Of a stretch of DNA of 64,000 bases, positions 1 through 64,000 are shown one piece after another. Within the stretch, counting starts at the first letter, position 1; the number at the start of each line of letters is the position of its first letter. The stretch is taken from assembly GCA_963829055.1 (NCBI GenBank), contig CAWHHI010000004.1:608001-672000 (forward strand). Reading direction: 5' to 3'. Origin of the DNA: an uncultured Gemmatimonadaceae bacterium. Lineage in GTDB: Bacteria; Gemmatimonadota; Gemmatimonadetes; Gemmatimonadales; Gemmatimonadaceae. The notes beneath the pieces were generated by a model that was given only the letters and a program-made list of their open reading frames with translations, had not been told where the DNA came from and ran no database searches. Made by a program: the position numbers and the translations under genes.

Positions 1-585
1 AGCGACGATGAACTCGGCAGATGGGGGTCGCGCAGGTAGTATCCAGCCCACACCGTCACAGTGGCGCCCCTCGACTCGCTCTGGCGGCCAAGCCGAACAC
101 GCTCACCTGCAAGGCTCGTCGGGCCACAACGGGGACGCTCCGGTTCGCTGATTCAATCAAGTGGTCCGATGGTTCCTGAGGGTGCGGTCGCCCGCATCAT
201 GCACGCGGCGCGCCGCCTACCGAGACGTGGAATTGCGCCTCAAGGGTACACGGTGACGAGGGCATGTAGTAATGTCGCAACAGCTGGCCTCACCGTTGCG
301 ACTTCCGTGCAACGGACGCTCGAGAACGAGGCAATGTCCCGTAATTTCCGAATGTGGCCGCGTACCGTCCTGGCTATCTGGCAGGACTGCCGAGCCTGTG
401 GTTCCCAAGCCGACACGACGATAATATCAGCCGACGGATCTCCCCGGCTATCAGCCCGCCAGCGGCTCGCCTGACGCGCTGACACTCGTAACGACTAATA
501 CCCACCACCTGGTGTATTCAACGCCTCGGTATTGCCGCGCCACATCAGACGCCCTTGCTAGCGATTGCCGTGTGGCGGGCGCGAC

Positions 586-2340
586 GTGACCGGCGGCGCT
601 GAACGCCACGACTCGGAATCGCCGGCCTCACAACAGCGTCGGCCACTGCGCGTGGCGCTGCTGATCGACTCGTTCGATCAACCAGCCTGGGTCGCAACGA
701 TGATCGACGACATTGCGACGTCGGACGTCGCGGTCGTCACGCTCATCATCCGCAACGCCGCGGAACCGGCGACTGCGCCCGTGCGCCCGTCCCTGCTCAA
801 GCGCGCGAGGCAATGGGTCCGCAATAGACACAGCCTCCTGTTCGCGCTGTACGAGCGGGTGGATCAGCGGAAGTTCGGAACGGCGGATGATCCACTTCGG
901 AACGTAGACGTCACCCCACGCCTGCGAGATGTGCCGGTCATCGAGGCCGCACCGCGCCAGACGAAGTTTTCCGACTATCTCAGCGACGCCGACGTCGACC
1001 GCGCGCGCGGCTACGACATCGACGTCGCGCTCCGGCTCGGCTTTCGGATCCTGCGTGGTCGCGCGCTCGAGATCGCGCGATACGGCGTTTGGTCATATCA
1101 CCACGGCGACAACCTCGTGAACCGCGGTGGTCCGCCGGGTTTCTGGGAAGTGATGGAGGAGGACGCGACGACCGGGTCAGTGCTGCAGATCCTCTCGGAG
1201 GAGCTCGACGCCGGCGGGGTGATCTATCGCTCGCAAGCCGCAACCTCGCCATTCTCGGTCACGAAGAACCGAACGGGCTACTTCTGGAAGATCCTCCACG
1301 TTCGTACTCCGAAAGCTTCGCGATCTCCATGCCGAAGGGGCCGGAACGCTCGTCGACCCGCACCCGCACGCTGGTGCGCCGCAGGCGTATAGTCGCCGTC
1401 TGTATGTCACGCCGACAACCGGGAGCTCACGCCGCACCTCGGCCGGCTCGATCACTCGTTATGCGCGCGAGAAGTGGCGAGGCATGACGGAGCGGGATCA
1501 GTGGGCGCTTGGCGTATCGCTTTACGCCCAACGCGCCTGACCGGCGACGTGCCGGACATGGCGCCGTTTCGCTTTCGGTAGCTCGTCCCCCCGATTGACC
1601 GATTCTGGGCGGACCCGTTCCCAATGCATATCGACGGGCGCTACTACGTGCTGTTCGAGGAGCTCGAGTTCGAATCGCCGAAAGGCCGGATCTGCGGCAT
1701 CGAGATCGGCCCCGAGAGGGCCTGATCGGCGAGCCGGTTCGGTGCTCGAGCGCGAGTTCCATCTCTCGTACCCGTACACGTTCGAGTGGCGCGGCGAACG
1801 TTTCATGATTCCCGAGTCGGTGGGCAACCGCAGCGTCGACCTCTACCGCGCGGTCAACGCGCCGTACGAGTGGAAGTTCGACCGCACGCTGCTCGCCGAC
1901 GTCTCGCTGCTGGACGCGACGGTCGTCGAGATCGAAGGGCGCTGGTGGATGTTCGCGGCCAGCGTGACGCGCGGCGGCTCACGTTGCGATGAGCTCGAAC
2001 ATCTACTACGCCGAGTCCCCGCTCGGGCCCGTGGACGCCACACAAGCGTAACCCTGTCGTGTCCGACGTACGGCACGCGCGACCCGCGGGGCGTCCGTTT
2101 CAGGTCGACGGTCAGTGGTACCGCCCGGCGCAGAACTGCTCGCGCCGCTACGGCTACGCGATCACGCTCCGCCGCATCGTTCGCCTCGACCCGAACGAGT
2201 TCGTCGAGGAGACCGTCACGTCGCTCACGCCCGACTGGGACCCGCGCGTGATCGCGACGCACACGATCAACGCCGTGGACGGTCTGACGCTGATCGACAT
2301 GCAGCTCCGACGCAAGTCGTCGGTAGCGCAGTCGCGGAGA
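586..2340 (+). CDS. Formyltransferase-like N-domain + beta-propeller protein (glucosamine-inositolphosphorylceramide-transferase-like family, common in EPS loci); frameshifted
   Basis: Joined fragments: LRLGFRILRG..GVWSYHHGDN..RGGPPGFWE..LDAGGVI; then WADPF, HLSYPYTF..FMIPES, ARPAG, RPAQNCSRRYG, HTIN. Ends approximate. Confidence 0.65.
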
Positions 2341-2342
2341 GC

Positions 2343-4257
2343 TCAGTCGCGGAACACCTCGAGCGCCAGCTCCACCTTCCCGAACGGCGCCGACACCTGC
2401 ACGCCCTGCACGGCGGCCGCGCACGCGGTCGAGCATCTCGCGCGCGATCGCGATCCCTTCGGCCACCGCGTGCTCCTTCGACTTCTCGCTCGCGCGTCGC
2501 ATCCGCGTCGATCACGCTCTCCGGCACGCACGACGCCCGGCACCTCGTTCGCCAGGAACTCCGCGTTGCGCACGCGACACGAGCGGCCAGATGCCGGCGA
2601 TGATCGGAATGCGCGCGTGCCTCGGTGCGACGGAGGAAGCTTCTCGAGCTGCGCGACGTCGAACACCGGCTGCGTGATCGGCGAACTCCGCGCCCGCTTC
2701 GACCTTCCACGCGAAGCGCTTGAGCTCGTGCTCGAGATCGATCGGCGCCGGGTTCACGCCGACGCCGATCACGAACTGCGTCGGCGCGCCGATCGGGTTG
2801 TCGCCCGGATCGCGGCCGTGGTTCAGGTTGCGCACGAGGTTCGTGAGCCCGATCGCGTCGATGTCGAAGACCGCGGTCGCGCTCGGGTACGGCCCCATCT
2901 TCGGCGGATCGCCGGTGATGAGCAGCAGGTTGCGCAGCCCGATGGCCGACGCGCCCAACAAGTCGCTCAGCATGCCGAGCAGGTTGCGGTCGCGGCAGCA
3001 GTAGTGCGTGACGGTCTCGATGCCGACCTGCTGCTCGATGAGCAGCGACTGGTCAGGAGCGCGCCCATGCGGCTCTGCGCGCGCGGCCCGTCGGGGACGT
3101 TCACCGCGTCGACGCCTGCGCGCTTCAGCTGCCGCGACATCGGCGAGCATGCTGCGTCGCGTCCACGCCGCGCGGCGGCACGATCTCGACGGACGTGACG
3201 AACTCGCCGCGCGCGATCTTCGCGCCGCGAAGTGCGAGCGCTGCGCGAAGCGGCACCGGCGCTGCACGTCGGGCGGGACCGGTGCCGTCGACGTCGCGCT
3301 GCACCGTGGGCTGCCGCGGCCCGATCGACCGATTCGCCGCCGCCCGGTTCGCGCGAACGCGCGGGCTCAGCGGCCGCACGCCCTCGCACATCGCGCGGAT
3401 GTGCTCCGGCGTCGTCCCGCAGCACCCGCCGACGATCTTCGCGCCCGCCTGCACGAGATGGCGCGCGTACGCCGCCATGTACTCGGCGCTCGCCATGTAC
3501 ATGCTGCGCCCGCCGACGTCGCGCGGCATGCCGGCGTTCGGCTGCGCGCTCAGCTTCTTGCGCGTCAGCGGCACCATCTTCTCGATCGCCTCGAGGATCG
3601 TCTGCGGCCCGACCGAGCAGTTGAGCCCGATCACGTCGGCGCCGAACCGGTCGAGCGCGCGCGCGACGTCCTCCGGCGTCGCGCCGTACGGCGTGCGCCC
3701 GTCGACGCCGATCGTCATCTGCGCGATCACCGGCATCGTCGGATCGACGTCGCGCGCGGCGCGCGATCGCCTGGCCGATCTCCTGCGAGGTCGCCGAACG
3801 TCTCGAGGAGGAAGCAGATCGGCGCCGCCCGCCTTGAGCGCCTTCATCTGCTCGCGGAAGATCGCGCGCGCCTCGTCGACGCGACGTCGGGCCGTACGGC
3901 TCGATGCGAACGCCGAGCGGCCCGACCGCGCCGGCGACGAGCATGGTCGTCGCCCGCTACGTCGCGCGCGATCCGCGCCGCCGCGCGGTTGATCTCGCGC
4001 ACCTGCGCCTCGAGCCCGAACTGCGCGAGCTTCACGCGGTTCGCGCCGAAGCTGTTCGTCTCGAGCACCTCCGCGCCCGCCTTCACGTACGCGCGGTGCA
4101 CCTCGCGCACGAGGTCGGGCGCGCGGACGTTCAGCTCGTCGTAGCACTGATTGATGAACACGCCCTTCGCGTACAGCATCGTCCCCATCGCGCCGTCGAA
4201 CAGGACGAGCGCTCGGGATCGAGCAGGCGCGTCAGCAGCGTCGGCGCGGGATGTCAC
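2343..4257 (-). CDS. yitJ: Bifunctional homocysteine S-methyltransferase / methylenetetrahydrofolate reductase (YitJ-like); frameshifted
   Basis: FDGAMGT, GLNCSVGP, QPNAGMP, IVGGCCGTTPEHI followed by an MTHFR domain (SVEIVPP, VNVPDGP, HYCCRDRN, ITGDPP, KVEAGAEF). GTG start overlaps the metH stop (GTGA). Confidence 0.88.
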
Positions 4258-7200
4258 GCCGCCGATTCTCCAGCTGCCGCGGTTGCGGTGATGCTGATGG
4301 CTGCTGGCCGCTGGCTGACGGCTGCACCGTCCGCCGCCGCGCGCACGGCGTAGTACTTCGCCTGCGGATGGTGCACGATCAGCGCGGCCGTGCTCTGCTC
4401 GGGAATGAGCTGGAACGCCGACGTCAGCTCCATGCCGAGCGCCTCCTCGGCCGGCAGCAGCTTGAACAGCTGCGCGTGATCCTCGAGATCCGGGCACGCG
4501 CCATAGCCCCACGAGTAGCGCTTGCCGCGGCGCGCCCGGAATCCCGAGCTCGCGACGGATGCGACGGTGCATCCACTCCGCCACCGCCTCCGCGGCTTCG
4601 ACCGCGAGGCCGTGCGAGTAGAACGCCTCGGTGTACTCGCCCGCGCGCCTGCAGCTCCTCGAACCGGCGCGTCGCCTCGTCGCCGACCGTGACGATCTGG
4701 AGCGCCACGACGTCCACGTCCGCCGACTGCGTCGACGCGGAAGTAGTCCGCGAGGCAGAGCCGCTCGCGTCCTTCCTGGCGCGGGAAGTGGAAGCGCGCG
4801 ATCTCGCGGAGCGACGCGCCATCGCTCTGCGTACGCCGCCGGGTCGTAGACGATGAGATCGTTGCCGTCGCTCTGCACCGGGAAGTAGCCGTACACCGCC
4901 TGCGGCTGCGAGCCAGCCGTCGCGCTTCGCCTCCGCCTTCAGGCGCTGCGAGCGTCGGCTCGAACTCCTCGCGCACGGTCGCCTCGTACTGCTCGCCCGA
5001 GCCGCGTCCGCCCCACTGCAGGCGGATACAGCTCGTCGAGGTCGAGCAGCTCGAACACCTCGTCGAGCGGAATGTCGCGCACGCACGCGCGTGCCGAAGA
5101 ACGGCGCGCGCGGGAACGGCGTTGTCGTGCGCGCACGTCGCTGCGCTCGCCGCCGCTGATCGCCGGCCGCGATGTCCTTGCCGACCGTGCGTGCGGAGGA
5201 ACACGTCGCTGCGCGCCGCCTCGAGCGACTCGCGCGATCGAACTGCCGCGCGACGATCGGCGTCCTGGAGCACGTCCATCGTCTCGAGCCCCTCGAACGC
5301 GTCCTTGCAGTAGAACACGCCCGACTCGTACGCGCGCTCGCCGTCGACGAACAGCGCGCGCCGCCCGAAGCGGCGGTTGATCGCCGCGCCGCCGATCAGC
5401 ACCGGGATCTGGATGCCGCGCTTGTCGAGCTCCTGCACGCAGAGCGGCATCTGCTTGCGTCGTGCTCACGAGCAGCGCCGAGAGGCCGATCGCGTCCGCG
5501 CCCACCTCGAGCGCCTTCTCGATGATCGTGTTCACCGGCACCTGCTTGCCGAGGTCGAACACGGTGTAGCCGTTGTTGGAGAGGATCGTGTTGACGAGCG
5601 ACTTGCCGATGTCGTGCACGTCGCCGTACACGGTCGCCAGCACGACCTTGCCCTTGGTGTAGCCCTCTGCCTTCTCGAGGAACTGCTCGAGATGCTTCAC
5701 GGCCTTCTTCATCACCTCGGCGCTCTGGAGCACGAAGGGCAGGATCAGCTCGCCGGCGCCGAACTTGTCGCCGACGTCCTTCATCGCCGGCAGCAGCACC
5801 TCGTTCAGCACGCGCACCGGATTCTCGCGCACGCCGGCCGCGTCGAGCGCCGTCCTCGATGCCTTCCTTCTTCCGGTGCAGGACCATCCAGTGGACCCGC
5901 TGCCTCGGGCGTCATGCCCTGCCGTCGGATCCTCCTTCGTCCTCGCGTCCCGACTTCCCGTCCCGCAGTCCCGCGAAGTGCTTCGATGAACCGCTGCAGC
6001 GCGTCGGGCGCCGGTTGAACACGAGATCGTCCGCCAGCGCGCGCTCGCTCGTCGCTGATCTCGACGTACGGCGTGATGTGCGCCGGATTCACGATCGCCG
6101 CGTCGAGCCCCGCCTGCACGCAGTGGTGCAGGAACACCGAGTTGAGCACGTGCGCGCGCCTCCGGCGTCGAGCCCGAAGCTCACGTTCGACACGCCGAGG
6201 ATCGTGAAGACGCCCGGCAGCTCGCGCTTGATGAGCCGGATGCCCTCGATCGTCTCCTTCGCGCTGTCGATCCACTCCGCGTCGCCCGTCGCGAGCGTGA
6301 ACGTGAGCGCGTCGTAGATGAGGTCCTCGGCGGCGAGCCCGTACTCGCCGACGACGATGTCGTAGATCGTCGCGCGCGACCTCGAGCTTCCGCTCGCGCG
6401 TCTTCGCCATGCCGACCTCGTCGATCGTCAGCGCGACGAGCGCCGCGCCGTGCTTCTTCGCGAGCGGCACGACGGCGTCGATGCGCTTGCGGCCGTTCTC
6501 CATGTTGATGGAGTTGATGATCGCGCGGCCGGGCACGTGCTCGAGCGCCGCCTCGATCACGGACGCCTCGGTCGAGTCGATCATGAGCGGCGTCTCGACG
6601 CTCATCGAGAGCAGCTTCACGAGCTTCGACATCTGCTCGGCTTCGTCGCCGCGCTCGGTGAGCGCGACGCAGACGTCGAGCACGTGCGCGCCCGAGTCCA
6701 CCTGCTCGCGCGCGACGTCGAGGATCCCTTCGTAGTCGTCGGCGAGCAGCAGTCGCTTGACCTTGCGCGAGCCCTGCGAGTTGACGCGCTCGCCGACGAG
6801 CAGCGGCGCCGGCTCCTGGTGCAGCGTGATCGCGCGCATCGCCGACGACACGCGTGGCACCGTGCGCGCAGTCCGTGCCCGTCGCCCGCTTCGGCGGCTC
6901 CGCCGTTCGCCGTTCCCTCCACGCGCCGCACCGCTTCGACAATCGCGGCGAGATGCTCGGGCGTCGTGCCGCAGCAGCCGCCGACGATCCGCACGCCGAA
7001 CTCCTTCACGAACTCGCGCAGCGCGCGCGCCATCGGCTCCGGCTCGAGCGGATAGACCGCCTCGCCCGCGCCCGTGTTGAGCGGCAGGCCCGCGTTCGGG
7101 ATCACCGAGATCGGATGCGACGCGTGCTCGCGTCAGGAAGCGCACCGGCTCGCGCATGTGCTCCGGGCCCGTCGAGCAGTTCAGCCCGATGCACGTCGAC

Positions 7201-7913
7201 GCGCAGCGCCTCGAGCGTCGTCATCGCGCTCGCGATGTCGGTGCCGAGCAGCATGCGGCCGCTCGTGTCGAGCGTGACCTGCGCCTGCACCGGCACGCGG
7301 CGACCCGAGCTCGGCGAACAGCCGCTCGAAGCCGGTGAGCGCCGCCTTCACCTCGAGGATGTCCTGCGCCGTCTCGACGAGCAGCACGTCCACGCCGCCC
7401 TCGATGAGGTACTTCGCCTGCCGGTAGTAGTTCTCGCTCAGCTCCTCGAAGGTGATGTTCGAGAGCACCGGATCGCTGCTCGACGGCAGCATGCCCGTCG
7501 GCCCGATCGAGCCGGCGACGAAGCGCGGCCGCTCCGGCGTCGCGATACTTGTCGCACGCGGCGCGCGCGAGCCGCGCCGCCGCGACGTTGATCGTCGCGG
7601 ACCTTGTCCTCCAGCCCCCACTCCTCGAGCCGGCGCGGCGTGGTCTGGAACGTGCACGTCTCGACGACGTCGCAGCCCACGGCGAGGAACGACTCGTGGA
7701 TCGCCTGGATGACGTCGGGGCGCGTGAGGACGAGGTTGTCGTTGCACCCCTCCAGCGCCTTCCCGCCGAAGTCGTCCGGCGGTCAGGTTGTAGCGCTGGA
7801 TGTTCGTGCCCATCGCGCCATCGAAGACCAGCACGCGCTCGTTCGAGGGCGTCGAGGTAGCGCGTGTCGCGATAGGGAAGTGCGAGTCGGCGGTCGTGCG
7901 CGGTGTCGGTCAT
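4254..7913 (-). CDS. metH: Cobalamin-dependent methionine synthase; frameshifted
   Basis: Hcy domain (FDGAMGT, PNAGLP, GGCCGTTPEH), pterin domain (VGERVNSQGS, LMIDST, INSINMENG), B12 motif GDVHDIGK, activation domain RYSWGYGACPDL..PEQST. Confidence 0.95.
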
Positions 7914-7925
7914 GTGTTCGAGGCA

Positions 7926-7959
7926 ACGAAAACGGCCCGGATGCGTGAGCGCCGGGCCG
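7926..7959 (-). terminator. Putative intrinsic terminator in the metH leader
   Basis: Minus strand CGGCCCGG-11 nt loop-CCGGGCCG followed by TTTTCGTT, between the SAM-II aptamer and the metH ATG. Confidence 0.55.
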
Positions 7960-7962
7960 GCG

Positions 7963-8010
7963 CTTTAGCAGTTGTTTTACGTGGCCGCAATTTGCCTCAA
8001 ATCGCCACGA
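7963..8010 (-). ncRNA. SAM-II (SAM_alpha-like) riboswitch
   Basis: Minus strand CGTGGCGATTTGAGGCAAATTGCGGCCACGTAAAACAACTGCTAAAG matches the SAM-II pattern CGUGG-GAUUU..UUGC.GCCACG..AAACAA..GCUAAA; directly upstream of metH. Confidence 0.85.
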
Positions 8011-8119
8011 TGCTGTTGTCCGCCGCGAAGCTTCGCGTACGACGACCGGCTATGCATACATAGCCGTCGCTCTCTGGAGACGGCAAGCCGAATGCCGTCC
8101 GGTCGAACCGGCACCGGAC

Positions 8120-8526
8120 TCAGCTATGCCGCCCGATCTTCCGGCGGCGTGTCGCGGCGACCCGGCCCGACGCCACCGCGCGTTCGGTAAGTCGTTGCAC
8201 CATCGTGATCAGGCGCTGGCGCTCCCACGGCAGGAGCAGATCGGCGAGCGTCAGGCGCTGCACGCTGGCTGGAAGCGCGGGTGTCGGCCTCTCCGTCGTG
8301 CCGATACAACACAACCGCGCATCCCGGCGGCAGTCGAAGGCGGAGGAACTCGGGATCGGCGGCGCAGCTGACGTTCGACCAACGCGACCAGCGGCTGGAT
8401 CTCCTGAGCACCGCCGCCGCCTCCGCGATGGAACGCACGACGTGGGCCGTGCCCCGCCACAGCGAGCGCCTGCGCGATACCTTCGAGCACGCTCTCGTCC
8501 GAGCCGATCACGAGCGACGTCGTCAT
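8120..8526 (-). CDS. Hypothetical protein, weakly receiver-domain-like; frameshifted
   Basis: MTTSLVIGSDESVLEGIAQALAVAGH... joined to ...LTLADLLLPWERQRLITMVQRL; coupled to the DUF167 gene. Confidence 0.5.
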
Positions 8527-8851
8527 TCGTTCCGTCCTCCTGCGTGCTTCGTCGGCGAGCCGTTCGACGGCCGCCGCTGAAACGCCATCGACTTCGATCG
8601 TCTTCGTTCGACTCGTCGCACCAGTCACGATGCGCACGCCTCGCCGAGGAACCGACAGGCGATCGGCCAGGAAATGCAACGAGCGCCTCGTTCGCGGCGC
8701 CGTCGACCGGCGGCGCGTGAAGCCGAACGCGCAGCGCGCCGTCTAGCACACCCACGATCTCGTTCCGCGACGCGCGCGGCTGGAGCCGCACCCGAAATCG
8801 TACGCCCGTCCCCGCGAATCCACCGTGAGCAGGCTCACAGACGGCGCTCAA
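8523..8851 (-). CDS. DUF167 / YggU family protein
   Basis: VRLQPRASRNEIVG..LRVRLHAPPVDGAANEAL..IVTGATSRTK; one frameshift. Confidence 0.85.
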
Positions 8852-9435
8852 CTATCCAGCCCGACAGTAGCGAAAGAATGAAGTACGCGACGAGCGGCGT
8901 CAGGTCGAGCATGCCACCAACCGGCGGAATGAGCTGACGCAGCGGCCGCAGAAACGGCTCGGTCAGCGCGTACGACCAGCGGACCCACCATGCCGACGGC
9001 GACGTGCGCACCCATGACATGATCACGCGCGCGAACAGCGCGATCTGCAGGATCCCGAAGATCCAGTTGAACGACGAGCCGCAGCAACCCACGCGGACCC
9101 GGTCGCCGCCGCGAACGCGATCGATTCCACCTGCGCCTCGGATGAAACCGAGCAGCCAGAGGACGAGGATCCCGCCAACGACGACGGCGGCGAGCGCCCA
9201 CCAGGGCGCATTCGATGGAATGCCACCGCCGCGAACGATGCGTCGCTCGATCGGGCGCCATGAGCGGATCGATCGATCCGCGAAAGAACCGCGCGACGCC
9301 GAGAACGGGCTGATCCGCCGCGTCCGCACCGCCCAATCGATGGCGCAGACCGCGGCTGCCGACCACCGCCGAGGCGAGGAACGCGATGCGCGCGATCGCG
9401 ATGACCGTGTCGAGCGTGGCGAGAAAGACGTTCAC
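8835..9435 (-). CDS. yggT: YggT family membrane protein
   Basis: ARVIMSWV..LTEPFLRPLRQLIPPVGGMLDLTPLVA; adjacent to DUF167. Confidence 0.85.
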
Positions 9436-9574
9436 ACGCGAAGTGTGATCGGCGCGAGTCGGGACCGAGCAAGTGGTTTAAGCGCACGAGTCTTTCCAAC
9501 ATCATTACACGGGAACGCCGTGCTGGCACTGTCCAGCGGCGCCAGCTTACGCTCAACCCGACGCAATCCCAATC

Positions 9575-10648
9575 ATGTACCTCGTTACTGGCGGCGCCGG
9601 CTTCATCGGATCGGCCGTCGTCCACGCGCTTGTGCGTCAGTCGGCGCCGCGTCGTGAACGTCGACAAGCTCACGTACGCTGCCAACCTGGACTCGCTCAG
9701 CCGACGTCGAGGCGCGACCCGCACTATCACTTCGAGCGCGGTCGACATCTGCGAGCGCCGACGCGATGCGCCGGCATCTTCGAGCGATATCAGCCCGACG
9801 CCGTGCTTCATCTGGCGGCGGAGTCGCACGTCGACCGGTCGATCGACGCGCCGGCGGATTTCGTTGCGCACGAACATCGTCGGGACGTTCAGTGCTCCTC
9901 GGCGGAAGCGCGTCGGTACTGGGACGTCGCTTCCTGACGATCGCGCGCGCGCTTTCGGTTCATCCACGTTTCCACCGACGAGGTTTACGGCTCGCTCGGT
10001 GCGACGGGCCACTTCAACGAACACTCGCCCTACGACCCCAGCTCGCCGTACTCGGCCAGCAAGGCCGGCGCGGATCATCTCGTACGCGCCTGGCATCGAA
10101 CGTACGGGTTGCCCGTGATCGTCACGAACTGCTCGAACAACTACGGACCGCACCAGTTTCCGGAGAAGCTGATTCCGCTCACCATTCTGAACGCACTCGC
10201 GGCGCGGCCGATCGACGTGTACGGACGCGGCGAGAACGTTCGCGACTGGCTCTACGTCGACGATCACGCCGACGCGCTCCTCGCCGTTATGGAACGTGGC
10301 GCGTCGGCGAGACGTACGCCATCGGCGCGCGCGCAACGAGCGCCGGAACATCGATGTGGTGACAGCAGTCTGCGGATCCTCGATGGAGCTGCGGCCTCGG
10401 CGCGCGAGGCGCGCCGCTATCGGGAGCTGATTCGCGTTCGTGGCTGACCGGCCCGGTCACGACCATCGCTACGCGATCGATCCCACCACGATCGAGCGCG
10501 AGCTCGGCGTGGCGACCGACGCGACTCGTTCGAGTCCGGCGCTTGCGCAAAACGGTGCGATGGTACCTCGAGAACCGTGCTGGCTGGGACCGCTGCTCGA
10601 GCGGCGGCTACCGCGGCGAGCGCCTTGGTCTCGGCACGGCGCGCATGA
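9575..10648 (+). CDS. rfbB: dTDP-glucose 4,6-dehydratase; frameshifted
   Basis: [71 protein letters not shown]. Confidence 0.93.
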
Positions 10649-11519
10649 AGGGGATCGTTCTCGCGGGCGGCACCGGGTACGCGCCTGTATCCCGTCACGC
10701 GGTCGGTCAGCAAGCAGCTGTTGCCGGTGTTCGACAAGCCGATGATCTACTATCCGCTGTCGACGCTGATGCTCGCCGGCATTCGCGACATGCTCGTCAT
10801 CTCGACGCCCGAGGACCTGCCGCGCTTCCGCGAGCTGCTGGGCGACGGGTCGCAGTGGGGCGTGACGCTGTCGCTACGCCGAGCAGGCGGTGCCTAACGG
10901 GTTGGCTGCAGGCGTTCGTGATCGGACGCGAGTTCATCGGAACGGATCGTGTCGCGCTCATCCTCGGCGACAACCTGTTCTACGGCGGCGGGCTGCGGCG
11001 CCATGCTCAAGCGCGTCGCGCAGCGCTCGTCAGGCGCGACCGTCTTCGGCTACACGGTGCGCGATCCGCAACGGTACGGCGTCGTCGAGATCGGCCGCTG
11101 ACGGCCGGCCATCGACATCGTCGAGAAGCCGGAGCACCCGCGATCGAACTACGCGGTCACGGGCCTGTACTTCTACGACAACGACGTGATCGACGATCGC
11201 CGCCGGCCTCACAGCCGTCGCGGCGCGGCGAGTACGAGATCACGGACGTGAATCGCGAGTACCTCCAGTCGTGACCAACTCAACGTCGAGCTGCTCGGTC
11301 GCGGAATGGCGTGGCTCGATACCGGAACGCACGAGTCGCTGCTCGACGCGAGCGAACTTCATCGAGGTGATCGAGAACCGGCAGGGACTCAAGATCGGTT
11401 GCGTCGAGGAGGTCGCGTTTCGCTGCGGGTTCATCGACGTCGATCAACTCGCTCGCATGGCGGAGCCGCTGCGCCAGACAGCCTACGGACAGTATCTGTT
11501 GCGCGTCGCGTCGGAGTAG
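10645..11519 (+). CDS. rfbA: Glucose-1-phosphate thymidylyltransferase; frameshifted
   Basis: [63 protein letters not shown]. Confidence 0.93.
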
Positions 11520-11534
11520 TCGACTGCGCCATGC

Positions 11535-12868
11535 TCAGCGCTGAGCGAACGCGGCTCGCGCCGGCAGCGCGGTTTCACGCGCGACTGCGGCCACACGCCG
11601 GAGTACGAGAGCAACGAGCCAGCCAAGCGCTACGCCGGCAAACACCGCCGCCCACTCCCACCAGCCGCCGAAGGCGGTGCCGGCGACCAGCGGCGCCACC
11701 ACGAACGCTAGCGTGACACTGGCGAGCAGCGCCGCACCGATCACGGTCGCTGTCGGTCGATGCCCCACGGGACGGTTGCGCGCTGGCACCGCCGCTGCCC
11801 ACCAGAATCCGATGGGCACCACGAGCGCGATCATCCAGAGCGCCGCGATCCACCGCGTGCCGCCATCCAACGGCAATGTCGAATGGGGAGAGCACAATCC
11901 ACCCCAGAGATGGCGACAGCGGCACCACCTCCTCGCGAGACTCGGTTCCCGCCTGCACGCCGGCGACGAGCGCACGATCGCGATGCTCGCACGTGAGGCG
12001 CACGAGGTCCGGATGCGCGCCGCTGGAAACCCGCAGTGCGTCTCTGAGAACAATGCGCGGCGACCGGAAACGCAGTTGCGCTGAGCGTGTTTTCTGAAGG
12101 CACGTGAGGTCCCAACCGCGCTGCTCGAGGGCGAATGGCTGGGTGATCTCTTCCGAGATGCGGACGATTACCGAGCGCCGCGGTTCGAGCCCGTCACGGT
12201 CGATCGTCGCCGTCGCCCGCCACGCGTCGCTCATGAGACGGCGGTCGAGCCCGAGCGATGTCGACGGAAAGCCTAACGGCAGATCGATGCCGTTGATGTC
12301 GAACGCGAGCAGGCGACCGGTGAACGGTTCGTAGCCCGAGCGCGGCGGCAGCCACTGGACCCACAACGAACGCGGCACGAATGCGGGCCCGAGTGCCCAG
12401 GTCGTCGCGGCGCAGGTCGCCGCGAACACCGCGCACCACGCAAGCGCGAGACGCGCCGCCGTCGCCGGTTCGGGGGCATAGCAGCGGTTTGCGCCGAAGC
12501 GCGAGCTCGATGCCGATCCAGCCGCCGAGTGAGTTCGACAGGATGTCGCCGAACGATGAATCACGACCGACGACGACGGCTATCTGCAACGATTCGATCG
12601 CGACGGTGGCCGCGACGCAGATCGCCAGCGGGATCCACCGGCGATTCAGCGCCAGCGCCAGCGCGAACCCGAGCGGCATGAACATGATGATGTTCGTCGC
12701 GACGTCGAGTGCGCCGAACTCGCCGCACGCGATGCACCAGAAGCTCGTGGTGATGACCGTCCACGGCGCAGGGGTGAGCGTAAAGAACGCGATCGCGATG
12801 CTCGAGATGATCGCGAGAATGGTTCCAACACGGCGGGAAGACAGGGAGCGAATGGTGGCCTCGTTAGG
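11535..12868 (-). CDS. VanZ-family membrane protein with C-terminal extension; frameshifted
   Basis: FWCIACGEFGALDVATNIIMFMPLGF..IESLQ..GRDSSFGDILSNSLGGWIG is VanZ-like; start uncertain. Confidence 0.7.
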
Positions 12869-14471
12869 TCACTGGTTTCCGGATGAGTGCACGTCGCATG
12901 GCGACGCACGCCGGGCCCGACTCCCCGTCGGTCCGTGGCGTAGCGCGAAGCGCGAGCAGCATGGTTTCCTGCGAATACGCGCGCATGACGTCGAACCGAT
13001 CGCAGTCGTGCAGCACCAGTCGGAAGACCGTCTGGTAGTCGGAATAGATCGGCGTGCCGAGGATGTGCGTGATCCGTTGACGCTGCAGGTACGGAAGAAA
13101 CGAAGTCGTATCCTGCTGAAGGACTTCTTCCCAGAACACGGACTGCCGCTGCGCGAAGTAGTACAGCGTGGCGTTCTTGGGAACGATGAAGCGTGCCAAT
13201 GGCGGCGTATGCGTTGCCGCGAACCGTGCGGCGTCGATGAAGTCGAGCGACGCGGGTCGCGCGCAATCGACGCGGGCACGGGTGCAGGCTTCCGCGCGCT
13301 CGACGAGAGTGGAATCGTTGAGAATCGCCGGCGCCGTCAGAAGAACGCCGAGCGAGGGCACGAGCAGCCGAGCGCCGGTCCTCAGTCGAGCAGACTGCTC
13401 GATCCGGTTGGCGACGATCCCGGCGCCGATGACCGTCAGCGCTATGATGACCGGCAGCACTGGCGCGAGGAAGCGCTCGAGATTGTACGGCCAGACCGTG
13501 AGCAACGCGCCGTACGTAACGGAGAAAACGATCACGGCGTTCCACCGACGCCAGGCGCTCACTGCCCCGACGATCGCGGCTCCGCCGATGATGACCATCC
13601 AGAACACGTTGTCGAACACGGTGCTCGGATTCAGCGGCAGCTTCAACTCGGTGAACACCATCTGGCCGCCGTACGCGGTCACGTTCGTCTTGATACGGTG
13701 GACCAGTGTATTGGCGAATGAGCCTTCGGCGGTGCGTACATCGATCGCGTCATCGACGTACGAACGTCTCACCTCGCGCTTCGGCGCCATGGCGGTCCAG
13801 GCGAGCCAGCTGCCGACGGTGAGCGACGACGCGAGCCCGAGCGCAACAACCCAGCGAACGCGTCGGCGAAGGAGCCAGTGCGCGCCCAGGCTGAGCGGGA
13901 TCGTCACCCCAGCGCTGCGGACCAGAGCCGCGCTGATGGCGAGCGCGCCCGCGAGCATGGCGCGTCGTCCGCTCGGCAATGTGCGCTCACTCCAATCAGC
14001 CGCCCACAGGGAGCACAGCAGCAGCCCGGTGAACGTCGCCTCGGTCACTGGAGCGCCGGCCACTTCGACCAGCGTCGGATTTACGGCGCATATCGCGGTG
14101 ACCAGCAGCGCGAGCTCCGGCGACCAGCGACGACGGATGACATCGAAGAGCGCGATCAGCCCCACTACCGAAAACAAAATGCCCATGCCCGCGATCACGT
14201 CCAGCCGTTCGCCGAAAAGCGTCCCGAGGAACGCGAGCAGCGCCGGGTATCCCGGCGGAAAACGGGCGGCGATAGGTTCGGCGATGAACTGAACCTCGCG
14301 GTACGAAAATCCGCGCAGCGAACGCGCGAGGAGCAGGTAGGCCGCGTCGTCGCCGAACGTGAAGATCTCACGGGCGCGGACGGTCCATGCCAGACACACA
14401 TGACCCACGAGAACGGCGGCCAGGAGCACGCGCTGCCGAACGGCGAGCGACACCGGTTGTTCGGTCACCAC
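12864..14471 (-). CDS. Polytopic membrane glycosyltransferase (ArnT/PMT-like, GT-C fold)
   Basis: Intact 535-aa ORF; GDDAAY, FPPGYP, TEATF, RSAG, ERFLAP motifs; many hydrophobic helices. Confidence 0.7.
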   Translation of the reverse strand: MVTEQPVSLAVRQRVLLAAVLVGHVCLAWTVRAREIFTFGDDAAYLLLARSLRGFSYREVQFIAEPIAARFPPGYPALLAFLGTLFGERLDVIAGMGILFSVVGLIALFDVIRRRWSPELALLVTAICAVNPTLVEVAGAPVTEATFTGLLLCSLWAADWSERTLPSGRRAMLAGALAISAALVRSAGVTIPLSLGAHWLLRRRVRWVVALGLASSLTVGSWLAWTAMAPKREVRRSYVDDAIDVRTAEGSFANTLVHRIKTNVTAYGGQMVFTELKLPLNPSTVFDNVFWMVIIGGAAIVGAVSAWRRWNAVIVFSVTYGALLTVWPYNLERFLAPVLPVIIALTVIGAGIVANRIEQSARLRTGARLLVPSLGVLLTAPAILNDSTLVERAEACTRARVDCARPASLDFIDAARFAATHTPPLARFIVPKNATLYYFAQRQSVFWEEVLQQDTTSFLPYLQRQRITHILGTPIYSDYQTVFRLVLHDCDRFDVMRAYSQETMLLALRATPRTDGESGPACVAMRRALIRKPVT

Positions 14472-14486
14472 AGGCGAACGGACGGG

Positions 14487-16013
14487 TCAGCCGGCAGCTG
14501 TGCGCCGCGACGATCTCGCGGCCAACTCCTCCGCCGCATCGAAGAAGAGCGCAGCCTGCGTCGAGCGGTCGAACCGGCCATCGTGATTGAGCGACGTTGG
14601 TCGGATCCCGGCGCGAAACTCGGCGAACCGCTTGGCGATCACGCGTTCGATTCCGTCCACGTCGTACGGCGCGATCACGTCGGCTTCCGTATCGCGCAGC
14701 AACGCTTCGGTCGCGCCCGCAGGTTCGGCCAGCGCGAGGAGCCACGCATCGAATCGCATGTACTCGAAGAGCTTCGCCGGGATCGTCACCGTCGTTCGCA
14801 ACGGCAGGCTGACGAGGAGCGAGACACCAGCGAGAAACTGCAGTGCGTCGCGCCTCGGTCGAAATCCGTGAGCGACGAAATGCTCACCCAGGCCCGCTTC
14901 CGCCGCTATGGTCGTGAGCGGAATGCCCTCGCACGCGTCGTCTCCCATGAACTCCACGCCGAATTCATCCGGCGTCGCGCCCGTTGCACGGGCGACACGG
15001 GCTGCAGCCTCGAAGAGCGGACGCGGATCGCGACCGAGGTAGATCATGCCGGCGAACCCCACGACGAATCGGCGACCAATGCGCGACGGGGGTAGCGGTT
15101 CGCGGTCCGCTCCGTTCATCACCGTGCGCACGCGGCCGCGGAGCGCCGGGTATTTCGCGACCTGTAGCTCCTCGTGGGCCTTCGACGTCACGACGAGCAG
15201 GCTCGCGGCCGATACGCAATCACGCTCGTGCCGCTGGGCGAGCCTGCGCCAGGTGTCGCTTCGAAACTCGGAGGGCATCGCCGAATCGTCGGACCAGGGG
15301 TCACGCATGTCCATCACGATCGGCAAGGCATGACGGGCGGCGATGCGGCGCGCTGCGTCATGAGCAGCGTGCGGGGGGCCGGAGCTCACGACGATGTCGT
15401 ATCGATTCTTGGCAGCGAGCCGGGACCCGAGCGCCGCCGCTCGACGAGCCAACGCGTCGGCCAACTGAAAATGCACGCGGCTTCGAAACGCCCGACGCCA
15501 GAGCGACGCGTCCTCTCCACCTAACGCGACCGTCCGATCGCTGCCGTCCAGATGCCCGCCGAGCGGCGCCTCGGATGGTTTGGCGCCGACCGTTCCGACC
15601 CACCCTGCTCGGCGCGCCGCTCGGAGCATTGCGCGGTACCAGACGGGGTTCTCGCCAGTGAACCCGAACATCCGTACGCCCGGCGGGAGTCGCTCGAGTC
15701 TCGTCATGTCCAGCGGGCCCATGAACTGCGGCTCCAGCGCGACCACATCGAATGCCCAGCCCCGCTCGGCTCCGCAGCCTACGAGCGAGATCCAGCGCAA
15801 CGCACCCACTTCCGCGCTGGGCGCAAAATCGAAGAAGACGAGGAGCCCTCGGCGGAGTGGGTTGGTGACCGGCGCGGTCGCGTGGAACGCAATGGGATCG
15901 CCGCCTGGCGATGCGCCGTTCGTGGAGCCGAGCGGACTGAAAGCGGGCGCGGTCCGATCCCCTTCGTTCGCGAGAGAGCTGACAGGCGGTGAATTCCGCA
16001 CAGCGCGGGTCAT
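14487..16013 (-). CDS. Glycosyltransferase family 4
   Basis: FAPSAEVGALRW, VSSGPPH, DMRDPW, NGAD, AGMIY.GRDP, PAKLFEY. Confidence 0.8.
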   Translation of the reverse strand: MTRAVRNSPPVSSLANEGDRTAPAFSPLGSTNGASPGGDPIAFHATAPVTNPLRRGLLVFFDFAPSAEVGALRWISLVGCGAERGWAFDVVALEPQFMGPLDMTRLERLPPGVRMFGFTGENPVWYRAMLRAARRAGWVGTVGAKPSEAPLGGHLDGSDRTVALGGEDASLWRRAFRSRVHFQLADALARRAAALGSRLAAKNRYDIVVSSGPPHAAHDAARRIAARHALPIVMDMRDPWSDDSAMPSEFRSDTWRRLAQRHERDCVSAASLLVVTSKAHEELQVAKYPALRGRVRTVMNGADREPLPPSRIGRRFVVGFAGMIYLGRDPRPLFEAAARVARATGATPDEFGVEFMGDDACEGIPLTTIAAEAGLGEHFVAHGFRPRRDALQFLAGVSLLVSLPLRTTVTIPAKLFEYMRFDAWLLALAEPAGATEALLRDTEADVIAPYDVDGIERVIAKRFAEFRAGIRPTSLNHDGRFDRSTQAALFFDAAEELAARSSRRTAAG

Positions 16014-16014
16014 C

Positions 16015-17088
16015 TCAGAGCGGAGCGACGGCGCGGACGGTGCGCCGTGGGAGGAACGCCGACGCACCCGTCAACCACCCCTCGAACTCCACTGGGGCCA
16101 GGTGCATCGTATCGATGAGGCGCGGCAAGAGCAGCGGGTCCGACGCCGAGGACGCGATGCCAGGGAAACACGTGGTCGCCGACGTGACGCCCATCTCACT
16201 CAGCCAGCCCCGAAACGCAGGATGCGTGACGCCGCTCGGATAGCAGAAATGCGTTGCATTCGCGCCGTTGGTCATCGACGCGATCGCGCGCCGATTGTCC
16301 ACGATTTCGCGCATGAACGGCTCCCGCTCCGTCGGCACACGATGTCGGTGCGTATGGAGTTGCACGTCGATGAGATCGCGTGGCAAGCTGGCGACTTCCT
16401 CCGCGGACATGAGGCATAATGTTCGACGCGCCCGGATAGTCTGATAGTCCACGCCAATGCGTTCCGCAACCGAACCGATGATCGCATCCTTGTCCGCGCC
16501 CGACAGCTCGTCTCGCAGGCACCGACGCATGATGGCGGAAAAGACCGATTCGCGCTCCTCTCGAGTGCGAAGCGATACCGGCTCGGGTGACTCGAGTAGG
16601 TCGGGCGCGTCGAGCGTGCGGTCACGCCCTTTCCACAGAACGTAGCGCAGCATCGTGTTGAACACGGGACGCTGCGTCTGGGCGTAATACGTCGTCAGGT
16701 AGACCGTTGCTGGGTATCCAAACTCTACCAGGAGCGGGCGTACCTGGCTATGGAAGTCCGCCGCGCCATCATCGAACGTGAGCGCCACGGCTCGAGACGG
16801 CAACGTACCGTCGTAGAGGCGCGAGACGGCCTGGGAAAGGGGAAGCACCTCGTACCCGCCGTCGCGGAGCGCGACAAAGCGACTCCGCAGAAATTCGCGA
16901 GGTACATAGAGCTCGCTGTCCCATTCGTGCTCATCGGTCGCCGACACCCCGTGATACCCGAGGATCAATAGCCGACGTCCGCGCCACCGGCTGTCGCGGG
17001 CGAGCGACGTCAGCCCAGACCGACGGGCGGCGTTGAGCGTTCTTTGCTTGATCGCCTTGAGGAGCGAAACGTGGTTCGGCTGGCTCAC
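16015..17088 (-). CDS. Polysaccharide deacetylase (CE4/NodB)
   Basis: ILGYHGV, ALTFDDG, QLHTHRH, HFCYPSG, LLPR. Confidence 0.88.
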   Translation of the reverse strand: MSQPNHVSLLKAIKQRTLNAARRSGLTSLARDSRWRGRRLLILGYHGVSATDEHEWDSELYVPREFLRSRFVALRDGGYEVLPLSQAVSRLYDGTLPSRAVALTFDDGAADFHSQVRPLLVEFGYPATVYLTTYYAQTQRPVFNTMLRYVLWKGRDRTLDAPDLLESPEPVSLRTREERESVFSAIMRRCLRDELSGADKDAIIGSVAERIGVDYQTIRARRTLCLMSAEEVASLPRDLIDVQLHTHRHRVPTEREPFMREIVDNRRAIASMTNGANATHFCYPSGVTHPAFRGWLSEMGVTSATTCFPGIASSASDPLLLPRLIDTMHLAPVEFEGWLTGASAFLPRRTVRAVAPL

Positions 17089-17722
17089 TGACGAGTGGCG
17101 ATCCGGGGCATCTGTGTATGCGGAAGCGTCGACGTCATGGGACGAGCAACAGGTGCTTCGGGCAAGAGGGAGACCATGGCGAGCTCGGCTCGACGCATGG
17201 GTGTGCTGGGTAGGGTGTGTTCAACTCCGCCCCCAGCTGGAGTTTCTTAGTCCAATGATAATCTGCGAGCTTATGCGCGTCCCGTCGGCGTCGCTCTCCG
17301 GTTGACGCTACGCCTCGCGCCAGAGTTGTTGCGGCCGTGCGTCGATTGGTGGCGCCCGTGCTACCCAGTCCGGAGCGTCAACGCGCGCGATGCCGGTGTG
17401 GCCGCAGCGTCCGAGGGGTTCGCGCGTCCTGTGCACGTTCCGAGCCCTTCGAGGGAACGGGAGGAACAGGAAGGCGCTCACGGCCTTTGCTTTGCGTTGC
17501 GGGTCGGCGATATACCCGGCACATCGGTATCGTCGCCGGATGGTCGCTACTCTACCGCTGATGGCGAGTCAGTCGTCTGGATTCACGACCCGACTGCCAC
17601 GGCCGGCGGTCGCGCTCGCACCCGTTTACGCGTTTCACTGGTTTTACTCACGTCCTCCGATCGATGCCTAGCAGCGGTTTCCCGGTGAGCAGGAACTCTT
17701 CTTCAATGGTTCGGGTGCGCGC

Positions 17723-19701
17723 ATGTGCGGAATAGCGGGCTTTGTGTCGCGCGCCACAAATGGGGACGCCGGGCGTGAAGGAGATGTCGTCGCGCTACGT
17801 CGGATGTGCGACGCGATTCGACACCGCGGTCCCGATGACGCCGGCTACTACGTAGCCGCGACGCCTCCGGAATCAGCTGGTGCGCGCGCCGCGATCGGCA
17901 TGCGCCGACTGAGCATCATCGACGTTGCCGGCGGTCATCAGCCGATGACGAACGAGGACGGCACGGTCCACGTCGTGTTCAACGGCGAGATCTACAACTA
18001 TCAGCAGCTGCGTTCTCGACTGCTCGCTGGACGACACCAACTCACGACACACAGCGATACCGAGACGCTGGTGCACCTGTATGAGGACCTCGGGGCTGAC
18101 CTTGCACGCGAGCTCCGCGGGATGTTCGCGTTCGCGATCTGGGACGCACGACGGGGCCGGCTGCTCGTCGCCCGCGATCGGCTCGGGATCAAGCCGCTCT
18201 ACTACTGGCGAGACCGCGGGTGGCGTCGCCTTCGCCTCGGAGCTCCGTGCGCTCGTCACACTTCCGGGCTTTCCGCGCGAGGTCGACCCCGACGCCGTCG
18301 TGGACTACATGGCACTCGGGTACGTCGCCGGATCCGCGAATGCATCTTCACGGGCGTTCGAAAGCTGCCGCCAGGACATCTGCTGGAGTGGTCGCGCTGA
18401 CAGGCGGCGTTCGGGTGGAACGGTACTGGTCGCCAGCGGTCGCGGAGAACAGCACGATCAGCGACGGCGAGGCGATCGAGGAAACTCGCCGTCTGCTCGA
18501 TGAGTCGGTCCAGATCCATCTGCTCTCCGAAGTCCCGCTCGGCGCATTCCTGTCCGGTGGGATCGATTCGTCCGGTGTCGTCGCGACGATGGCGCGCATG
18601 TCGGGTCAGCCTGTTCGCACGTTCTCCATCGGTTTCGAGGAGCGCGAGTTCGACGAGTCGCAGTATGCGGCGGAAGTCTCGCGCGCGCTCGGCACGCAGC
18701 ACACGCAGCTCGTCGTTCGCCCGGACGCCGAACTGCTCTTCGATCAGGTTGCACGCGCGCTCGACGAGCCATTCGCTGATCCGTCCGCGCTGCCGACGTT
18801 CCTCGTATCGCACCTCGCGCGTCGCGACGTCACGGTCGCGCTCTCGGGCGACGGTGGCGATGAGCTGTTCGGCGGGTACACGCGCTACTTCGAAATCAAT
18901 GGCGCGAACACGCTGCCGGCCATCGCGCGTACAATGCTCCGCACGGTCGGGCTGTCACTGCCGCACGCCGCGTACGGGCGCAATCGACTGCTTTCCCTCG
19001 CGCGTTCGATGCGTGGTCGTTATGCGGGAACCGTCGCGCTGCCCGTGCGAGAGGCCGAGGGTGGGTTGCTGCGCGAGGAGCTTGCGGCAGCGTGCGCTGC
19101 CATTCGAAAACACGCTCGATCGCTGGTTCGACGGCTCGTCGTCGCGCGACTTCATGACGCAGCTCATGATGGTCGACGTGCAGAGCTATCTGCCCGGCGA
19201 TATCCTCACGAAGGTCGATCGCATGAGCATGGCGCACTCGCTCGAGGCGCGCGTGCCGTTGCTCGATCACGAGGTCGCCGAGTTCGCGCTCTCGTTACCG
19301 CCGTCGACTGAAGTTTCGCGACGGAGTGGGGAAGTGGGTGCTTGCGTCAGGCGCTGGCCGATCGCGTTCCCGCCGACGTCTTCACGCGGCCGAAGCAGGG
19401 CTTCGATGTCCCGTTGCGCGACTGGTTCCGCGGGCCGCTGTCGCATCGTCTCGCCGCGCTCGACGATCAGTCATCGCGCATCTACGAGTTCGTCGAGCCG
19501 CGCGCGGTGCAGCGCATCGTGCGCGAGCATCGCACGAGCCGCCGCGATCATGCGCGCACGATCTGGCGTCTGATGATGCTCGATCAATGGATGAGGCTTC
19601 ACGCGACCGGAGAATTCGTGCGTCCGGTCACGATTAGTGGCGACGTCGATGCGTTGATCGGACGCGCGATGGCCGACGGAGCGTTCGCCACGACAAATTG
19701 A
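17723..19701 (+). CDS. asnB: Asparagine synthase (glutamine-hydrolysing)-type amidotransferase; frameshifted
   Basis: MCGIAG, RHRGPD, RRLSIID, FNGEIYN, RDRLGIKPLYY, FLSGGIDSS, LSGDGGDELFGGY, KVDRMSMAHSLEARVP, PKQGF. Confidence 0.9.
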
Positions 19702-19931
19702 CCGCTCGCGCGCCCGCGCGAGCCGTCGCGTCATCGTTAGTTGCGCCCCCAATGGACTGCATAACGATGATCTAGTGTGCTGTTCCGCACCAATCACTTG
19801 CGTCCTTCAGACGCGGTGACTCACTGCCGACAATTTCGTCCAGAAGCAGACGCGACCACACGGCGCAATTTGCGCGGCACGTTGCAGGATGCACGTCACT
19901 TATGACGGCAGGATCGGCCCTCTAGCAGGAG

Positions 19932-20038
19932 GGCGCGACAAGGGCAAACCCGTCGAAAGGCGGGGACGCAAAGCATACGGGGCTACAGCGCGCATCGGAT
20001 CGAACACGCGCGCCACGCCGGCCGGGCCGCCGAACGCC
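19932..20038 (+). ncRNA. c-di-GMP-I (GEMM) riboswitch
   Basis: CGACAAGGGCAAACCCGTC-GAAA-GGCGGGGACGCAAAGC..GGGCTA..GCCGCCGA: GGCAAA, GNRA-capped P2, GACGCAAAGC and the P3 pattern; about 18 nt before ATG 20056. Confidence 0.9.
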
Positions 20039-20055
20039 TTGCACTGGAGGAGTCC

Positions 20056-23000
20056 ATGCCATGCATTCGCCGAGCGGTTGCTCGCGGTTGCACCTTCGCT
20101 GTCCTCGCCACGGTCGTCGCGTGTTCTGGTGACGACGGTGTCGGAATCGATACGCCCGTAGGAACATCCACTCTTGCGGTCCGCCTGTCTCCCAAGAATG
20201 ACTCGTTAGGCGTCGGAGAGACCAGGCGCTTTACGGCCCAGGTCGTGGGCCGGGCCGGCGTGACGCACAGCACACCTGTCGCGTGGGTATCGCTCAACAA
20301 CGATGTCGCCACGGTGAGCACATCGGGCGATGTCACGGCGTTGGCGCCGGGCTTCGTCAGCATCGTTGCGACCGTCGGCACGAGCGCCGACACGGCGAGC
20401 GTCTACGTTCCCAGTGCCCTCATGGTCGAGCCGAACGCGGTCGTCACCGCGGTGGGTGAAGAAGTGAAGTTCGCTGCCAAGAAGCGAAGCGGCGCCGGCG
20501 CGTCCGGCAACACCTTCACGTGGTTCTCGTCCAACACGAAGATCGCCACGGTGACGGCGGACGGCATGGTGACCGCGGTCGGGCCGGGCGAGGTCACGCT
20601 CATTGCGTCCTCGGGAACACAGACCGGAAGCGCAGTCGTCTCCGTTCGCACTAAGGACATCGCATCGCTGCGCCTCGCGCCGGCGACCAGTTCCGTCTAT
20701 CCCAAAGCGACGACGCAGCTCCAGATCACGGCCTACGACGATGCCGGCCGCGCCATGGCGCTGCCACAGGGCACTGCGCGGTGGAGTACCTCCGACGCGA
20801 ACGTGCTCGTCGTCGACGACCTCGGAACGGTAACGGGGAAGGCAAAGGGCTCGGCGGTTGTCACCGCACGCATCGGCTCCAAGTCCGCCACCGCATCGGT
20901 GAACGTGCTCGACGAGCCGGTCGCGACGGTGAACGTCGCGCTCGACGCGTCGACGCTCGATCTCGGTCAGGTCACGCAGGCCGTCGCGACGCTGAAGGAC
21001 GCGACCGGCTCTACGCTCGGCGGCCGCACTATCGCCTGGCAGAGTTCGAATCCGGCCATCTCGACTGTGAACGCGCTCGGCGTCGTGACTGCAGTGGCGC
21101 GTGGAAGCGCGACGATCAGCGCGATCGCCGACGGTAAGGTCGGCGGTGCACCGGTGACGGTCGCGACCAAGCCGATCGGCTCGGTCGCTATTTCGCCGAA
21201 TCCGGCATCGGCAACCATCGGTCAGTCGGCGCAACTTTCAGCAGTGGTGAAGGACGCGGCAGGTGCCGCGCTCGTCGGCCGCTCGATCACGTGGGCCAGC
21301 AGCAATGCTGCTGTCGCCAGCGTTTCCAGCACGGGCCTGGTCAGTGCCGTTGGCGCTGGCTCGTCAACGATCTCGGCGACGGCCGATGGCATCTCGGGCC
21401 AGGCGACGTTTACCTCCGCCACCGTCAAGACGGCGTCGGTCGTGATTTCCCCCGGCTCGCCTAACGTGCAAGTCGGTCAGGACGTGCAGCTCAGCGCCAC
21501 CGCGTATGACGCGGCCGGCAATGTGCTCGCGGCGCGAGTCCCGGCGTGGAGCAGCTCCAATCCGACAGTCGCGACGGTATCGAACTCCGGCCGCGTCACA
21601 GGCGTGTCGAAGGGCAGCGCGAACATTACCGCCGCGGTCGACGGTAAGAGCTCGAGCGCAGCGGTGGCAGTGAATGCCCCGCCGCCGGCTCCCGTCGCGT
21701 CGCTCACGGTCTCGCTGAGTTCGTCCGCGTTGAACGTCGGACAGTCGACGCAGGCGGCGGCCGTGGCCCGCGATGCGGCCGGCAATGTACTGACGGGACG
21801 TGCGATTGCGTGGAGCAGCGCGGCGACCGACGCTGGCGACAGTGTCGAGCACCGGGCAAGTGGCGGCGATCGCCGCGGGCTCGGTCAGCATCGTCGCGTC
21901 GAGCGAAGGCGTGACTGGTTCTGCTACCCTCGTCGTGGCCATCGCCGCGCCGCAACCGGTGGCGACGGTATCGCTGTCGGCCACGTCGACGTCGATGCTG
22001 TTCGGTCAGTCGCAGCTCATCGCGGTCTCGGTGCGCGACGCGTCAGGCAACCAGCTCGACGGGCGCACGATCGCGTGGTCCAGCTCGAATCTTGGCGTAA
22101 TCACGGTTTCACCTTCGGGTCAGGTGCAGGCCGTGGGCGCTGGGTCGTCGACGATCATGGCGACCAGTGAAGGCAAGAGTGGCACGATTTCGATCACCGT
22201 TGCGGCACCAGTCGTGCCGGTATCGTCGGTGAGTCTCGCGGCGGGGTTTACGTCGCTGGCGCTGGGCCAGACCATGCAGGTCACCGCGACGCCGAAGGAC
22301 AGTCATGGCACCCCCCTAGCGGGCCGCACGATCACCTGGTCGAGCTCCGCACCGTCAGTGGCGTCGGTGTCGCAGACCGGTATGGTGACGGCGCTGACCG
22401 CAGGGTCGGCTGTCATCAACGCGACGGTTGAAGGCGTCACGGGATCGCTTCCGATAACGATCAACCCGGCTGGTGGAACGGTCGCGACGGTTCGCGTCAC
22501 ACTCGCGAGCGCGGCGATCAATGTCGGCCAGAGCACACAGGCGACGGCGACGGCGAGCGATGCCGGCGGCACGACGGTCGCTGGCGGAACGCCGACGTGG
22601 GCAAGCTCGAACACGTCCGTCGCGACGGTGTCGGCAAACGGTTTAGTGTCCACGGTCGCAGCCGGCCAGGCCACGATTAGTGCTACCATGGCAGGCAAGT
22701 CGGGCGGTGCGTCACTCAGCGTGAGCACGATTGCGACCGGCGGCTCGCTGGCGACGCTCCCGGAGTTGCCGCGGTCGGTGCCCAGCGCCACGGCGTCCGC
22801 GCCGTCACGCGTCGTTCGGATTCCGGCGGGTGGTGATTTGCAGGCGGCGCTGAATGCCGCCCAACCAGGCGATGAGCTGCGCCTGGCCGGCGGAGCAACG
22901 TGGACGGCGAACTACACACTGCCGTCTCGTGCCTGCAGTGCCGTGGACCGCTGGATCACGGTGCGAACGGATATCGATGACTCGCAGTTGCCGGGGCCGA

Positions 23001-24364
23001 GCGCTCGCATAACGCCGTCCTTCGCGGGCAGGCTGGCGCGAGATCGTCTCGAACACCAACGAAGCAGCGATTCGTACGACCGGTCCCGCGTGCGGTTGGC
23101 GCTTCCTCGGTCTCGAGATCCTCGGCAGCAGTCCGAACACGACCGTCAACTACGGAATTCTGAAGTTGGGAGACGGAGGTTGGGCCGGCGGCGGTGACAT
23201 CCAGACTGTCGCTCGACAAGGTGCCGCAGGACTTCATTGTCGACCGGGTCTACCTGCACGGTACGGATTCGACGAATACGACACGCTGCCTCGCGCTGAA
23301 TTCGGGGCGGTCGGCGGTTGTCAATTCGTGGCTCGGACAACTGCCACGCCAAGCGGCTTCGACTCTCAGGCGATCGAAGGTTGGAACGGCCCCGGCCCGT
23401 ACCTGATCGAGAACAACTTCCTGGCCGGCGCCGGCGAGAACGTCATGTTCGGCGGCGTCGGACCCTGGAATCGCGAGTCTCTCGCCGACCGACATCACGA
23501 TTCGCGCGCAACCACGTCTGGAAGGATCCGGCGTGGAAGGGCGTGTGGACGGTGAAGAACCTGTTCGAGCTCAAGAACGCCCGCCGCGTGCTCGTCGAGG
23601 GCAACGTGTTCGAGAACAACTGGGCGGCAGCGCAGCAAGGCATGGCGATCGTGCATCAAGTCGCTGTCAGGACAACGCGGTACGTGCGACGTGGGAGCGG
23701 CACGACGGACGTGACGTTCCGCTACAACATCGTGCGCAACTCGCCGCGTGGTCTGAACGTGCAGGGCATGGACTACTCGAGTGGCGGTATCGGCATACCC
23801 GTGGCGCGCGTCCGTGCCGAGAACAATCTCTTCGAAGGCATCGGCGTCTTCAACGGAACGGAGAGTGGCTGGCTCAATCTCGTGACGCACAATCCCAGCG
23901 ACATTGCGATCGTGCACAACACCATGGTTCACAACACGAGCTACGGCCTCTCGGTCGTGATGGACTACGGTAACGGACAGGCGCGTCGTCTGCAGATCGA
24001 TGACAACGTGTTCACAGCGCCTTCGGGCTACGCCGTCTTCTACTCCGGCGGCGCGATCGGCGGCGCGGCGCTGACGCAGGAAGCCAGCACGACGTGGTCG
24101 TTTGCTCGTAACATCGTCGGGGGCGTGGAAGACCAGTTTGCCTCCAAGCACCCGGCGGAAAGCTGGTATCCCACGTCGATCAGCGGCATCGGATTCTCCA
24201 ATGCCGGGTCGGGCGACTACCGCCTCGCCGCAGGGAGCCCCTACAAGGGCAAGGGTTCGGCGGGTACCGACCCCGGAGCGGACTTCGACGAGCTGGCACG
24301 CCGCACCGCGGGGGCCAAGGTCTCCGCGAGCGGGTCGGTGGTTGCCGCAATGCTCCGCCGCTAG
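20056..24364 (+). CDS. Large lipoprotein with about 10-11 bacterial Ig-like (Big_2) repeats and a C-terminal pectin-lyase-like beta-helix domain; frameshifted
   Basis: RBS GGAGG; lipobox VVAC; repeated W.SSN..VATVS..G.VTAV..G.A.I.A units; then GDLQAALNAAQPGD, GWNGPGPYLIENNF, KNLFELKNARRVLVEGNVFEN. Confidence 0.85.
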
Positions 24365-24411
24365 ACGAACCCAGTTGCAGTTCGGCGCCGCGAGACGGCG
24401 CGCACGATGTC

Positions 24412-24450
24412 AAACGTGGGGCGTACTCGATCGAGTACACCCCACGTTTT
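24412..24450. terminator. Hairpin between convergent genes (probable bidirectional terminator)
   Basis: AAACGTGGGG-C-GTACTCGA/TCGAGTAC-A-CCCCACGTTTT near-perfect inverted repeat. Confidence 0.7.
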
Positions 24451-24512
24451 CGCATCCATCGAGCACAGTCGAGCACATTCCTCGGGACTCGGCTGACCCC
24501 GTCGGCGTTGTG

Positions 24513-26037
24513 TCAGCCGGCGGTCTCCGCATACCGCGACCGCAGGCGATTCACACCCCAGTGAAACGTCAGCGCGCTCGGCCCGAGCTCCTGGCTGTAT
24601 CGCTCGGAAACCAGCGGGCGCTCATCGACGTGGATCCCGAGCGGCCTGCCTAACGCTTGAAGACGCCAGTTGACCCGCAGATTCACCTCGTAGGCCGCGC
24701 GCAGCGCGCGAAAGGTCAGCCGATCGATTCCGCCCTCGAAAATCGGGAAGCGTTGTACGTATCGCCGAAAATCCTCGTACGAGCGTGGCGTGAAGACCCG
24801 ATCCAGCGCGTCCGTGTTCCACAGCGGCTGAGTGATCGCCTTCTTCGTTCGTCCGAACGCCGTTCGCGGCACTCCTGCCTCCTCGAGCAATCGACGCGGG
24901 ATCGGCCGGTCGTAGTCGGTGCCCAGCACCCATGGTCGCAGCGGTTCGGAGTTCGATATCGCGTAGATCGACGGATGCCGGATGTAGCCGAGGGTCGGCA
25001 CCGGGAAGTGGATGAATCCGGAGCGGAGCCGAAATTCCGTGAGGCTGCTGCCTCCCGGATAGAGCATCAGGAGCTCCGTGTTGACCCGTCGGCTGACCCG
25101 GTTCCACACGGCATCACCGAGGTATCCGGTGTACAGCGTCCGGCCGCCGAGGACGTCCGCAAGCGGCGCGAACACGACCTCCTCTCCGCCCGCGCCGCAC
25201 GCCAGAAATTCGGCTTCGGGAAAGCTGTCGAGTGTTTGATAGGTGAGCCGGTCGAATTCCAGCACACGGAGCCCAAGCGCCGCAGCAATCTCGGCGCCGC
25301 TGTCGTCTTCCTCGTCGTATCCAGGGCGCGCCCGTCCAAAGGTGATCGCTTCGCGGCAACCGACCTCCAATGCCAGGAGCGCTACTGCTGGCGAGTCGTA
25401 GCCGGACGAAATCGTCGCGATCGGAGGGTACCGCCGGCAGCGCGCCGTATGCTCCGCGTTGTCGTTGACGGCGCGGACGGTGTCCCGCAGGTAGCCGATG
25501 TAGTGGTCGTAGTTAGTGAATTCCGGCGGGAGGCTCTTGTCCTCGACGCGAATCGTGAGCGCCTGGTCGATGAACACGTTGCAGTGCATGAAGACACGCA
25601 CCTCGCCGCCGGACTTCGTCCGCACGCTCGGGCGGTACCGGCGGTACCCCCGCATGTTCGTCATCAGGTCGAAGTGGTAGTACTTGTACGCTGGATCGAT
25701 TTCCTCGCCCGCGACCACGAGCGCAAACACGAGCGAGTTCGAATGACGATCTCCTCGCCGCGCCGAATGAGGTGGAGACGTTCCAGCATGTGAGTTGGAG
25801 TCACGAACCGGACTCCATTCTCCGCTAGCTCACCCCCGAGCCGAAGCAGGCGATGGCGCTCGACGGGAGCGACGCGTCGAAGGGACCATCCCAGGCCCCT
25901 TCGACGAACCGATGGGCTCCCGTTTCCACCCAGGGGCCGTGATCGACAACGATGTCGCCAGCGCCACGGCGGATACGGGCGCACCATGCGAGGCGAGGAA
26001 GAGACGAACGCGACCGGTAGTCGAAGCGCATGTCCAT
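24513..26037 (-). CDS. Divergent adenine-nucleotide alpha-hydrolase / Asn-synthetase-like protein; frameshifted near the N-terminus
   Basis: PP-loop-like ATISSGYDS, TGYLGDAVW, YDRPIPRR..GVPR.AFG..KKA; N-terminus MRFDYRSRSSLPRLAWCA without catalytic Cys2. Confidence 0.6.
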
Positions 26038-26360
26038 ATCCTACACGGTCGAGAACAATGCGTCGAGGCGGCCCGTGCTGTCACCCACTGCTTCCCGCAG
26101 TGAACTGTCAGGACGGCCGACAGGCATCAGCGGCTGCCAGACGCCTGTCTGGCTGAACGGGCAAGCGCACTAGCCAGGTGGCGAAGGTGACGTACATCAC
26201 AAAGTTAAATGTCTGTAATATCATGTTGCACAACGAGTTCCAGATTGACCACCTGGCCAAACTTTCGAGATGAACGGGCAGTCTGTTGGGTGGACACGCC
26301 TGCCCGGCTCGTTGACATTAGCCGCAGACAGATCGGCAGGATCGTCGGCCTTCTCCCGAG

Positions 26361-26453
26361 GGTCACGACAAAGGCAAACGTGCTGAAAGGCATGGACGCA
26401 AAGCTCCGGGGCTGTAGCACGCAAACGCGTGCCATGCTGGCCGAGCCGCCGAC
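26361..26453 (+). ncRNA. c-di-GMP-I (GEMM) riboswitch, second copy
   Basis: GGTCACGACAAAGGCAAACGTGCT-GAAA-GGCATGGACGCAAAGCTCCGGGGCT..GCCGAGCCGCCGA; followed by RBS AGGAGA and ATG 26471. Confidence 0.88.
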
Positions 26454-26470
26454 ACTTCAGGAGACTCGAA

Positions 26471-28844
26471 ATGTCCTACTCGCGCCCGCCCAGGCTTGTG
26501 ATCATCGCATGTGCGGTGCTCGCAGCCTCGTGCGACGCTTCATCAGACGACGTCGGCGCCCGCTCGCTTGGTCCGGCCAACCTGGAAGTTCACGGTACCG
26601 GTACCACCGGATCCGCCCGATGCATCAATGGTGCCGACAGTCTCTACGCGTCGGTGTACCCAAAGTCGATATCGGCGACGGACGGCGAACAGGCCACAGC
26701 ATACGTGAGTGTTTTCACAGCCGACGGTGGGACGGTCTCCGCGAGCCAGGTTCGCTGGTCGATCTCCGATACCACGATCGCCACCATCGCATCGTTCGAC
26801 CCTAACGGGCGACCACTCGCCGTTGGACGTGCCGCCGGCACCACGGCGCTCGTGGCCACGTGCGGCGACCTTTCCACGTCGGCACCGCTGACCGTTTCCG
26901 GCAACGCGGGCGCTCCGCCGCCGGCTGATACCACGACCACGAAGGCGCCGTCGATTGCGGTGTCCGTGAAGCTCACGGTGCAGTCCATCACTCTGGGCCA
27001 GACGGCACAGGCGACGGCCACCACCACCAATGACACCGGACACCCGGTCGTGCTGTCGGGCGTGGAGTGGTCGAGCTCCAATGCCTCGGTCGCGAGCGTG
27101 AATGCGAGCGGGCTGATTACTGGCGTGGCGGCCGGCAGCACGACGATCAATGCGAAGGTCGGGGACTCGAACGGTACGGCCGAGCTATCGGTCGCTGCCG
27201 CGCCGCAGCCAACGCCAGCCGACCGCGCCGACGCCGCCGCCGACGGATGTCACGCCCGGTTCCGATGTGGGCGCCACTGCGCCGGAGCTGCCCCGGTCCG
27301 AGGTCAGCGACGCGCGGTTCGTGGGGGCAGGCGGCAGAACGATCCGCGTCGCCAGCGGCGGCGATCTTCAGGGGGCGCTCAACGAAGCGCAACCGGGAGA
27401 TCAGATCGTCCTCGCTGCCGGCGCGTCGTACTACGGAAACTTCGTGCTTCCCGCGAAGGCGACCTCGAACCCGTGTTCGGCGTGGACGATGATCACCACG
27501 GAAACGTCGTTGCCATCAGAGGGCGTTCGTGCGACGCCGAGCAACGCCGGGAGCTTCGCCAAGATCATCACGCCTAACTACGACGCCGCGCTCAAGACTG
27601 ACCGCGCCTCGTCGTGCTGGCGGATCGTCGGCGTCGAGTTGACGGTGTCGCCCGACTTCGGCGGCATCCAGTACGGTCTCATTTTCATGGGTGATGGCTA
27701 CGCGCGGTCACTCTCCGAGGTGCCCCAGGGCATCGTGCTCGACCGCACGTACATTCACGGGCAATCCAACACCAATGCCCAGCGTTGCGTCGCGCTCAAC
27801 TCGGCGCGCTCGGCGATCGTCAACTCGTGGGTGTCCGACTGCCACGGTCGTGGTTTCGACTCACAGGCGATTGCCGGTTGGAATGGTCCTGGACCGTACC
27901 TGATCGAGAACAACTTCATCGCCGGTGCTGGCGAGAACATCATGTTCGGTGGCTCGGATCCGAATATCCCGAACCTCTCGCCGTCGGACATCACGATCCG
28001 CCGCAACCACGTCTGGAAAGACCCCTCGTGGAAGGGCGCGTGGACGGTGAAGAACCTGTTCGAGCTCAAGCACGCCAAGCGCGTGCTCGCGGAAGGCAAT
28101 GTCTTCGAGAACAACTGGACGGATGGGCAGAGCGGCATGGCGATCGTGTTCAAGACGCTGTCCGACAACGCATCGGCGCCGTGGACGCAGACGGCGGACG
28201 TGACGTTCCGCTACAACATCGTCCGCAACTCGCCGCGCGGCTTCAACCTCCAGGGCATGGAAGGCAGCGTAGGCTCCCCGGTCGCACGCGTTCGGATCGA
28301 GCAGAACCTGTACGCGGACATCGGCACGGTTCAATGGAACCGAAGCGGTGGCTGGCTCAATCTCATCACGCATAACCCGAGCGACGTCATGCTCCGGCAC
28401 AACACCATGGTTCACAACGGCGCGGCCGGCTCGCTCTCGACCGCTGGTGCGTCCGGTGCAGGACTGGCGCTTACGCTCGACTACGGCGACGGCCAGGCAC
28501 GCCGCTTTGGGGTGGACGACAACATCTTTACGAATCCGAACGGCTACGCGACGCACTACTCGTCGATGGCCGTCGGGACAGCCAGCATCGCCGCGTTCGC
28601 CGGCAATTCGTGGTCGTTCAACCGCAACGTTGCCGCGGGCGTTGATCCGCTGTTCGCTCCTCTTCACCCGTCGACGAGCTTCTACCCGTCAACGGTCGCT
28701 GCAGTCGGCTTCGTGAATGCCGCCGGCGGTGACTATCGCCTGTCTCCGAGCAGCCCGTACAAGGGCAAGGGTGAGGGCGGAACGGATCCGGGTGTGGACT
28801 TCGACGAACTGGCCCGACGTACCGCAGGCGTCGTCTCCCGCTAG
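26471..28844 (+). CDS. Lipoprotein with 2 Big_2 Ig-like domains and a beta-helix domain (paralog of 20056..24364); frameshift near 27220
   Basis: MSYSRPPRLVIIACAVLAASC lipobox; WSSSNASVASVNASGLITGV; GDLQGALNEAQPGD, GWNGPGPYLIENNF, KNLFELK, GTDPGVDFDELARRTAG. Confidence 0.87.
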
Positions 28845-28870
28845 ACGCGGCCGACGTCCACGGTTGGAAA

Positions 28871-28905
28871 GAGAGGGGGCGGCGCACGATGCGCCGCCCC
28901 CTCTC
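28871..28905. terminator. Bidirectional intrinsic terminator
   Basis: Perfect 16-bp stem GAGAGGGGGCGGCGCA-CGA-TGCGCCGCCCCCTCTC between convergent genes. Confidence 0.8.
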
Positions 28906-28936
28906 CTTCATCGATTCTCCTGCCGAAGCGCGGCTC

Positions 28937-30013
28937 CTACCGGTCTCGCTCGGCGAGCGCCTCGACGATGCGCTCGGCGGCATGACCGTCCCACCCCTCC
29001 GGGATGCGTCCCTGTGGCTTCCGCGTGGGTCGAGTTCACTCACGAGTCCCGCCACTGCCGATGGGTCGCGAACGAGCACGTTCGTCCCTTCGGTGATCGT
29101 CACCGGCCGTTCCGTGTTGTCACGCACCGTGAAACACGGAATGCCTAACGCCGTCGTTTCCTCCTGCAGTCCCCCGGAGTCCGTGACGACGGCGAACGCC
29201 GACTGCACGAGATCGAGCATCGCGAAATAGCCGATCGGATCGAGCACCAGGACTTCGCCGAGGTCGATCCCCGCGCGCTGCCAATCGCTGACGCGTCCGC
29301 GGGTGCGCGGGAAATACTACCGGGCCTGGTCGTCGCAAGCTGACGCAGCGCCCGCGGCGATGCGCCCAAGGCGAACAGGGTCGTCGACGTTCGAGGGACG
29401 GTGGAGCGTGACCACGATCGCGCCATCGCCAACGCCCAATTGCGACCGAAACCCACTCGCTCGCGCGGCTGGCAACGCGTGCATGCAGCGTGTCGATCAT
29501 GACGTTCCCCACGAACGCGATCTCCTCATCCGGTTCGCCTTCGCGCTTCAGCGTTTCCGACGCGTCGCGTGACGGCGTGAGGAGCAGGTTCGCGAGACGA
29601 TCCGTGACGATACGGTTGATCTCCTCCGGCATCGTCCGATCGTAGCTTCGCAGCCCGGCTTCGACGTGGGCGACCCGAATACCGAGCTTCGATGCGACCA
29701 GCGCTGCCGCCACCGTCGAATTGACATCGCCGTACACGAGCACCCAGTCCGGCCGCCGATCGCACGAGAACCGGCTCGAGGCGCTCCATCACGCGCGCGG
29801 TCTGAACGGCGTGTGACGCGGAACCGACTTCCAGGTTCTCATCTGGCGTTGGAATGCCGAGCTGTTCGAAGAACTGCTCCGACAGCGCCAGCGTCGTAGT
29901 GCTGACCGGTGTGAACGATCGATCTGCTCCCAACCGGCGACGCACACCGCGCGATGTACCGGTGCCAGCTTTGGAAAGTTCGGACGCGCGCCGGCAATGT
30001 GGAGGAGATGCAT
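28937..30013 (-). CDS. wecB: UDP-N-acetylglucosamine 2-epimerase (non-hydrolysing); frameshifted
   Basis: GARPNFPKLAP, HTGQHYD, VYGDVNST, HVEAGLRSYDRTMPEEINR, GNVMID, TDSGGLQEET, NTERPVT. Confidence 0.93.
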
Positions 30014-30019
30014 CGCGCG

Positions 30020-31247
30020 TCAGGACCGAGCGCGCGTCCGCGCGCGCGACGCCGAGCGCCGACGTCGTTGACGAGGCGCGCGATGTCCTGCACATCGATA
30101 CGACCAGTCGTCGTGCGCGACGCGCTCCGATTGCGCTGCGACGCGCGGCCGGATCGCTGCCCGCGAGCGACCGCCGCACGGAGCGCGTCGACCCAGTCGT
30201 CGAACGTCGTTGCGCACGTGGCGATGTCCCGCACTTCCGAACTTCGGGCAGCGGCGACGAGACGATCGGAAGCCCCGCCGCGGCGTACTCGCGCAGCTTG
30301 ATCGGGTTGACGGAGAGCGTGAGCTCCGTCATGCGGAACGGAACGATGCGACGCGTGAAATCCGCGGCTGTAGGCCGGCAACTCCGCGTACGGCCGTCGG
30401 CCGAGCACGAACACGTTAGGCCTGCGTTCCAGCTCGGCTGAGATCCGTCTTCGCCGAGCCGATGACGACGAACGAGTACGGCAGCACGTCGGCGAGCCGT
30501 CCGATCAGCTCGACGTCCACCCACTCGTGAATGAGCCCGAAGAATCCGACGCGAGGCTCCGGGAATCTCGGCGAGGTCCGCCGGCAGCGCGCCGGTCGCC
30601 AACGCGCGAGGCGAAGTGCTCGAAATCGACGCCGTGCGGTACGTAGTGCACGTTGCTGACGAATGGCGGCGCAGCGCTCCGCCAGGTCCTCCGCGGACGC
30701 GATCACCAGGTCGGCAGTCTCGACAGAGCTCGCGCTTCGCCGCGCTCCATCGTCGCCGGATCGAATCCCTCGAACGCCGACCATTTGTCCACGCAGTAGT
30801 ACATCGTGAACGCGCGGGGCAGATGCGCGAATGTACGGCGCACACTGCGGTACGAACGAGCAGAGGAGCGGAGCGCCGAGTCGAGCCGAAGTCGCTTCGA
30901 GCTCCCGCCCGATCGTGAACCGGTAGAGCGAGCGCGTTCGCCTGCTGCGCGATCGCCGACTGCGGGATACGGCAGCGCCGGCGGCGTCATGACGTGCAGT
31001 CGGTCGAGCACCGGCCGCGATTCGCGCAGCATCGCCTTGGCCTTCGTGCAACAGTCGCTTGCGATCGTACGCGCTCGTCAGCTTCGGCGTTCGCATGCCC
31101 GGCCGCTTCGATCCAGAGCACATCGTTCGTTCGCGAGAAGCGCCGCATGATGTGGTGCTTGCTGGTCGGGTCCGCGGTCCAGTCGTTGGCGAACGTGACG
31201 AGATCGAGACCGCCAGCGAGCGGCGGCGGACTGAACGAGTCGGGCAT
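30020..31247 (-). CDS. Glycosyltransferase (GT-B, GT4/GumK-like); frameshifted
   Basis: FANDW..DPTSKHHIM, YYCVDKW, GFFGLIHEWVD, VNPIKLREYAAAGLPIVS. Confidence 0.8.
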
Positions 31248-31259
31248 GCCGATGTTCGA

Positions 31260-33192
31260 TGAGTCAACGTGCGACGGCGGTGGCGCCGACCGGCGCGCGC
31301 CGAGAGGACGTCACGGCGCCACACCTGGAAGGCCAGAACGCGCCAGAGGCGGGCGGTGTGGTCGCGACCGGCGCGATGCTCGGCGATGAGGCGCCGAACG
31401 TACGCCGCGTTCAACAACGGGTCGTCGCTCGCGGGCATGTACTCGTCGGAGGACGTCGTAGCCGCGTCTCGCGCAGCCAGCGCGCGAGGGGAACGAGGAA
31501 GCCGCGCTTCCGCGCGTGCGTGATGCTCCGTGGCAACACGCGCTCCGCGGCGCGATCGGACCAGTGCCTTCCCGTCGCCGCCCTGCAGCTTGACGTGGGG
31601 CGGGAGCTGCGCTGCCCACTCGACAGCTGATGGTCGAGGAACGGCACACGGCTTTCGATCGAGGCGGCCATGCTCATCTGATCCTGCTTCGCCAGCAGCT
31701 CCTCCAGGTACGTCACCTGGTCGAAGCGCAGCATCGCCTCGAGCGGGTTCGCCGCCAGCAGCTCTCGGTCGACGAGCGGTCCGAGATCCGCGTACGCAGA
31801 CGCCGCCCGCGCCGCGCCGACCAACTCGGCGCGATGCGCGCGGTCGAAATCGGCGAAGCTGTCGAGATACGCGTCCTCGAACGACGCCGCGCGTGCGAGG
31901 AATGATCGCTTGAGCCGACTTCCGACGTAGTCATCACCGAAGCGGTCGACCGCCGAGGCAACACCGCGGCGAAGCGTTGTCGGCAACGAGCCGTCGAGCG
32001 CACGCGCCAGTCGGTGATTCAGCAGCGCGCGCGGATAGCGCCCGTACCCGGCGAACAGTTCGTCGCTGCCTTCACCGGTCAGCACGACCTTCACGTTCGC
32101 GGCGGCCAGCTCGGACACGAAATAGAGCGGAATGCTGGCCGAGAACGTCAGCGGCTGATCACGGTGATGCGTTAGGCGCGGCAGCGCTTCGAAGAACTGT
32201 CGCGCCGTGCACATCACCTCGTGATGATCGGTGCGCGAACGTCCGAGGCGACATCGCGGGCGAATGGGAGCTCGCTCGCCTCCGCTTCCGCGAAACCGAC
32301 CGAGAAGGTGCGCAGCTCGTTGACGCCGCGCTCTCGCATCGCGGCCACGATGAGACTCGAGTCCACGTCCGCCGCTGAGAAAGACACCGAGCGGCACGTC
32401 AGCTCATGAGTGTCACGTCGACGGCTTCGACGAAGCGCCGCCAGAACTCATCGGCGGCTTCCGATAGCGACATGACCGACCGCGTCCCTCGCGCCAACGG
32501 ACTCGCGTCGTAGTCGGGCAGGTCCCAGTACCGATCCAGCCTAACGCTTCCGTCGCGCCATTCCAGCGTGTGGCCGGGCTGGCAGCTTGCGCACGCCGCG
32601 ATAGAGCGTCCGCTCGCCCCCGAGGGAGCCGATGGCGAAGTACTCTGTCACCAGAGCGTCATCGAGCTCCGGCTCGATGAGCCCACTCGCGAAGATCGCC
32701 TTGATCTCCGAGCCGAACACCAGATCGCCCGCGGCGGTGAGCGCGTAGAAGAGCGGCTTGATTCCGCTGCGATCCCGGGCGAGCAACAACGTGCGGCGCC
32801 GCTCATCCCAGATGGCGTACGCGAACATGCCTCGCAGCCGATCGGGCGATTGCCGGCCGTGCTCCTCGTACAGGTGGATGATCGCTTCCGTATCGCAACG
32901 CGCTTCGAAAAACGTGCCCGCCTGCTTCCAGCGGTTGCCGGTACTCGCTGTGGTTGTAGACCTCGCCGTTGTACGCGATCCACACCGTTTCGTCCTCGTT
33001 GGCCATCGGCTGATGCCCACCGCCGAGGTCGACGATCGACAGTCGTCGATGCCCGAGGACGACCGAACCCGAGCGATACACGCCCACGTCGTCCGGCCCG
33101 CGATGCTCGATCGACCGCGTCATCCGGTCGATTACATCGGGCGCGACCGAAGCTGCGCGATCGGCGAGCGCTACACCACAGATTCCACACAT
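31260..33192 (-). CDS. asnB: Second asparagine synthase-type amidotransferase; frameshifted
   Basis: MCGICG, HRGPD, HRRLSIVD, YNGEVYN, GIKPLFY, FLSGG, LTGEGSDELFAGY, MSMAASIESRVPFLD, RKRGF. Confidence 0.88.
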
Positions 33193-33198
33193 CGACTG

Positions 33199-35463
33199 TT
33201 ACCTGTCCTTCCCCGAAGAAGTAGAGCCATCGCGCGGAGTCTCCACGAGAACCGGACGATGCTCGGCGCGGAGCGTAATGGCGGCGTGCACCCCGGCGCG
33301 GCCGGCGTATCCGATGGAGCAACGGACTCCTGCCGCACCCTGGTCGACCGTCGACATCGATGAGCCAGGCTCCGCGAATGCGGTCAGCAGCCACGTTGGC
33401 GCGTCGCAGCGGTAGCGCAGTCGAAGCGTCTGCGATGACACCTCGCGTCCGTAGCCTGGAGAGGCAACGCTGGGTTCGATCGTGGCGCTCTCGAGGGTCG
33501 CTGACGGCGCGTGAGCCCAGGTCGCGAGGTAGCGGTCAGCGCTCACCCCTGCGGCGGTCGATGCGCATGGCGCTTCGGCCAAGGGCCACTGGAGAGTCAC
33601 TCGCTCGCTGCCAGACGGCACGAGCCAGTCCGCGATCAGCACACCCCACCGCGGTACCAGCACGACCTGGCGTCGATGCGTTAGGCGCCCGACAGTTCCG
33701 TCCCGCTCGTACACGAGCGCGCACGACCACAGACCGGCCGAGTCGCCTTCATCGACCGTGGGAGTTGGTGCGACGCGAGTCCACGAAAACGATCCCGACG
33801 GGACAGCCAGCGGCACGTCATCGATGGCGAGACACGCGTGCGCCTGCTCGGAGCGATACCAGTCGCGGCGTTCAGGATCGATGGTGTAGCCACTGCATCC
33901 CGGATCGCTGACGATCCGAGTGCTGCCTCGCGAGATCTCGACATGCCCGAGGTCCGTGTGCGCGTGGCCAGTTCGGTCACCGCCGTGCGGCCCAGCGTCG
34001 ACCACACAGTGCCATGGGTCCGGGACGCCATGCTCTCGCGCGATGTAGTACCCGGCGGCTGGAAGCCGCGTCGCTTCTATCGCGTTGGCGCGCGGCGCGC
34101 TTGCCGATGCCATGTGAGAGCTGAGCGTGGTCCAGGCCGCATCGTCGACGAGCCACCACGCACCGGACAACGCCGACTCGCGCACGTGTTCGAGCCACGC
34201 GCGATTTCCGAAGTACGCGGCGCCGGTCGCGAGCAAGGGACCGTGGTCCTGAGCATGTGAAGTCGCCAGGAGTAACGTCGACCCACTGTCTTCGTCCCCA
34301 ATCACCGGCCAACTGCCGTCAGGGCACTGGAACGCCGCGCTCGCATCGAGCATTGCCCGCAGTCGAGCCTCGAGTCCACTGGGAGCCGGGATGGCCGACG
34401 TCCGACAGAGCAACCAGAGGTGTAGGTAGAACTCCGCGGTGTATCGGTGATACCCAACGGAGCGCTCGAAGTGCATGCCGTCGTCCAGCACCTGGCGCGC
34501 GAGCTCGGACGAGAGGATCGCAGTGCCTCGCCTCGTCCACAACGCGCTCCGTCTGAACTCGGGAAACGATGCTCCGACGTAGACGAGCGCCAGCGCCTCG
34601 CCGGTCAGATGTGTGTTCGGGCTGTGGTGTGTCGAGTCGTACCGTTCGATGTGCCGAGCATGATGCCAGAGCGACGAGAGAAATCGCGTGAGCACGGGAC
34701 CATCCCATGCGCGCGACTCTCGGGTGAGTGCCCAGATCCAGCACCACGCAACCGCGCGGAACGCGACTTCGAGGCTGCTCGTCCAGTTGATTCCCCGAGC
34801 TGGTGGATTTTGCTCGATCCACCCTTCGAGCAACTGCACCGCGCGATCCGCGAACCGGTCGTCCTTGGTGAGAAAGTAGCCCTGTGCCAACCGGACGATG
34901 AGCGCGTGGCGGTTCAGCTCCCAGAGAAACTTGACATCGCCGCCATCGATGCCGCGCATGTACCGCACGCGGTGCCAATGGCGGCTGTCGGTCGACGCGC
35001 CGGTGATGGGGTGAACGGTCCATGCGTGAGTTGCATCGACGCGTACCTGCTGGCCAAAAAGGGACCAGTCCCCTTGGAGTGCCGAAGACGCCAGCTCGAG
35101 GAGTCGCTTCCGGTCGGGAAGCGTGTCCGGGTCCCGGTCCAGCAGATGCACGAGCGGGAATCGCCCAGCTGCCCGCTGTGCAAGCATCCGGCGAAGCTCG
35201 GACGGGTCTCGAGCCCAGGTGGCCGCGTCGGTCGTGAGGCGGTCAGCGAGGCGTCCGCGTACGGCATCGGTACGGACGTCGAGCACGACGTCGAGCCGCT
35301 TGGTCAACTCTTGCCGCAATCGAACTAGCGTCGCAAACGGCGGGCGTCGGGATGGAGGCAAAACCGGTGTGAAGCGTGGTGACGGGAGCGGGATCAGCGG
35401 TGCCGCAGGAGTCGCAGCCCGCTGACCACGAACAATAGCGGAGCGCCCGATCGCACGGCCCAT
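33199..35463 (-). CDS. Heparinase II/III-family (alginate-lyase-like) protein
   Basis: DVKFLWELNRH, GINWTSSLEVAFR, NTHL, DGMHFERS..YH, HAHTD, DPG...Y, RSEQAH; start uncertain. Confidence 0.85.
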   Translation of the reverse strand: MGRAIGRSAIVRGQRAATPAAPLIPLPSPRFTPVLPPSRRPPFATLVRLRQELTKRLDVVLDVRTDAVRGRLADRLTTDAATWARDPSELRRMLAQRAAGRFPLVHLLDRDPDTLPDRKRLLELASSALQGDWSLFGQQVRVDATHAWTVHPITGASTDSRHWHRVRYMRGIDGGDVKFLWELNRHALIVRLAQGYFLTKDDRFADRAVQLLEGWIEQNPPARGINWTSSLEVAFRAVAWCWIWALTRESRAWDGPVLTRFLSSLWHHARHIERYDSTHHSPNTHLTGEALALVYVGASFPEFRRSALWTRRGTAILSSELARQVLDDGMHFERSVGYHRYTAEFYLHLWLLCRTSAIPAPSGLEARLRAMLDASAAFQCPDGSWPVIGDEDSGSTLLLATSHAQDHGPLLATGAAYFGNRAWLEHVRESALSGAWWLVDDAAWTTLSSHMASASAPRANAIEATRLPAAGYYIAREHGVPDPWHCVVDAGPHGGDRTGHAHTDLGHVEISRGSTRIVSDPGCSGYTIDPERRDWYRSEQAHACLAIDDVPLAVPSGSFSWTRVAPTPTVDEGDSAGLWSCALVYERDGTVGRLTHRRQVVLVPRWGVLIADWLVPSGSERVTLQWPLAEAPCASTAAGVSADRYLATWAHAPSATLESATIEPSVASPGYGREVSSQTLRLRYRCDAPTWLLTAFAEPGSSMSTVDQGAAGVRCSIGYAGRAGVHAAITLRAEHRPVLVETPRDGSTSSGKDR

Positions 35464-35923
35464 CAGAGCGGGCTCGATGCAATCCGGTGCTCGATCTGGC
35501 ACGAACTGGTACGTGAACTCGTGCGGGAAACAGTCGTGCCCCGACTATGCAAATCCGCGACCTCGGCTCTTCGTGGAGGTTCGGCGTCGAATCAGCTGCT
35601 GCTGGCCCGGAAACACTGCCCAGGCCGATAGATTGACGATTTATCGGGTGACTCGTCGGCCTCTGCGGCGAGTTCAACACATACTGTAGGCCTCGTACAA
35701 CATGACTGCACGTGAGACCGCGACGAATGCCGTCTCGGGAGGCTTGGGATCTGCGCTGCGCGTTGGCTGACACCACCATGCGGATAGCCATTCAATGGTG
35801 GGGGTGCGTGGCCCATTTGCTGCTTGAGCCCTGGACGTCCCGGCACCTGTCCGGGTGCGGCGCGCTCCGTTCGACCGGAGTCGCGCCGTTGAGATGCTGT
35901 GCTCTCCCGTCAACATTTCTGTG

Positions 35924-37117
35924 ATGACTGTTTCGCGCGCGCCCCGCGTTCGCGCTACGCCAATCGAGCATCCAACAACCGGGTCCGGTCCTATCCGACG
36001 GTCGCCGACGTCATCGGAGGCGAGGTCGGTGGTGAAGGTGTGTCTGCTCGCTCCGTCGATCGACGTGCTGGGCGGCCAGTCCCGGCAGGCTGAGCGACTC
36101 ATGATCGGCCTGAGTGCTGAGCCATCGGTCGAGCTCTCGTTCATCCCACATAACCCGCGCCTTCCCGGCCCGCTGCACTATTTACAGCGGATCAAGTATG
36201 TGCGGACCGTGCTGACGACGTTGCTCTACTGGGGACTCGTGGTGACCCGCTTGTGGCGCTGCGATGTCGTGCACGTCTACTCGGCCTCGTACATCTCGTA
36301 CCTGCTGTCGGTTCTCCCGGTGATCGTGATCGGGAAGCTGTACGGCAAGAAGGTGCTGCTGAACTATCACAGCGGCGAGGCAGCCGATCATCTGTCCAAG
36401 TGGCGCCGAACGGCCATCCCCTTCATCAAGAAGGCCGATCTCATCGTCGTCCCGTCCGGCTACCTGGTGGATGTCTTCGCCGAGTTCGGTCTTCGTGCCA
36501 GACCGATTTTCAACGTCGTGGAGCTGGACGTGTTCAGATATCGGGAGCGCTCGCCGATCGCGCCTCGGTTCTTCACGAGCCGTCTGCTCGAGCCGCTCTA
36601 TAACGTGCCATGTGTGCTGAGAGCGTTTCAATTGATCCAGCGGCGCTTCCCGGACGCGTCACTCGTCGTTGCGGGTGACGGCTGGATGCGACCGCAGCTC
36701 GAGCAGCTCGCGAAGGACCTCGAGCTTCGCAATACCACGTTCGTCGGGCGCGTCCCCTGGGGCGATATGCCCGACGTGTACGACGCCGCCGACATTTACC
36801 TGACGGCGACGAACATCGACAACATGCCCGGGTCGGTGATCGAGTGTCTGTCGTGCGGCTTGCCGGTCGTCACCACGGACGCCGGTGGCGTGCCGTACAT
36901 CGTGACGAACGAAGAAACGGCGCTGATCGTCCCTCGAGATGACCACGCTGCGATGGCCGCATCCGCGATCCGCCTGCTGGAAGACGATACGCTCGCCGTG
37001 CGTCTGGGCCGGAACGGCCGCGAGGCCTGTGTGAAATTCACGTGGCCGGCAGTTCGCGACTCGTGGGTCGAGGCATACCACGAGCTGGCCGCAGCCGGCA
37101 AATCGTCGGCGGATTGA
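35924..37117 (+). CDS. Glycosyltransferase family 4
   Basis: GGQSRQA, NYHSGEA, VPSGYL, RLLEPLYN, DNMPGSVIE..SCGLPVVTT.AGG. Confidence 0.9.
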   Translation: MTVSRAPRVRATPIEHPTTGSGPIRRSPTSSEARSVVKVCLLAPSIDVLGGQSRQAERLMIGLSAEPSVELSFIPHNPRLPGPLHYLQRIKYVRTVLTTLLYWGLVVTRLWRCDVVHVYSASYISYLLSVLPVIVIGKLYGKKVLLNYHSGEAADHLSKWRRTAIPFIKKADLIVVPSGYLVDVFAEFGLRARPIFNVVELDVFRYRERSPIAPRFFTSRLLEPLYNVPCVLRAFQLIQRRFPDASLVVAGDGWMRPQLEQLAKDLELRNTTFVGRVPWGDMPDVYDAADIYLTATNIDNMPGSVIECLSCGLPVVTTDAGGVPYIVTNEETALIVPRDDHAAMAASAIRLLEDDTLAVRLGRNGREACVKFTWPAVRDSWVEAYHELAAAGKSSAD

Positions 37118-37207
37118 ACGGCGTATGCTCCAGGCAATCCAGGCGCCGTTGAATGTCGAGCGGCGACGTTGCGCACTACTCTACGAACTACTCTCGGTGA
37201 AGCCTAC

Positions 37208-39443
37208 ATGAAGCAGGTCTTACGGAAGGGATTGAAAGAGATCGTTGTGGACGAAGTGCCGGACCCGGTGGTTGCGCCGCATCACGTGTTGGTGCGCCCT
37301 GCCCGGTCGCTCATCAGCAGCGGCACCGAGACCGCGAGCATCCATGCCGAAGGCGTGGTCCGTGGCGTCGCTGAGAATCCATCACATCTCAAAAAGGTCT
37401 GGGATGCGGTGAAGGTCGCAGGTCCCATGGGGACCTACGACGAGATCTCCGCGAAAATGAAGACGGAGTACGGCGTCATGGGCTACTCGGGTGCCGGGTA
37501 CGTCGTCGAGAAGCATCCGACCGTGACCGATCTCGAAGTGGGCGCTCGCGTCGCCTACGGAGGCGAGGGAACGGGCCACGCGGAAACCGTGCTCGCGGGC
37601 CGTTATCTCGTAGCCCGCGTGCCCGACGAGGTGTCGTTCGAGGAAGCATGCTTCACGACGGTGGGCAGCATCGCGCTGCATAGCGTCCGCGTGGCGAACA
37701 TCAGCCTCGGCGATGTGGTCGCGGTCATCGGGCTGGGACTCGTCGGCCAACTCGTCGCGCAGCTCGCGCGAGCGCATGGCGCTGTGGTCATTGCCATGGA
37801 TATCAGGGCTGACCGTATCGCGCTCGCTCGAACGTTAGGCGCCGACCATGGTGTGCCGGTTGGTGACGAGGCCGAACGTCAGGTGGCTGCCCTCACCGAT
37901 GGTCGTGGCGTCGACCGGGTCATCGTGGCGGCCGCGGCCAAGACATCCGCCCCGTGCGAGCTCGGCATCCGGCTGTGCCGCGACCGTGGCAAGATGGTCA
38001 TCGTCGGCGCGGTCGAGATGAACCTCTCACGCGACCTCCTGTATGCGAAGGAGATCGACGTGCTGATGTCGCGCGCCTACGGCCCCGGGAGCTACGACGC
38101 CGGATACGAACGCGGCGGCAAGGATTATCCGATCTCGTACGTCAGGTGGACCGAGAACCGGAACATGGAAGAGTTCCTCCGGCTTGATCGCGACAGGTCG
38201 CGTGAACGTCCGCGAGATGATCACGCACCGCTTCGCGCTGTCGGACGCACCGAGTGCGTACACCACCATCATGGACCCGTCGAAGAACAGCATGGCGGTC
38301 GTCCTGACGTACCCTGACCACGCTGACGGCGCGCCCGCGGCAGCGCCTGCGTTCCAGCCGCAGCGGAAGGTGTCGATCGCGACCTCGGCTCCGACCAACG
38401 ATCGCCTGCGCGTCGCGCTCGTAGGCGCGGGCAACCTGGCCAAGTGGGCGCATCTCCCGAATCTCCGCAAGCTGACGACCGCGCAGCTGCACGCCGTGTA
38501 TTCGGCCAGCGGTGCTCGGGGAAAGAGCTACGCCATGCGCTTTGGTGCGGCGTACGCCTGTTCGGAGTACCAGCAGATTCTCGACGATCCGCAGATCGAC
38601 GTCGTGCTCATCGCGAGCCGCAACAAGGAACACGCGGACCAGGCGGAGGCGGCGCTCCGCGCGGGGAAGCACGTCTTTCTCGAGAAGCCGATGGCGCTGA
38701 CCGAGGATGAATGCCGACGCCTAACGCGCGCGGTCGACGAGACGGGGCTCCAGTTGACTGTCGGTTTCAATCGGCGGTTCGCACCGTTCTACGTCGAACA
38801 GAAGCGACTCCTGTCACGACGAAGCGGTCCGGCGGTCATCAATTGTCGAGTGAACTCTCCGGGACTTTCCGGCGCCTATTGGGCCGCCGAAGCCGCGCAC
38901 GGCGGCGCGATCCTCGGGGAAGGGTGCCATTTCGTGGACCTCCTGTACTGGCTGCTCGATTCGGAGCCGGTGTCCGTCAGCGCTGTGTGCTTGCCCACCG
39001 AGACGCCTGACCCGATCGGGGAGCACAACCTCGCGGCGAGCATCGCGTTTGCCGACGGGTCGATCGCGAGCTTCACCTACTGCACTGTTGGCAGCAAGAC
39101 GTCAGGCGGCGAGCGGATCGAGACGTTCATCCCGGGGCTCGGCTCCGTCGTCGAGGACTTCAAGAATCTGCAGGTGCGCGGGGGGATGAGTCGTACGAAG
39201 TCGCAGTGGTGGCCGGAGAAAGGCTATGGGGCGCAACTCGAGTCGTTCATCGATTCCATTCGCACGCGGAAGGCGCCTGCCGTGACCGTCCGCGACGGCG
39301 CGCGCGCGACCCTCATGTGTCTACGCCTGCTCGAGTCCGCGCGCGATCGGCGGCCACGGGAAGTCGATCTGGACGCGTTCCTGAGTGATGGTCGCTCGTC
39401 GCCTAACGGCACGTCGTCACGGCTCACCGGCGTCGGGGCGTGA
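37208..39443 (+). CDS. Bi-domain oxidoreductase (Zn-type dehydrogenase + Gfo/Idh/MocA); frameshift near 38185
   Basis: SLISSGTE, GYSGAG, GLGLVG, SRAYGPG.YD..YE..DYP..YVRWTENRN, then VGAGN, LEKPMA, VGFNRRF, GEGCHFVD. Confidence 0.9.
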
Positions 39444-39565
39444 ACCGTCGACGCCGGAGCATGCGGCGAGATGTGTGAGATCGGGCGCCGCGCGATCGCG
39501 CGGCGCCCCATCACCCGACCACCGCGCCTAACGAGCGCAGTGACGCGCGTCGGCGCACGGTCCGT

Positions 39566-40774
39566 TTATCGGGGGCGCGCGGTAAGAAGCTCTTCGTACA
39601 GCCGCTCTACGGCGCCGATGACGGCGTCGGCACGGAATTCACGTCGCGCGCGATCCGCGCCCGCGTCACCCATGCGGCGGCGGCGCACCGGATCGGCGAT
39701 CAGTTCACGCATAGCGTGGGCAAATGCCTGCGGGTCCGACGGCGGCACCAACAGCCCGTTCTCACCCTGACGAACGGCGTCAGGAACTCCACCGACCGCC
39801 GTCGCCACGATCGGCCGCCCCGCCGCCATCGCCTCGACCAGCGAGTTTGGAAATCCTTCTGACGTCGACGAGAGGACCGACAGGTCGAACAGGAAGTGGA
39901 AGCTGGGTACCGTCGGCCGCAGCCCTGCAAACCGCACACGCTCTGCGATTCCGAGCTTCGTCGCGCGGGCGCGGAGTTCCTCGAGCAGCGGTCCCGTCCC
40001 CACGATGACCAGGCGAAGATCCGGCTGCTCCGGGGCCAGCAGCGCGATCGCCGCGAGTAGCGTCGCATGGTCCTTGATGGTGTTCAGGGACGCGATGATC
40101 CCGACCACGATGTCACCGTCGCCGAGTTGAAGCTCCCGCTTCCACTGTGCGAGCGTAGTGGCGTCCGGAGGCGTGAACGCTGCCTCATCGACGAAGTTCG
40201 GGATGACTTCGACCCGCGCGCTGGACAGCCGGTCATCCCTCACAAGGGACGCGGCGACCGCCTGGCTGTTGGCGAGGACCCGCGTCGCGACGCGGAATCC
40301 GATCCCGTTCGCGATTCGGTATCGCAGCGGCGAGTGCAGCCACCGCTTGCTCGCGATGATGCCGGGCACACCGGCGATTCGCGCAGCGACGACTGAGAAG
40401 AAGTTCGAGTACTGATCGTGGCAATGGACGATCGACACGCGTTCTCGCCGGAAAAACCGCGCGACATGGAGGGCCTGACGGATCGTCTGCGGGCCGTACA
40501 TGCTGTGGATCGGGAAGCGCGCGATCGGGATGCCCAGCTTCGCGTATCGCTCAGCCAGCGGGCCCTCGCCGCGAAGCGTGACCACCGTGACCCGGAATCG
40601 CTCGGGGTTCAGCCGCTGCGCCGTGCGTAACGCGTTCAGCTCGGTACCACCGACGCTCATGGTGTCGATCGAAAAGACGACGTGAATGAGCTCGCGGCCG
40701 TCTGGATGGCTGAGAGAGCCGGCCGACGCGGGCGTTCGAGGTGAGGATGCCAGCGGGGTAGGTGAGTGGGCCAT
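39566..40774 (-). CDS. Glycosyltransferase family 4
   Basis: GGTE, VIPNFVD, KDHATL, SEGFPNSLVEAMAAGRPIVAT.VGG. Confidence 0.9.
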   Translation of the reverse strand: MAHSPTPLASSPRTPASAGSLSHPDGRELIHVVFSIDTMSVGGTELNALRTAQRLNPERFRVTVVTLRGEGPLAERYAKLGIPIARFPIHSMYGPQTIRQALHVARFFRRERVSIVHCHDQYSNFFSVVAARIAGVPGIIASKRWLHSPLRYRIANGIGFRVATRVLANSQAVAASLVRDDRLSSARVEVIPNFVDEAAFTPPDATTLAQWKRELQLGDGDIVVGIIASLNTIKDHATLLAAIALLAPEQPDLRLVIVGTGPLLEELRARATKLGIAERVRFAGLRPTVPSFHFLFDLSVLSSTSEGFPNSLVEAMAAGRPIVATAVGGVPDAVRQGENGLLVPPSDPQAFAHAMRELIADPVRRRRMGDAGADRARREFRADAVIGAVERLYEELLTARPR

Positions 40775-40913
40775 CGTGCGTGCCGCCCGTTGCGGCGCAA
40801 AGGTTGCGACCTCCCGGGGACGCCGTCGTAAAGATATGATGCGCTGTCACAGCGCGTCCCGGACTGGGACTCGTGGCAAGGCCAGCGCCGCCGAATAACA
40901 TTCACCTCACTGC

Positions 40914-42315
40914 ATGGTTCCCCCTCAATCAGGCTGGCGCACCGCTCGACACGTTGCGCCGGTGCCCCAACCCCCTCGTCCGGACGCCACAGTTTCGGCG
41001 CCCTCGCCCCGCCCGACGGCGCAGGCGACGGGGCGTCGGTTGCCCGTCGGGGAACCTCAGCGACGCCGCCAAGTGGTCCATCAGCTTCGTCGCCATTCTA
41101 GGGTACGTGTACTCCGCGGTGACGTACGGTCTTCCGCTCGTCGGTCCTTCCGTGGTCGTGGCGCTGCTCGGGCTGTTTTTCGAGCGCGTCAGGATTGTCT
41201 TTCCGACATTTCTCGTGCTGTTCGCGCTGTGGGTTGTGTGGAGCGCCATCGGCGTGATGTCGAGCTACCAGCGAGATGATACGATCACGCAGGTCACGGT
41301 GCTGCTCAAGGTGCTCGTGATCGTGTTCGCGATCGTCAACGTGGTGCATAACGCGTGGCGCGTCCGGATGTTCATCATTTTTTTTCTGGGCTGTTTCGCT
41401 CTGTATCCGGCGCGCGGTACGCTGGTGAACTACTTCATCTCGGGCTACACAATGTTCGGCCGCGCGTTGTGGAACTTCATCTACGGAAACTCGAACGACC
41501 TCGCGGCGCTGACGTTTTTTCCGCTCTCGCTTACCCTCGCGCTGATCATCACCGAGAAGAAAGGGTGGGTGAAGAACGTGTCGTTCTCTCGGTGCGGGAC
41601 TGCTGACGCTCATCATATTGCTGACGCAGTCCCGCGGAGCCCTCATCGCGCTCGTGGCCACTGGGCTGATCTACTTTCTGAATCAGGCCCGCGGTAAGCG
41701 GATCAAGACGCTGCTGACCGCGATGGTCGTCGCTGTACTCATTGGCCCGTTGGTGCCGTCGAGCGCGTGGCAACGTTTCTCCGGTATATCGAAGCTCACC
41801 GACACGTCCACGATCGCCGAAGCCGACCCGGAAGGTTCAGCCGACGCGCGGTACAACATTTGGCGCGTTGCCCGACAGATCATCGCCGAGAACCCGGCTA
41901 CTGGCATTGGGCTCGGCGCCTACCCGCTCGCACACGCGACCTACACCGGGCGCATCGTCGTCCCACCGGCCGCTCGCGGCTTTCGTGACACCCACAGCAC
42001 ATACCTGAACGTCGCCGCGGAAACCGGTATTCCTGGCTTGATCCTGTTCATGGCGATGATCGGGGTGGTTGCGGTGGCGCCGAGATGACCCGGCGGCGAG
42101 CCATAGGGACGCCTCGTGCCGGGCAGCTATTCGCGATGGAGCTCGGACTCCTCGCGTTCCTGATGCACGGCATCTTCGGTTCGCTTGCAAAGCTGAGCTT
42201 CCTCTACATCCAGCTCGCGCTCATGTGGGCTGTGACGGAAGTCACCCGCCGCGAACTTGCCGGAGAGGGCTGCAGCGATCCCGATACGAGGTCGGCGCCG
42301 AGCGTAGGGAGTTAG
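40914..42315 (+). CDS. O-antigen ligase / Wzy-like polymerase; frameshifted
   Basis: Multi-TM; NSNDLA, LTQSRGA, SADARYNIW, NPATGIGLG, THSTYLNVAAETGIPG. Confidence 0.82.
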
Positions 42316-42684
42316 CCCAGCGGAAACGTCGCCCAGCTCGGCTGCGCATTGACTCGGCCGCAAGCGATTCGTCAGCGTCATTCCTGTTGCGGCGCTTCCA
42401 CACTCACGGTCGCTCGCGCCGTCGTCCGCAGCTACGTCCAGCTCGCTGACCGAGCCGTAAGACGTTTCGCCCGTATCACATAACGACGAGCGCGCTACCG
42501 CGACAGAATCTCGGATCGAGGCGTCAACCTTGCAAACGGGATCGACGCGTTCGGTACGCTAACGATCGGGCTTGTTAGATTCTGTTCACACATGTCGTCT
42601 AGTAGCAGGCTGCTCGTCTGCGACTCGGCGGTCGTCTCTCGTGATCATGATTGGGTGACCCGGTGAACGTGGAGGGCCGCGCCG

Positions 42685-43593
42685 ATGTTCGATGTCTCCG
42701 TCATCATTGCATCGGTGGAGTCGTCACGATCGATCAAGGCATGTCTGGATTCGGTGCGTGCGGCGCTGCTGGGGACTCGCGCCGAAGTGCTGGTGGTCGA
42801 TGCGTCTCGCGACACGAGCGCGGACATTGCGGAGCGAGAGCTCGGGAGCGCGGTCGTTATACGCTGCGCGCCGGGAACGCTCACCCCGAGCTCTGGGCGG
42901 CTGGGATCGTTCGTTCGACTGGCCGTGTGATTGCTCTGACCACAGGGCACTTCGCGGTCGAGCGGACCTGGATGTCGAGTCTGACGTCCGCGTTGGAAGG
43001 AGGGACACATGGGCGCCGCCGGTCGAATCGATCTCGGCAATGAGACGTCGGTCACCGACTGGGCAGTGTTCTACCTGCGATACTCCGAGTTTTTGCACGA
43101 GCCCGAGCGAATTGAGTGCGGGGTGCCGGGAATTCCCGCCGACAACGCTGCTTACGATGGTGAGGCGATTCGACGATTCGTGATGACTTCCGACGACGGT
43201 TTCTGGGAAGTGGAATTTCATCGCCAGTTTCATGCGGCTGGCGGCTCACTCGCGATGGTGCAGGGTGCGACCGCGCTCGTACGGGCGATCGTTTCCGTTC
43301 TCTGACGATCGCCGGCCATCGCTACCACCACGGGCGCCACTCTGGCGCGTGGCGCGTCTCGCGAAAGGTCCGCTCGTCCAGCCATGTCGTCGCAGCATTT
43401 CCGCTCGTTCCGTTCGCCCTGGCCGCCGCGTACGTGGCGCCGCGTGCGGTCCACCGCCCGTGCACCGGAGTCGATTTCTGCGTGCGTTGCCGCTGTTCCT
43501 CGTGCTTGCATTCTGCTGGGCGGTCGGTGAAGCGGTCGGCGCCGTTGTCCGGTGCCCCGCGTCTCGCGTCGACCTTCTCCCGTGCCAGCCTGA
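42685..43593 (+). CDS. GT2-like glycosyltransferase (paralog 1 of 3); frameshifted
   Basis: VSVIIAS, EVLVVD, IALTTGH, DWAVFYLRYSEF, ADNAAY, GFWE, WAVGEAVG. Confidence 0.7.
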
Positions 43594-43595
43594 CC

Positions 43596-44569
43596 ATGTC
43601 TTCTCCCAGCCGACTGGATAGCGACGTGCCCCCTCTGCCGTGAAGCGTGGACCGCGCCGTGGATCCGCACCGACCGTGTCGGTCGTGGTTGCGTCCAATC
43701 GCGACAAGACACTCCTGCACGCCTGCCTCGGGTCGTTGCTCGGTCAGTGTCAGCGAATGAACGCCGAGTTGCTGGTCGCTCGTGCTGGTGCCCCGTCGAC
43801 GTCGCAGCGCTCGCGAAGACATACCCATCGGTTCGGTTCGTGACCGCGCCTGTCGACGCCTCGATTCCGCAGCTGCGCGCTATCGGAATGGCTCAGGCGT
43901 CCGGCGACGTGGTTGCGCTCACCGAGGATCACTGCATCGCCGACGAGAACTGGGTCGAGGCACTGACGCTGAGCGCGAGCGGCGACGCCGACGTGGTCGG
44001 CGGCGGAATGGACAACGCGCGTCGGTCGCGAGCCGTCGACTGGGCGGCGTACTTCGCGGAGTACGGCTTCTTCTCGCCCGAGCGCCCGGAGCGTGCCGAA
44101 GGTCCGCCGCTGCTCACGGGCGCCAACGTTGCGTACAAGCGTCACGTCATTGCCGACGTCATCGGGTGGGCGCAGGATGGCGAGTGGGAGAACGTCGCGC
44201 ATACGCGTCTCGTGGCGCGCGGCAGCATGCTTCGTTTCGCGCGGACCGCCGCGATCTATCAGAATCAGACCTACAGCGTCGCTGCGTTCTGCGCGGATCG
44301 CTACGAGCATGGGCGTGACTACGCCCGAAAACGGCTCGTCGAGGATCCAGAACGCCAGTCGCTGGTTTCTGCTGGCGGCGAGTCCGCTGCTGCCGGCGCT
44401 CCTCACCTGGCGCGTCGCGCGCGCCTCGGCACGTTCCCGCTGGGGCACGTTTCTCCGCGCGCTCCCGGCGACGGTGCTTTTCCTGACGGCATGGTCGGTC
44501 GGCGAGGCCGTCGGATATCTGCGCGGACCGTCGGATGGCTCCGCGCCGAAGCCGGCAGGCGATGACTGA
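43596..44569 (+). CDS. GT2 glycosyltransferase (paralog 2 of 3); frameshifted
   Basis: VSVVVAS, IPQLRAIG, VALTEDHC, DWAAYFAEY, TGANVAY, WSVGEAVG. Confidence 0.8.
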
Positions 44570-45457
44570 ACCATCGCTGACGGTCGTCGTGCCGTCGGTC
44601 AACGGCCTCGGCGACCTGATGGACTGTCTTGCCGCCCTCTCGAAGCAGCGAAGCGACGTCGATCTCGAGGTGCTCGTCGCCGACCGATGCGGCGAGCCGC
44701 TTCGCGCTGAGGTGCGTCGATCGTACCCGTGGGTGCGCATGCTGGAAGCGCCGGCGGGGACGACGATTCCCGATCTTCGTGCGCTCGCGTTTCGCCAGGC
44801 GACAGCGCGGTCGGTTGCGGTCATCGAGGATCACGTGATCGTGCCGCCCGGATGGGCGCGGGCACTCCTCGATGCACAGGCCGGTGGCGACATCGTCGTC
44901 GGCGGGGCGATCGAGAACGCCGCGGTGGATCGCGTCGTCGACTGGGCGGCGTTTCTGTGCGAGTACAGTCACTGCATATCCCCGCTGCCCGAAGGGCCTG
45001 CCGACTGGTTGACCGGAAACAACGTCGTCTATCCGCGCGAGTTGCTCGGGCGCTACGAGGAAGTCCTTGGACGGGGACAGTGGGAGAATCGACTGCACGA
45101 CGCGATGCGTCGTGACGGCGTCTCGCTGGTCTGCCGACCGCAGATCGCCGTGGGCCACAAGAAGCACTACACCGTGGGGGAGTATCTGTCGCAGCGATAT
45201 CTGTACGCGCGGTCGTACGCCGGGGCGCGGGTTGCCGACGCGTCGCTCGGAAGCGGCTGGGCTATGGTGCCGCCGCGCTGGCGCTCCCGCCGTTGCTCAT
45301 GTTTCGCACGGTGTCGCGCGTCGTGGCAAAGCGCCGCCACCGAGCGGAGCTGGTGCGGTCGCTGCCGTTGCTCGCTGTGTTCGTCGTGTCGTGGGCGTTC
45401 GGCGAGATGGTCGGCTACGTCGCCGGCCCCGGCGATTCGCTGGCCAAGGTCTGCTGA
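44562..45457 (+). CDS. GT2 glycosyltransferase (paralog 3 of 3)
   Basis: LTVVVPS, IPDLRA, VIEDH, DWAAFLCEY, TGNNVVY, WAFGEMVG; one frameshift near 45255. Confidence 0.8.
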
Positions 45458-45668
45458 GATGGCTCTGATGCCTTACACGGGTGACGTGGTGGTCGCGTTG
45501 ACGACGCCGGGGTCGGTGGCGAACATGGACGAAGCGGAGCACGATTTCTGTCCGGTCATCAGCGAGTTCGACACCGACGCACGGCAGCGCTTCGGCGCGC
45601 CGCATCGGTGGGCGCGTTCGTCAGCGCTCACCGCGCTGGCCGGCGCGCCGGCGTTCGTCTAGCGCGCG

Positions 45669-46852
45669 ATGCGCATCGGCGTCGATGCGACGTGCTGGGC
45701 AAACGGTCGCGGTTACGGGCGCTTCGCTCGTGAGCTGCTTCGCGCCATGGTCAGTCGAGGGTGCGTCGCACGAGTTCGTGTGCTTCGTCGACGACCGCGC
45801 GGCGCGTTGCTTCGATCTCACCGGCGCCGGTGTGCGCATGGTCGTCGTGCCGCAGTCGGCGTCGCCGACGACCGCGGCGAGCGCCACCGGCAGTCGTTCG
45901 GTCGGCGACATGTGGCGAATGACGCGAGCGGTCGCGCGCGAGGAGCTCGACGTGTTTTTCTCGCCGTCGGTCTACACGTATTTCCCGCTGCCGCCATCGC
46001 TCGCCGCGGTGATCACGTTTCACGACGCGATCGCCGATCGCTTTCCCGAGCTCACGCTGCCGTCGCTCGCGCGCGCGACTCTTCTGGCGCATGAAGGTGC
46101 AGATGGCGCTGGCGCAGTCACGCATCGTGCTCACGGTGTCGGACTACGCGGCGTCACAGGTGAGCCAAGACGTTAGGCGTCGACCGCGAGCGCATTCGCG
46201 TGGCGGTGGAAGCGGCGGCGTCGGTCTACACGCCGAGCGAGTCGAGCGCGAGGACATTGTCACGGCGGCGCGCGCGTGCCGGGGTGCCCGACGGTCGGCG
46301 CTGGTTCACGTACGTGGGCGGCTTCAACCCGCACAAGCACGTCGACGCGATCGTGCGTGCGCACGCGACGCTCGTGCGCGACGTCGCCGATCCGCCGACT
46401 GCTCGTGCTCGTCGGCGCGCTCGACGACGATCCGTTCTTCGGCTCGCAGCAGCGCATCCGCGACGAGATCGCGCGGTGCGGCACGGGCGACCACGTTCGG
46501 TGGGCCGGCTACGTGCCGGACGACGAGCTGCGCCACCTGCTGTCGGGCGCGCTCGCGCTGGTCCTGCCGTCGGAATCGGAAGGGTTCGGGCTGCCCGCGG
46601 TCGAGGCCGCGGCGTGCGGCATTCCCGTCATCGCCACGACGCGAGAGCCCGCTCCCGCAGCTGCTCGACGGGCGGCGGCATCTTCGTCGCGCCCGGCGAC
46701 GAGGCGGCGTTAGGCGCCGCGATGCGGCGCTCGCGACCGACGAGCCGCACCGCGCGCGCTCGCCGCGGGCGCGCTGGCGCGCGGCGCGCGCGCTGAGCTG
46801 GACGTCGAGCGCGCGGCGGCGCTCGACGCGCTCGACGGAGGCGGCCGCGTGA
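45669..46852 (+). CDS. Glycosyltransferase family 4; frameshifted
   Basis: MRIGVDATCW..RGYGRF, YVGGFNPHK, SESEGFGLPAVEAAACG.PVI. Confidence 0.85.
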
Positions 46853-48126
46853 CCGGCGCGCTCCGCTTCTGCATGTTCTCGACGTTCTACCCGCCGTACA
46901 GCTACGGCGGCGACGGCATCACGCTCCAGCGGCTCTGTCGCGCGCTCGTGCGAGCCGGCCACGAGGTGACCGTCGTGCACGACGCCGACGCGTACCGTCG
47001 TTAGGCTACCCGCAGCCCGACGGCGGCCGCCGCCGACGACGGCGTCGATGTCGTGACGCTGCGCAGCTCGCTCGGGGTCCTGTCGGTCCTCCTGACGCTA
47101 CCAGTTCGGGCGTCCGGTGGTGCACGGCGCGGAAATCGAGGCGCTGCTCGCCGCGCGACAGCTTCGACGTCGTGCACTTTCACAACGTGTCGCTCGTCGG
47201 CGGTCCCGGACTGTTCGCGTCTCGCCCGCGGCGTCCGCGACCGTCTATACGGCGCACGAGCACTGGCTCGTCTGCCCCACGCACGTGCTGTGGCGCCATC
47301 GTCGCGAGCGCTGCACGGGCCGCGAGTGCTTCCGGTGCTCGCTGCACTACGGACGTCCGCCGCAGCTCTGGCGAAGCACGGGGCTGCTCGAGCGATCGCT
47401 CGACGACGTCGACACGTTCATCGCGCTCAGCGAGTTCAGTCGCGACAAGCATCGCGAGTTCGGATTCCCGCGCGACATGGAAGTGCTGCCGCCGATCGTG
47501 TTCGACGCGGATGCGGACACGATCGACGCGCCTGCGGTGAGCCCGCATCCGCGCCCGTACTTCTTCTACGCCGGCCGACTCGAGCGCATCAAGGGGCTCG
47601 ACGACGTGCGTGCCGCTGTTCCGCGATGCCGACGCGCCGGCCGACTTGCTGATCGCCGGGGCTGGGTCGCACGAGCGCGCGCTTCGAGCGCTCGCCGGCG
47701 ACTCGCCGCGCATTCGCTTTCTCGGCCACGTCAGGCCGGAGCGGCTCGCGCCGCTCTATCGGCACGCGATCGCGCACATCGCGCCGTCGGTCTGCTTCGA
47801 GACGTTCGGCAACACGCTGGTCGAAGCGTTCCGCCAGAGCACCCCGGTCATCGCGCGACGCATCGGCCCGTTCCCGGAGATCGTCGCGCACGCCGGTGGC
47901 GGTGAGCTGTTCGACGACGCCGACGACCTTCGCACGGCGCTCGACGCGCTTCGCGTCGGACCGAGCGACTATCGCGACCGGCTCGGCGCCGCTGGACGGC
48001 GCGCGTACGAGCCGACGTGGTCGGAGGAAGCGATCGTTCCGCGATATCTCGAGATCGTCGAGCGGACCATTGCGCGCCGGCGTTCGCCGGCCACGCTCGG
48101 CCGCGCCGGCGGTCGCGGTCACGTAG
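46849..48126 (+). CDS. Glycosyltransferase family 4; frameshifted
   Basis: FSTFYPPYSYGG, HFHNVSL, HEHWLVCP, YAGRLERIKG, PSVCFETFG..LVEAF. Confidence 0.85.
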
Positions 48127-48133
48127 GCCTGAC

Positions 48134-48885
48134 GTGCGCGCGATCCTCACGTATCACTCGATCGACGAATCGGGATCCGTGATCTCGATCTCCGAGAGCG
48201 TATTTCGCGGTCACGTCACGTGGCTCGCGCGGAGCGCCGTGCGCGTCGTCTCGCTCGATACGCTCATGCGATATGCCGAGCGACGCGAACGCGGTTGCGC
48301 TGACGTTCGACGACGGGTTCGTCAACTTCGGCGACGTCGCCGCACCGCTGCTCGCCGATCACGGGATGCCGTCGACGCTGTTCGTCGTGTCGACGCCGCC
48401 GGAAAGACGAACCGGTGGCCAGGGCGCGCCGACCGCGGCGTTCCGGAGCTGCCGCTGCTCGAACTGGGACGCGCTCGGTCGTCTCGGCGCCCAGGGCGTC
48501 GAGATCGGTGCGCACACGCGCACGCACGTGAACGTCGCGCGCCTAACGAATGCGGCATCTCCGGACGAGATCGTTGGCGGCGCCGAGCGCATCAGGACGG
48601 AGCTCGGATATGACGCCGGCGGCGTTCGCGTATCCGTACGGCGCCGTGAGCAACGCGGCCGTCGGAATCGTCGCGTCACGATTCGCGTGGGGTTGTACGA
48701 CCGACATGCGGTGCGGTGTCGGCGAACGAGGCGCGCGCGCTCCTGCCGCGCATCGACATGTTCTATCTCCGCGAGCCCGGGCAACTCGAACGATGGGGAA
48801 CGGCCAGATTCCGGTATCATCTGAGGCTGCGCGCCGGCGCGCGACTCGTGCGGCGGCGTCTTCCTCGCTGACGGGGGACCGATGA
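48134..48885 (+). CDS. Polysaccharide deacetylase; frameshifted
   Basis: ILTYHSID, ALTFDDGF, EIGAHTRTH, FAYPYG. Confidence 0.85.
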
Positions 48886-49998
48886 ACACGACGACGCCGT
48901 TCATGTCGGTCATCGTGCCCGTCTACCAGGGCGCGCGCGTGCTGCCACGTTGCCTCAGCGCGCTGCGCGCGAGCGACATGCCGCGAGGGATCGTGGGAGC
49001 TCATCATCGTCGATGACGCGAGCACCGACGCGACCGCGCTCATTGCGGCCGAGTTCGCGGACGCCGTCGTGCGTCTCCCGGACCGGCCGCGCGGGCCCGC
49101 CTACGCGCGCAACCGCGGCGTCGAGGTGGCGCGCGGCGAGATCGTGGTGTTCGTCGACGCCGACGTGTGCGTCCACACCGACACGCTCCGGACGCTTCAC
49201 CTCCGTGTTCACGAACGAGCCGGATGTGAGCGCCGTGTTCGGCGCCTACGACACGCAGCCGGAAGCGCCGCAGCTCGTGTCGCAGTACCGCAACCTGCTC
49301 CACCACTTCGTCCACTCGCAGAGTGCCGGAGAGGCGGAGACGTTCTGGGGTGGGTGCGGCGCAATTCGTCGCGAGGTGTTCCTCGAGGCCGGCCGCTACG
49401 ACGAATGGTCCTACCCGCGTCCGCAGATCGAGGACGTCGAGCTCGGGCACCGCGTCCGCGCGCTCGGACACCGCATCCTGCTGCGGCCCGAAATCCAGTG
49501 CACGCACCTCAAACGCTGGACGCTGCGCGGCTGTCGTGACCGGCGACTTCCGCGATCGCGGCGTTCCCTGGACGCGCATGCTGATCCAGCAGGGGCTCGC
49601 GACGAAGTCGCGCACGCTCAACCTGCGCACGGTCGAGAAGCTGAACACGGTGCTCGTCTGGGTCGTCGATGCTGGCGCTGCTCGGCGCGGCGATCTGGCG
49701 CATCGTGGATGCCGGCGATCTGGGCCGGCGTCGCGTTCTGCGATCGTGATCGATTCTCAACCGCGCGCTCTACGGCTTCTTCATCCGCACGCGCGGCGTT
49801 CTGTTCGCGCTCGCGGTCGTGCCGCTGCACACGCTGTACTACCTCAACAACGGGTTCGCGGTGCTGTACGGGTGGGCGCTCCATCACCTGTTCGGAGAGC
49901 CGATGCCCGACGCGACGACGCAGGCGTATGCGGAGGTCGGCGTCGACATGTGGCCACCGGTGCCATCGAAGAAGCCCGAGCGGGAGACGCAGCGGTGA
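48882..49998 (+). CDS. Glycosyltransferase family 2; frameshifted
   Basis: SVIVPVY, IIVDDASTD, GPAYARN, VFVDADV, FWGGCGAIRR, IEDVELG. Confidence 0.88.
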
Positions 49999-51030
49999 GC
50001 GCCGCGATCGCATGGCGGTGCACGGCTCGTTAGGCGTCGCCTGCCCGCGGTGTCGGGGCGATCTCGCGCGCGGGCCGACGCGTTCGACTGTGAGCGCTGC
50101 GACGCGCACTTTCCCGTGGTGCTGGGCATTCGCCGATTTCCGTCTCGATCCCGATCCCGTGGATCGGCCTCGAGGACGATCGCGAGAAGGCCCGCCGCCT
50201 CGAGGAGCGGTTCGCGCGGTGCGTCGCTCGAGGCGATGGTGCGGACGTACTGGTCGATGACGCCTGGCACGCCGGCGGCGCAGGCCGTCGCGCTTCGTGC
50301 ATCACGTCATGCACGGCGTACGCGCGATCGCGCGAGTGGGTCGAGCGTCTCGAGCCGCCCGACGGTCGACCGTCGGGGCCGTGGCTCGATGTCGGCACGG
50401 GGACAGGCGACCTGGCGTCGTGCGGTCGCGGAGCACGGCATTCGTGCCGTCGGCGATCGACATCGCCATGCGATGGCTGGTCGTCGCGCGCCGCCGCGCG
50501 GAGCTCGCCGGCGTCACACGTCGATCTCATCTGCTGCAACGCCGAGCACTTGCCATTCGCCGATCGGCACGTTCGCGCGCGTCGTCTCGGTCGGAACGAT
50601 CGAGCATTGCGCGACGCCGAGCGGGCGCTCGGCGAAGTCGACGACGCGTGCTGGCGCGCGGCGGCGACGTCAGGCTTCGGACGGTGAATCGCTTCACCAT
50701 GCTGACCGAGCCGCACGTCGGGGTGTGGGGCGTCGGCTTCGTGCCGCGTCGGATGGCCGATCGGTACGTGCGCTGGCGCGGCGGTCAGGGCTACGCGCAC
50801 CACCGTCCACTGTCGTCGCGCGAGCTGCGACGCGGGCATGCGACGCGCGGGATTCAGCGCCGTGCGCGTCGAGCGCGGCGTCGCTGCTGCGCGACCGAGC
50901 GCGCACGGCTAGGCGGTGCTGCAGTGGGCGCGTCGGCGCGTACGAGCGGCGCGACGGCATTCCCGCTCGTCGAGCGCGCGCTTCGCGGCGTCGGCGCCGC
51001 TGCTCGAAGCGCAGTGGGGTCGCGGCATGA
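49995..51030 (+). CDS. Class I SAM-dependent methyltransferase with an N-terminal Cys-pair (Trm112-like) segment; frameshifted
   Basis: CPRC..CERC..FPVVLGI, WLDVGTGTG, ID...RWLVVA, CCNAEHLPF, EPHVGVWG. Confidence 0.7.
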
Positions 51031-51808
51031 CTGCGCCACGCATCTTCACGCCGGAGTACTACGCGCGCATGCGCGAGCTCGAGGCTGGCAGCTGGTGGAA
51101 CGCCGCGATGCGCGACATCGCGGCAATGCTGCTCAACGACGTTCAGCTGCCTGCAGCGGCACGATACTCGACGTCGGATGCGGGTCGGGCCAGACGCTCG
51201 CGTGGTTCAGTCAGCGGTTCGGCGCATGGCGGACACTCGGCTGCGACATCTCGCCGGACGCGGTGACGGCCGCCGCGACGGCTCGGGGTTCGAGATCACG
51301 CGGGCATCGGCGCTCGCGCTCCCGTATCCGTCCGGCACCGCGGACGTCGTCATCTCGCTCGACGTGCTGCAGCACGTCCCACTTGGCGGCGGGGACGTGA
51401 CCGCGCTTCGCGAGATGCGCCGCGTCCTCAAGCCAGGTGGGTGGCTGTTCGTTCGGACGAACGCACAGAGCTTTCCGGCGACCGCGGACGATCACGAGTA
51501 CCAGTTCCATCGCTACGAGCCGCGCGAGCTACAGCGACAAGCTGGCGGCAGTCGGCTTCGAGGTGCGTCGTCTGAGTCGCGTGAACGCTCTGCTCGGGTC
51601 TGGCGGAGATTCCGCGTGAGCTGCGCGCGCGGCGCGTGCAGGCGGCGGACTATCATGGCATTCTCGCGACGAGCAACGGTCATGCGTCGTGGACGTCTGC
51701 GGCGAAGCGGGCGTGGGTTCGTCTCGAGGGGCGGCGGTTCGGCGCGGCGTTAGGCTTCCGGCCGGCCGCACCATTGTCGCCTTGTGCCAGGCGCCCGACA
51801 GTCGATGA
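51027..51808 (+). CDS. Class I SAM-dependent methyltransferase; frameshifted
   Basis: ILDVGCGSG, LPYP..TAD...LDVLQH, EMRRVLKPGG, HRY. Confidence 0.82.
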
Positions 51809-53101
51809 ATCGCACTTGCCCACGTGCGACCGGACGGAGATCCGAGCAGCGTGACCGCCATCGCGAGGTCTCGCGACAACGACGGCCCGGCTGCTGTCGC
51901 GCACCCGTTGGCGCGACGCCTCGCGGTCGTCGGGCCTGAAGAGGAGCTGTTGCTGCTCACCGCCGGCGGCGTCGCCAATGACGATGCCATTCGCGTCGCG
52001 CGGTGGCGACATCAACTGGGCGCGGTTCCTCGGACTCGCACAGCTCGAGCGTGCGGTGCCGGTGATTTTCCCTCGTCTGCCGACCCTGGTTGGTGACGCC
52101 CTCCCGACGACCGTGCTCGATCAGATGCGCCGAGCTCGCGCTCGTCTCGGATTTCGCGATGCTGCACCTCGAGACGCGGCTGCGTGAGTCGTTGAGCGTG
52201 CTGCACGGCGCCGGCGTCCGCGTGATGCTGCTCAAAGGTGCCGCGCTGGCGCACACAGTGTATTCCGGCGTTCGACAGCGGCCGATGTCCGACCTCGACC
52301 TGCTGGTCGATGCCAGCAATGCGCGCCTCGCTCGCCGCGTGATGCTGTCCGCGGGATGGCGCGAGATCGTCGGTGGCATACCAGACAGCGTGTACGATCG
52401 CCATCACCACCTGCCTCCGCTTCACGACACGAGGTCGCCGGACCTGCAGCTCGAGATTCACACGGCGCTGTTTCCGGAGCGGCAGCCGTTCGCGTTCGAC
52501 GCCCGCGACCTCTGGGCCTCTGCTCACCCGTTAGGCAAGGGATTCCCCGAGGCATACACGCCGGATGCGATTCACTCGCTTCTCCACGCCAACCTCCACT
52601 TCCTGTGGTCGCACCAGGGACGGTTCGGCGTCTGGCGAACCATGCGCGACGTCGATGCGCTTACTCGCAGGCGACGCCATCGACTGGGACGCATTCGTCA
52701 GAACCGCGAAAGCCAGTCGTGGCGCGACGGCGTGTTACTGGACGTTTCGAATCGCGACACTGACTGCCGGTATTGCAATTCCCGACGTCGGTGATGGCGG
52801 CTCTCCGGCCCCCGCGAAGTCGCTACGTCCTTCAGGCGATCGAGCGACACTTCCTGAAGAACCTCTTCCCGGTCGAATTCGCGTGTCCTTCCGTCGCTCT
52901 GGATCACGCGCTGTGGGAGCTGGCGGTGATGCCCGGTTGGAGCGGACACGGCGAGGTCCGACCGTGGGACGAGGAACCCGACTTCGTGGTGCCGGGCGAG
53001 GCAGTCGGAAGCCGTCGCGCATTCTTCCGAAGAGGGAGCGAGTGCGTCGGCTGCTCGCCTCTCCTGGATACATCCGCACGCTGCTGCGCTCTCGTAGCTG
53101 A
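51805..53101 (+). CDS. Nucleotidyltransferase (NTP_transf_5-like family seen in some lasso clusters); frameshifted
   Basis: VMLLKGAAL...Y....RPMSDLDLLV, LEIH, D.IH.LLH..LH; start overlaps the upstream methyltransferase stop (ATGA). Confidence 0.82.
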
Positions 53102-53296
53102 TTTCCGGGATCGAGAGTTCGTCGCACTCTGGCTCTCGCGGCACAACGCCACAACTATGGCGTATCGTCAACGGTTGTGTCGCGAGTGCGCAACTCTCCC
53201 GGAGAGACGTCGTGGCTGCTAGCGTAACTGCTGACGCGAAGTCTTCCCACGCGACGAGTTAGGCCTCTGCGCGACCGTCGACCGCAATGCCAGTCT

Positions 53297-53314
53297 GCGG
53301 CACGCACGCTGCTA
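53297..53314 (+). promoter_or_regulatory. Candidate sigma-54 (-24/-12) promoter
   Basis: CGGCACGCACGCTGCTA = GG-N10-GC with GGCACG, about 200 bp upstream of the cyclase-like gene. Confidence 0.35.
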
Positions 53315-53515
53315 TTACCGAGCCCGCGATGGGGCAGTCGCAACTCGCGTACTGAAGCTCCCCAATAGTCATAGTCGAGGCGGCCCGTCGGTCTGGTTCG
53401 TTCAGCACGCTCGTTCGGATCTGACGGTCAGCCGGCGCTGCTCACCAGCAGCGCTCCGTCTTTGTCTGCGCGACGCGGTGGCAAGGTGCACGCGTGATTC
53501 TAGCGTCGAGCGTCA

Positions 53516-55458
53516 ATGAGTGGATTTGTCGCGATCGTTGATCCGAGCAAGCGGCTCCTCGCGGAGGCGAGCGTCGCGCGCATGCTCGGCGCGCTGGCGC
53601 CGCGCGGTGATCGCTCAGAGGTCAAGCGCGACGGCGAGTGCGTGCTTGCTGTCACTCGATTCGAGTGGGAGCTCGCCGATGGGTTTTCCGGACCGACTCT
53701 TCTCGTCACCGACGGCGACCTGAGCGTGGTCGCGGACGCGAGCGTCTACTACCGCGATGACCTCCTGCGATCACTCCACGGGGCGGGCGTGCGCCCAGCC
53801 GGTTCATCGGTCGCCCACCTCATCGCCGCGGCCTATCGTGCGTGGGGCAGTGATTGCACGAAGTATCTCGAAGGTGATTACTCGTTCGTTATCTACGACC
53901 ACAAGCAGCGTCGAACGTTCGCGGCGCGCGACTTCCTGGGTCGTCGACCGCTCTACTTCGTCGAGATCGGCGACGCGCTGTTGGTGTCGTCGTCCGTGAG
54001 CGCGATCGTGGCGCACCCGGCCTGTTCGACGGAGCTCGACGACGTTGCGCTCGCCGAGTTCGTTTGTGTGAGTCTCGCCGGGGCCTCGACGCACACCATA
54101 TCGCGCGGTGAGCGCGGTCCCGCCGGCCACGTGGCTCGATCCGCGACGCGCTGGGGCACGCCCGGACGCACCAGTATTGGCGTCTCGACCTTAGCGACAG
54201 TGCAGACGCCGAGTCGTTCGATGCGGCGAGTGAAGAGCTCGGCGACCTGTTGGGTAACGCGATCGTCGAACGACGTGCGCTGGCCGGCCCCACGACGATC
54301 TGGCTGAGCGGCGGGTATGACTCGCCGGTGATGTTCGGCGTCGGCAATGCAGCACTCGACCGTCTTGGTCTCGGTCGACTTGGCCCCGGTGTCGTTCAGC
54401 TACCCTGTCGGCGATGCGGGGCGAGAGGACGAGCTGATCGAGGAGATCACGAATTTCTGGGCAACACAGCCGACGTGGCTGTCGATCGATGACGTTCCGC
54501 TGCTCGCCGAACGCAGCGCGAGACGCTGCCCGTGCCGACGTTCCGTTCCAGCACGCCTTCGAGAACTGGCTTCGTGCGTTGTTAGGCGCCACCGCACGCG
54601 CGGGCTCGCGCGTCGCGCTCTATGGCGACGGTGGCGACCAGCTGTTCGCGGTGTCGACGGTGTTTCTCCGCGATCTGTTCGGTTCGCTGAAATGGCGCGA
54701 GTTGCGGCGTGAGTGGCGGGCGTTCGGCGGCGGCGGGGCGCGGGCGCTGTGGAACTATGTGGCTCGACCGGTTGTTGCCGAGCGAGTGCGGGCGGTGCGA
54801 GGGAAGAGCGGGCCACAAACGTCGTTTCCGGATTGGGTCAGCCGTGAGTTCGTGGCGACGACATTCGTTGGAGCGGCTGGAGGCCGAAGCGGAAGCGGCG
54901 CTCGAAATGACGAAGGAGGACAGGCGGCCACCGAGACGCGCCGGTCGCTTGGCAACCCAATGGTCACGCGCGTGTCGCGGCTTTCTCGGGTCTCGGCACT
55001 GGAGCACGGAGTGGAGCTCCGGGCGCCCTTGTTCGATCGGCGCATCGTGCGAGTTCGCGCTGCGGCGTCCTCGTCGGGAACGCGCATCAGCGGGCGCTGT
55101 CAAACACTTGCTTCGACGCTGCGCGCGCGACGTCTTGCCGCCAAGTGTGCTGGCGCCCGCGTAAGGCAAAGACCGGAGTGCTCACGGACTATTTCGCGCG
55201 ATCTTTTCGCGCTGATCCGAACGGGCTAGTGAGTGACGTTCTGACGCGATCCATTCTTGCGCAGCGCGGCATTGTTGATGGTGCGGCAATGCAACAGGCG
55301 TGGCATGAATACAAGACTCGCGGGGCCGGCGCGGGTGGATATTTGTTCTTGCTTTTCAGATTGAACTTTGGCTTCGTGCCCGTGTTCCTAACGCGGTAGT
55401 TACACCCGTAAATGCAGATCAATGGCTCAGAGTGCCAGCGGCAGGGTTCGTGCAGTAA
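53516..55458 (+). CDS. Asparagine-synthetase-like ATP-dependent lasso cyclase candidate (C protein); frameshifted
   Basis: Starts MSGFVAI (no catalytic Cys2); ARDFLGRRPLY, PP-loop WLSGGYDS, YGDGGDQLF, LRAPLFDRR, KHLLR, R..K, ELWLR; immediately upstream of a lasso-type precursor. Confidence 0.75.
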
Positions 55459-55569
55459 CCACTGTCGGTGTGGTTCACCACGTCCGGCAGGCCGCGGGCT
55501 TGCACCTACGGCCACACCGGTCGTAATTTGCCGGGAATTCCCGGAAAAACACCTCTCTTGGGAGGGTTC

Positions 55570-55689
55570 ATGTACCAGGCACCCAAACTCGAGCGTTTGG
55601 GCTCGTTCCGCGAGATCACTCTCGGCGGTGGCGAATTCAATCCCGGCGACGGAACGAACGCGTTTCATCGCTACTCGCCGAACGGCTAA
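55570..55689 (+). CDS. Lasso peptide precursor (A), 39 aa: MYQAPKLERLGSFREITL|GGGEFNPGDGTNAFHRYSPNG
   Basis: RBS GGAGGG at 55561; leader motif YxxPxLxxxGxxxxxT with Thr(-2); core Gly1 with Asp9; aromatic/bulky residues F14, H15, R16, Y17 in the tail. Confidence 0.88.
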   Translation: MYQAPKLERLGSFREITLGGGEFNPGDGTNAFHRYSPNG

Positions 55690-55697
55690 CGCTCTAG

Positions 55698-55737
55698 CGG
55701 CGGGGGAGGCTGAAAGCCTCCCCCGCCGGCCTTTTTT
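55698..55737 (+). terminator. Rho-independent terminator after the precursor gene
   Basis: CGGCGGGGGAGGCT-GAA-AGCCTCCCCCGCCG 14-bp stem followed by GCC-TTTTTT. Confidence 0.85.
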
Positions 55738-55787
55738 CCCACCTCGTCGCGCCCTAACAATTTCTGCGTTGCCCAGGCGTCTCTCCC

Positions 55788-56753
55788 TTGCGAGACCACG
55801 CCATATTCGGCGGCTGTCTCCGATCGGAGATTCCGCTCCCCGAACTCCCGCCCATTGACGCCGCCGAGCCTGACTGGTTCTTCCATCGCGCGTCGACGCT
55901 CGTCCCGGCGTTGCAGTACCTCGGTGACGACCCGTCGACGCCACCCTGCGGGTTCGGTGCAGCACAATCGCGTGACGGCTTTCGGTTCGATTTCGACGAC
56001 ACCGGAATCTTCGACATCACCAGCGGCGGCCGCGACATCGCCTGGACTGCCCGGCAGGCATCCGCCCTCGAGCTAGTGCGCGCCGATCTCGTTAGGCGGC
56101 GTGTTCTCGGTGGCGCTTCATCTGCAGGGCCTTCTCTGTCTGCACGGCAGCGCCGTCGCGGTCGCCGACTACGGCTGTCGGGTTCCTCGCCAACAAAGGG
56201 GCGGGCAAGTCGACGCTCGCGACCGCCCTCTGCGCTGCAGGCGGAACGCTGATCACCGACGACATGCTTCCAGTCGACCCGAAGGCGCCTGTGATGGCGT
56301 GGCCATCAATGCCCGCCGTGCGTCTTCTTCACGACTCGGCGTCGCACCTTCGTTACGCCAGCGGGTCGACGCATCCGGTGACGAACAAATACCACGTGAA
56401 CGAGCTTCCGTCGCACCAGGTCGAACGGCGTCGTCTTCGCGTTGGCGCCATCTACGAGCTCGCGCCGGTGCCTGCGGGTGCTGGGGTGCCGCCCGTGGAA
56501 CGTATTCGGGTGACGGGCACTGCGGCCGTTGGCACGCTGCTGCGTCATCATCGCGCGGGAACGCCATCGGCAAGGCGGAGACGATGAACCTGTTCCTGCG
56601 CGCCAGCGACATCGTTCGCGCGGTGCCCGTGTACCGTCTCCAGGTCGCGCGGGATTTCGATCGCTTGCCCGACGTCGTGGATCAGATCCGGCAGTGGCAT
56701 TCCGCAGCGCATCTCTGTCGACGCCGCTGGATCGCACACGACGGTCACCGTGA
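55788..56753 (+). CDS. HPr-kinase-like P-loop kinase (lasso tailoring-kinase type); frameshifted
   Basis: HAIFGGCLRSEIPLPEL N-terminus, LCLHGSAV, Walker A NKGAGKST, LITDD, VPVYRL...RDF..L. Confidence 0.78.
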
Positions 56754-57809
56754 CCGCGACTGCCAGTACCGTCGCCTTCGCTGCCTCCGCCTCGACCAGC
56801 ACCAATGCCGTCGTACTCGGGGGCTGACGAAGTCGTTCACGAAGCAACGCGGCTGGCGCGCCGTGGTCAGCCGGCAAAGCGCGCGAGTCGGTGCGGGCGC
56901 TGTCGGACGTCTCCGTGCGAGATACGCGTCGGGCGAGTTCTTCGGACTGCTCGGAGAGAACGGCGCCGGGAAGACGACGCTGTTCAAGATGCTCGCGACG
57001 CTGGTCACTCCCGACGCCGGTACTGCCATCGGTCAGCGGCTTCGACATGCTCAAGTCGCCGAATCGCGTGCGTGAGGTCGCTTGCCCCAGTCATCGCCGA
57101 CGAGCGCAGTCTGCACTGGCGCCTCTCCGCGCGGGAGAACATGCGCCTCTTCGCCTCGCTGCACGACCTCCGCGGCGCGGAGGCGACCCGCCGGATCGAC
57201 GAGCTGCTGAGCCTCGTCAATCTCGTCGAGGCCGCGGATCGCCTGGTGAGTGGCTTTTCGTCCGGAATGAAGCAGCGACTGCTGGTCGCCAGAACGTTGT
57301 TCGCGCGCCCGAGCGTCCTGTTGCTCGATGAGCCCACTCGAAGTCTGGATCCGATCTCGGCCCGTTCGTTTCGACGGTTCCTCCGCGAGGACGTTGCGCT
57401 GGCGCAGGGCTGCACGGTGCTGCTCGCGACGCATAACGCGGAAGAGGCATTCGAGCTCTGCGATCGTGTCGGGGTTCTGCATCGCGGCAATCTCGTCGCC
57501 GTCGGACAGACCTCGGAGCTCGCCCGCGAGGTCGGCGAGGACCGGTTCGCGCTCTGGATTCGCCCGGCTGATCAATCCGCGATCGATGCGCTCGTGGCCC
57601 GCGGCGTGATCAGGGACGCGAAAGCGTTCGGCGAGGCCGAGGAAGGGTGGTCGCGCATCGAGTGCGATTTGCGCGGTGGACTGGACGGTGCCGCCGAGGC
57701 GATCGCGTTTCTCGCAAGGCGGGAGTGAGCGTCGCGACGGTGTGAGCCCGTGAAGCTGTCCCTCGCGGATCTTCTCGAGCGCGTGCTGGCGCGCCACGTC
57801 AATGCATAA
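56750..57809 (+). CDS. ABC transporter ATP-binding protein (ABC-2 exporter type); frameshifted
   Basis: GENGAGKTT, FSSGMKQRL, LLLDEPT, LATH. Confidence 0.9.
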
Positions 57810-58610
57810 AGTCTGGGCGCTCATTCGCTCGAACTGGCTCGCCGCGACCAGCTACAAGCTGGGCTTCGTCTTCTCGTTCGGGTCGCTCGATTCTGAGCGT
57901 GTGCCGATCTTCTTCATCACGCGGCGCGCTCCAGACGACCATGGCGGACGTGATCCGCGGACAGGGCGATCAGTACTTCGCGTTCCTGGTCGTCGGCCTG
58001 ATCGCGTTCAACGTCGTTTCGTCGACGGTCTACGCGTTGCCCGGCGGACTGCAGACCGCGACATCGACCGGGACGCTCGAGGCGCTGCTCGCCACGCCGA
58101 CGTCGGTCACGGCGTTGCTCCCGGTCTGTCCGGCTACGAGGTGCTGCTCTCGGTGCTGCGCGAGCTGCGTCATGCTCGTCGCCGCCGGCTGTCTCGGAGC
58201 GCGTGTCGCGTGGCTGCAACTCGGCGCGAGCTTGCCGATCGTCGCGCTCATCGTGCTCGCGCACCTGCCGATCGCCATCATCACCGCCGGCGATGGTGCT
58301 CGCGTTCCGGACCCGCGGGCCACTGCCGCAGCTCGTGCTGCTGGCGTCGACGTTTCTCGGAGGCGTGTACTACCCGACGACGGTGACGGATTCCGGGCCG
58401 GATCAAGGTCGATTTCCGCGTTCCTCCCGCTGACGTACGGCCTCACGGCGCTGCGCGCGGTGCTGCTGGAAGGGAGACTCGATCGCCACCGTCTGGCGCG
58501 AGCTCTCGATTCTGCTCGCGTTCACGGTGGTCGCGCTCGTCGCCAGCGCCATCGGCGTTCCGGGCCGCGCTCCGCTACGCGCGCAGGTCGGGAACCTGGC
58601 GCAGTACTGA
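57802..58610 (+). CDS. ABC-2 type permease; frameshifted
   Basis: YFAFLVVG, GTLEALLATP, FLGGVYYP, LPLTYGL..LR, GNLAQY end. Confidence 0.85.
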
Positions 58611-58626
58611 GCCGGTGCCGGCCGGC

Positions 58627-60555
58627 CTAACGCGGCGGCTCACGTCGACGACTCTCGGCGGTCCGACGCCGCGGCCGGGATCGAAGAGCGGCTTCTCCAC
58701 CTCGGCGAACGGCGCGCGCACCAGCATGATGCGATCGAGCATGACGCCGTCGTGGTGCATCCAGACGTTGAGCACGTGCGGTCCCGGCTCCACGATGTTC
58801 AGCACCGCGAGCGTGGTGTCCGTCATCTGGAATTGAACATCCCACTCGAACGCGTCACGCGCCCAGCCCCACTGCGCCTACCGGAAACCGACCGAGTCGA
58901 TCGGCGAGCCGCACCTCTTCGTTGTCGAGCCCGACGTGAATGCTGCGACTGGCGCTATCGGGCGCCTGCTCCGCGAGCGTACACGACGTAGGTTCCGGGC
59001 TGGTCGAATCCAGATGTTGTATCGGAGCTCTGGCGCGTTCGCTCGAAACTCGCCGGCTCGCACGATCGTGCCGCGCTCTGGGACCGGCCACGACGTAGCC
59101 GTCGCCGGAGAATCCTGCGAGGTCTCGCGCGACGGTCCAGCTCTGCCCGTCGCGCGGCGTGTTGCTCACGAAGTGCTCGGCCTCGATGGTCGACGCGGCC
59201 ACCGTCCTCGACGAACTGTCCCTCGGCGGCAATGACGTTGACCCGCACACCTCGCGGGCCGGCTCGCCGACGTACTCGTGCGTCACCGTGAGCTCGAACG
59301 CGTGAGTCGGCGACGGTCAGTCGCAACGAACGATGCCGTCGCGCCGGTGTCCGACTGTCAGCCGAACGCGCGGCCCGTCCACCTGCCGCCATCGGTACCG
59401 GAGCGCCTGGCCCGCGTGCCGCATAGCTCGCCTCCCGTCGAGCGTGACCGTGTCGCCAACGACGTGCGTCGACGTGAATCCCGGGTGCGCGATGGGCGTC
59501 TCGTTCGCGTCGGCGCGCTCGAGCAAGCCGACGCGCGTTGCCGTGGTAGTACTTCGCCATCACGCTGTCCGGCAGCGGCCACTTCTCGGTGAACGGAAGG
59601 AACATGTCCAGCCGCTGGCGATACGACTTGAGCCAGCGGAACGTGTTCTCCATGTAGTCGGTGCCGAACATGACCTGGTCCTGATATCGATCGAAGAACG
59701 ACAGCTCCGCCGAGTCGAGCGTCGCGAACTCGACCTTCGGCTGATGGGCGCCACCCTCCGTGTACATGTTCGGGTACTTCTCGAGCATCTCTTCGAGGTA
59801 GGTGCGATCGCCGGCGGCGCCCGCCCAGTGCGCCGCGATCAGCTGGAGGCGCGGGTGCTTGCGCAGCACGCGCTCGCGCTGGAGCATGAGCGATCTCCCA
59901 GCGCACGGTCTCGGTTTGCCCCGTTAGGCGCCTGATGCTCGCCCTTGTACGCGCCGCCCAGGTGCACGAGCACCGGGACGCCCAGCCGCTCGGCGGTACT
60001 CCACAGCGGGTCGTACGCCGGGCGTGTCGAACGGGACGAGCGTTCCCGCTGTGTCGCGCGTCCAGTAGTTGACCGTTACCGGCGCCCGCCTGGTCCTTGA
60101 TCTTGAGGCCCGACGGCGCCGCGGCGCACGGCGTCCTCGAGCAGGCCGGCGACCCAGGTCGGGTAGTCGGCCGCTCGCTTCCGACGAAGACGTCGTTCGC
60201 GTCGTCGATCGGCACGTTGGCGAACAGCTTGAACCGAGCGGTGTCGGGGTACAGCGCGATCCGCTCGGCTCACGCGATCGCCGAAAATGCCATTTTCGAG
60301 CGAATTGTCCGGCGCCTTGAAGTCGACGACGAGCTCCACGTGCATCTCGTTCATCGTGCGCGTGAGCTCGTCGAAGTTCGGGCGCTTTCCCGGCCACGTC
60401 TCGACGCCGCCGAGGTGCGTGTGAATGTCGATGATGGAGAATCGCGGCGGCGGTGCGTGCGGCGGTGCGGCATCGCGGCATCCGCCGAACACGATGCGAG
60501 CAGGCAAGCCGCCGCCGTCACGGCCGGCCTAACGCGGACCGTCCGGCGCGCTCAT
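58627..60555 (-). CDS. Lipoprotein amidohydrolase (amidohydro_2-like) fused to PKD-like and carbohydrate-binding-like C-terminal domains; frameshifted
   Basis: LLASC lipobox; IIDIHTH, GLKI, VPVLVH, IAAHW, VMFGTD, YYHGNARRL; then VTLDG..YRWRQVDGP, IEAEHF..GFSGDGYV, LNVWMHHDG..LDRI. Confidence 0.65.
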
Positions 60556-62097
60556 CGCGGACGCGCCGACGCCGGAGCCTGCCACGGCCGAAGTATCCAG
60601 CGGCGTTCGTCGGGGCGAAGACACAGGAAGCGCGATACCGCACGCGACGAGGTAGGCCGCCGCCCTCCACGCGATCGCGGGCCCGCCGGCGTGCGGCACC
60701 CACCATCCGCGCGGCCGCGGTTGCGACAAGCGCGAGTGCAGCAGCGGCCCGAGCGGTAGCGAAGAGCTCGGCGAGCGCCGTGCCTACGCAGCAACCGTGT
60801 CGCCGTCGCCAGGAGGATCACCGAGTTGCCCGACGAGAAACGCGATGCCGACGCCCATGCCACCCATGCCTGCGACGAGCCAGCGCGCGAGCGCGATCGT
60901 GAGCAATTGGCCGCTGACCGTGCATGACGAGAAATCCGGAAATGTCATCGAACCCGATCAGGAGCGCCTGATAGACGCCCGCAATCGAGCAGCACTGCTT
61001 CCGCCAGCACGAACACGGTCACGAGCGGACATCGCGTCCAGCGAACTCTGGCCGAGTACAGCAGCGTGAGCCACTGCGCCGGGAACAGCACGAACACCAG
61101 CGTCGACAGCACCACGAGCACGATCAGAATGCGCAGGTACTCCGCGACCGCCGCGATGCGTTCGGTCTTCGGAGTAGTGCGGTTGACGAGCGGCGTCAGA
61201 TACAAGCCCGTTCGCCTGGTTCAAGCACGAGCCGTATCGACACTCCGATGCCGTACGCGGCCGCGACGAATCCGGCCTCGATGGCGCCGTGCGTCGACAG
61301 CAGCATCGATCGCGCGAGGAGGTACGCGAACGGAGACGTCAGCGCGAGCACGTACATCGACGCCGCGAACGTCGTGAGTCCGGGTTGCGAACGCAGCGCA
61401 CGGACCGCCGACGCCGTGCTCAGGTTCGTCGATAGTCCGAGGCCGAGCGATCGCCCGAGGTACCACTGCATGCCCGACGATCGTGATGACGAGCACGATC
61501 GCGTTGGCGACGTACAGCCCGACGAGTCCATCGCTCCGCACCCCGATGGCCGCGCCGCCAACGGTCAGGACGGCGCCCAGGAACGCCGCGATCGCCGATT
61601 CGCGGTGACGTTCGAGCGCGGCCATCGCATTGCGAAGCAACGGTGCGATCGCGAATGGCGGGCACTCCCATCAGTGCCACCATCAAGGCGGATCGGTATC
61701 GCAGCGAGCCCCTCTCCGAAAAACGACGGCCACGCGCTGGCGATGCCGGTACCGATCGCCGCTGCCACGATGGAGGCGAGCACGAGCAGCATAACGAGTG
61801 CGTCGTAGATGCTGCGCGTCTCCTCCGCGCCACCATCGCGGGCTCGCGCAAGGAACTTGAGACCGACGAACGGAATGCTGAGCGATCCGAGCTGCGCGAC
61901 GAGCGACACCACCTGATCGATGACGCTCGCGACGCCCACGCCGGCGGGCCCGAGGAGCACAGCGAGCACCTTCGTGCGCGCGAGCCCGGCCAGCATGGTG
62001 AACGCCTGAATGCCACCAAGCGCGACGAATCGCCTGGAGGGGGCGGAATGACAGGCGTCGGAACCGGATCAACCGCCTGGGGCGCGCTTACCCCCAT
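60552..62097 (-). CDS. wzx: Wzx-like oligosaccharide flippase; frameshifted
   Basis: ARTKVLAVLLGPAGVG, many TM segments, EAGFVAAAY, LYLTP, LTLLYS..F. Confidence 0.75.
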
Positions 62098-63221
62098 AAG
62101 TGCGCGAGCCCGCGCTCTCGCACATGATCTTCGATGTCGCCGATGAAGCGATCCGCGAACGCGTCCGGTGAGAACTGACGAAACTGGGCCGACGCGAGGT
62201 AGTCACGTCCGGCGACGCGCAGTCGTTCGTACTCCGCGTCGCTGATCGAGTCGAGGTAGCGCTGCATCTCGTGGTAGTCGGCGAAGCGCCGCGCATCGAT
62301 GTAGCAATTCGGGTCCACGGCCTCGCCGATGTCTGGTGCGCCAAGGTAGATCGGCACGACTCCGGCATACAGGCAGTCGAACAGCTTCTCCGTGATCCAG
62401 CCGTCGAGAATCATGTTCTCGTAGCAGATCGCGAATCGATAGCGGCTCATCGCCTCGTGCTTGTCATCGACGGGACCGCGCCACGTCTGCCGTACCGCGT
62501 CGCCGAACTCGGCCTCCATTTCGCCGAGCCCATTCTCCCACAGGCGGCCCCAGAGATCGATGCCGCCATTCGCCGCGAAATGTTTGAGCGCGCGGAGCCG
62601 CTCGGTGTACAACTCTCCCGCCGCGAGCACCGCCCGCTTGTTGCTGTTCACGATGATGATGCCGCGCCGATCACGGCGGCTCCAGTGCGGCTCGATCGTG
62701 TGGTCGAACGGCATCGGGATCCGGAACGGGCGCAGCGTCGGCACGTTAGGCACGAACGGGCGCAGCTGGTCGGCGGTCGTCCACGAGTAGATCGTCCGGA
62801 AATGGTGGGCGAGCTCCGGCGTCGCTTCGTACATGGCAGGATCGACGACGACGACCTCGAAAAGATAGAACGCGTTGATCAGCACGTCGTCGCGCTTGAG
62901 CAGCGACTGGTACCCGTCGTGGACGCCGAACGACACATACACGTTGGCGCCGGTGCGTGCGGTGGATGACTTGCTCGCGTCTGCGAGATAGTCCGCGGTA
63001 TCGATCGTCACGCCATGCGACGCGAGGCGCTCTCTCAGGCGAAGCCACGGGCAGCAGCGCACCGTCGCGATTGAACCGTGAGTGCGGATCGAACAGCTGA
63101 TTGCCGTAGAAATGCCGCGTGAATGGGTCGAGAAATACGCGGATGCGGGAGAGCGTCCATTCGCGCGCGGCGCGGTCGTACTCGCACCCGCTGTGTCGCC
63201 GTTGGCGGTTGCGCCGTTCAC
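62088..63221 (-). CDS. Glycosyltransferase family 10 (alpha-1,3-fucosyltransferase-like)
   Basis: GT10 signature YRFAICYEN..DGWITEKLFDCLYAGVVPIYLGAP..YID; frameshifts at the 5' end. Confidence 0.85.
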   Translation of the reverse strand: MNGATANGDTAGASTTAPRANGRSPASAYFSTHSRGISTAISCSIRTHGSIATVRCCPWLRLRERLASHGVTIDTADYLADASKSSTARTGANVYVSFGVHDGYQSLLKRDDVLINAFYLFEVVVVDPAMYEATPELAHHFRTIYSWTTADQLRPFVPNVPTLRPFRIPMPFDHTIEPHWSRRDRRGIIIVNSNKRAVLAAGELYTERLRALKHFAANGGIDLWGRLWENGLGEMEAEFGDAVRQTWRGPVDDKHEAMSRYRFAICYENMILDGWITEKLFDCLYAGVVPIYLGAPDIGEAVDPNCYIDARRFADYHEMQRYLDSISDAEYERLRVAGRDYLASAQFRQFSPDAFADRFIGDIEDHVRERGLAHLWG

Positions 63222-64000
63222 CGCAAGAGTCGCCGAGCGACTGTGCAGCGGACGTCGACGGCGGAGCGAGATCGCCGGGAGGGAAGCGGCGGAAGCGCGC
63301 AAAATGGACGAGCCGGCGCGCTGTCCTGTTCGTGCCACTCGCCGCGGCAACCCGCACGAGCGTGCGGAGCGCGAGCACTCGCGCGACCTGCCCTCGACGC
63401 GACGAGCGAAGCAACGGTCGCACGAACGAGCTGTTGAGCAGCGCGAGCGCCTTTGAGCCGGTCGCCTAGCACGTACGCGTTCGCCGCGCGCTCTGCCTCA
63501 TCGCGCACGCGCCAGACGCGATAGCGACGTCAGCGCCTCGGCGCTGACGAGCGCACGGATGCCGGGGCGGGACAGATGCCGGTCCATCGCCGCGAAATAC
63601 ATCTCCGGTTCCGTGCGCATGCGCTCGTACTGCTTGGACCACTGCGCCGTGTAGTGGCGGTATCCCATCAGGTACTCGTGAACGAGACCGATACGCCACT
63701 CGATCGACAATCGCGTCCACATGTCGAGGTCCGCCGCAATGCCGAAGCGCGACTGATCGAACCCGCCGACCGAGTCGAACGCCGCGCGTCTGAACATCAC
63801 CGACGGCGTGCGCAGAAACGTGTTCTTGTGACGCAGCAGGCTCTCGGCGAGGAGCGCAGCGTCGAACAGGCGCGTGTCACGCAGCTCTGGCGGTAGCTGC
63901 AGTCGGCCGTACTCCCGCCCGGACTCATCGATGAATCGGTCGAGGCAGAACACCGCGCCAGCGTCCTGGTGTTCGAGCAGGAACGCCAGCTCGCGTTCGA
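63218..64000 (-). CDS. Glycosyltransferase family 2 (5' part outside the window)
   Basis: TPSVMFRR.AFDSVGGFD, AADLDMW.R, LMGYRHY. Confidence 0.8.

What the first reader, a model, noticed from the sequence alone, without database searches (positions are those of the whole stretch)
51805..58610. Lasso-peptide-type RiPP system embedded in, and joined to, an exopolysaccharide operon
Seen: same-strand nucleotidyltransferase - Cys-less Asn-synthetase-like enzyme - 39-aa peptide with a canonical lasso leader - HPr-kinase-like kinase - ABC-2 ATPase and permease. The nucleotidyltransferase start overlaps the stop of the last gene of the GT/deacetylase/methyltransferase operon (42685-51808), so the RiPP tailoring gene is part of the sugar operon. 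Known: cyclase plus kinase plus nucleotidyltransferase occur in paeninodin/pseudomycoidin-type lasso clusters, where the peptide is phosphorylated and, for pseudomycoidin, glycosylated. Inference: this may make a phospho-glycosylated lasso peptide, or use a lasso peptide as a carrier or anchor for a glycan built by the neighbouring GTs, linking RiPP and EPS biosynthesis.
Basis: partly seen in the sequence, partly recalled or inferred. Interest (0 to 1): 0.9.

Follow-up and report, generated by a model that had tools for sequence, protein, structure and literature searches.

The report
Split lasso-peptide pathway in sugar operon
A Gemmatimonadaceae genome carries, at the end of a sugar-polymer operon, genes that likely make a knotted 21-residue peptide decorated with phosphate and sugar; the cutting enzyme it likely uses is encoded far away among ribosomal genes, and this is an unstudied variant of a known peptide type.

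Summary
The genes are real. Nucleotidyltransferase N, Cys-less cyclase C, a 39-aa precursor, an HprK-type kinase K and an ABC-2 pair are intact and syntenic in relatives. The window's frameshifts look like read errors (52 frameshifts, 0 stops). C does not group with AsnB (AU p=0.011). The core fits the lasso rule (Gly1-Asp9; Asp9 in 18 of 18 cores).

The leader-processing pair B1/B2 is missing here and sits in the rpsG-fusA operon on another contig.

The polysaccharide link is not obligatory. Of 107 family cassettes, 49 sit in the str operon with no sugar genes nearby. Co-location with capsule loci is already published for Bacilli (PMC13381572).

New points: the split pathway; N stays in the sugar operon even without C; and the peptides keep His-Arg-Tyr while 4 of 18 lack any Ser/Thr, hinting at tyrosine phosphorylation. 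This scan noted similar cassettes before on other DNA. Verdict: new variant of a known kind; the glycan-carrier idea is unproven.

The parts
48903..49998 (+). GT2 glycosyltransferase of the sugar operon; N lies directly after its orthologue in G003 and G004
   Evidence: Coordinates via L211; PF00535 on the cluster representative
49995..51030 (+). SAM methyltransferase 1 (sugar operon)
   Evidence: Methyltransf_11 on the L211 orthologue; coordinates
51027..51808 (+). SAM methyltransferase 2, last full gene before N
51805..51854 (+). Bridge mini-ORF (15 codons in L211). Its start overlaps the MT2 stop and its stop overlaps the N start; two extra bases in the window assembly
   Evidence: 16 of 16 loci have a 14-16-codon ORF with both overlaps and unconserved sequence
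51851..53101 (+). N: NTP_transf_5 nucleotidyltransferase-like protein (PsmN/BsfN-like), about 415 aa, LLKGA and DxD motifs; 5 frameshifts in the assembly
   Evidence: PF14907, E 2e-24; motifs; fold search gave only weak nucleotidyltransferase matches, best E 0.01
53516..55458 (+). C: Cys-less asparagine-synthetase-like macrolactam synthetase, about 645 aa, SGGxDS motif; 9 frameshifts, no in-frame stop
   Evidence: trees
55459..55569 (+). Conserved non-coding stretch before the precursor with a palindrome near 55527-55546 and a purine-rich RBS; shared with the C15 paralogue
   Evidence: Alignment; the exact pattern occurs only here and on C15; no Rfam match
55570..55689 (+). A: 39-aa precursor, 18-aa leader (YxxPxL..G..T) plus 21-aa core GGGEFNPGDGTNAFHRYSPNG; predicted ring Gly1-Asp9
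   Evidence: NF033521, 32.3 bits > 19; identical peptide in L211; Asp9 and His15-Arg16-Tyr17 in 18 of 18 distinct clade cores
55698..55738 (+). 14-bp G+C-rich hairpin plus T run after the precursor (terminator-like; would raise precursor mRNA above K)
   Evidence: 5 sites found against a shuffle mean of 4.4, so the count alone is not significant; hairpin conserved in the alignment
55788..56753 (+). K: HprK-type peptide kinase, about 320 aa, His / GxGKST / Asp-Asp; 6 frameshifts
   Evidence: Motifs; TIGR04352 E 9e-9, below cut-off; HprK chains E 3e-4; model pLDDT 87, PEPCK/HprK fold
56750..57809 (+). ABC-2 type ATPase
   Evidence: PF00005, best NCBIfam drrA; coordinates
57802..58610 (+). ABC-2 permease
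   Evidence: PF01061 on the cluster representative; nodJ weak; coordinates

Best explanation
The module is a paeninodin/pseudomycoidin-type lasso-peptide pathway that is split across the genome and likely makes an exported, phosphorylated and sugar-capped 21-residue lasso peptide together with the neighbouring polysaccharide genes' expression. Step 1 (inferred): B1 and B2, encoded on contig C19 between rpsG and fusA, bind and cut the 18-aa leader in trans. Step 2 (inferred): K phosphorylates the linear precursor near its C-terminus. The likeliest site is core residue 17 (Tyr after the invariant Arg), with Ser18 the alternative in this strain. Step 3 (inferred from family and ring rule): C closes Gly1 onto Asp9 and traps the tail. 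Step 4 (inferred from PsmN): N, translated in step with the sugar operon, adds one or two hexoses to the phosphate, presumably from nucleotide-sugar pools. Step 5 (inferred): the ABC-2 pair exports the product. Shown here: gene identity, order, motifs, conservation, the split layout and the coupling ORF. No product, activity or expression is shown. The glycosyltransferases are probably not required.
For: Leader over the NCBIfam cut-off. Asp9 in 18 of 18 distinct cores while ring positions 4-8 vary. C lies in a Cys-less cassette clade; AsnB is one side of a branch with support 100, and forcing C with AsnB is rejected at p-AU 0.011. G000 has one B2 over cut-off (NF033537, 67 > 33 bits) next to a PqqD, with no frameshift in either, although the kinase and precursor of that locus are deleted down to a remnant. 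G001, G002, G005 and G006 likewise have their single B2 away from C-A-K. Eight genomes of three other genera with B-less cassettes also have one distant B2. Close metagenome loci L221 and L222 still hold B1-B2-N-C-A-K together. B1 plus precursor complex prediction: weak support, score 0.52 against best control 0.02, runs agree in at least 91% of contacts, partner pLDDT at least 53. The mark was reached by 116 of 157 solved and 2 of 215 mismatched pairs, but at 0.60 or under by only 18 solved and both mismatches; RRE-leader complexes are a textbook type, so the pass may reflect likeness. Precedent: PsmK phosphorylation and PsmN-dependent hexosylation (PMC6993621 passages); the bsf cluster has the same gene set (PMC10368454 passages). 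Residue 17: His-Arg-Tyr in 18 of 18 clade cores; 4 of 18 have no Ser/Thr though the adjacent kinases keep all motifs; sister lineages end His-Arg-Ser; 43 of 81 family precursors end Arg-Ser.
Against: C scores 215-227 bits on NF033535, far under its cut-off of 525, and two AsnB controls score higher (252, 278) on that model, so the HMM alone does not identify it. The three outside lasso cyclases sit on long branches and do not group with this clade. Only 30 of 81 family precursors fit the simple ring rule. The window's core has no terminal Ser. His-Arg-Tyr could be conserved simply as steric plugs. PsmC works without B1/B2, so supply in trans may not be needed. N stays beside the GT2 gene in G003 and G004, which have no cassette-type C; this fits a sugar-pathway role for N equally well.
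Confidence: 0.55

Rival explanations
1. The phospho-lasso peptide is a primer or anchor for a larger glycan: N caps the phosphate with a first sugar, and the operon's GT2/GT4, deacetylase and methyltransferases extend and decorate it, linking the peptide to the cell-surface polysaccharide.
For: N is coupled to the operon by a bridge ORF in 16 of 16 loci. It follows the same GT2, directly or after two methyltransferases, in 6 of 7 genomes of the genus; G002's contig starts at N. In the family, 25 of 107 cassettes (13 genera) have two or more sugar genes within the fetched stretch, and the sugar/str label needs at least 6 changes on the C tree. A kinase-lasso cluster also lies among EPS genes on a Paracoccus plasmid and in Bacilli, where it is co-induced with an EPS gene (PMC13381572). 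A true GT glycosylates a lasso peptide in davasins (PMC11912497 abstract).
Against: 49 of 107 cassettes, 40 of them with N, sit in the str operon with no sugar genes. L221-L223 carry the same peptide type without the operon in the stretch held. The GT2 operon exists without lasso genes in 17 of 20 fetched loci. The permease is followed by opposite-strand genes, and C starts 414 nt after N. PsmN alone gives only 1-2 hexoses in E. coli.
Confidence: 0.2
2. The lasso peptide is made but stays unglycosylated, or even unphosphorylated. N has become a sugar-pathway enzyme, or serves the cyclase-less str-operon peptide, and the neighbourhood reflects repeated insertion into a variable genomic island.
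For: N is kept next to GT2 in G003 and G004 without C-A-K. Four of 18 cores have no Ser/Thr. N's fold matches are weak and include FKRP, E about 0.3. Relatives keep a second kinase with a peptide ending in Ser at the str locus.
Against: K always directly follows A with intact motifs, including beside Ser/Thr-less cores. G000 lost the str-locus peptide and kinase yet keeps N. N orthologues travel with C-A-K outside sugar operons (L221-L223).
Confidence: 0.15
3. The module is decaying in this particular genome and makes nothing.
For: 5-10 frameshifts per gene as assembled. The partner locus on C19 has lost its precursor and most of its kinase.
Against: 52 frameshifts but 0 in-frame stops across 7 genes. 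Sugar genes are hit as hard as lasso genes. Against L211, 184 of 192 indels are single-base and 149 are extra bases in the window. Short-read contigs from other runs differ at several of the same places. The peptide is identical to L211's.
Confidence: 0.07
4. The 53516 protein is an ordinary polysaccharide amidotransferase (AsnB/TIGR03108 type) and the small ORF is incidental.
For: Databases label its homologues asparagine synthase, and the window holds other AsnB-like EPS genes.
Against: No N-terminal Cys in 16 of 16 aligned members. About 157 bits on TIGR01536 against about 500 for true AsnB controls. Grouping with AsnB is rejected. A precursor follows C in 26 of 30 metagenome loci; the other four end inside or just after C.
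Confidence: 0.03

Closest known systems
Pseudomycoidin cluster psmC-A-K-B1-B2-N-D of Bacillus pseudomycoides (PMC6993621; passages read)
   Same: C-A-K order, HprK-type kinase, NTP_transf-type N with DxD, ABC exporter, Asp ring.
   Different: Here B1/B2 are on another contig, N precedes C and is coupled to a glycosyltransferase operon, the exporter is a two-gene ABC-2 pair, and the core has no terminal Ser.
Paeninodin-like and LPP clusters inside capsular-polysaccharide loci of Bacilli (PMC13381572; section 6 and passages read)
   Same: Kinase plus NTP-transferase RiPP genes embedded in polysaccharide loci; biological role unknown.
   Different: Different phylum (no 'Gemmatimonad' in the main text); no SipW-like peptidase in this module; split layout.
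bsf cluster of Bradymonas sediminis (PMC10368454; abstract and passages read)
   Same: A, B1, B2, C, D, K, N in a Gram-negative bacterium; bordered by ribosomal protein genes; kinase acts on a non-terminal residue; B1 helps the kinase.
   Different: Contiguous cluster, Ile(-2) leader, Ser3 acceptor; this core has Gly at 1-3 and Thr(-2).
Davasins / IgtG glycosylated lasso peptides (PMC11912497; abstract only)
   Same: A glycosyltransferase adding several sugars to a lasso peptide is precedent for the GT-extension rival.
   Different: Direct Ser glycosylation by a dedicated GT; similarity of IgtG to the operon's GTs was not tested.

Membership tests
Lasso peptides (class II) | Precursor with YxxPxL leader and Thr(-2) | tested here: met
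   NF033521, 32.3 > 19 bits; Y2, P5 and T17 invariant in 22 aligned precursors
Lasso peptides (class II) | Small N-terminal core residue and Asp/Glu at position 7-9 | tested here: met
   Gly1 and Asp9; Asp9 in 18 of 18 cores found with a leader-only pattern; position 1 is Ala, Gly or Ser
Lasso peptides (class II) | Asn-synthetase-like macrolactam synthetase lacking the glutaminase Cys | tested here: met
   MSG start, SGGYDS; not AsnB by tree and AU test. Caveat: under the NF033535 cut-off (215-227 vs 525)
Lasso peptides (class II) | RRE (B1) and transglutaminase-like leader peptidase (B2) | tested here: met
   Not in the module; present intact on G000:C19 38953-39714 (PF05402, PF13471, NF033537 over cut-off; Cys and His motifs). 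Action on this precursor is inferred; complex prediction weak
Lasso peptides (class II) | Threaded topology of the product | not testable with these tools
   Needs NMR or heat/carboxypeptidase tests
Paeninodin/pseudomycoidin-type phosphorylated lasso clusters | HprK-like kinase with His-Lys-Asp-Asp next to the precursor | tested here: met
   Motifs; fold; motif definition from PMC9266682 passages
Paeninodin/pseudomycoidin-type phosphorylated lasso clusters | Conserved C-terminal Ser as phospho-acceptor | tested here: not met
   Window core ends Ser-Pro-Asn-Gly; 7 of 18 clade cores end in Ser and 4 of 18 have no Ser/Thr. Filed as a variant, not a member in the strict sense
Paeninodin/pseudomycoidin-type phosphorylated lasso clusters | PsmN-like NTP transferase with DxD | tested here: met
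   PF14907 and RPMxDxD; PsmN itself was not aligned
Paeninodin/pseudomycoidin-type phosphorylated lasso clusters | Phosphate and hexose on the product | not testable with these tools
   Needs mass spectrometry
AsnB / TIGR03108 EPS amidotransferases | N-terminal catalytic Cys and score over TIGR01536 cut-off | tested here: not met
   No Cys; 157 bits vs cut-off 267, controls about 500
LPP (linear polyphosphorylated peptides) | SipW-like peptidase and no cyclase | tested here: not met
   Module has a cyclase and no such peptidase among its genes; a weakly peptidase-like fusion exists at a separate locus on C16

The most novel reading that the evidence does not exclude
A lasso peptide phosphorylated on tyrosine by an HprK-type kinase, matured by a peptidase borrowed from the ribosomal str operon, and then used by the translationally coupled nucleotidyltransferase and glycosyltransferases as the starting point of a cell-surface glycan: a RiPP acting as primer or anchor of polysaccharide assembly.
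Probability: 0.12. Interest if true: 0.88.

Novelty: new variant of a known kind. Interest (0 to 1): 0.5.

Why it matters
The role of phosphorylated and phospho-glycosylated lasso peptides, and why their genes sit in capsule loci, is stated to be unknown (PMC13381572). This lineage offers natural experiments: the same cassette inside and outside a sugar operon, N kept in the operon with and without the cyclase, and peptides with and without Ser/Thr. If residue 17 is the acceptor, it would be a tyrosine-directed HprK-type RiPP kinase, which I did not find described in searches. Tyr phosphorylation of a RiPP is known, but by an unrelated PKc-type domain (PMC12639078 passages). The split layout also means cluster-mining tools would probably miss or misfile these pathways, whose kinase family matched 154 of 301 Gemmatimonadaceae genomes searched.

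Tried and rejected
Expression: no RNA holder was listed; this is no evidence either way. The four runs laid were DNA contigs only.

Promoter scan of 53000-58800 found no sigma-70-type site, so the N-C gap could not be shown to hold a promoter. Rfam: no match in 40000-64000.

NCBIfam NF033535 as a cyclase test was rejected as non-discriminating, because AsnB controls outscore the query. The PDB sequence search returned no lasso cyclase. A fold search of the N model gave no match at E ≤ 0.001; the wider library was not tried.

The pattern required Asp9 and His-Arg and ran across stops in three rows, so invariance is cited from the leader-only pattern.

A synonymous/non-synonymous codon count on the precursor was too small to use. 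The genome-contig scan returned only four genomes already held.

The paeninodin primary paper was not held, so its details come from reviews. No supplements were read; those of PMC13381572 may list Gemmatimonadota clusters. Literature searches found no paper on this lineage's clusters; PMC11316326 only notes lasso clusters in 29 marine Gemmatimonadota MAGs.

I first thought the operon-overlap claim was wrong, then that the ATG was N's own start; one search replaced both readings with the bridge ORF.

Full report
Setting. The window is G000:C4:608001-672000 of a 7.8-Mb genome, 86% complete. Its closest homologues are labelled Gemmatimonadaceae. Most of the window is a polysaccharide locus: GT2 and GT4 enzymes, deacetylases, a Wzy-like gene, a heparinase-like gene and AsnB-like amidotransferases. 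The stretch from about 41 kb onward is riddled with frameshifts in sugar and lasso genes alike.

The genes are there. Frameshift-aware alignment to intact relatives recovered N, C, K, the ATPase, the permease and two sugar-operon genes at 70-94% identity, with 52 frameshifts and no in-frame stop. A metagenome locus, L211, is 92% identical over 18 kb, has intact genes and encodes the same peptide; 184 of its 192 indels against the window are single bases. I read the breaks as assembly errors; this is inference, since the source reads were not available. Coordinates come from mapping L211 onto the window. Four genomes of the same genus carry C-A-K-ABC (G005's N lies on a second contig). Of 30 metagenome loci, all 15 that reach past N upstream through an adjacent methyltransferase show the sugar operon there, and L215 does too; L221-L223 do not.

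The peptide. The 39-aa ORF passes the lasso-leader HMM. With a leader-only pattern, 31 copies gave 18 distinct cores. All have Asp9 and His15-Arg16-Tyr17, positions 4-8 vary, and the tail after residue 17 varies in length and sequence. That is the pattern expected for a Gly1/Ala1-Asp9 macrolactam.

The cyclase. C lacks the glutaminase Cys and keeps SGGxDS. Its best NCBIfam model is the lasso cyclase NF033535, but it scores under the cut-off and AsnB controls score higher on it, so I used trees. In 97 rows, the 11 AsnB-type proteins form one side of a branch (support 100), and the window's C sits among cassette cyclases. In a 29-row subset, holding C and its two relatives with 8 AsnB rows is rejected at p-AU 0.011. 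The three outside lasso cyclases are long branches and give no positive grouping. The identification therefore rests on exclusion from AsnB plus constant linkage to a precursor.

The missing half. The module has no B1 or B2. G000 has one B2 over cut-off, beside a PqqD-type B1 and a second ABC-2 pair, between rpsG and fusA on C19. In G001, G002, G005 and G006 the matching locus reads B1-B2-A'-K', mostly with the ABC pair, and has no cyclase; contig ends cut it short in G002 and G005. In G000, A' and most of K' are gone while B1 and B2 are intact. L221 and L222 show the joined form B1-B2-N-C-A-K. Eight genomes of three other genera with B-less cassettes also have a single distant B2. I infer supply in trans. 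The complex prediction for B1 with the precursor gave weak support only: 0.52 against 0.02 for the best control, at least 91% contact agreement, partner pLDDT at least 53. At this level, 18 of 157 solved pairs and both passing mismatches of 215 reached the mark, and RRE-leader pairs may pass by likeness. Against necessity: pseudomycoidin forms without B proteins (PMC6993621, passages).

The join to the sugar operon. The ATG at 51805 overlaps the MT2 stop but is out of N's frame as assembled. In 16 of 16 loci examined, a start codon at that position opens an ORF of 14, 15 or 16 codons with unconserved sequence, whose stop overlaps N's start. Length change by whole codons points to selection for translational coupling, though these loci are close kin and not independent. 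Contigs of runs X3 and X4 list only one of the window's two extra bases, which would fuse the ATG to N directly. C begins 414 nt after N, so C-A-K may have its own transcript; no promoter could be shown. G003 and G004 keep N directly after the same GT2 but have no cassette-type cyclase match. So in this genus N belongs to the sugar operon more firmly than C-A-K does.

How general is the link? A kinase profile matched 154 of 301 family genomes. I gene-called 116 fetched stretches and kept 107 that hold the kinase. Left out were 7 continuation or kinase-free pieces and 2 where clustering found no K. Weak matches, contig-edge hits and unpublished genomes among the 150 listed matches were not fetched. 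Of the 107: 49 (18 genera) lie in the str operon with no sugar gene in the stretch, 25 (13 genera) have two or more sugar genes, 7 have one and 26 have none. A Pfam scan of 60 of the 95 unclassified neighbours moved one of the 26 to the sugar class. The sugar/str label needs at least 6 changes on the C tree. The operon's GT2 matched 112 of 301 genomes, and 17 of 20 fetched loci had no N or lasso gene. A Paracoccus plasmid has A-B1-B2-C-K-D among EPS genes. So the cassette is mobile and self-contained, with a recurring but non-obligatory preference for polysaccharide islands. Tallies include up to three unpublished genomes each; no other claim rests on them.

The kinase target. Family-wide, 65 of 81 distinct precursors end in Ser and 43 in Arg-Ser, as in paeninodin-type systems (PMC9266682, passages). 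In the window's clade the terminal Ser is not kept. Four of 18 cores contain no Ser or Thr, yet their adjacent kinases keep His, GxGKST and DD and are 69-90% identical to the others. Sister lineages G064, G102 and G115 end His-Arg-Ser with Ser at residue 17. The simplest reading is that residue 17 after Arg16 is the acceptor and has become Tyr. Against this: the three residues may be steric plugs, Ser18 is available in this strain, and LppK did not accept Tyr (PMC13381572, passages). I put Tyr17 at roughly even odds, conditional on phosphorylation. The kinase model (pLDDT 87) matches PEPCK and HprK structures. N's model has only weak nucleotidyltransferase matches.

Comparison with what is known. 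It works like psm (phosphate, then N-dependent hexose; PMC6993621) and has the gene set of bsf (PMC10368454, passages). Embedding in capsular-polysaccharide loci, co-induction with an EPS gene and an unknown role are reported for Bacilli (PMC13381572, section 6 and passages). It meets the lasso features I could test, and it fails the terminal-Ser feature of strict paeninodin-type clusters. Earlier notes of this scan describe kindred Gemmatimonadaceae cassettes in EPS loci, in the str operon and without cyclase. I saw them after forming my reading, and they are not independent support.

Verdict. A real feature and a new variant of a known kind, interest 0.5. What remains distinctive is the split pathway, the coupling of N to the sugar operon and the possible tyrosine acceptor. 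All three are directly testable by heterologous expression.

Noticed in passing
G000:C19 36610-39714 (L018): B1-B2-ABC-permease inserted between rpsG and fusA, with only a remnant of the kinase and no precursor left; relatives have B1-B2-A'-K'-ABC there.
   Followed up: yes
L091-L094, L096, L099 (G001-G006 str locus): Cyclase-less cassette with a 57-aa two-Cys precursor ending Gly-Arg-Ser and no acidic residue at core 7-9, in 6 of 6 relatives of the genus; a candidate linear phosphopeptide.
   Followed up: partly
G000:C15 17388-17501, minus strand (L017): Orphan paralogue of the precursor with the same upstream element and downstream hairpin but no Ser in its tail; G001, G002, G005 and G006 also have orphan copies.
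   Followed up: partly
G000:C16 202690-206776 (L019:7691-11777): Second RiPP-like unit after Wza/Wzc-like genes: NTP_transf_5 protein with a weak C-terminal signal-peptidase-I match, an unassigned P-loop protein, PqqD, radical SAM and a 58-aa peptide; resembles LPP systems plus a radical SAM.
   Followed up: partly
window 55459-55569: Non-coding stretch conserved before both precursor copies, with a near-perfect palindrome just upstream of the RBS; possible operator or RNA element; no Rfam match.
   Followed up: partly
L082-L190 (family census): Many family precursors are long; 65 of 81 have two or more Cys and only 30 of 81 fit the simple ring rule, so some cyclases may form non-standard rings.
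   Followed up: no
L233-L249: In 15 of 17 other-genus loci of this sugar operon, one or two small hydrophobic ORFs with no Pfam match follow the GT2 (after two methyltransferases in G066), where N sits in this genus.
   Followed up: no
L119, L125, L141, L158, L086 and related: A separate lineage has K-C-A cassettes next to sulfatase-family genes and a UDP-GlcNAc 2-epimerase, one with ATP sulfurylase/APS kinase nearby.
   Followed up: no
L193 (NZ_CP067230.1): Paracoccus plasmid with A-B1-B2-C-kinase-ABC between a sugar transferase/O-antigen ligase and a Wzc-like gene.
   Followed up: no
window 20056-28844: Large Big_2-repeat proteins and beta-helix-like repeat proteins sit inside the polysaccharide locus.
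   Followed up: no
window 1-9000 and 41000-64000: Frameshifts are patchy: dense here (including the methionine-synthase-like genes), nearly absent at 33000-40800 and in the C19 ribosomal genes; likely uneven polishing.
   Followed up: partly

Follow-up and report, generated by a model that had tools for sequence, protein, structure and literature searches.

A lasso peptide precursor gene in a Gemmatimonadaceae genome and the likely role of a B1/B2 pair encoded on another contig

The precursor gene and its neighbors

The window analyzed here, a stretch of 64,000 nucleotides from the genome of an uncultured Gemmatimonadaceae bacterium, contains a cluster that, as traced by tblastn with the intact orthologues of congeners, comprises in order genes for a methyltransferase, an NTP_transf_5 protein, a cyclase, a short precursor, an HPrK-like kinase, an ABC ATPase, and an ABC-2 permease, followed by a convergent gene with an amidohydrolase domain (Table 1). 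The precursor frame (55570–55689) is translated as MYQAPKLERLGSFREITLGGGEFNPGDGTNAFHRYSPNG, 39 residues, and closes with TAA at 55687–55689; its ATG lies 4 nt past the Shine-Dalgarno sequence. It is nested in a 73-residue ORF that starts with GTG (55468–55689), as was pointed out in the first-pass annotation that proposed a lasso precursor at this site. The other features named there, a ribosome-binding site, an ATG, a 39-residue ORF, a 14-bp hairpin, and a run of six Ts, can each be read in the DNA.

Table 1. Features of the precursor locus (positions in the window).
Feature	Positions	Strand	Evidence
NTP_transf_5 (PsmN-like nucleotidyltransferase), at least 3 frames in the assembly	51851–53098	+	PF14907, E 2.3e-24, on ORF 52090–52794
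Lasso cyclase (asparagine-synthetase-like, C), at least 5 frame pieces; stop TAA 55456–55458	53516–55458	+	GATase_7 and Asn_synthase fragments
Conserved structured 5' leader of the precursor; overlaps the last cyclase codons	55425–55569	+	Alignments, fold, covariance model
Shine-Dalgarno GGGAGGG (GGAGG core 55561–55565)	55560–55566	+	Direct reading; kept as GGGAGG or GGAGG in the leader alignment
Leader peptide codons, MYQAPKLERLGSFREITL; Y(-17), P(-14), L(-12), G(-8), T(-2)	55570–55623	+	NF033521 match over residues 2–20; pN/pS 0.14
Core peptide codons, GGGEFNPGDGTNAFHRYSPNG, and TAA; predicted Gly1-Asp9 isopeptide ring	55624–55689	+	Translation; invariant residues; pN/pS 0.41
Terminator-like hairpin and T6	55698–55737	+	Fold, compensatory changes, RNA contig ends
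HPrK-like peptide kinase (K), 3 frames; end approximate	55770–56780	+	tblastn of the 337-aa G006 orthologue, 55770–56709
ABC transporter ATPase (DrrA-like), frame-split	56777–57806	+	PF00005 halves on two ORFs; tblastn; orthologue matches TIGR01188, E 1.2e-69
ABC-2 permease, frame-split	57775–58630	+	tblastn; orthologue matches PF01061, E 3.8e-15

Residues Tyr2, Pro5, Leu7, Gly11, and Thr17 of the translation make up the YxxPxL...G...T(-2) motif. A search with a lasso leader model, proposed in the first-pass annotation as a check, returned the NCBIfam family NF033521 (lasso_leader_L3) at 32.3 bits (E 6.2e-8; cut-off 19). Across the 7.78 Mb of the genome this family has two matches, the precursor itself (31.7 bits in the genome scan) and a paralogue on contig C15. 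Homologues of the precursor are found in four of six congeneric genomes (E below 1e-11); none of the conclusions draws on G013, which is flagged as unpublished. When metagenome contigs were scanned with a 20-base leader pattern, 41 matches were obtained, of which 29 are related loci and the other 12, chance hits in unrelated DNA, were dropped; 17 related loci are all recorded under Gemmatimonadota, mostly as Gemmatimonadaceae MAGs. The identical 39-residue peptide is encoded by two of the metagenome contigs (L078 and L092), and the exact peptide is already recorded as a called protein on 41 contigs. A protein homologue search with a 40-residue query, starting one codon upstream of the ATG, found three relatives. 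The precursor family occurs widely in assemblies from rhizosphere and soil; 12 additional DNA runs, with shares of 0.32–0.37, were left out of account for habitat.

Substitutions were counted over 27 distinct homologous DNA sequences (351 pairs), omitting L058, the core of which is frame-shifted, and L060, which is cut by a contig end. The ratio pN/pS is 0.14 in the leader and 0.41 in the core, as compared with 1.38 and 1.93 when the same bases are read in frames +1 and +2. Tyr(-17), Pro(-14), and Gly(-8) of the leader are invariant, and residue 7 of the precursor is Leu or Phe. In the core, Gly2, Gly3, Asn12, His15, Arg16, and Tyr17 are invariant, whereas residue 1 is Ala, Gly, or Ser and residue 4 is Ala, Asp, Glu, Met, or Ser. 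Thr(-2) and Asp9, the conservation of which had been made a test of the earlier proposal together with tblastn hits in related genomes, are the same in 27 of the 27 sequences. Because change in the precursor frame is mostly synonymous, the ORF behaves as a protein-coding gene under selection and is not incidental to the longer ORF or to an RNA element; taken with the leader match, the sequence evidence indicates that it is a genuine class-II-type lasso precursor gene. Its kind is known, since NCBI names the Gemmatimonadaceae orthologues HEX5071861.1, HEY5415301.1, and HTK54439.1 "lasso RiPP family leader peptide-containing protein"; the gene is thus an additional member of a known lasso-leader family that an automated NCBI pipeline already recognizes.

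An asparagine-synthetase-like macrolactam cyclase gene adjoins the precursor, as in lasso clusters. The best NCBIfam match of the cyclase is NF033535 (lasso cyclase), and an intact orthologue of 643 residues, which aligns to 53516–55455, scores 215.3 bits on this model against a cut-off of 525 and is therefore not an equivalog call. A single lasso-type cyclase is present in each of the genomes G000, G001, G002, G005, and G006, always in the cyclase locus. Of the 29 related metagenome loci, 24 show the same arrangement, with the cyclase 5' and the kinase 3' of the precursor, and so do G001, G002, G005, and G006. The intact 449-residue NTP_transf_5 orthologue of G001 matches PF14907 with an E value of 2.6e-40, and its tblastn pieces in the window lie in frames 2, 3, 1, and 3.

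Every gene of the cluster, peptide-related or not, shifts frame several times in the assembly, whereas the congener orthologues of the cyclase (643 residues) and kinase (337 residues) are intact. If the breaks in the cyclase, kinase, and transporter genes were real, the cluster would be decaying, the precursor would be expressed but never matured, and the pathway would be dead in this organism. The number of frame pieces (at least five for the cyclase and three for the kinase), a loss of about 890 nt at a second locus on contig C19 (described below), and the completeness of the genome, just 85.86% in 20 long contigs, are in keeping with decay. However, like breaks occur in the unrelated neighboring methyltransferase and amidohydrolase genes and in the nucleotidyltransferase gene. 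Relative to the near-identical contig L078, the breaks are single-base indels, located in the cyclase at 54973, 54997, 55049, 55159, and 55350; the 1223 columns of the alignment between the window and L078 include 42 mismatches and 11 gaps of one base each, with no gap in the precursor, and the parts of the cyclase and kinase that are visible in L078 each align in one frame. Comparison with an independent DNA contig, X1, brings out the same indels. Relative to near-identical contigs of DNA and RNA, the window has two further single-base differences, both in noncoding sequence, one more A in the A-run at 55550 and one more base in the loop of the hairpin (about 55710–55716), and none in the ORF; the RNA contigs that match with zero mismatches (X15, X16, and X20, over 224–289 nt) lack the extra A at 55550. 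Because the breaks extend to unrelated neighbors and appear as indels against both L078 and X1, a pattern that suits an indel-prone assembly, this is the most economical account: the frame breaks are most likely single-base assembly indels, and decay of the cluster is very improbable.

The leader RNA and the hairpin

Conservation of the 155 nt that precede the ATG extends to the paralogues and throughout the genus, and is as strong as that of the coding part. The leader RNA folds with -62.9 kcal/mol (z -2.76), and at its 3' end a CCUCU/GGGAGG stem could pair the ribosome-binding site. In an alignment of 26 sequences on a structure taken from the fold of the window itself, 83.6% of cells are paired, as compared with at most 48% in slid controls; both partners have changed in 13 pairs, including four pairs of the terminator stem. 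When 41 genomes were searched with a covariance model built on the leader, nine places were hit in 5 genomes. Each hit belongs to this genus and precedes a precursor copy, and the 34 genomes of other genera gave none. Neither the leader nor the hairpin matches an Rfam family (best E 1.4).

The hairpin begins 8 bases past the stop codon. Its stem (55698–55728) has 14 pairs, 12 of them G-C, with a loop of three, and is followed by GCC and, 3 nt past the stem, by the six Ts (55732–55737), so that the G+C-rich stem-loop and U-tract of an intrinsic terminator are both present in the window. The hairpin has a folding energy of -33.5 kcal/mol (z -4.17), a value that no shuffled sequence out of 200 reached. 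Terminator-like sites are not enriched in the region 53000–58000 (5 found and 4.1 expected), and it is by its strength that the precursor hairpin stands out. The stem is conserved among the 26 aligned sequences, and the T-run is present in four of them, those that resemble the window.

Contigs from six metatranscriptome runs of five soil studies fall on 55310–55708; they show neither strand nor level, and may include carry-over of DNA. Their 5' ends are scattered (55310, 55393, 55420, 55424, 55442, and 55479), with no single start site. In most runs the contigs skip 55000–55300 and 55710–56170, gaps that say nothing on level or on transcript ends. A scan of 53000–58000 for the sigma-70 consensus found no promoter. 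The sequence TTGCAC-N18-TAATTT at about 55502–55531, noticed by eye as a possible promoter, is not supported, because the RNA contigs begin further upstream. RNA contigs of two studies end at 55703–55708, in the 5' arm of the hairpin and with no loose ends, and the DNA contig X1 runs through this point; this is a weak hint that an RNA 3' end lies at the hairpin, and a de Bruijn break at the inverted repeat could mimic it. For an attenuator role, the RNA contigs give a weak hint only. The precursor would likely be made from a short RNA that starts near 55420 and ends at the hairpin.

These features might be taken to mean that the conserved short RNA is a regulatory RNA and the ORF within it incidental. 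In favor of this are the conservation of the leader, which equals that of the coding part, its paired covariation, and the hairpin, by which the RNA ends at a defined point. The substitutions, however, are strongly synonymous in the precursor frame only, the peptide matches a curated protein family (NF033521), and the Shine-Dalgarno sequence and ATG are conserved. We give this reading almost no credence and treat the ORF as the gene that the leader RNA precedes.

The predicted ring and its modification

The core has 21 residues, with a calculated mass of 2131.910 Da for the lasso form. It begins with a small residue, Gly1, and places an Asp at position 9, within the positions 7–9 that hold an Asp or Glu. 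Asp9 is the only conserved acidic residue. The other acidic candidate, Glu4, had already been set aside in the first-pass annotation, correctly as it appears: because position 4 varies among Ala, Asp, Glu, Met, and Ser across the relatives, and Asp9 lies within the positions 7–9, Glu4 as ring acceptor is rejected. The outgroup precursor of L043 likewise has an Asp at position 9. The invariant Asp9 and the variable position 4 thus favor a predicted ring from residue 1 to Asp9. Of the proposed plug residues, His15, Arg16, and Tyr17 are invariant and residue 14 is Phe or Tyr; by their conservation, His15-Arg16-Tyr17 are likely the natural plug candidates.

A different ring or topology would result if the leader were cut one residue later, to give an eight-residue Gly2-Asp9 ring, or if the product were a branched-cyclic peptide that is not threaded. 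Gly2 and Gly3 are invariant while residue 1 varies among Ala, Gly, and Ser, as might be expected of the former, and with regard to the latter, pseudomycoidin made without its kinase and nucleotidyltransferase is reported as not threaded (PMC6993621). A figure legend of the same paper states an Ala1-Asp9 ring for the alignment of paeninodin with pseudomycoidin. The Thr stands exactly at -2 to a Gly, Ala, or Ser residue in 27 of the 27 sequences. Lasso cores, moreover, usually start with a small residue at position 1. Such alternatives are improbable, and the Gly1-Asp9 ring is retained in what follows.

An HPrK-family kinase gene lies beside the precursor, as in the clusters of phosphorylated lasso peptides. 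The orthologue of the kinase matches Hpr_kinase_C with an E value of 0.001 and TIGR04352 with one of 9.4e-10, each short of the cut-off. It contains the His...GxGKS...DD motif, which is described for lasso kinases (PMC10368454), and the P-loop and DD part of the motif is found in the window (GAGKS...DD, from 56198). For the kinases PadeK, ThcoK, and PsmK the target is a C-terminal Ser, and for BsfK it is Ser3 (PMC10368454). The core encoded in the window ends in Tyr-Ser-Pro-Asn-Gly, with Ser18 in front of Pro-Asn-Gly rather than at the C terminus. Only in orthologues of the G001/G002 type, with cores that end in HRYS, is Ser18 the C-terminal residue, in agreement with the rule for C-terminal Ser. 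Across the relatives, residue 18 is Ser, Thr, or Ala, the Ala occurring in some relatives of the cluster type, and two cluster-type cores, L079 and L093, have no Ser or Thr whatsoever. Because of the relatives with Ala18, the cores free of Ser and Thr, and the internal position of Ser18, phosphorylation of Ser18 in the window peptide is predicted as a moderate guess only.

The closest described relatives fall into two groups. (i) The congeneric MAG orthologues HEX5071861.1, HEY5415301.1, and HTK54439.1 have the same leader, a core of the pattern A/G-G-G...D9...N-P-Y-H-R-Y, and the same cyclase-precursor-kinase context. They have Ala1, Met4, Val5, and Ser6 where the window peptide has Gly1, Glu4, Phe5, and Asn6, and their cores end in HRYS with Ser18 at the C terminus, whereas the window peptide goes on with Pro-Asn-Gly. 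(ii) Three known systems resemble the cluster. The pseudomycoidin (psm) cluster of Bacillus pseudomycoides has the same order of cyclase, precursor, and kinase, an HPrK-family kinase, a PsmN-type nucleotidyltransferase (PF14907 in the window), and an exporter, and its ring joins residue 1 to an inner Asp, as is predicted for the window peptide (PMC6993621). The psm cluster, from a Firmicute host, includes B1 and B2, and its core ends in a phosphorylated Ser (PMC6993621); in the genome of the window B1 and B2 are on another contig, and the C-terminal residue is Gly. A PsmN-type protein places hexose on the phosphate of pseudomycoidin (PMC6993621). Paeninodin (pade cluster, kinase PadeK) is likewise a kinase-associated class II peptide with a nine-residue Ala1-Asp9 ring, but its phosphorylated Ser is C-terminal and the pade cluster is without a nucleotidyltransferase (PMC6993621). 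The bsf cluster of Bradymonas sediminis has the same gene set, A, B1, B2, C, an ABC exporter, K, and N, and its kinase acts on the internal Ser3 and is stimulated by B1 (PMC10368454). It differs in having Ile rather than Thr as the penultimate leader residue, in forming one cluster of 7.2 kb, and in the location of the phosphosite near the N terminus (PMC10368454).

The B1/B2 pair and the second locus

Profile searches with PqqD and PF13471 found no B1 or B2 in the 64-kb window, where the sole PF13471 signal (18.4 bits) is below cut-off; neither B1 with B2 nor a fused B thus accompanies the precursor in its cluster, as one or the other does in lasso clusters. The window locus and the four orthologous loci of congeners are all without B1 and B2. 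The only PF13471 match above cut-off in the genome is at C19:38980–39276 (67.2 bits; also NF033537 at 67.1 bits, cut-off 33), and a PqqD domain at C19:39427–39627 (52.2 bits) is directly upstream of this B2. Both ORFs of the pair are intact. A second PqqD match in the genome is located on contig C16. In G001, G002, and G006 the sole B2 above cut-off is similarly on a contig other than that of the cyclase locus.

In G001 and G006 the second locus has the order B1-B2-A'-K'-ABC-permease, and no cyclase was found in 16 kb of the 55.9-kb contig of G001 or in the whole 5.6-kb contig of G006. The second locus in the genome of the window is about 890 nt shorter than that of G001: the precursor is gone and the kinase is reduced to remnants of its ends, whereas B1, B2, and the transporter are kept. 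Elsewhere in the family the genes are usually together, in the order B1-B2-C-A-K-ABC-permease-NTP_transf_5. Exceptions are L043, with B1-B2 at the far end, and L044 and L050, with B1-B2 between precursor and kinase; B1 and B2 were not found at L053, and B2 was not found at L049. In a kinase tree of 19 rows, in which L035 and L036 are on long branches, the window-type kinases group with that of L043 (99/98) and the second-locus kinases form a clade of their own (100/100). An origin of the two loci by recent duplication and reciprocal loss was rejected because the kinases fall in these separate clades; the loci are not recent duplicates.

The leaders of both loci share every motif residue. Since the only B1/B2 pair of the genome is on C19, where its own precursor has been lost, and the leader motif is shared, we infer that the C19 pair likely processes the precursor of the window in trans. 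Alternatively, no dedicated B proteins would be used: a housekeeping protease would cut the leader, the cyclase alone would close the ring, and the C19 pair would serve its own locus. The absence of B1 and B2 from the window locus and its four congeneric counterparts accords with such a route, and so does the finding that deletion of psmB1 and psmB2 does not abolish the production of pseudomycoidin in E. coli and B. subtilis (PMC6993621). It leaves unexplained, however, that the leader residues for recognition by B1/B2 are strongly constrained (pN/pS 0.14), that the C19 locus retains intact B1 and B2 genes although its precursor and the bulk of its kinase are gone, which would be expected of a pair that acts on some other substrate, and that the closest outgroup locus, L043, retains B1-B2 at its end. 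A B-free route is unlikely, with a small but appreciable chance of being correct.

We consider it probable, overall, that the ORF at 55570–55689 is a lasso gene, the product of which is cut after Thr(-2)-Leu(-1) and closed between Gly1 and Asp9 by the adjacent cyclase, with the B1/B2 pair of C19 likely acting in trans. In the proposed sequence of events, B1 would be the protein that binds the YxxPxL leader, and B2 the peptidase that cleaves it; the cyclase would adenylate Asp9 and close the nine-residue ring around the tail, with His15-Arg16-Tyr17 as the likely plug. The kinase may then phosphorylate Ser18, the PsmN-like nucleotidyltransferase may decorate that phosphate, and the product would leave the cell through the two-component ABC system.

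In the open-access text searched, we found no characterized lasso peptide from Gemmatimonadota, only predicted cluster counts (e.g. in 29 marine MAGs; PMC11316326), and no description of a lasso cluster with its B proteins at a second locus. The peptide family is widespread in soil and present in soil RNA libraries, which makes it a concrete and cheaply testable candidate. A broader possibility, which we put forward tentatively as less than an even chance, is that lasso biosynthesis in this genus is split over two unlinked, non-sister loci, with one B1/B2 pair, two product classes, and a leader RNA that can mask the ribosome-binding site and governs every precursor copy. If so, the locus with the cyclase has lost B1 and B2, and the other is a cyclase-less B1-B2-A'-K'-ABC locus, the precursor of which is without a ring-acceptor Asp or Glu and would give a leader-cleaved, phosphorylated linear peptide; control by the leader RNA would extend to orphan precursor copies as well. 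The split architecture matters for genome mining because searches that need B and C side by side would miss the locus, and the two-locus case would make it possible to test, in a natural setting, whether a single RRE/peptidase pair can act on precursors to which it is not linked.

Assembly quality at the window locus

All of the genes examined between positions 51000 and 60500 of the window show several frame changes when set against an intact orthologue. Compared with near-identical contigs, the window differs there by single-base indels (for example at 54973, 55049, 55159, 55350, 55933, 55972 and 56091), suggesting an indel-prone long-read assembly, and the gene calls of this genome are to be regarded as unreliable.

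A structured leader RNA and the orphan precursor lineage

The lasso precursor gene of the window is preceded by a structured leader RNA of 155 nt, the model of which matches 9 places across this genome and its congeners G001, G002, G005 and G006; the RNA stands before each precursor copy that the model matches. It matched no Rfam family and, among the genomes searched, is limited to the genus of the window. Its 3' end is predicted to form a CCUCU/GGGAGG stem that covers the ribosome-binding site, and the palindrome CCGGGAAWTCCCGG is invariant. The same leader and the same hairpin as those of the window precursor accompany a second, orphan precursor on another contig, which has neither a cyclase nor a kinase in its neighborhood. 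Its lineage also includes five metagenome loci (L063, L067, L075, L080 and L087), with cores that have HRYAP at the C-terminal end (HRYAPLPG in L063). Two other metagenome loci, L079 and L093, encode cluster-type precursors with cores (…HRYAPIG) that contain no Ser or Thr despite a kinase gene directly downstream. The two c-di-GMP-I aptamers of the window lie in a stretch upstream of glycosyltransferase/methyltransferase genes.

Coordinates of the precursor loci, RNA elements and PqqD-domain match
Feature	Location	Strand	Basis
Orphan second precursor MYEAPKLERLGTLRELTLGGGDFTPGDGANPFHRYAP	G000:C15:17385-17501 = locus L002 1504-1617	(-)	
Second locus	G000:C19:36600-39900 = L033 8611-11883; also L034 7453-11464, L037 655-4738		
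Structured leader RNA, 155 nt, preceding precursor	window 55425-55569		model matches
c-di-GMP-I riboswitch aptamer	window 19933-20034	(+)	56.8 bits
c-di-GMP-I riboswitch aptamer	window 26363-26453	(+)	70.9 bits
SAM_alpha (SAM-II) riboswitch	window 7945-8018	(-)	38.2 bits, barely over cut-off 36
Second PqqD-domain match	G000:C16:205222-205434	(+)	47.1 bits, inside 221-aa open frame

Other precursor loci and the second locus

In other Gemmatimonadaceae precursors beside a cyclase (L046, L048, L054 and L052), the first Asp falls at core positions 10–13 if cleavage follows the penultimate leader Thr, which hints at a different cleavage site. L049 has two cyclase-precursor pairs in tandem. The L035 cluster (genome G016) runs B1 (PqqD-like), B2 (leader peptidase), precursor, kinase, ABC, permease and NTP_transf_5, and its 9.7-kb contig lacks a cyclase.

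The second locus has the order B1-B2-A'-K'-ABC-permease, where A' and K' are its precursor and kinase, and a cyclase is absent. In the window's own genome, A' has been lost and only the two ends of K' are left. The A' core of the congeners has ∼39 residues with two Cys and a C-terminal Ser, and has no Asp or Glu at positions 7–9; judged from this sequence, the usual lasso ring is impossible. The A' product may be a linear, leader-cleaved phosphopeptide.
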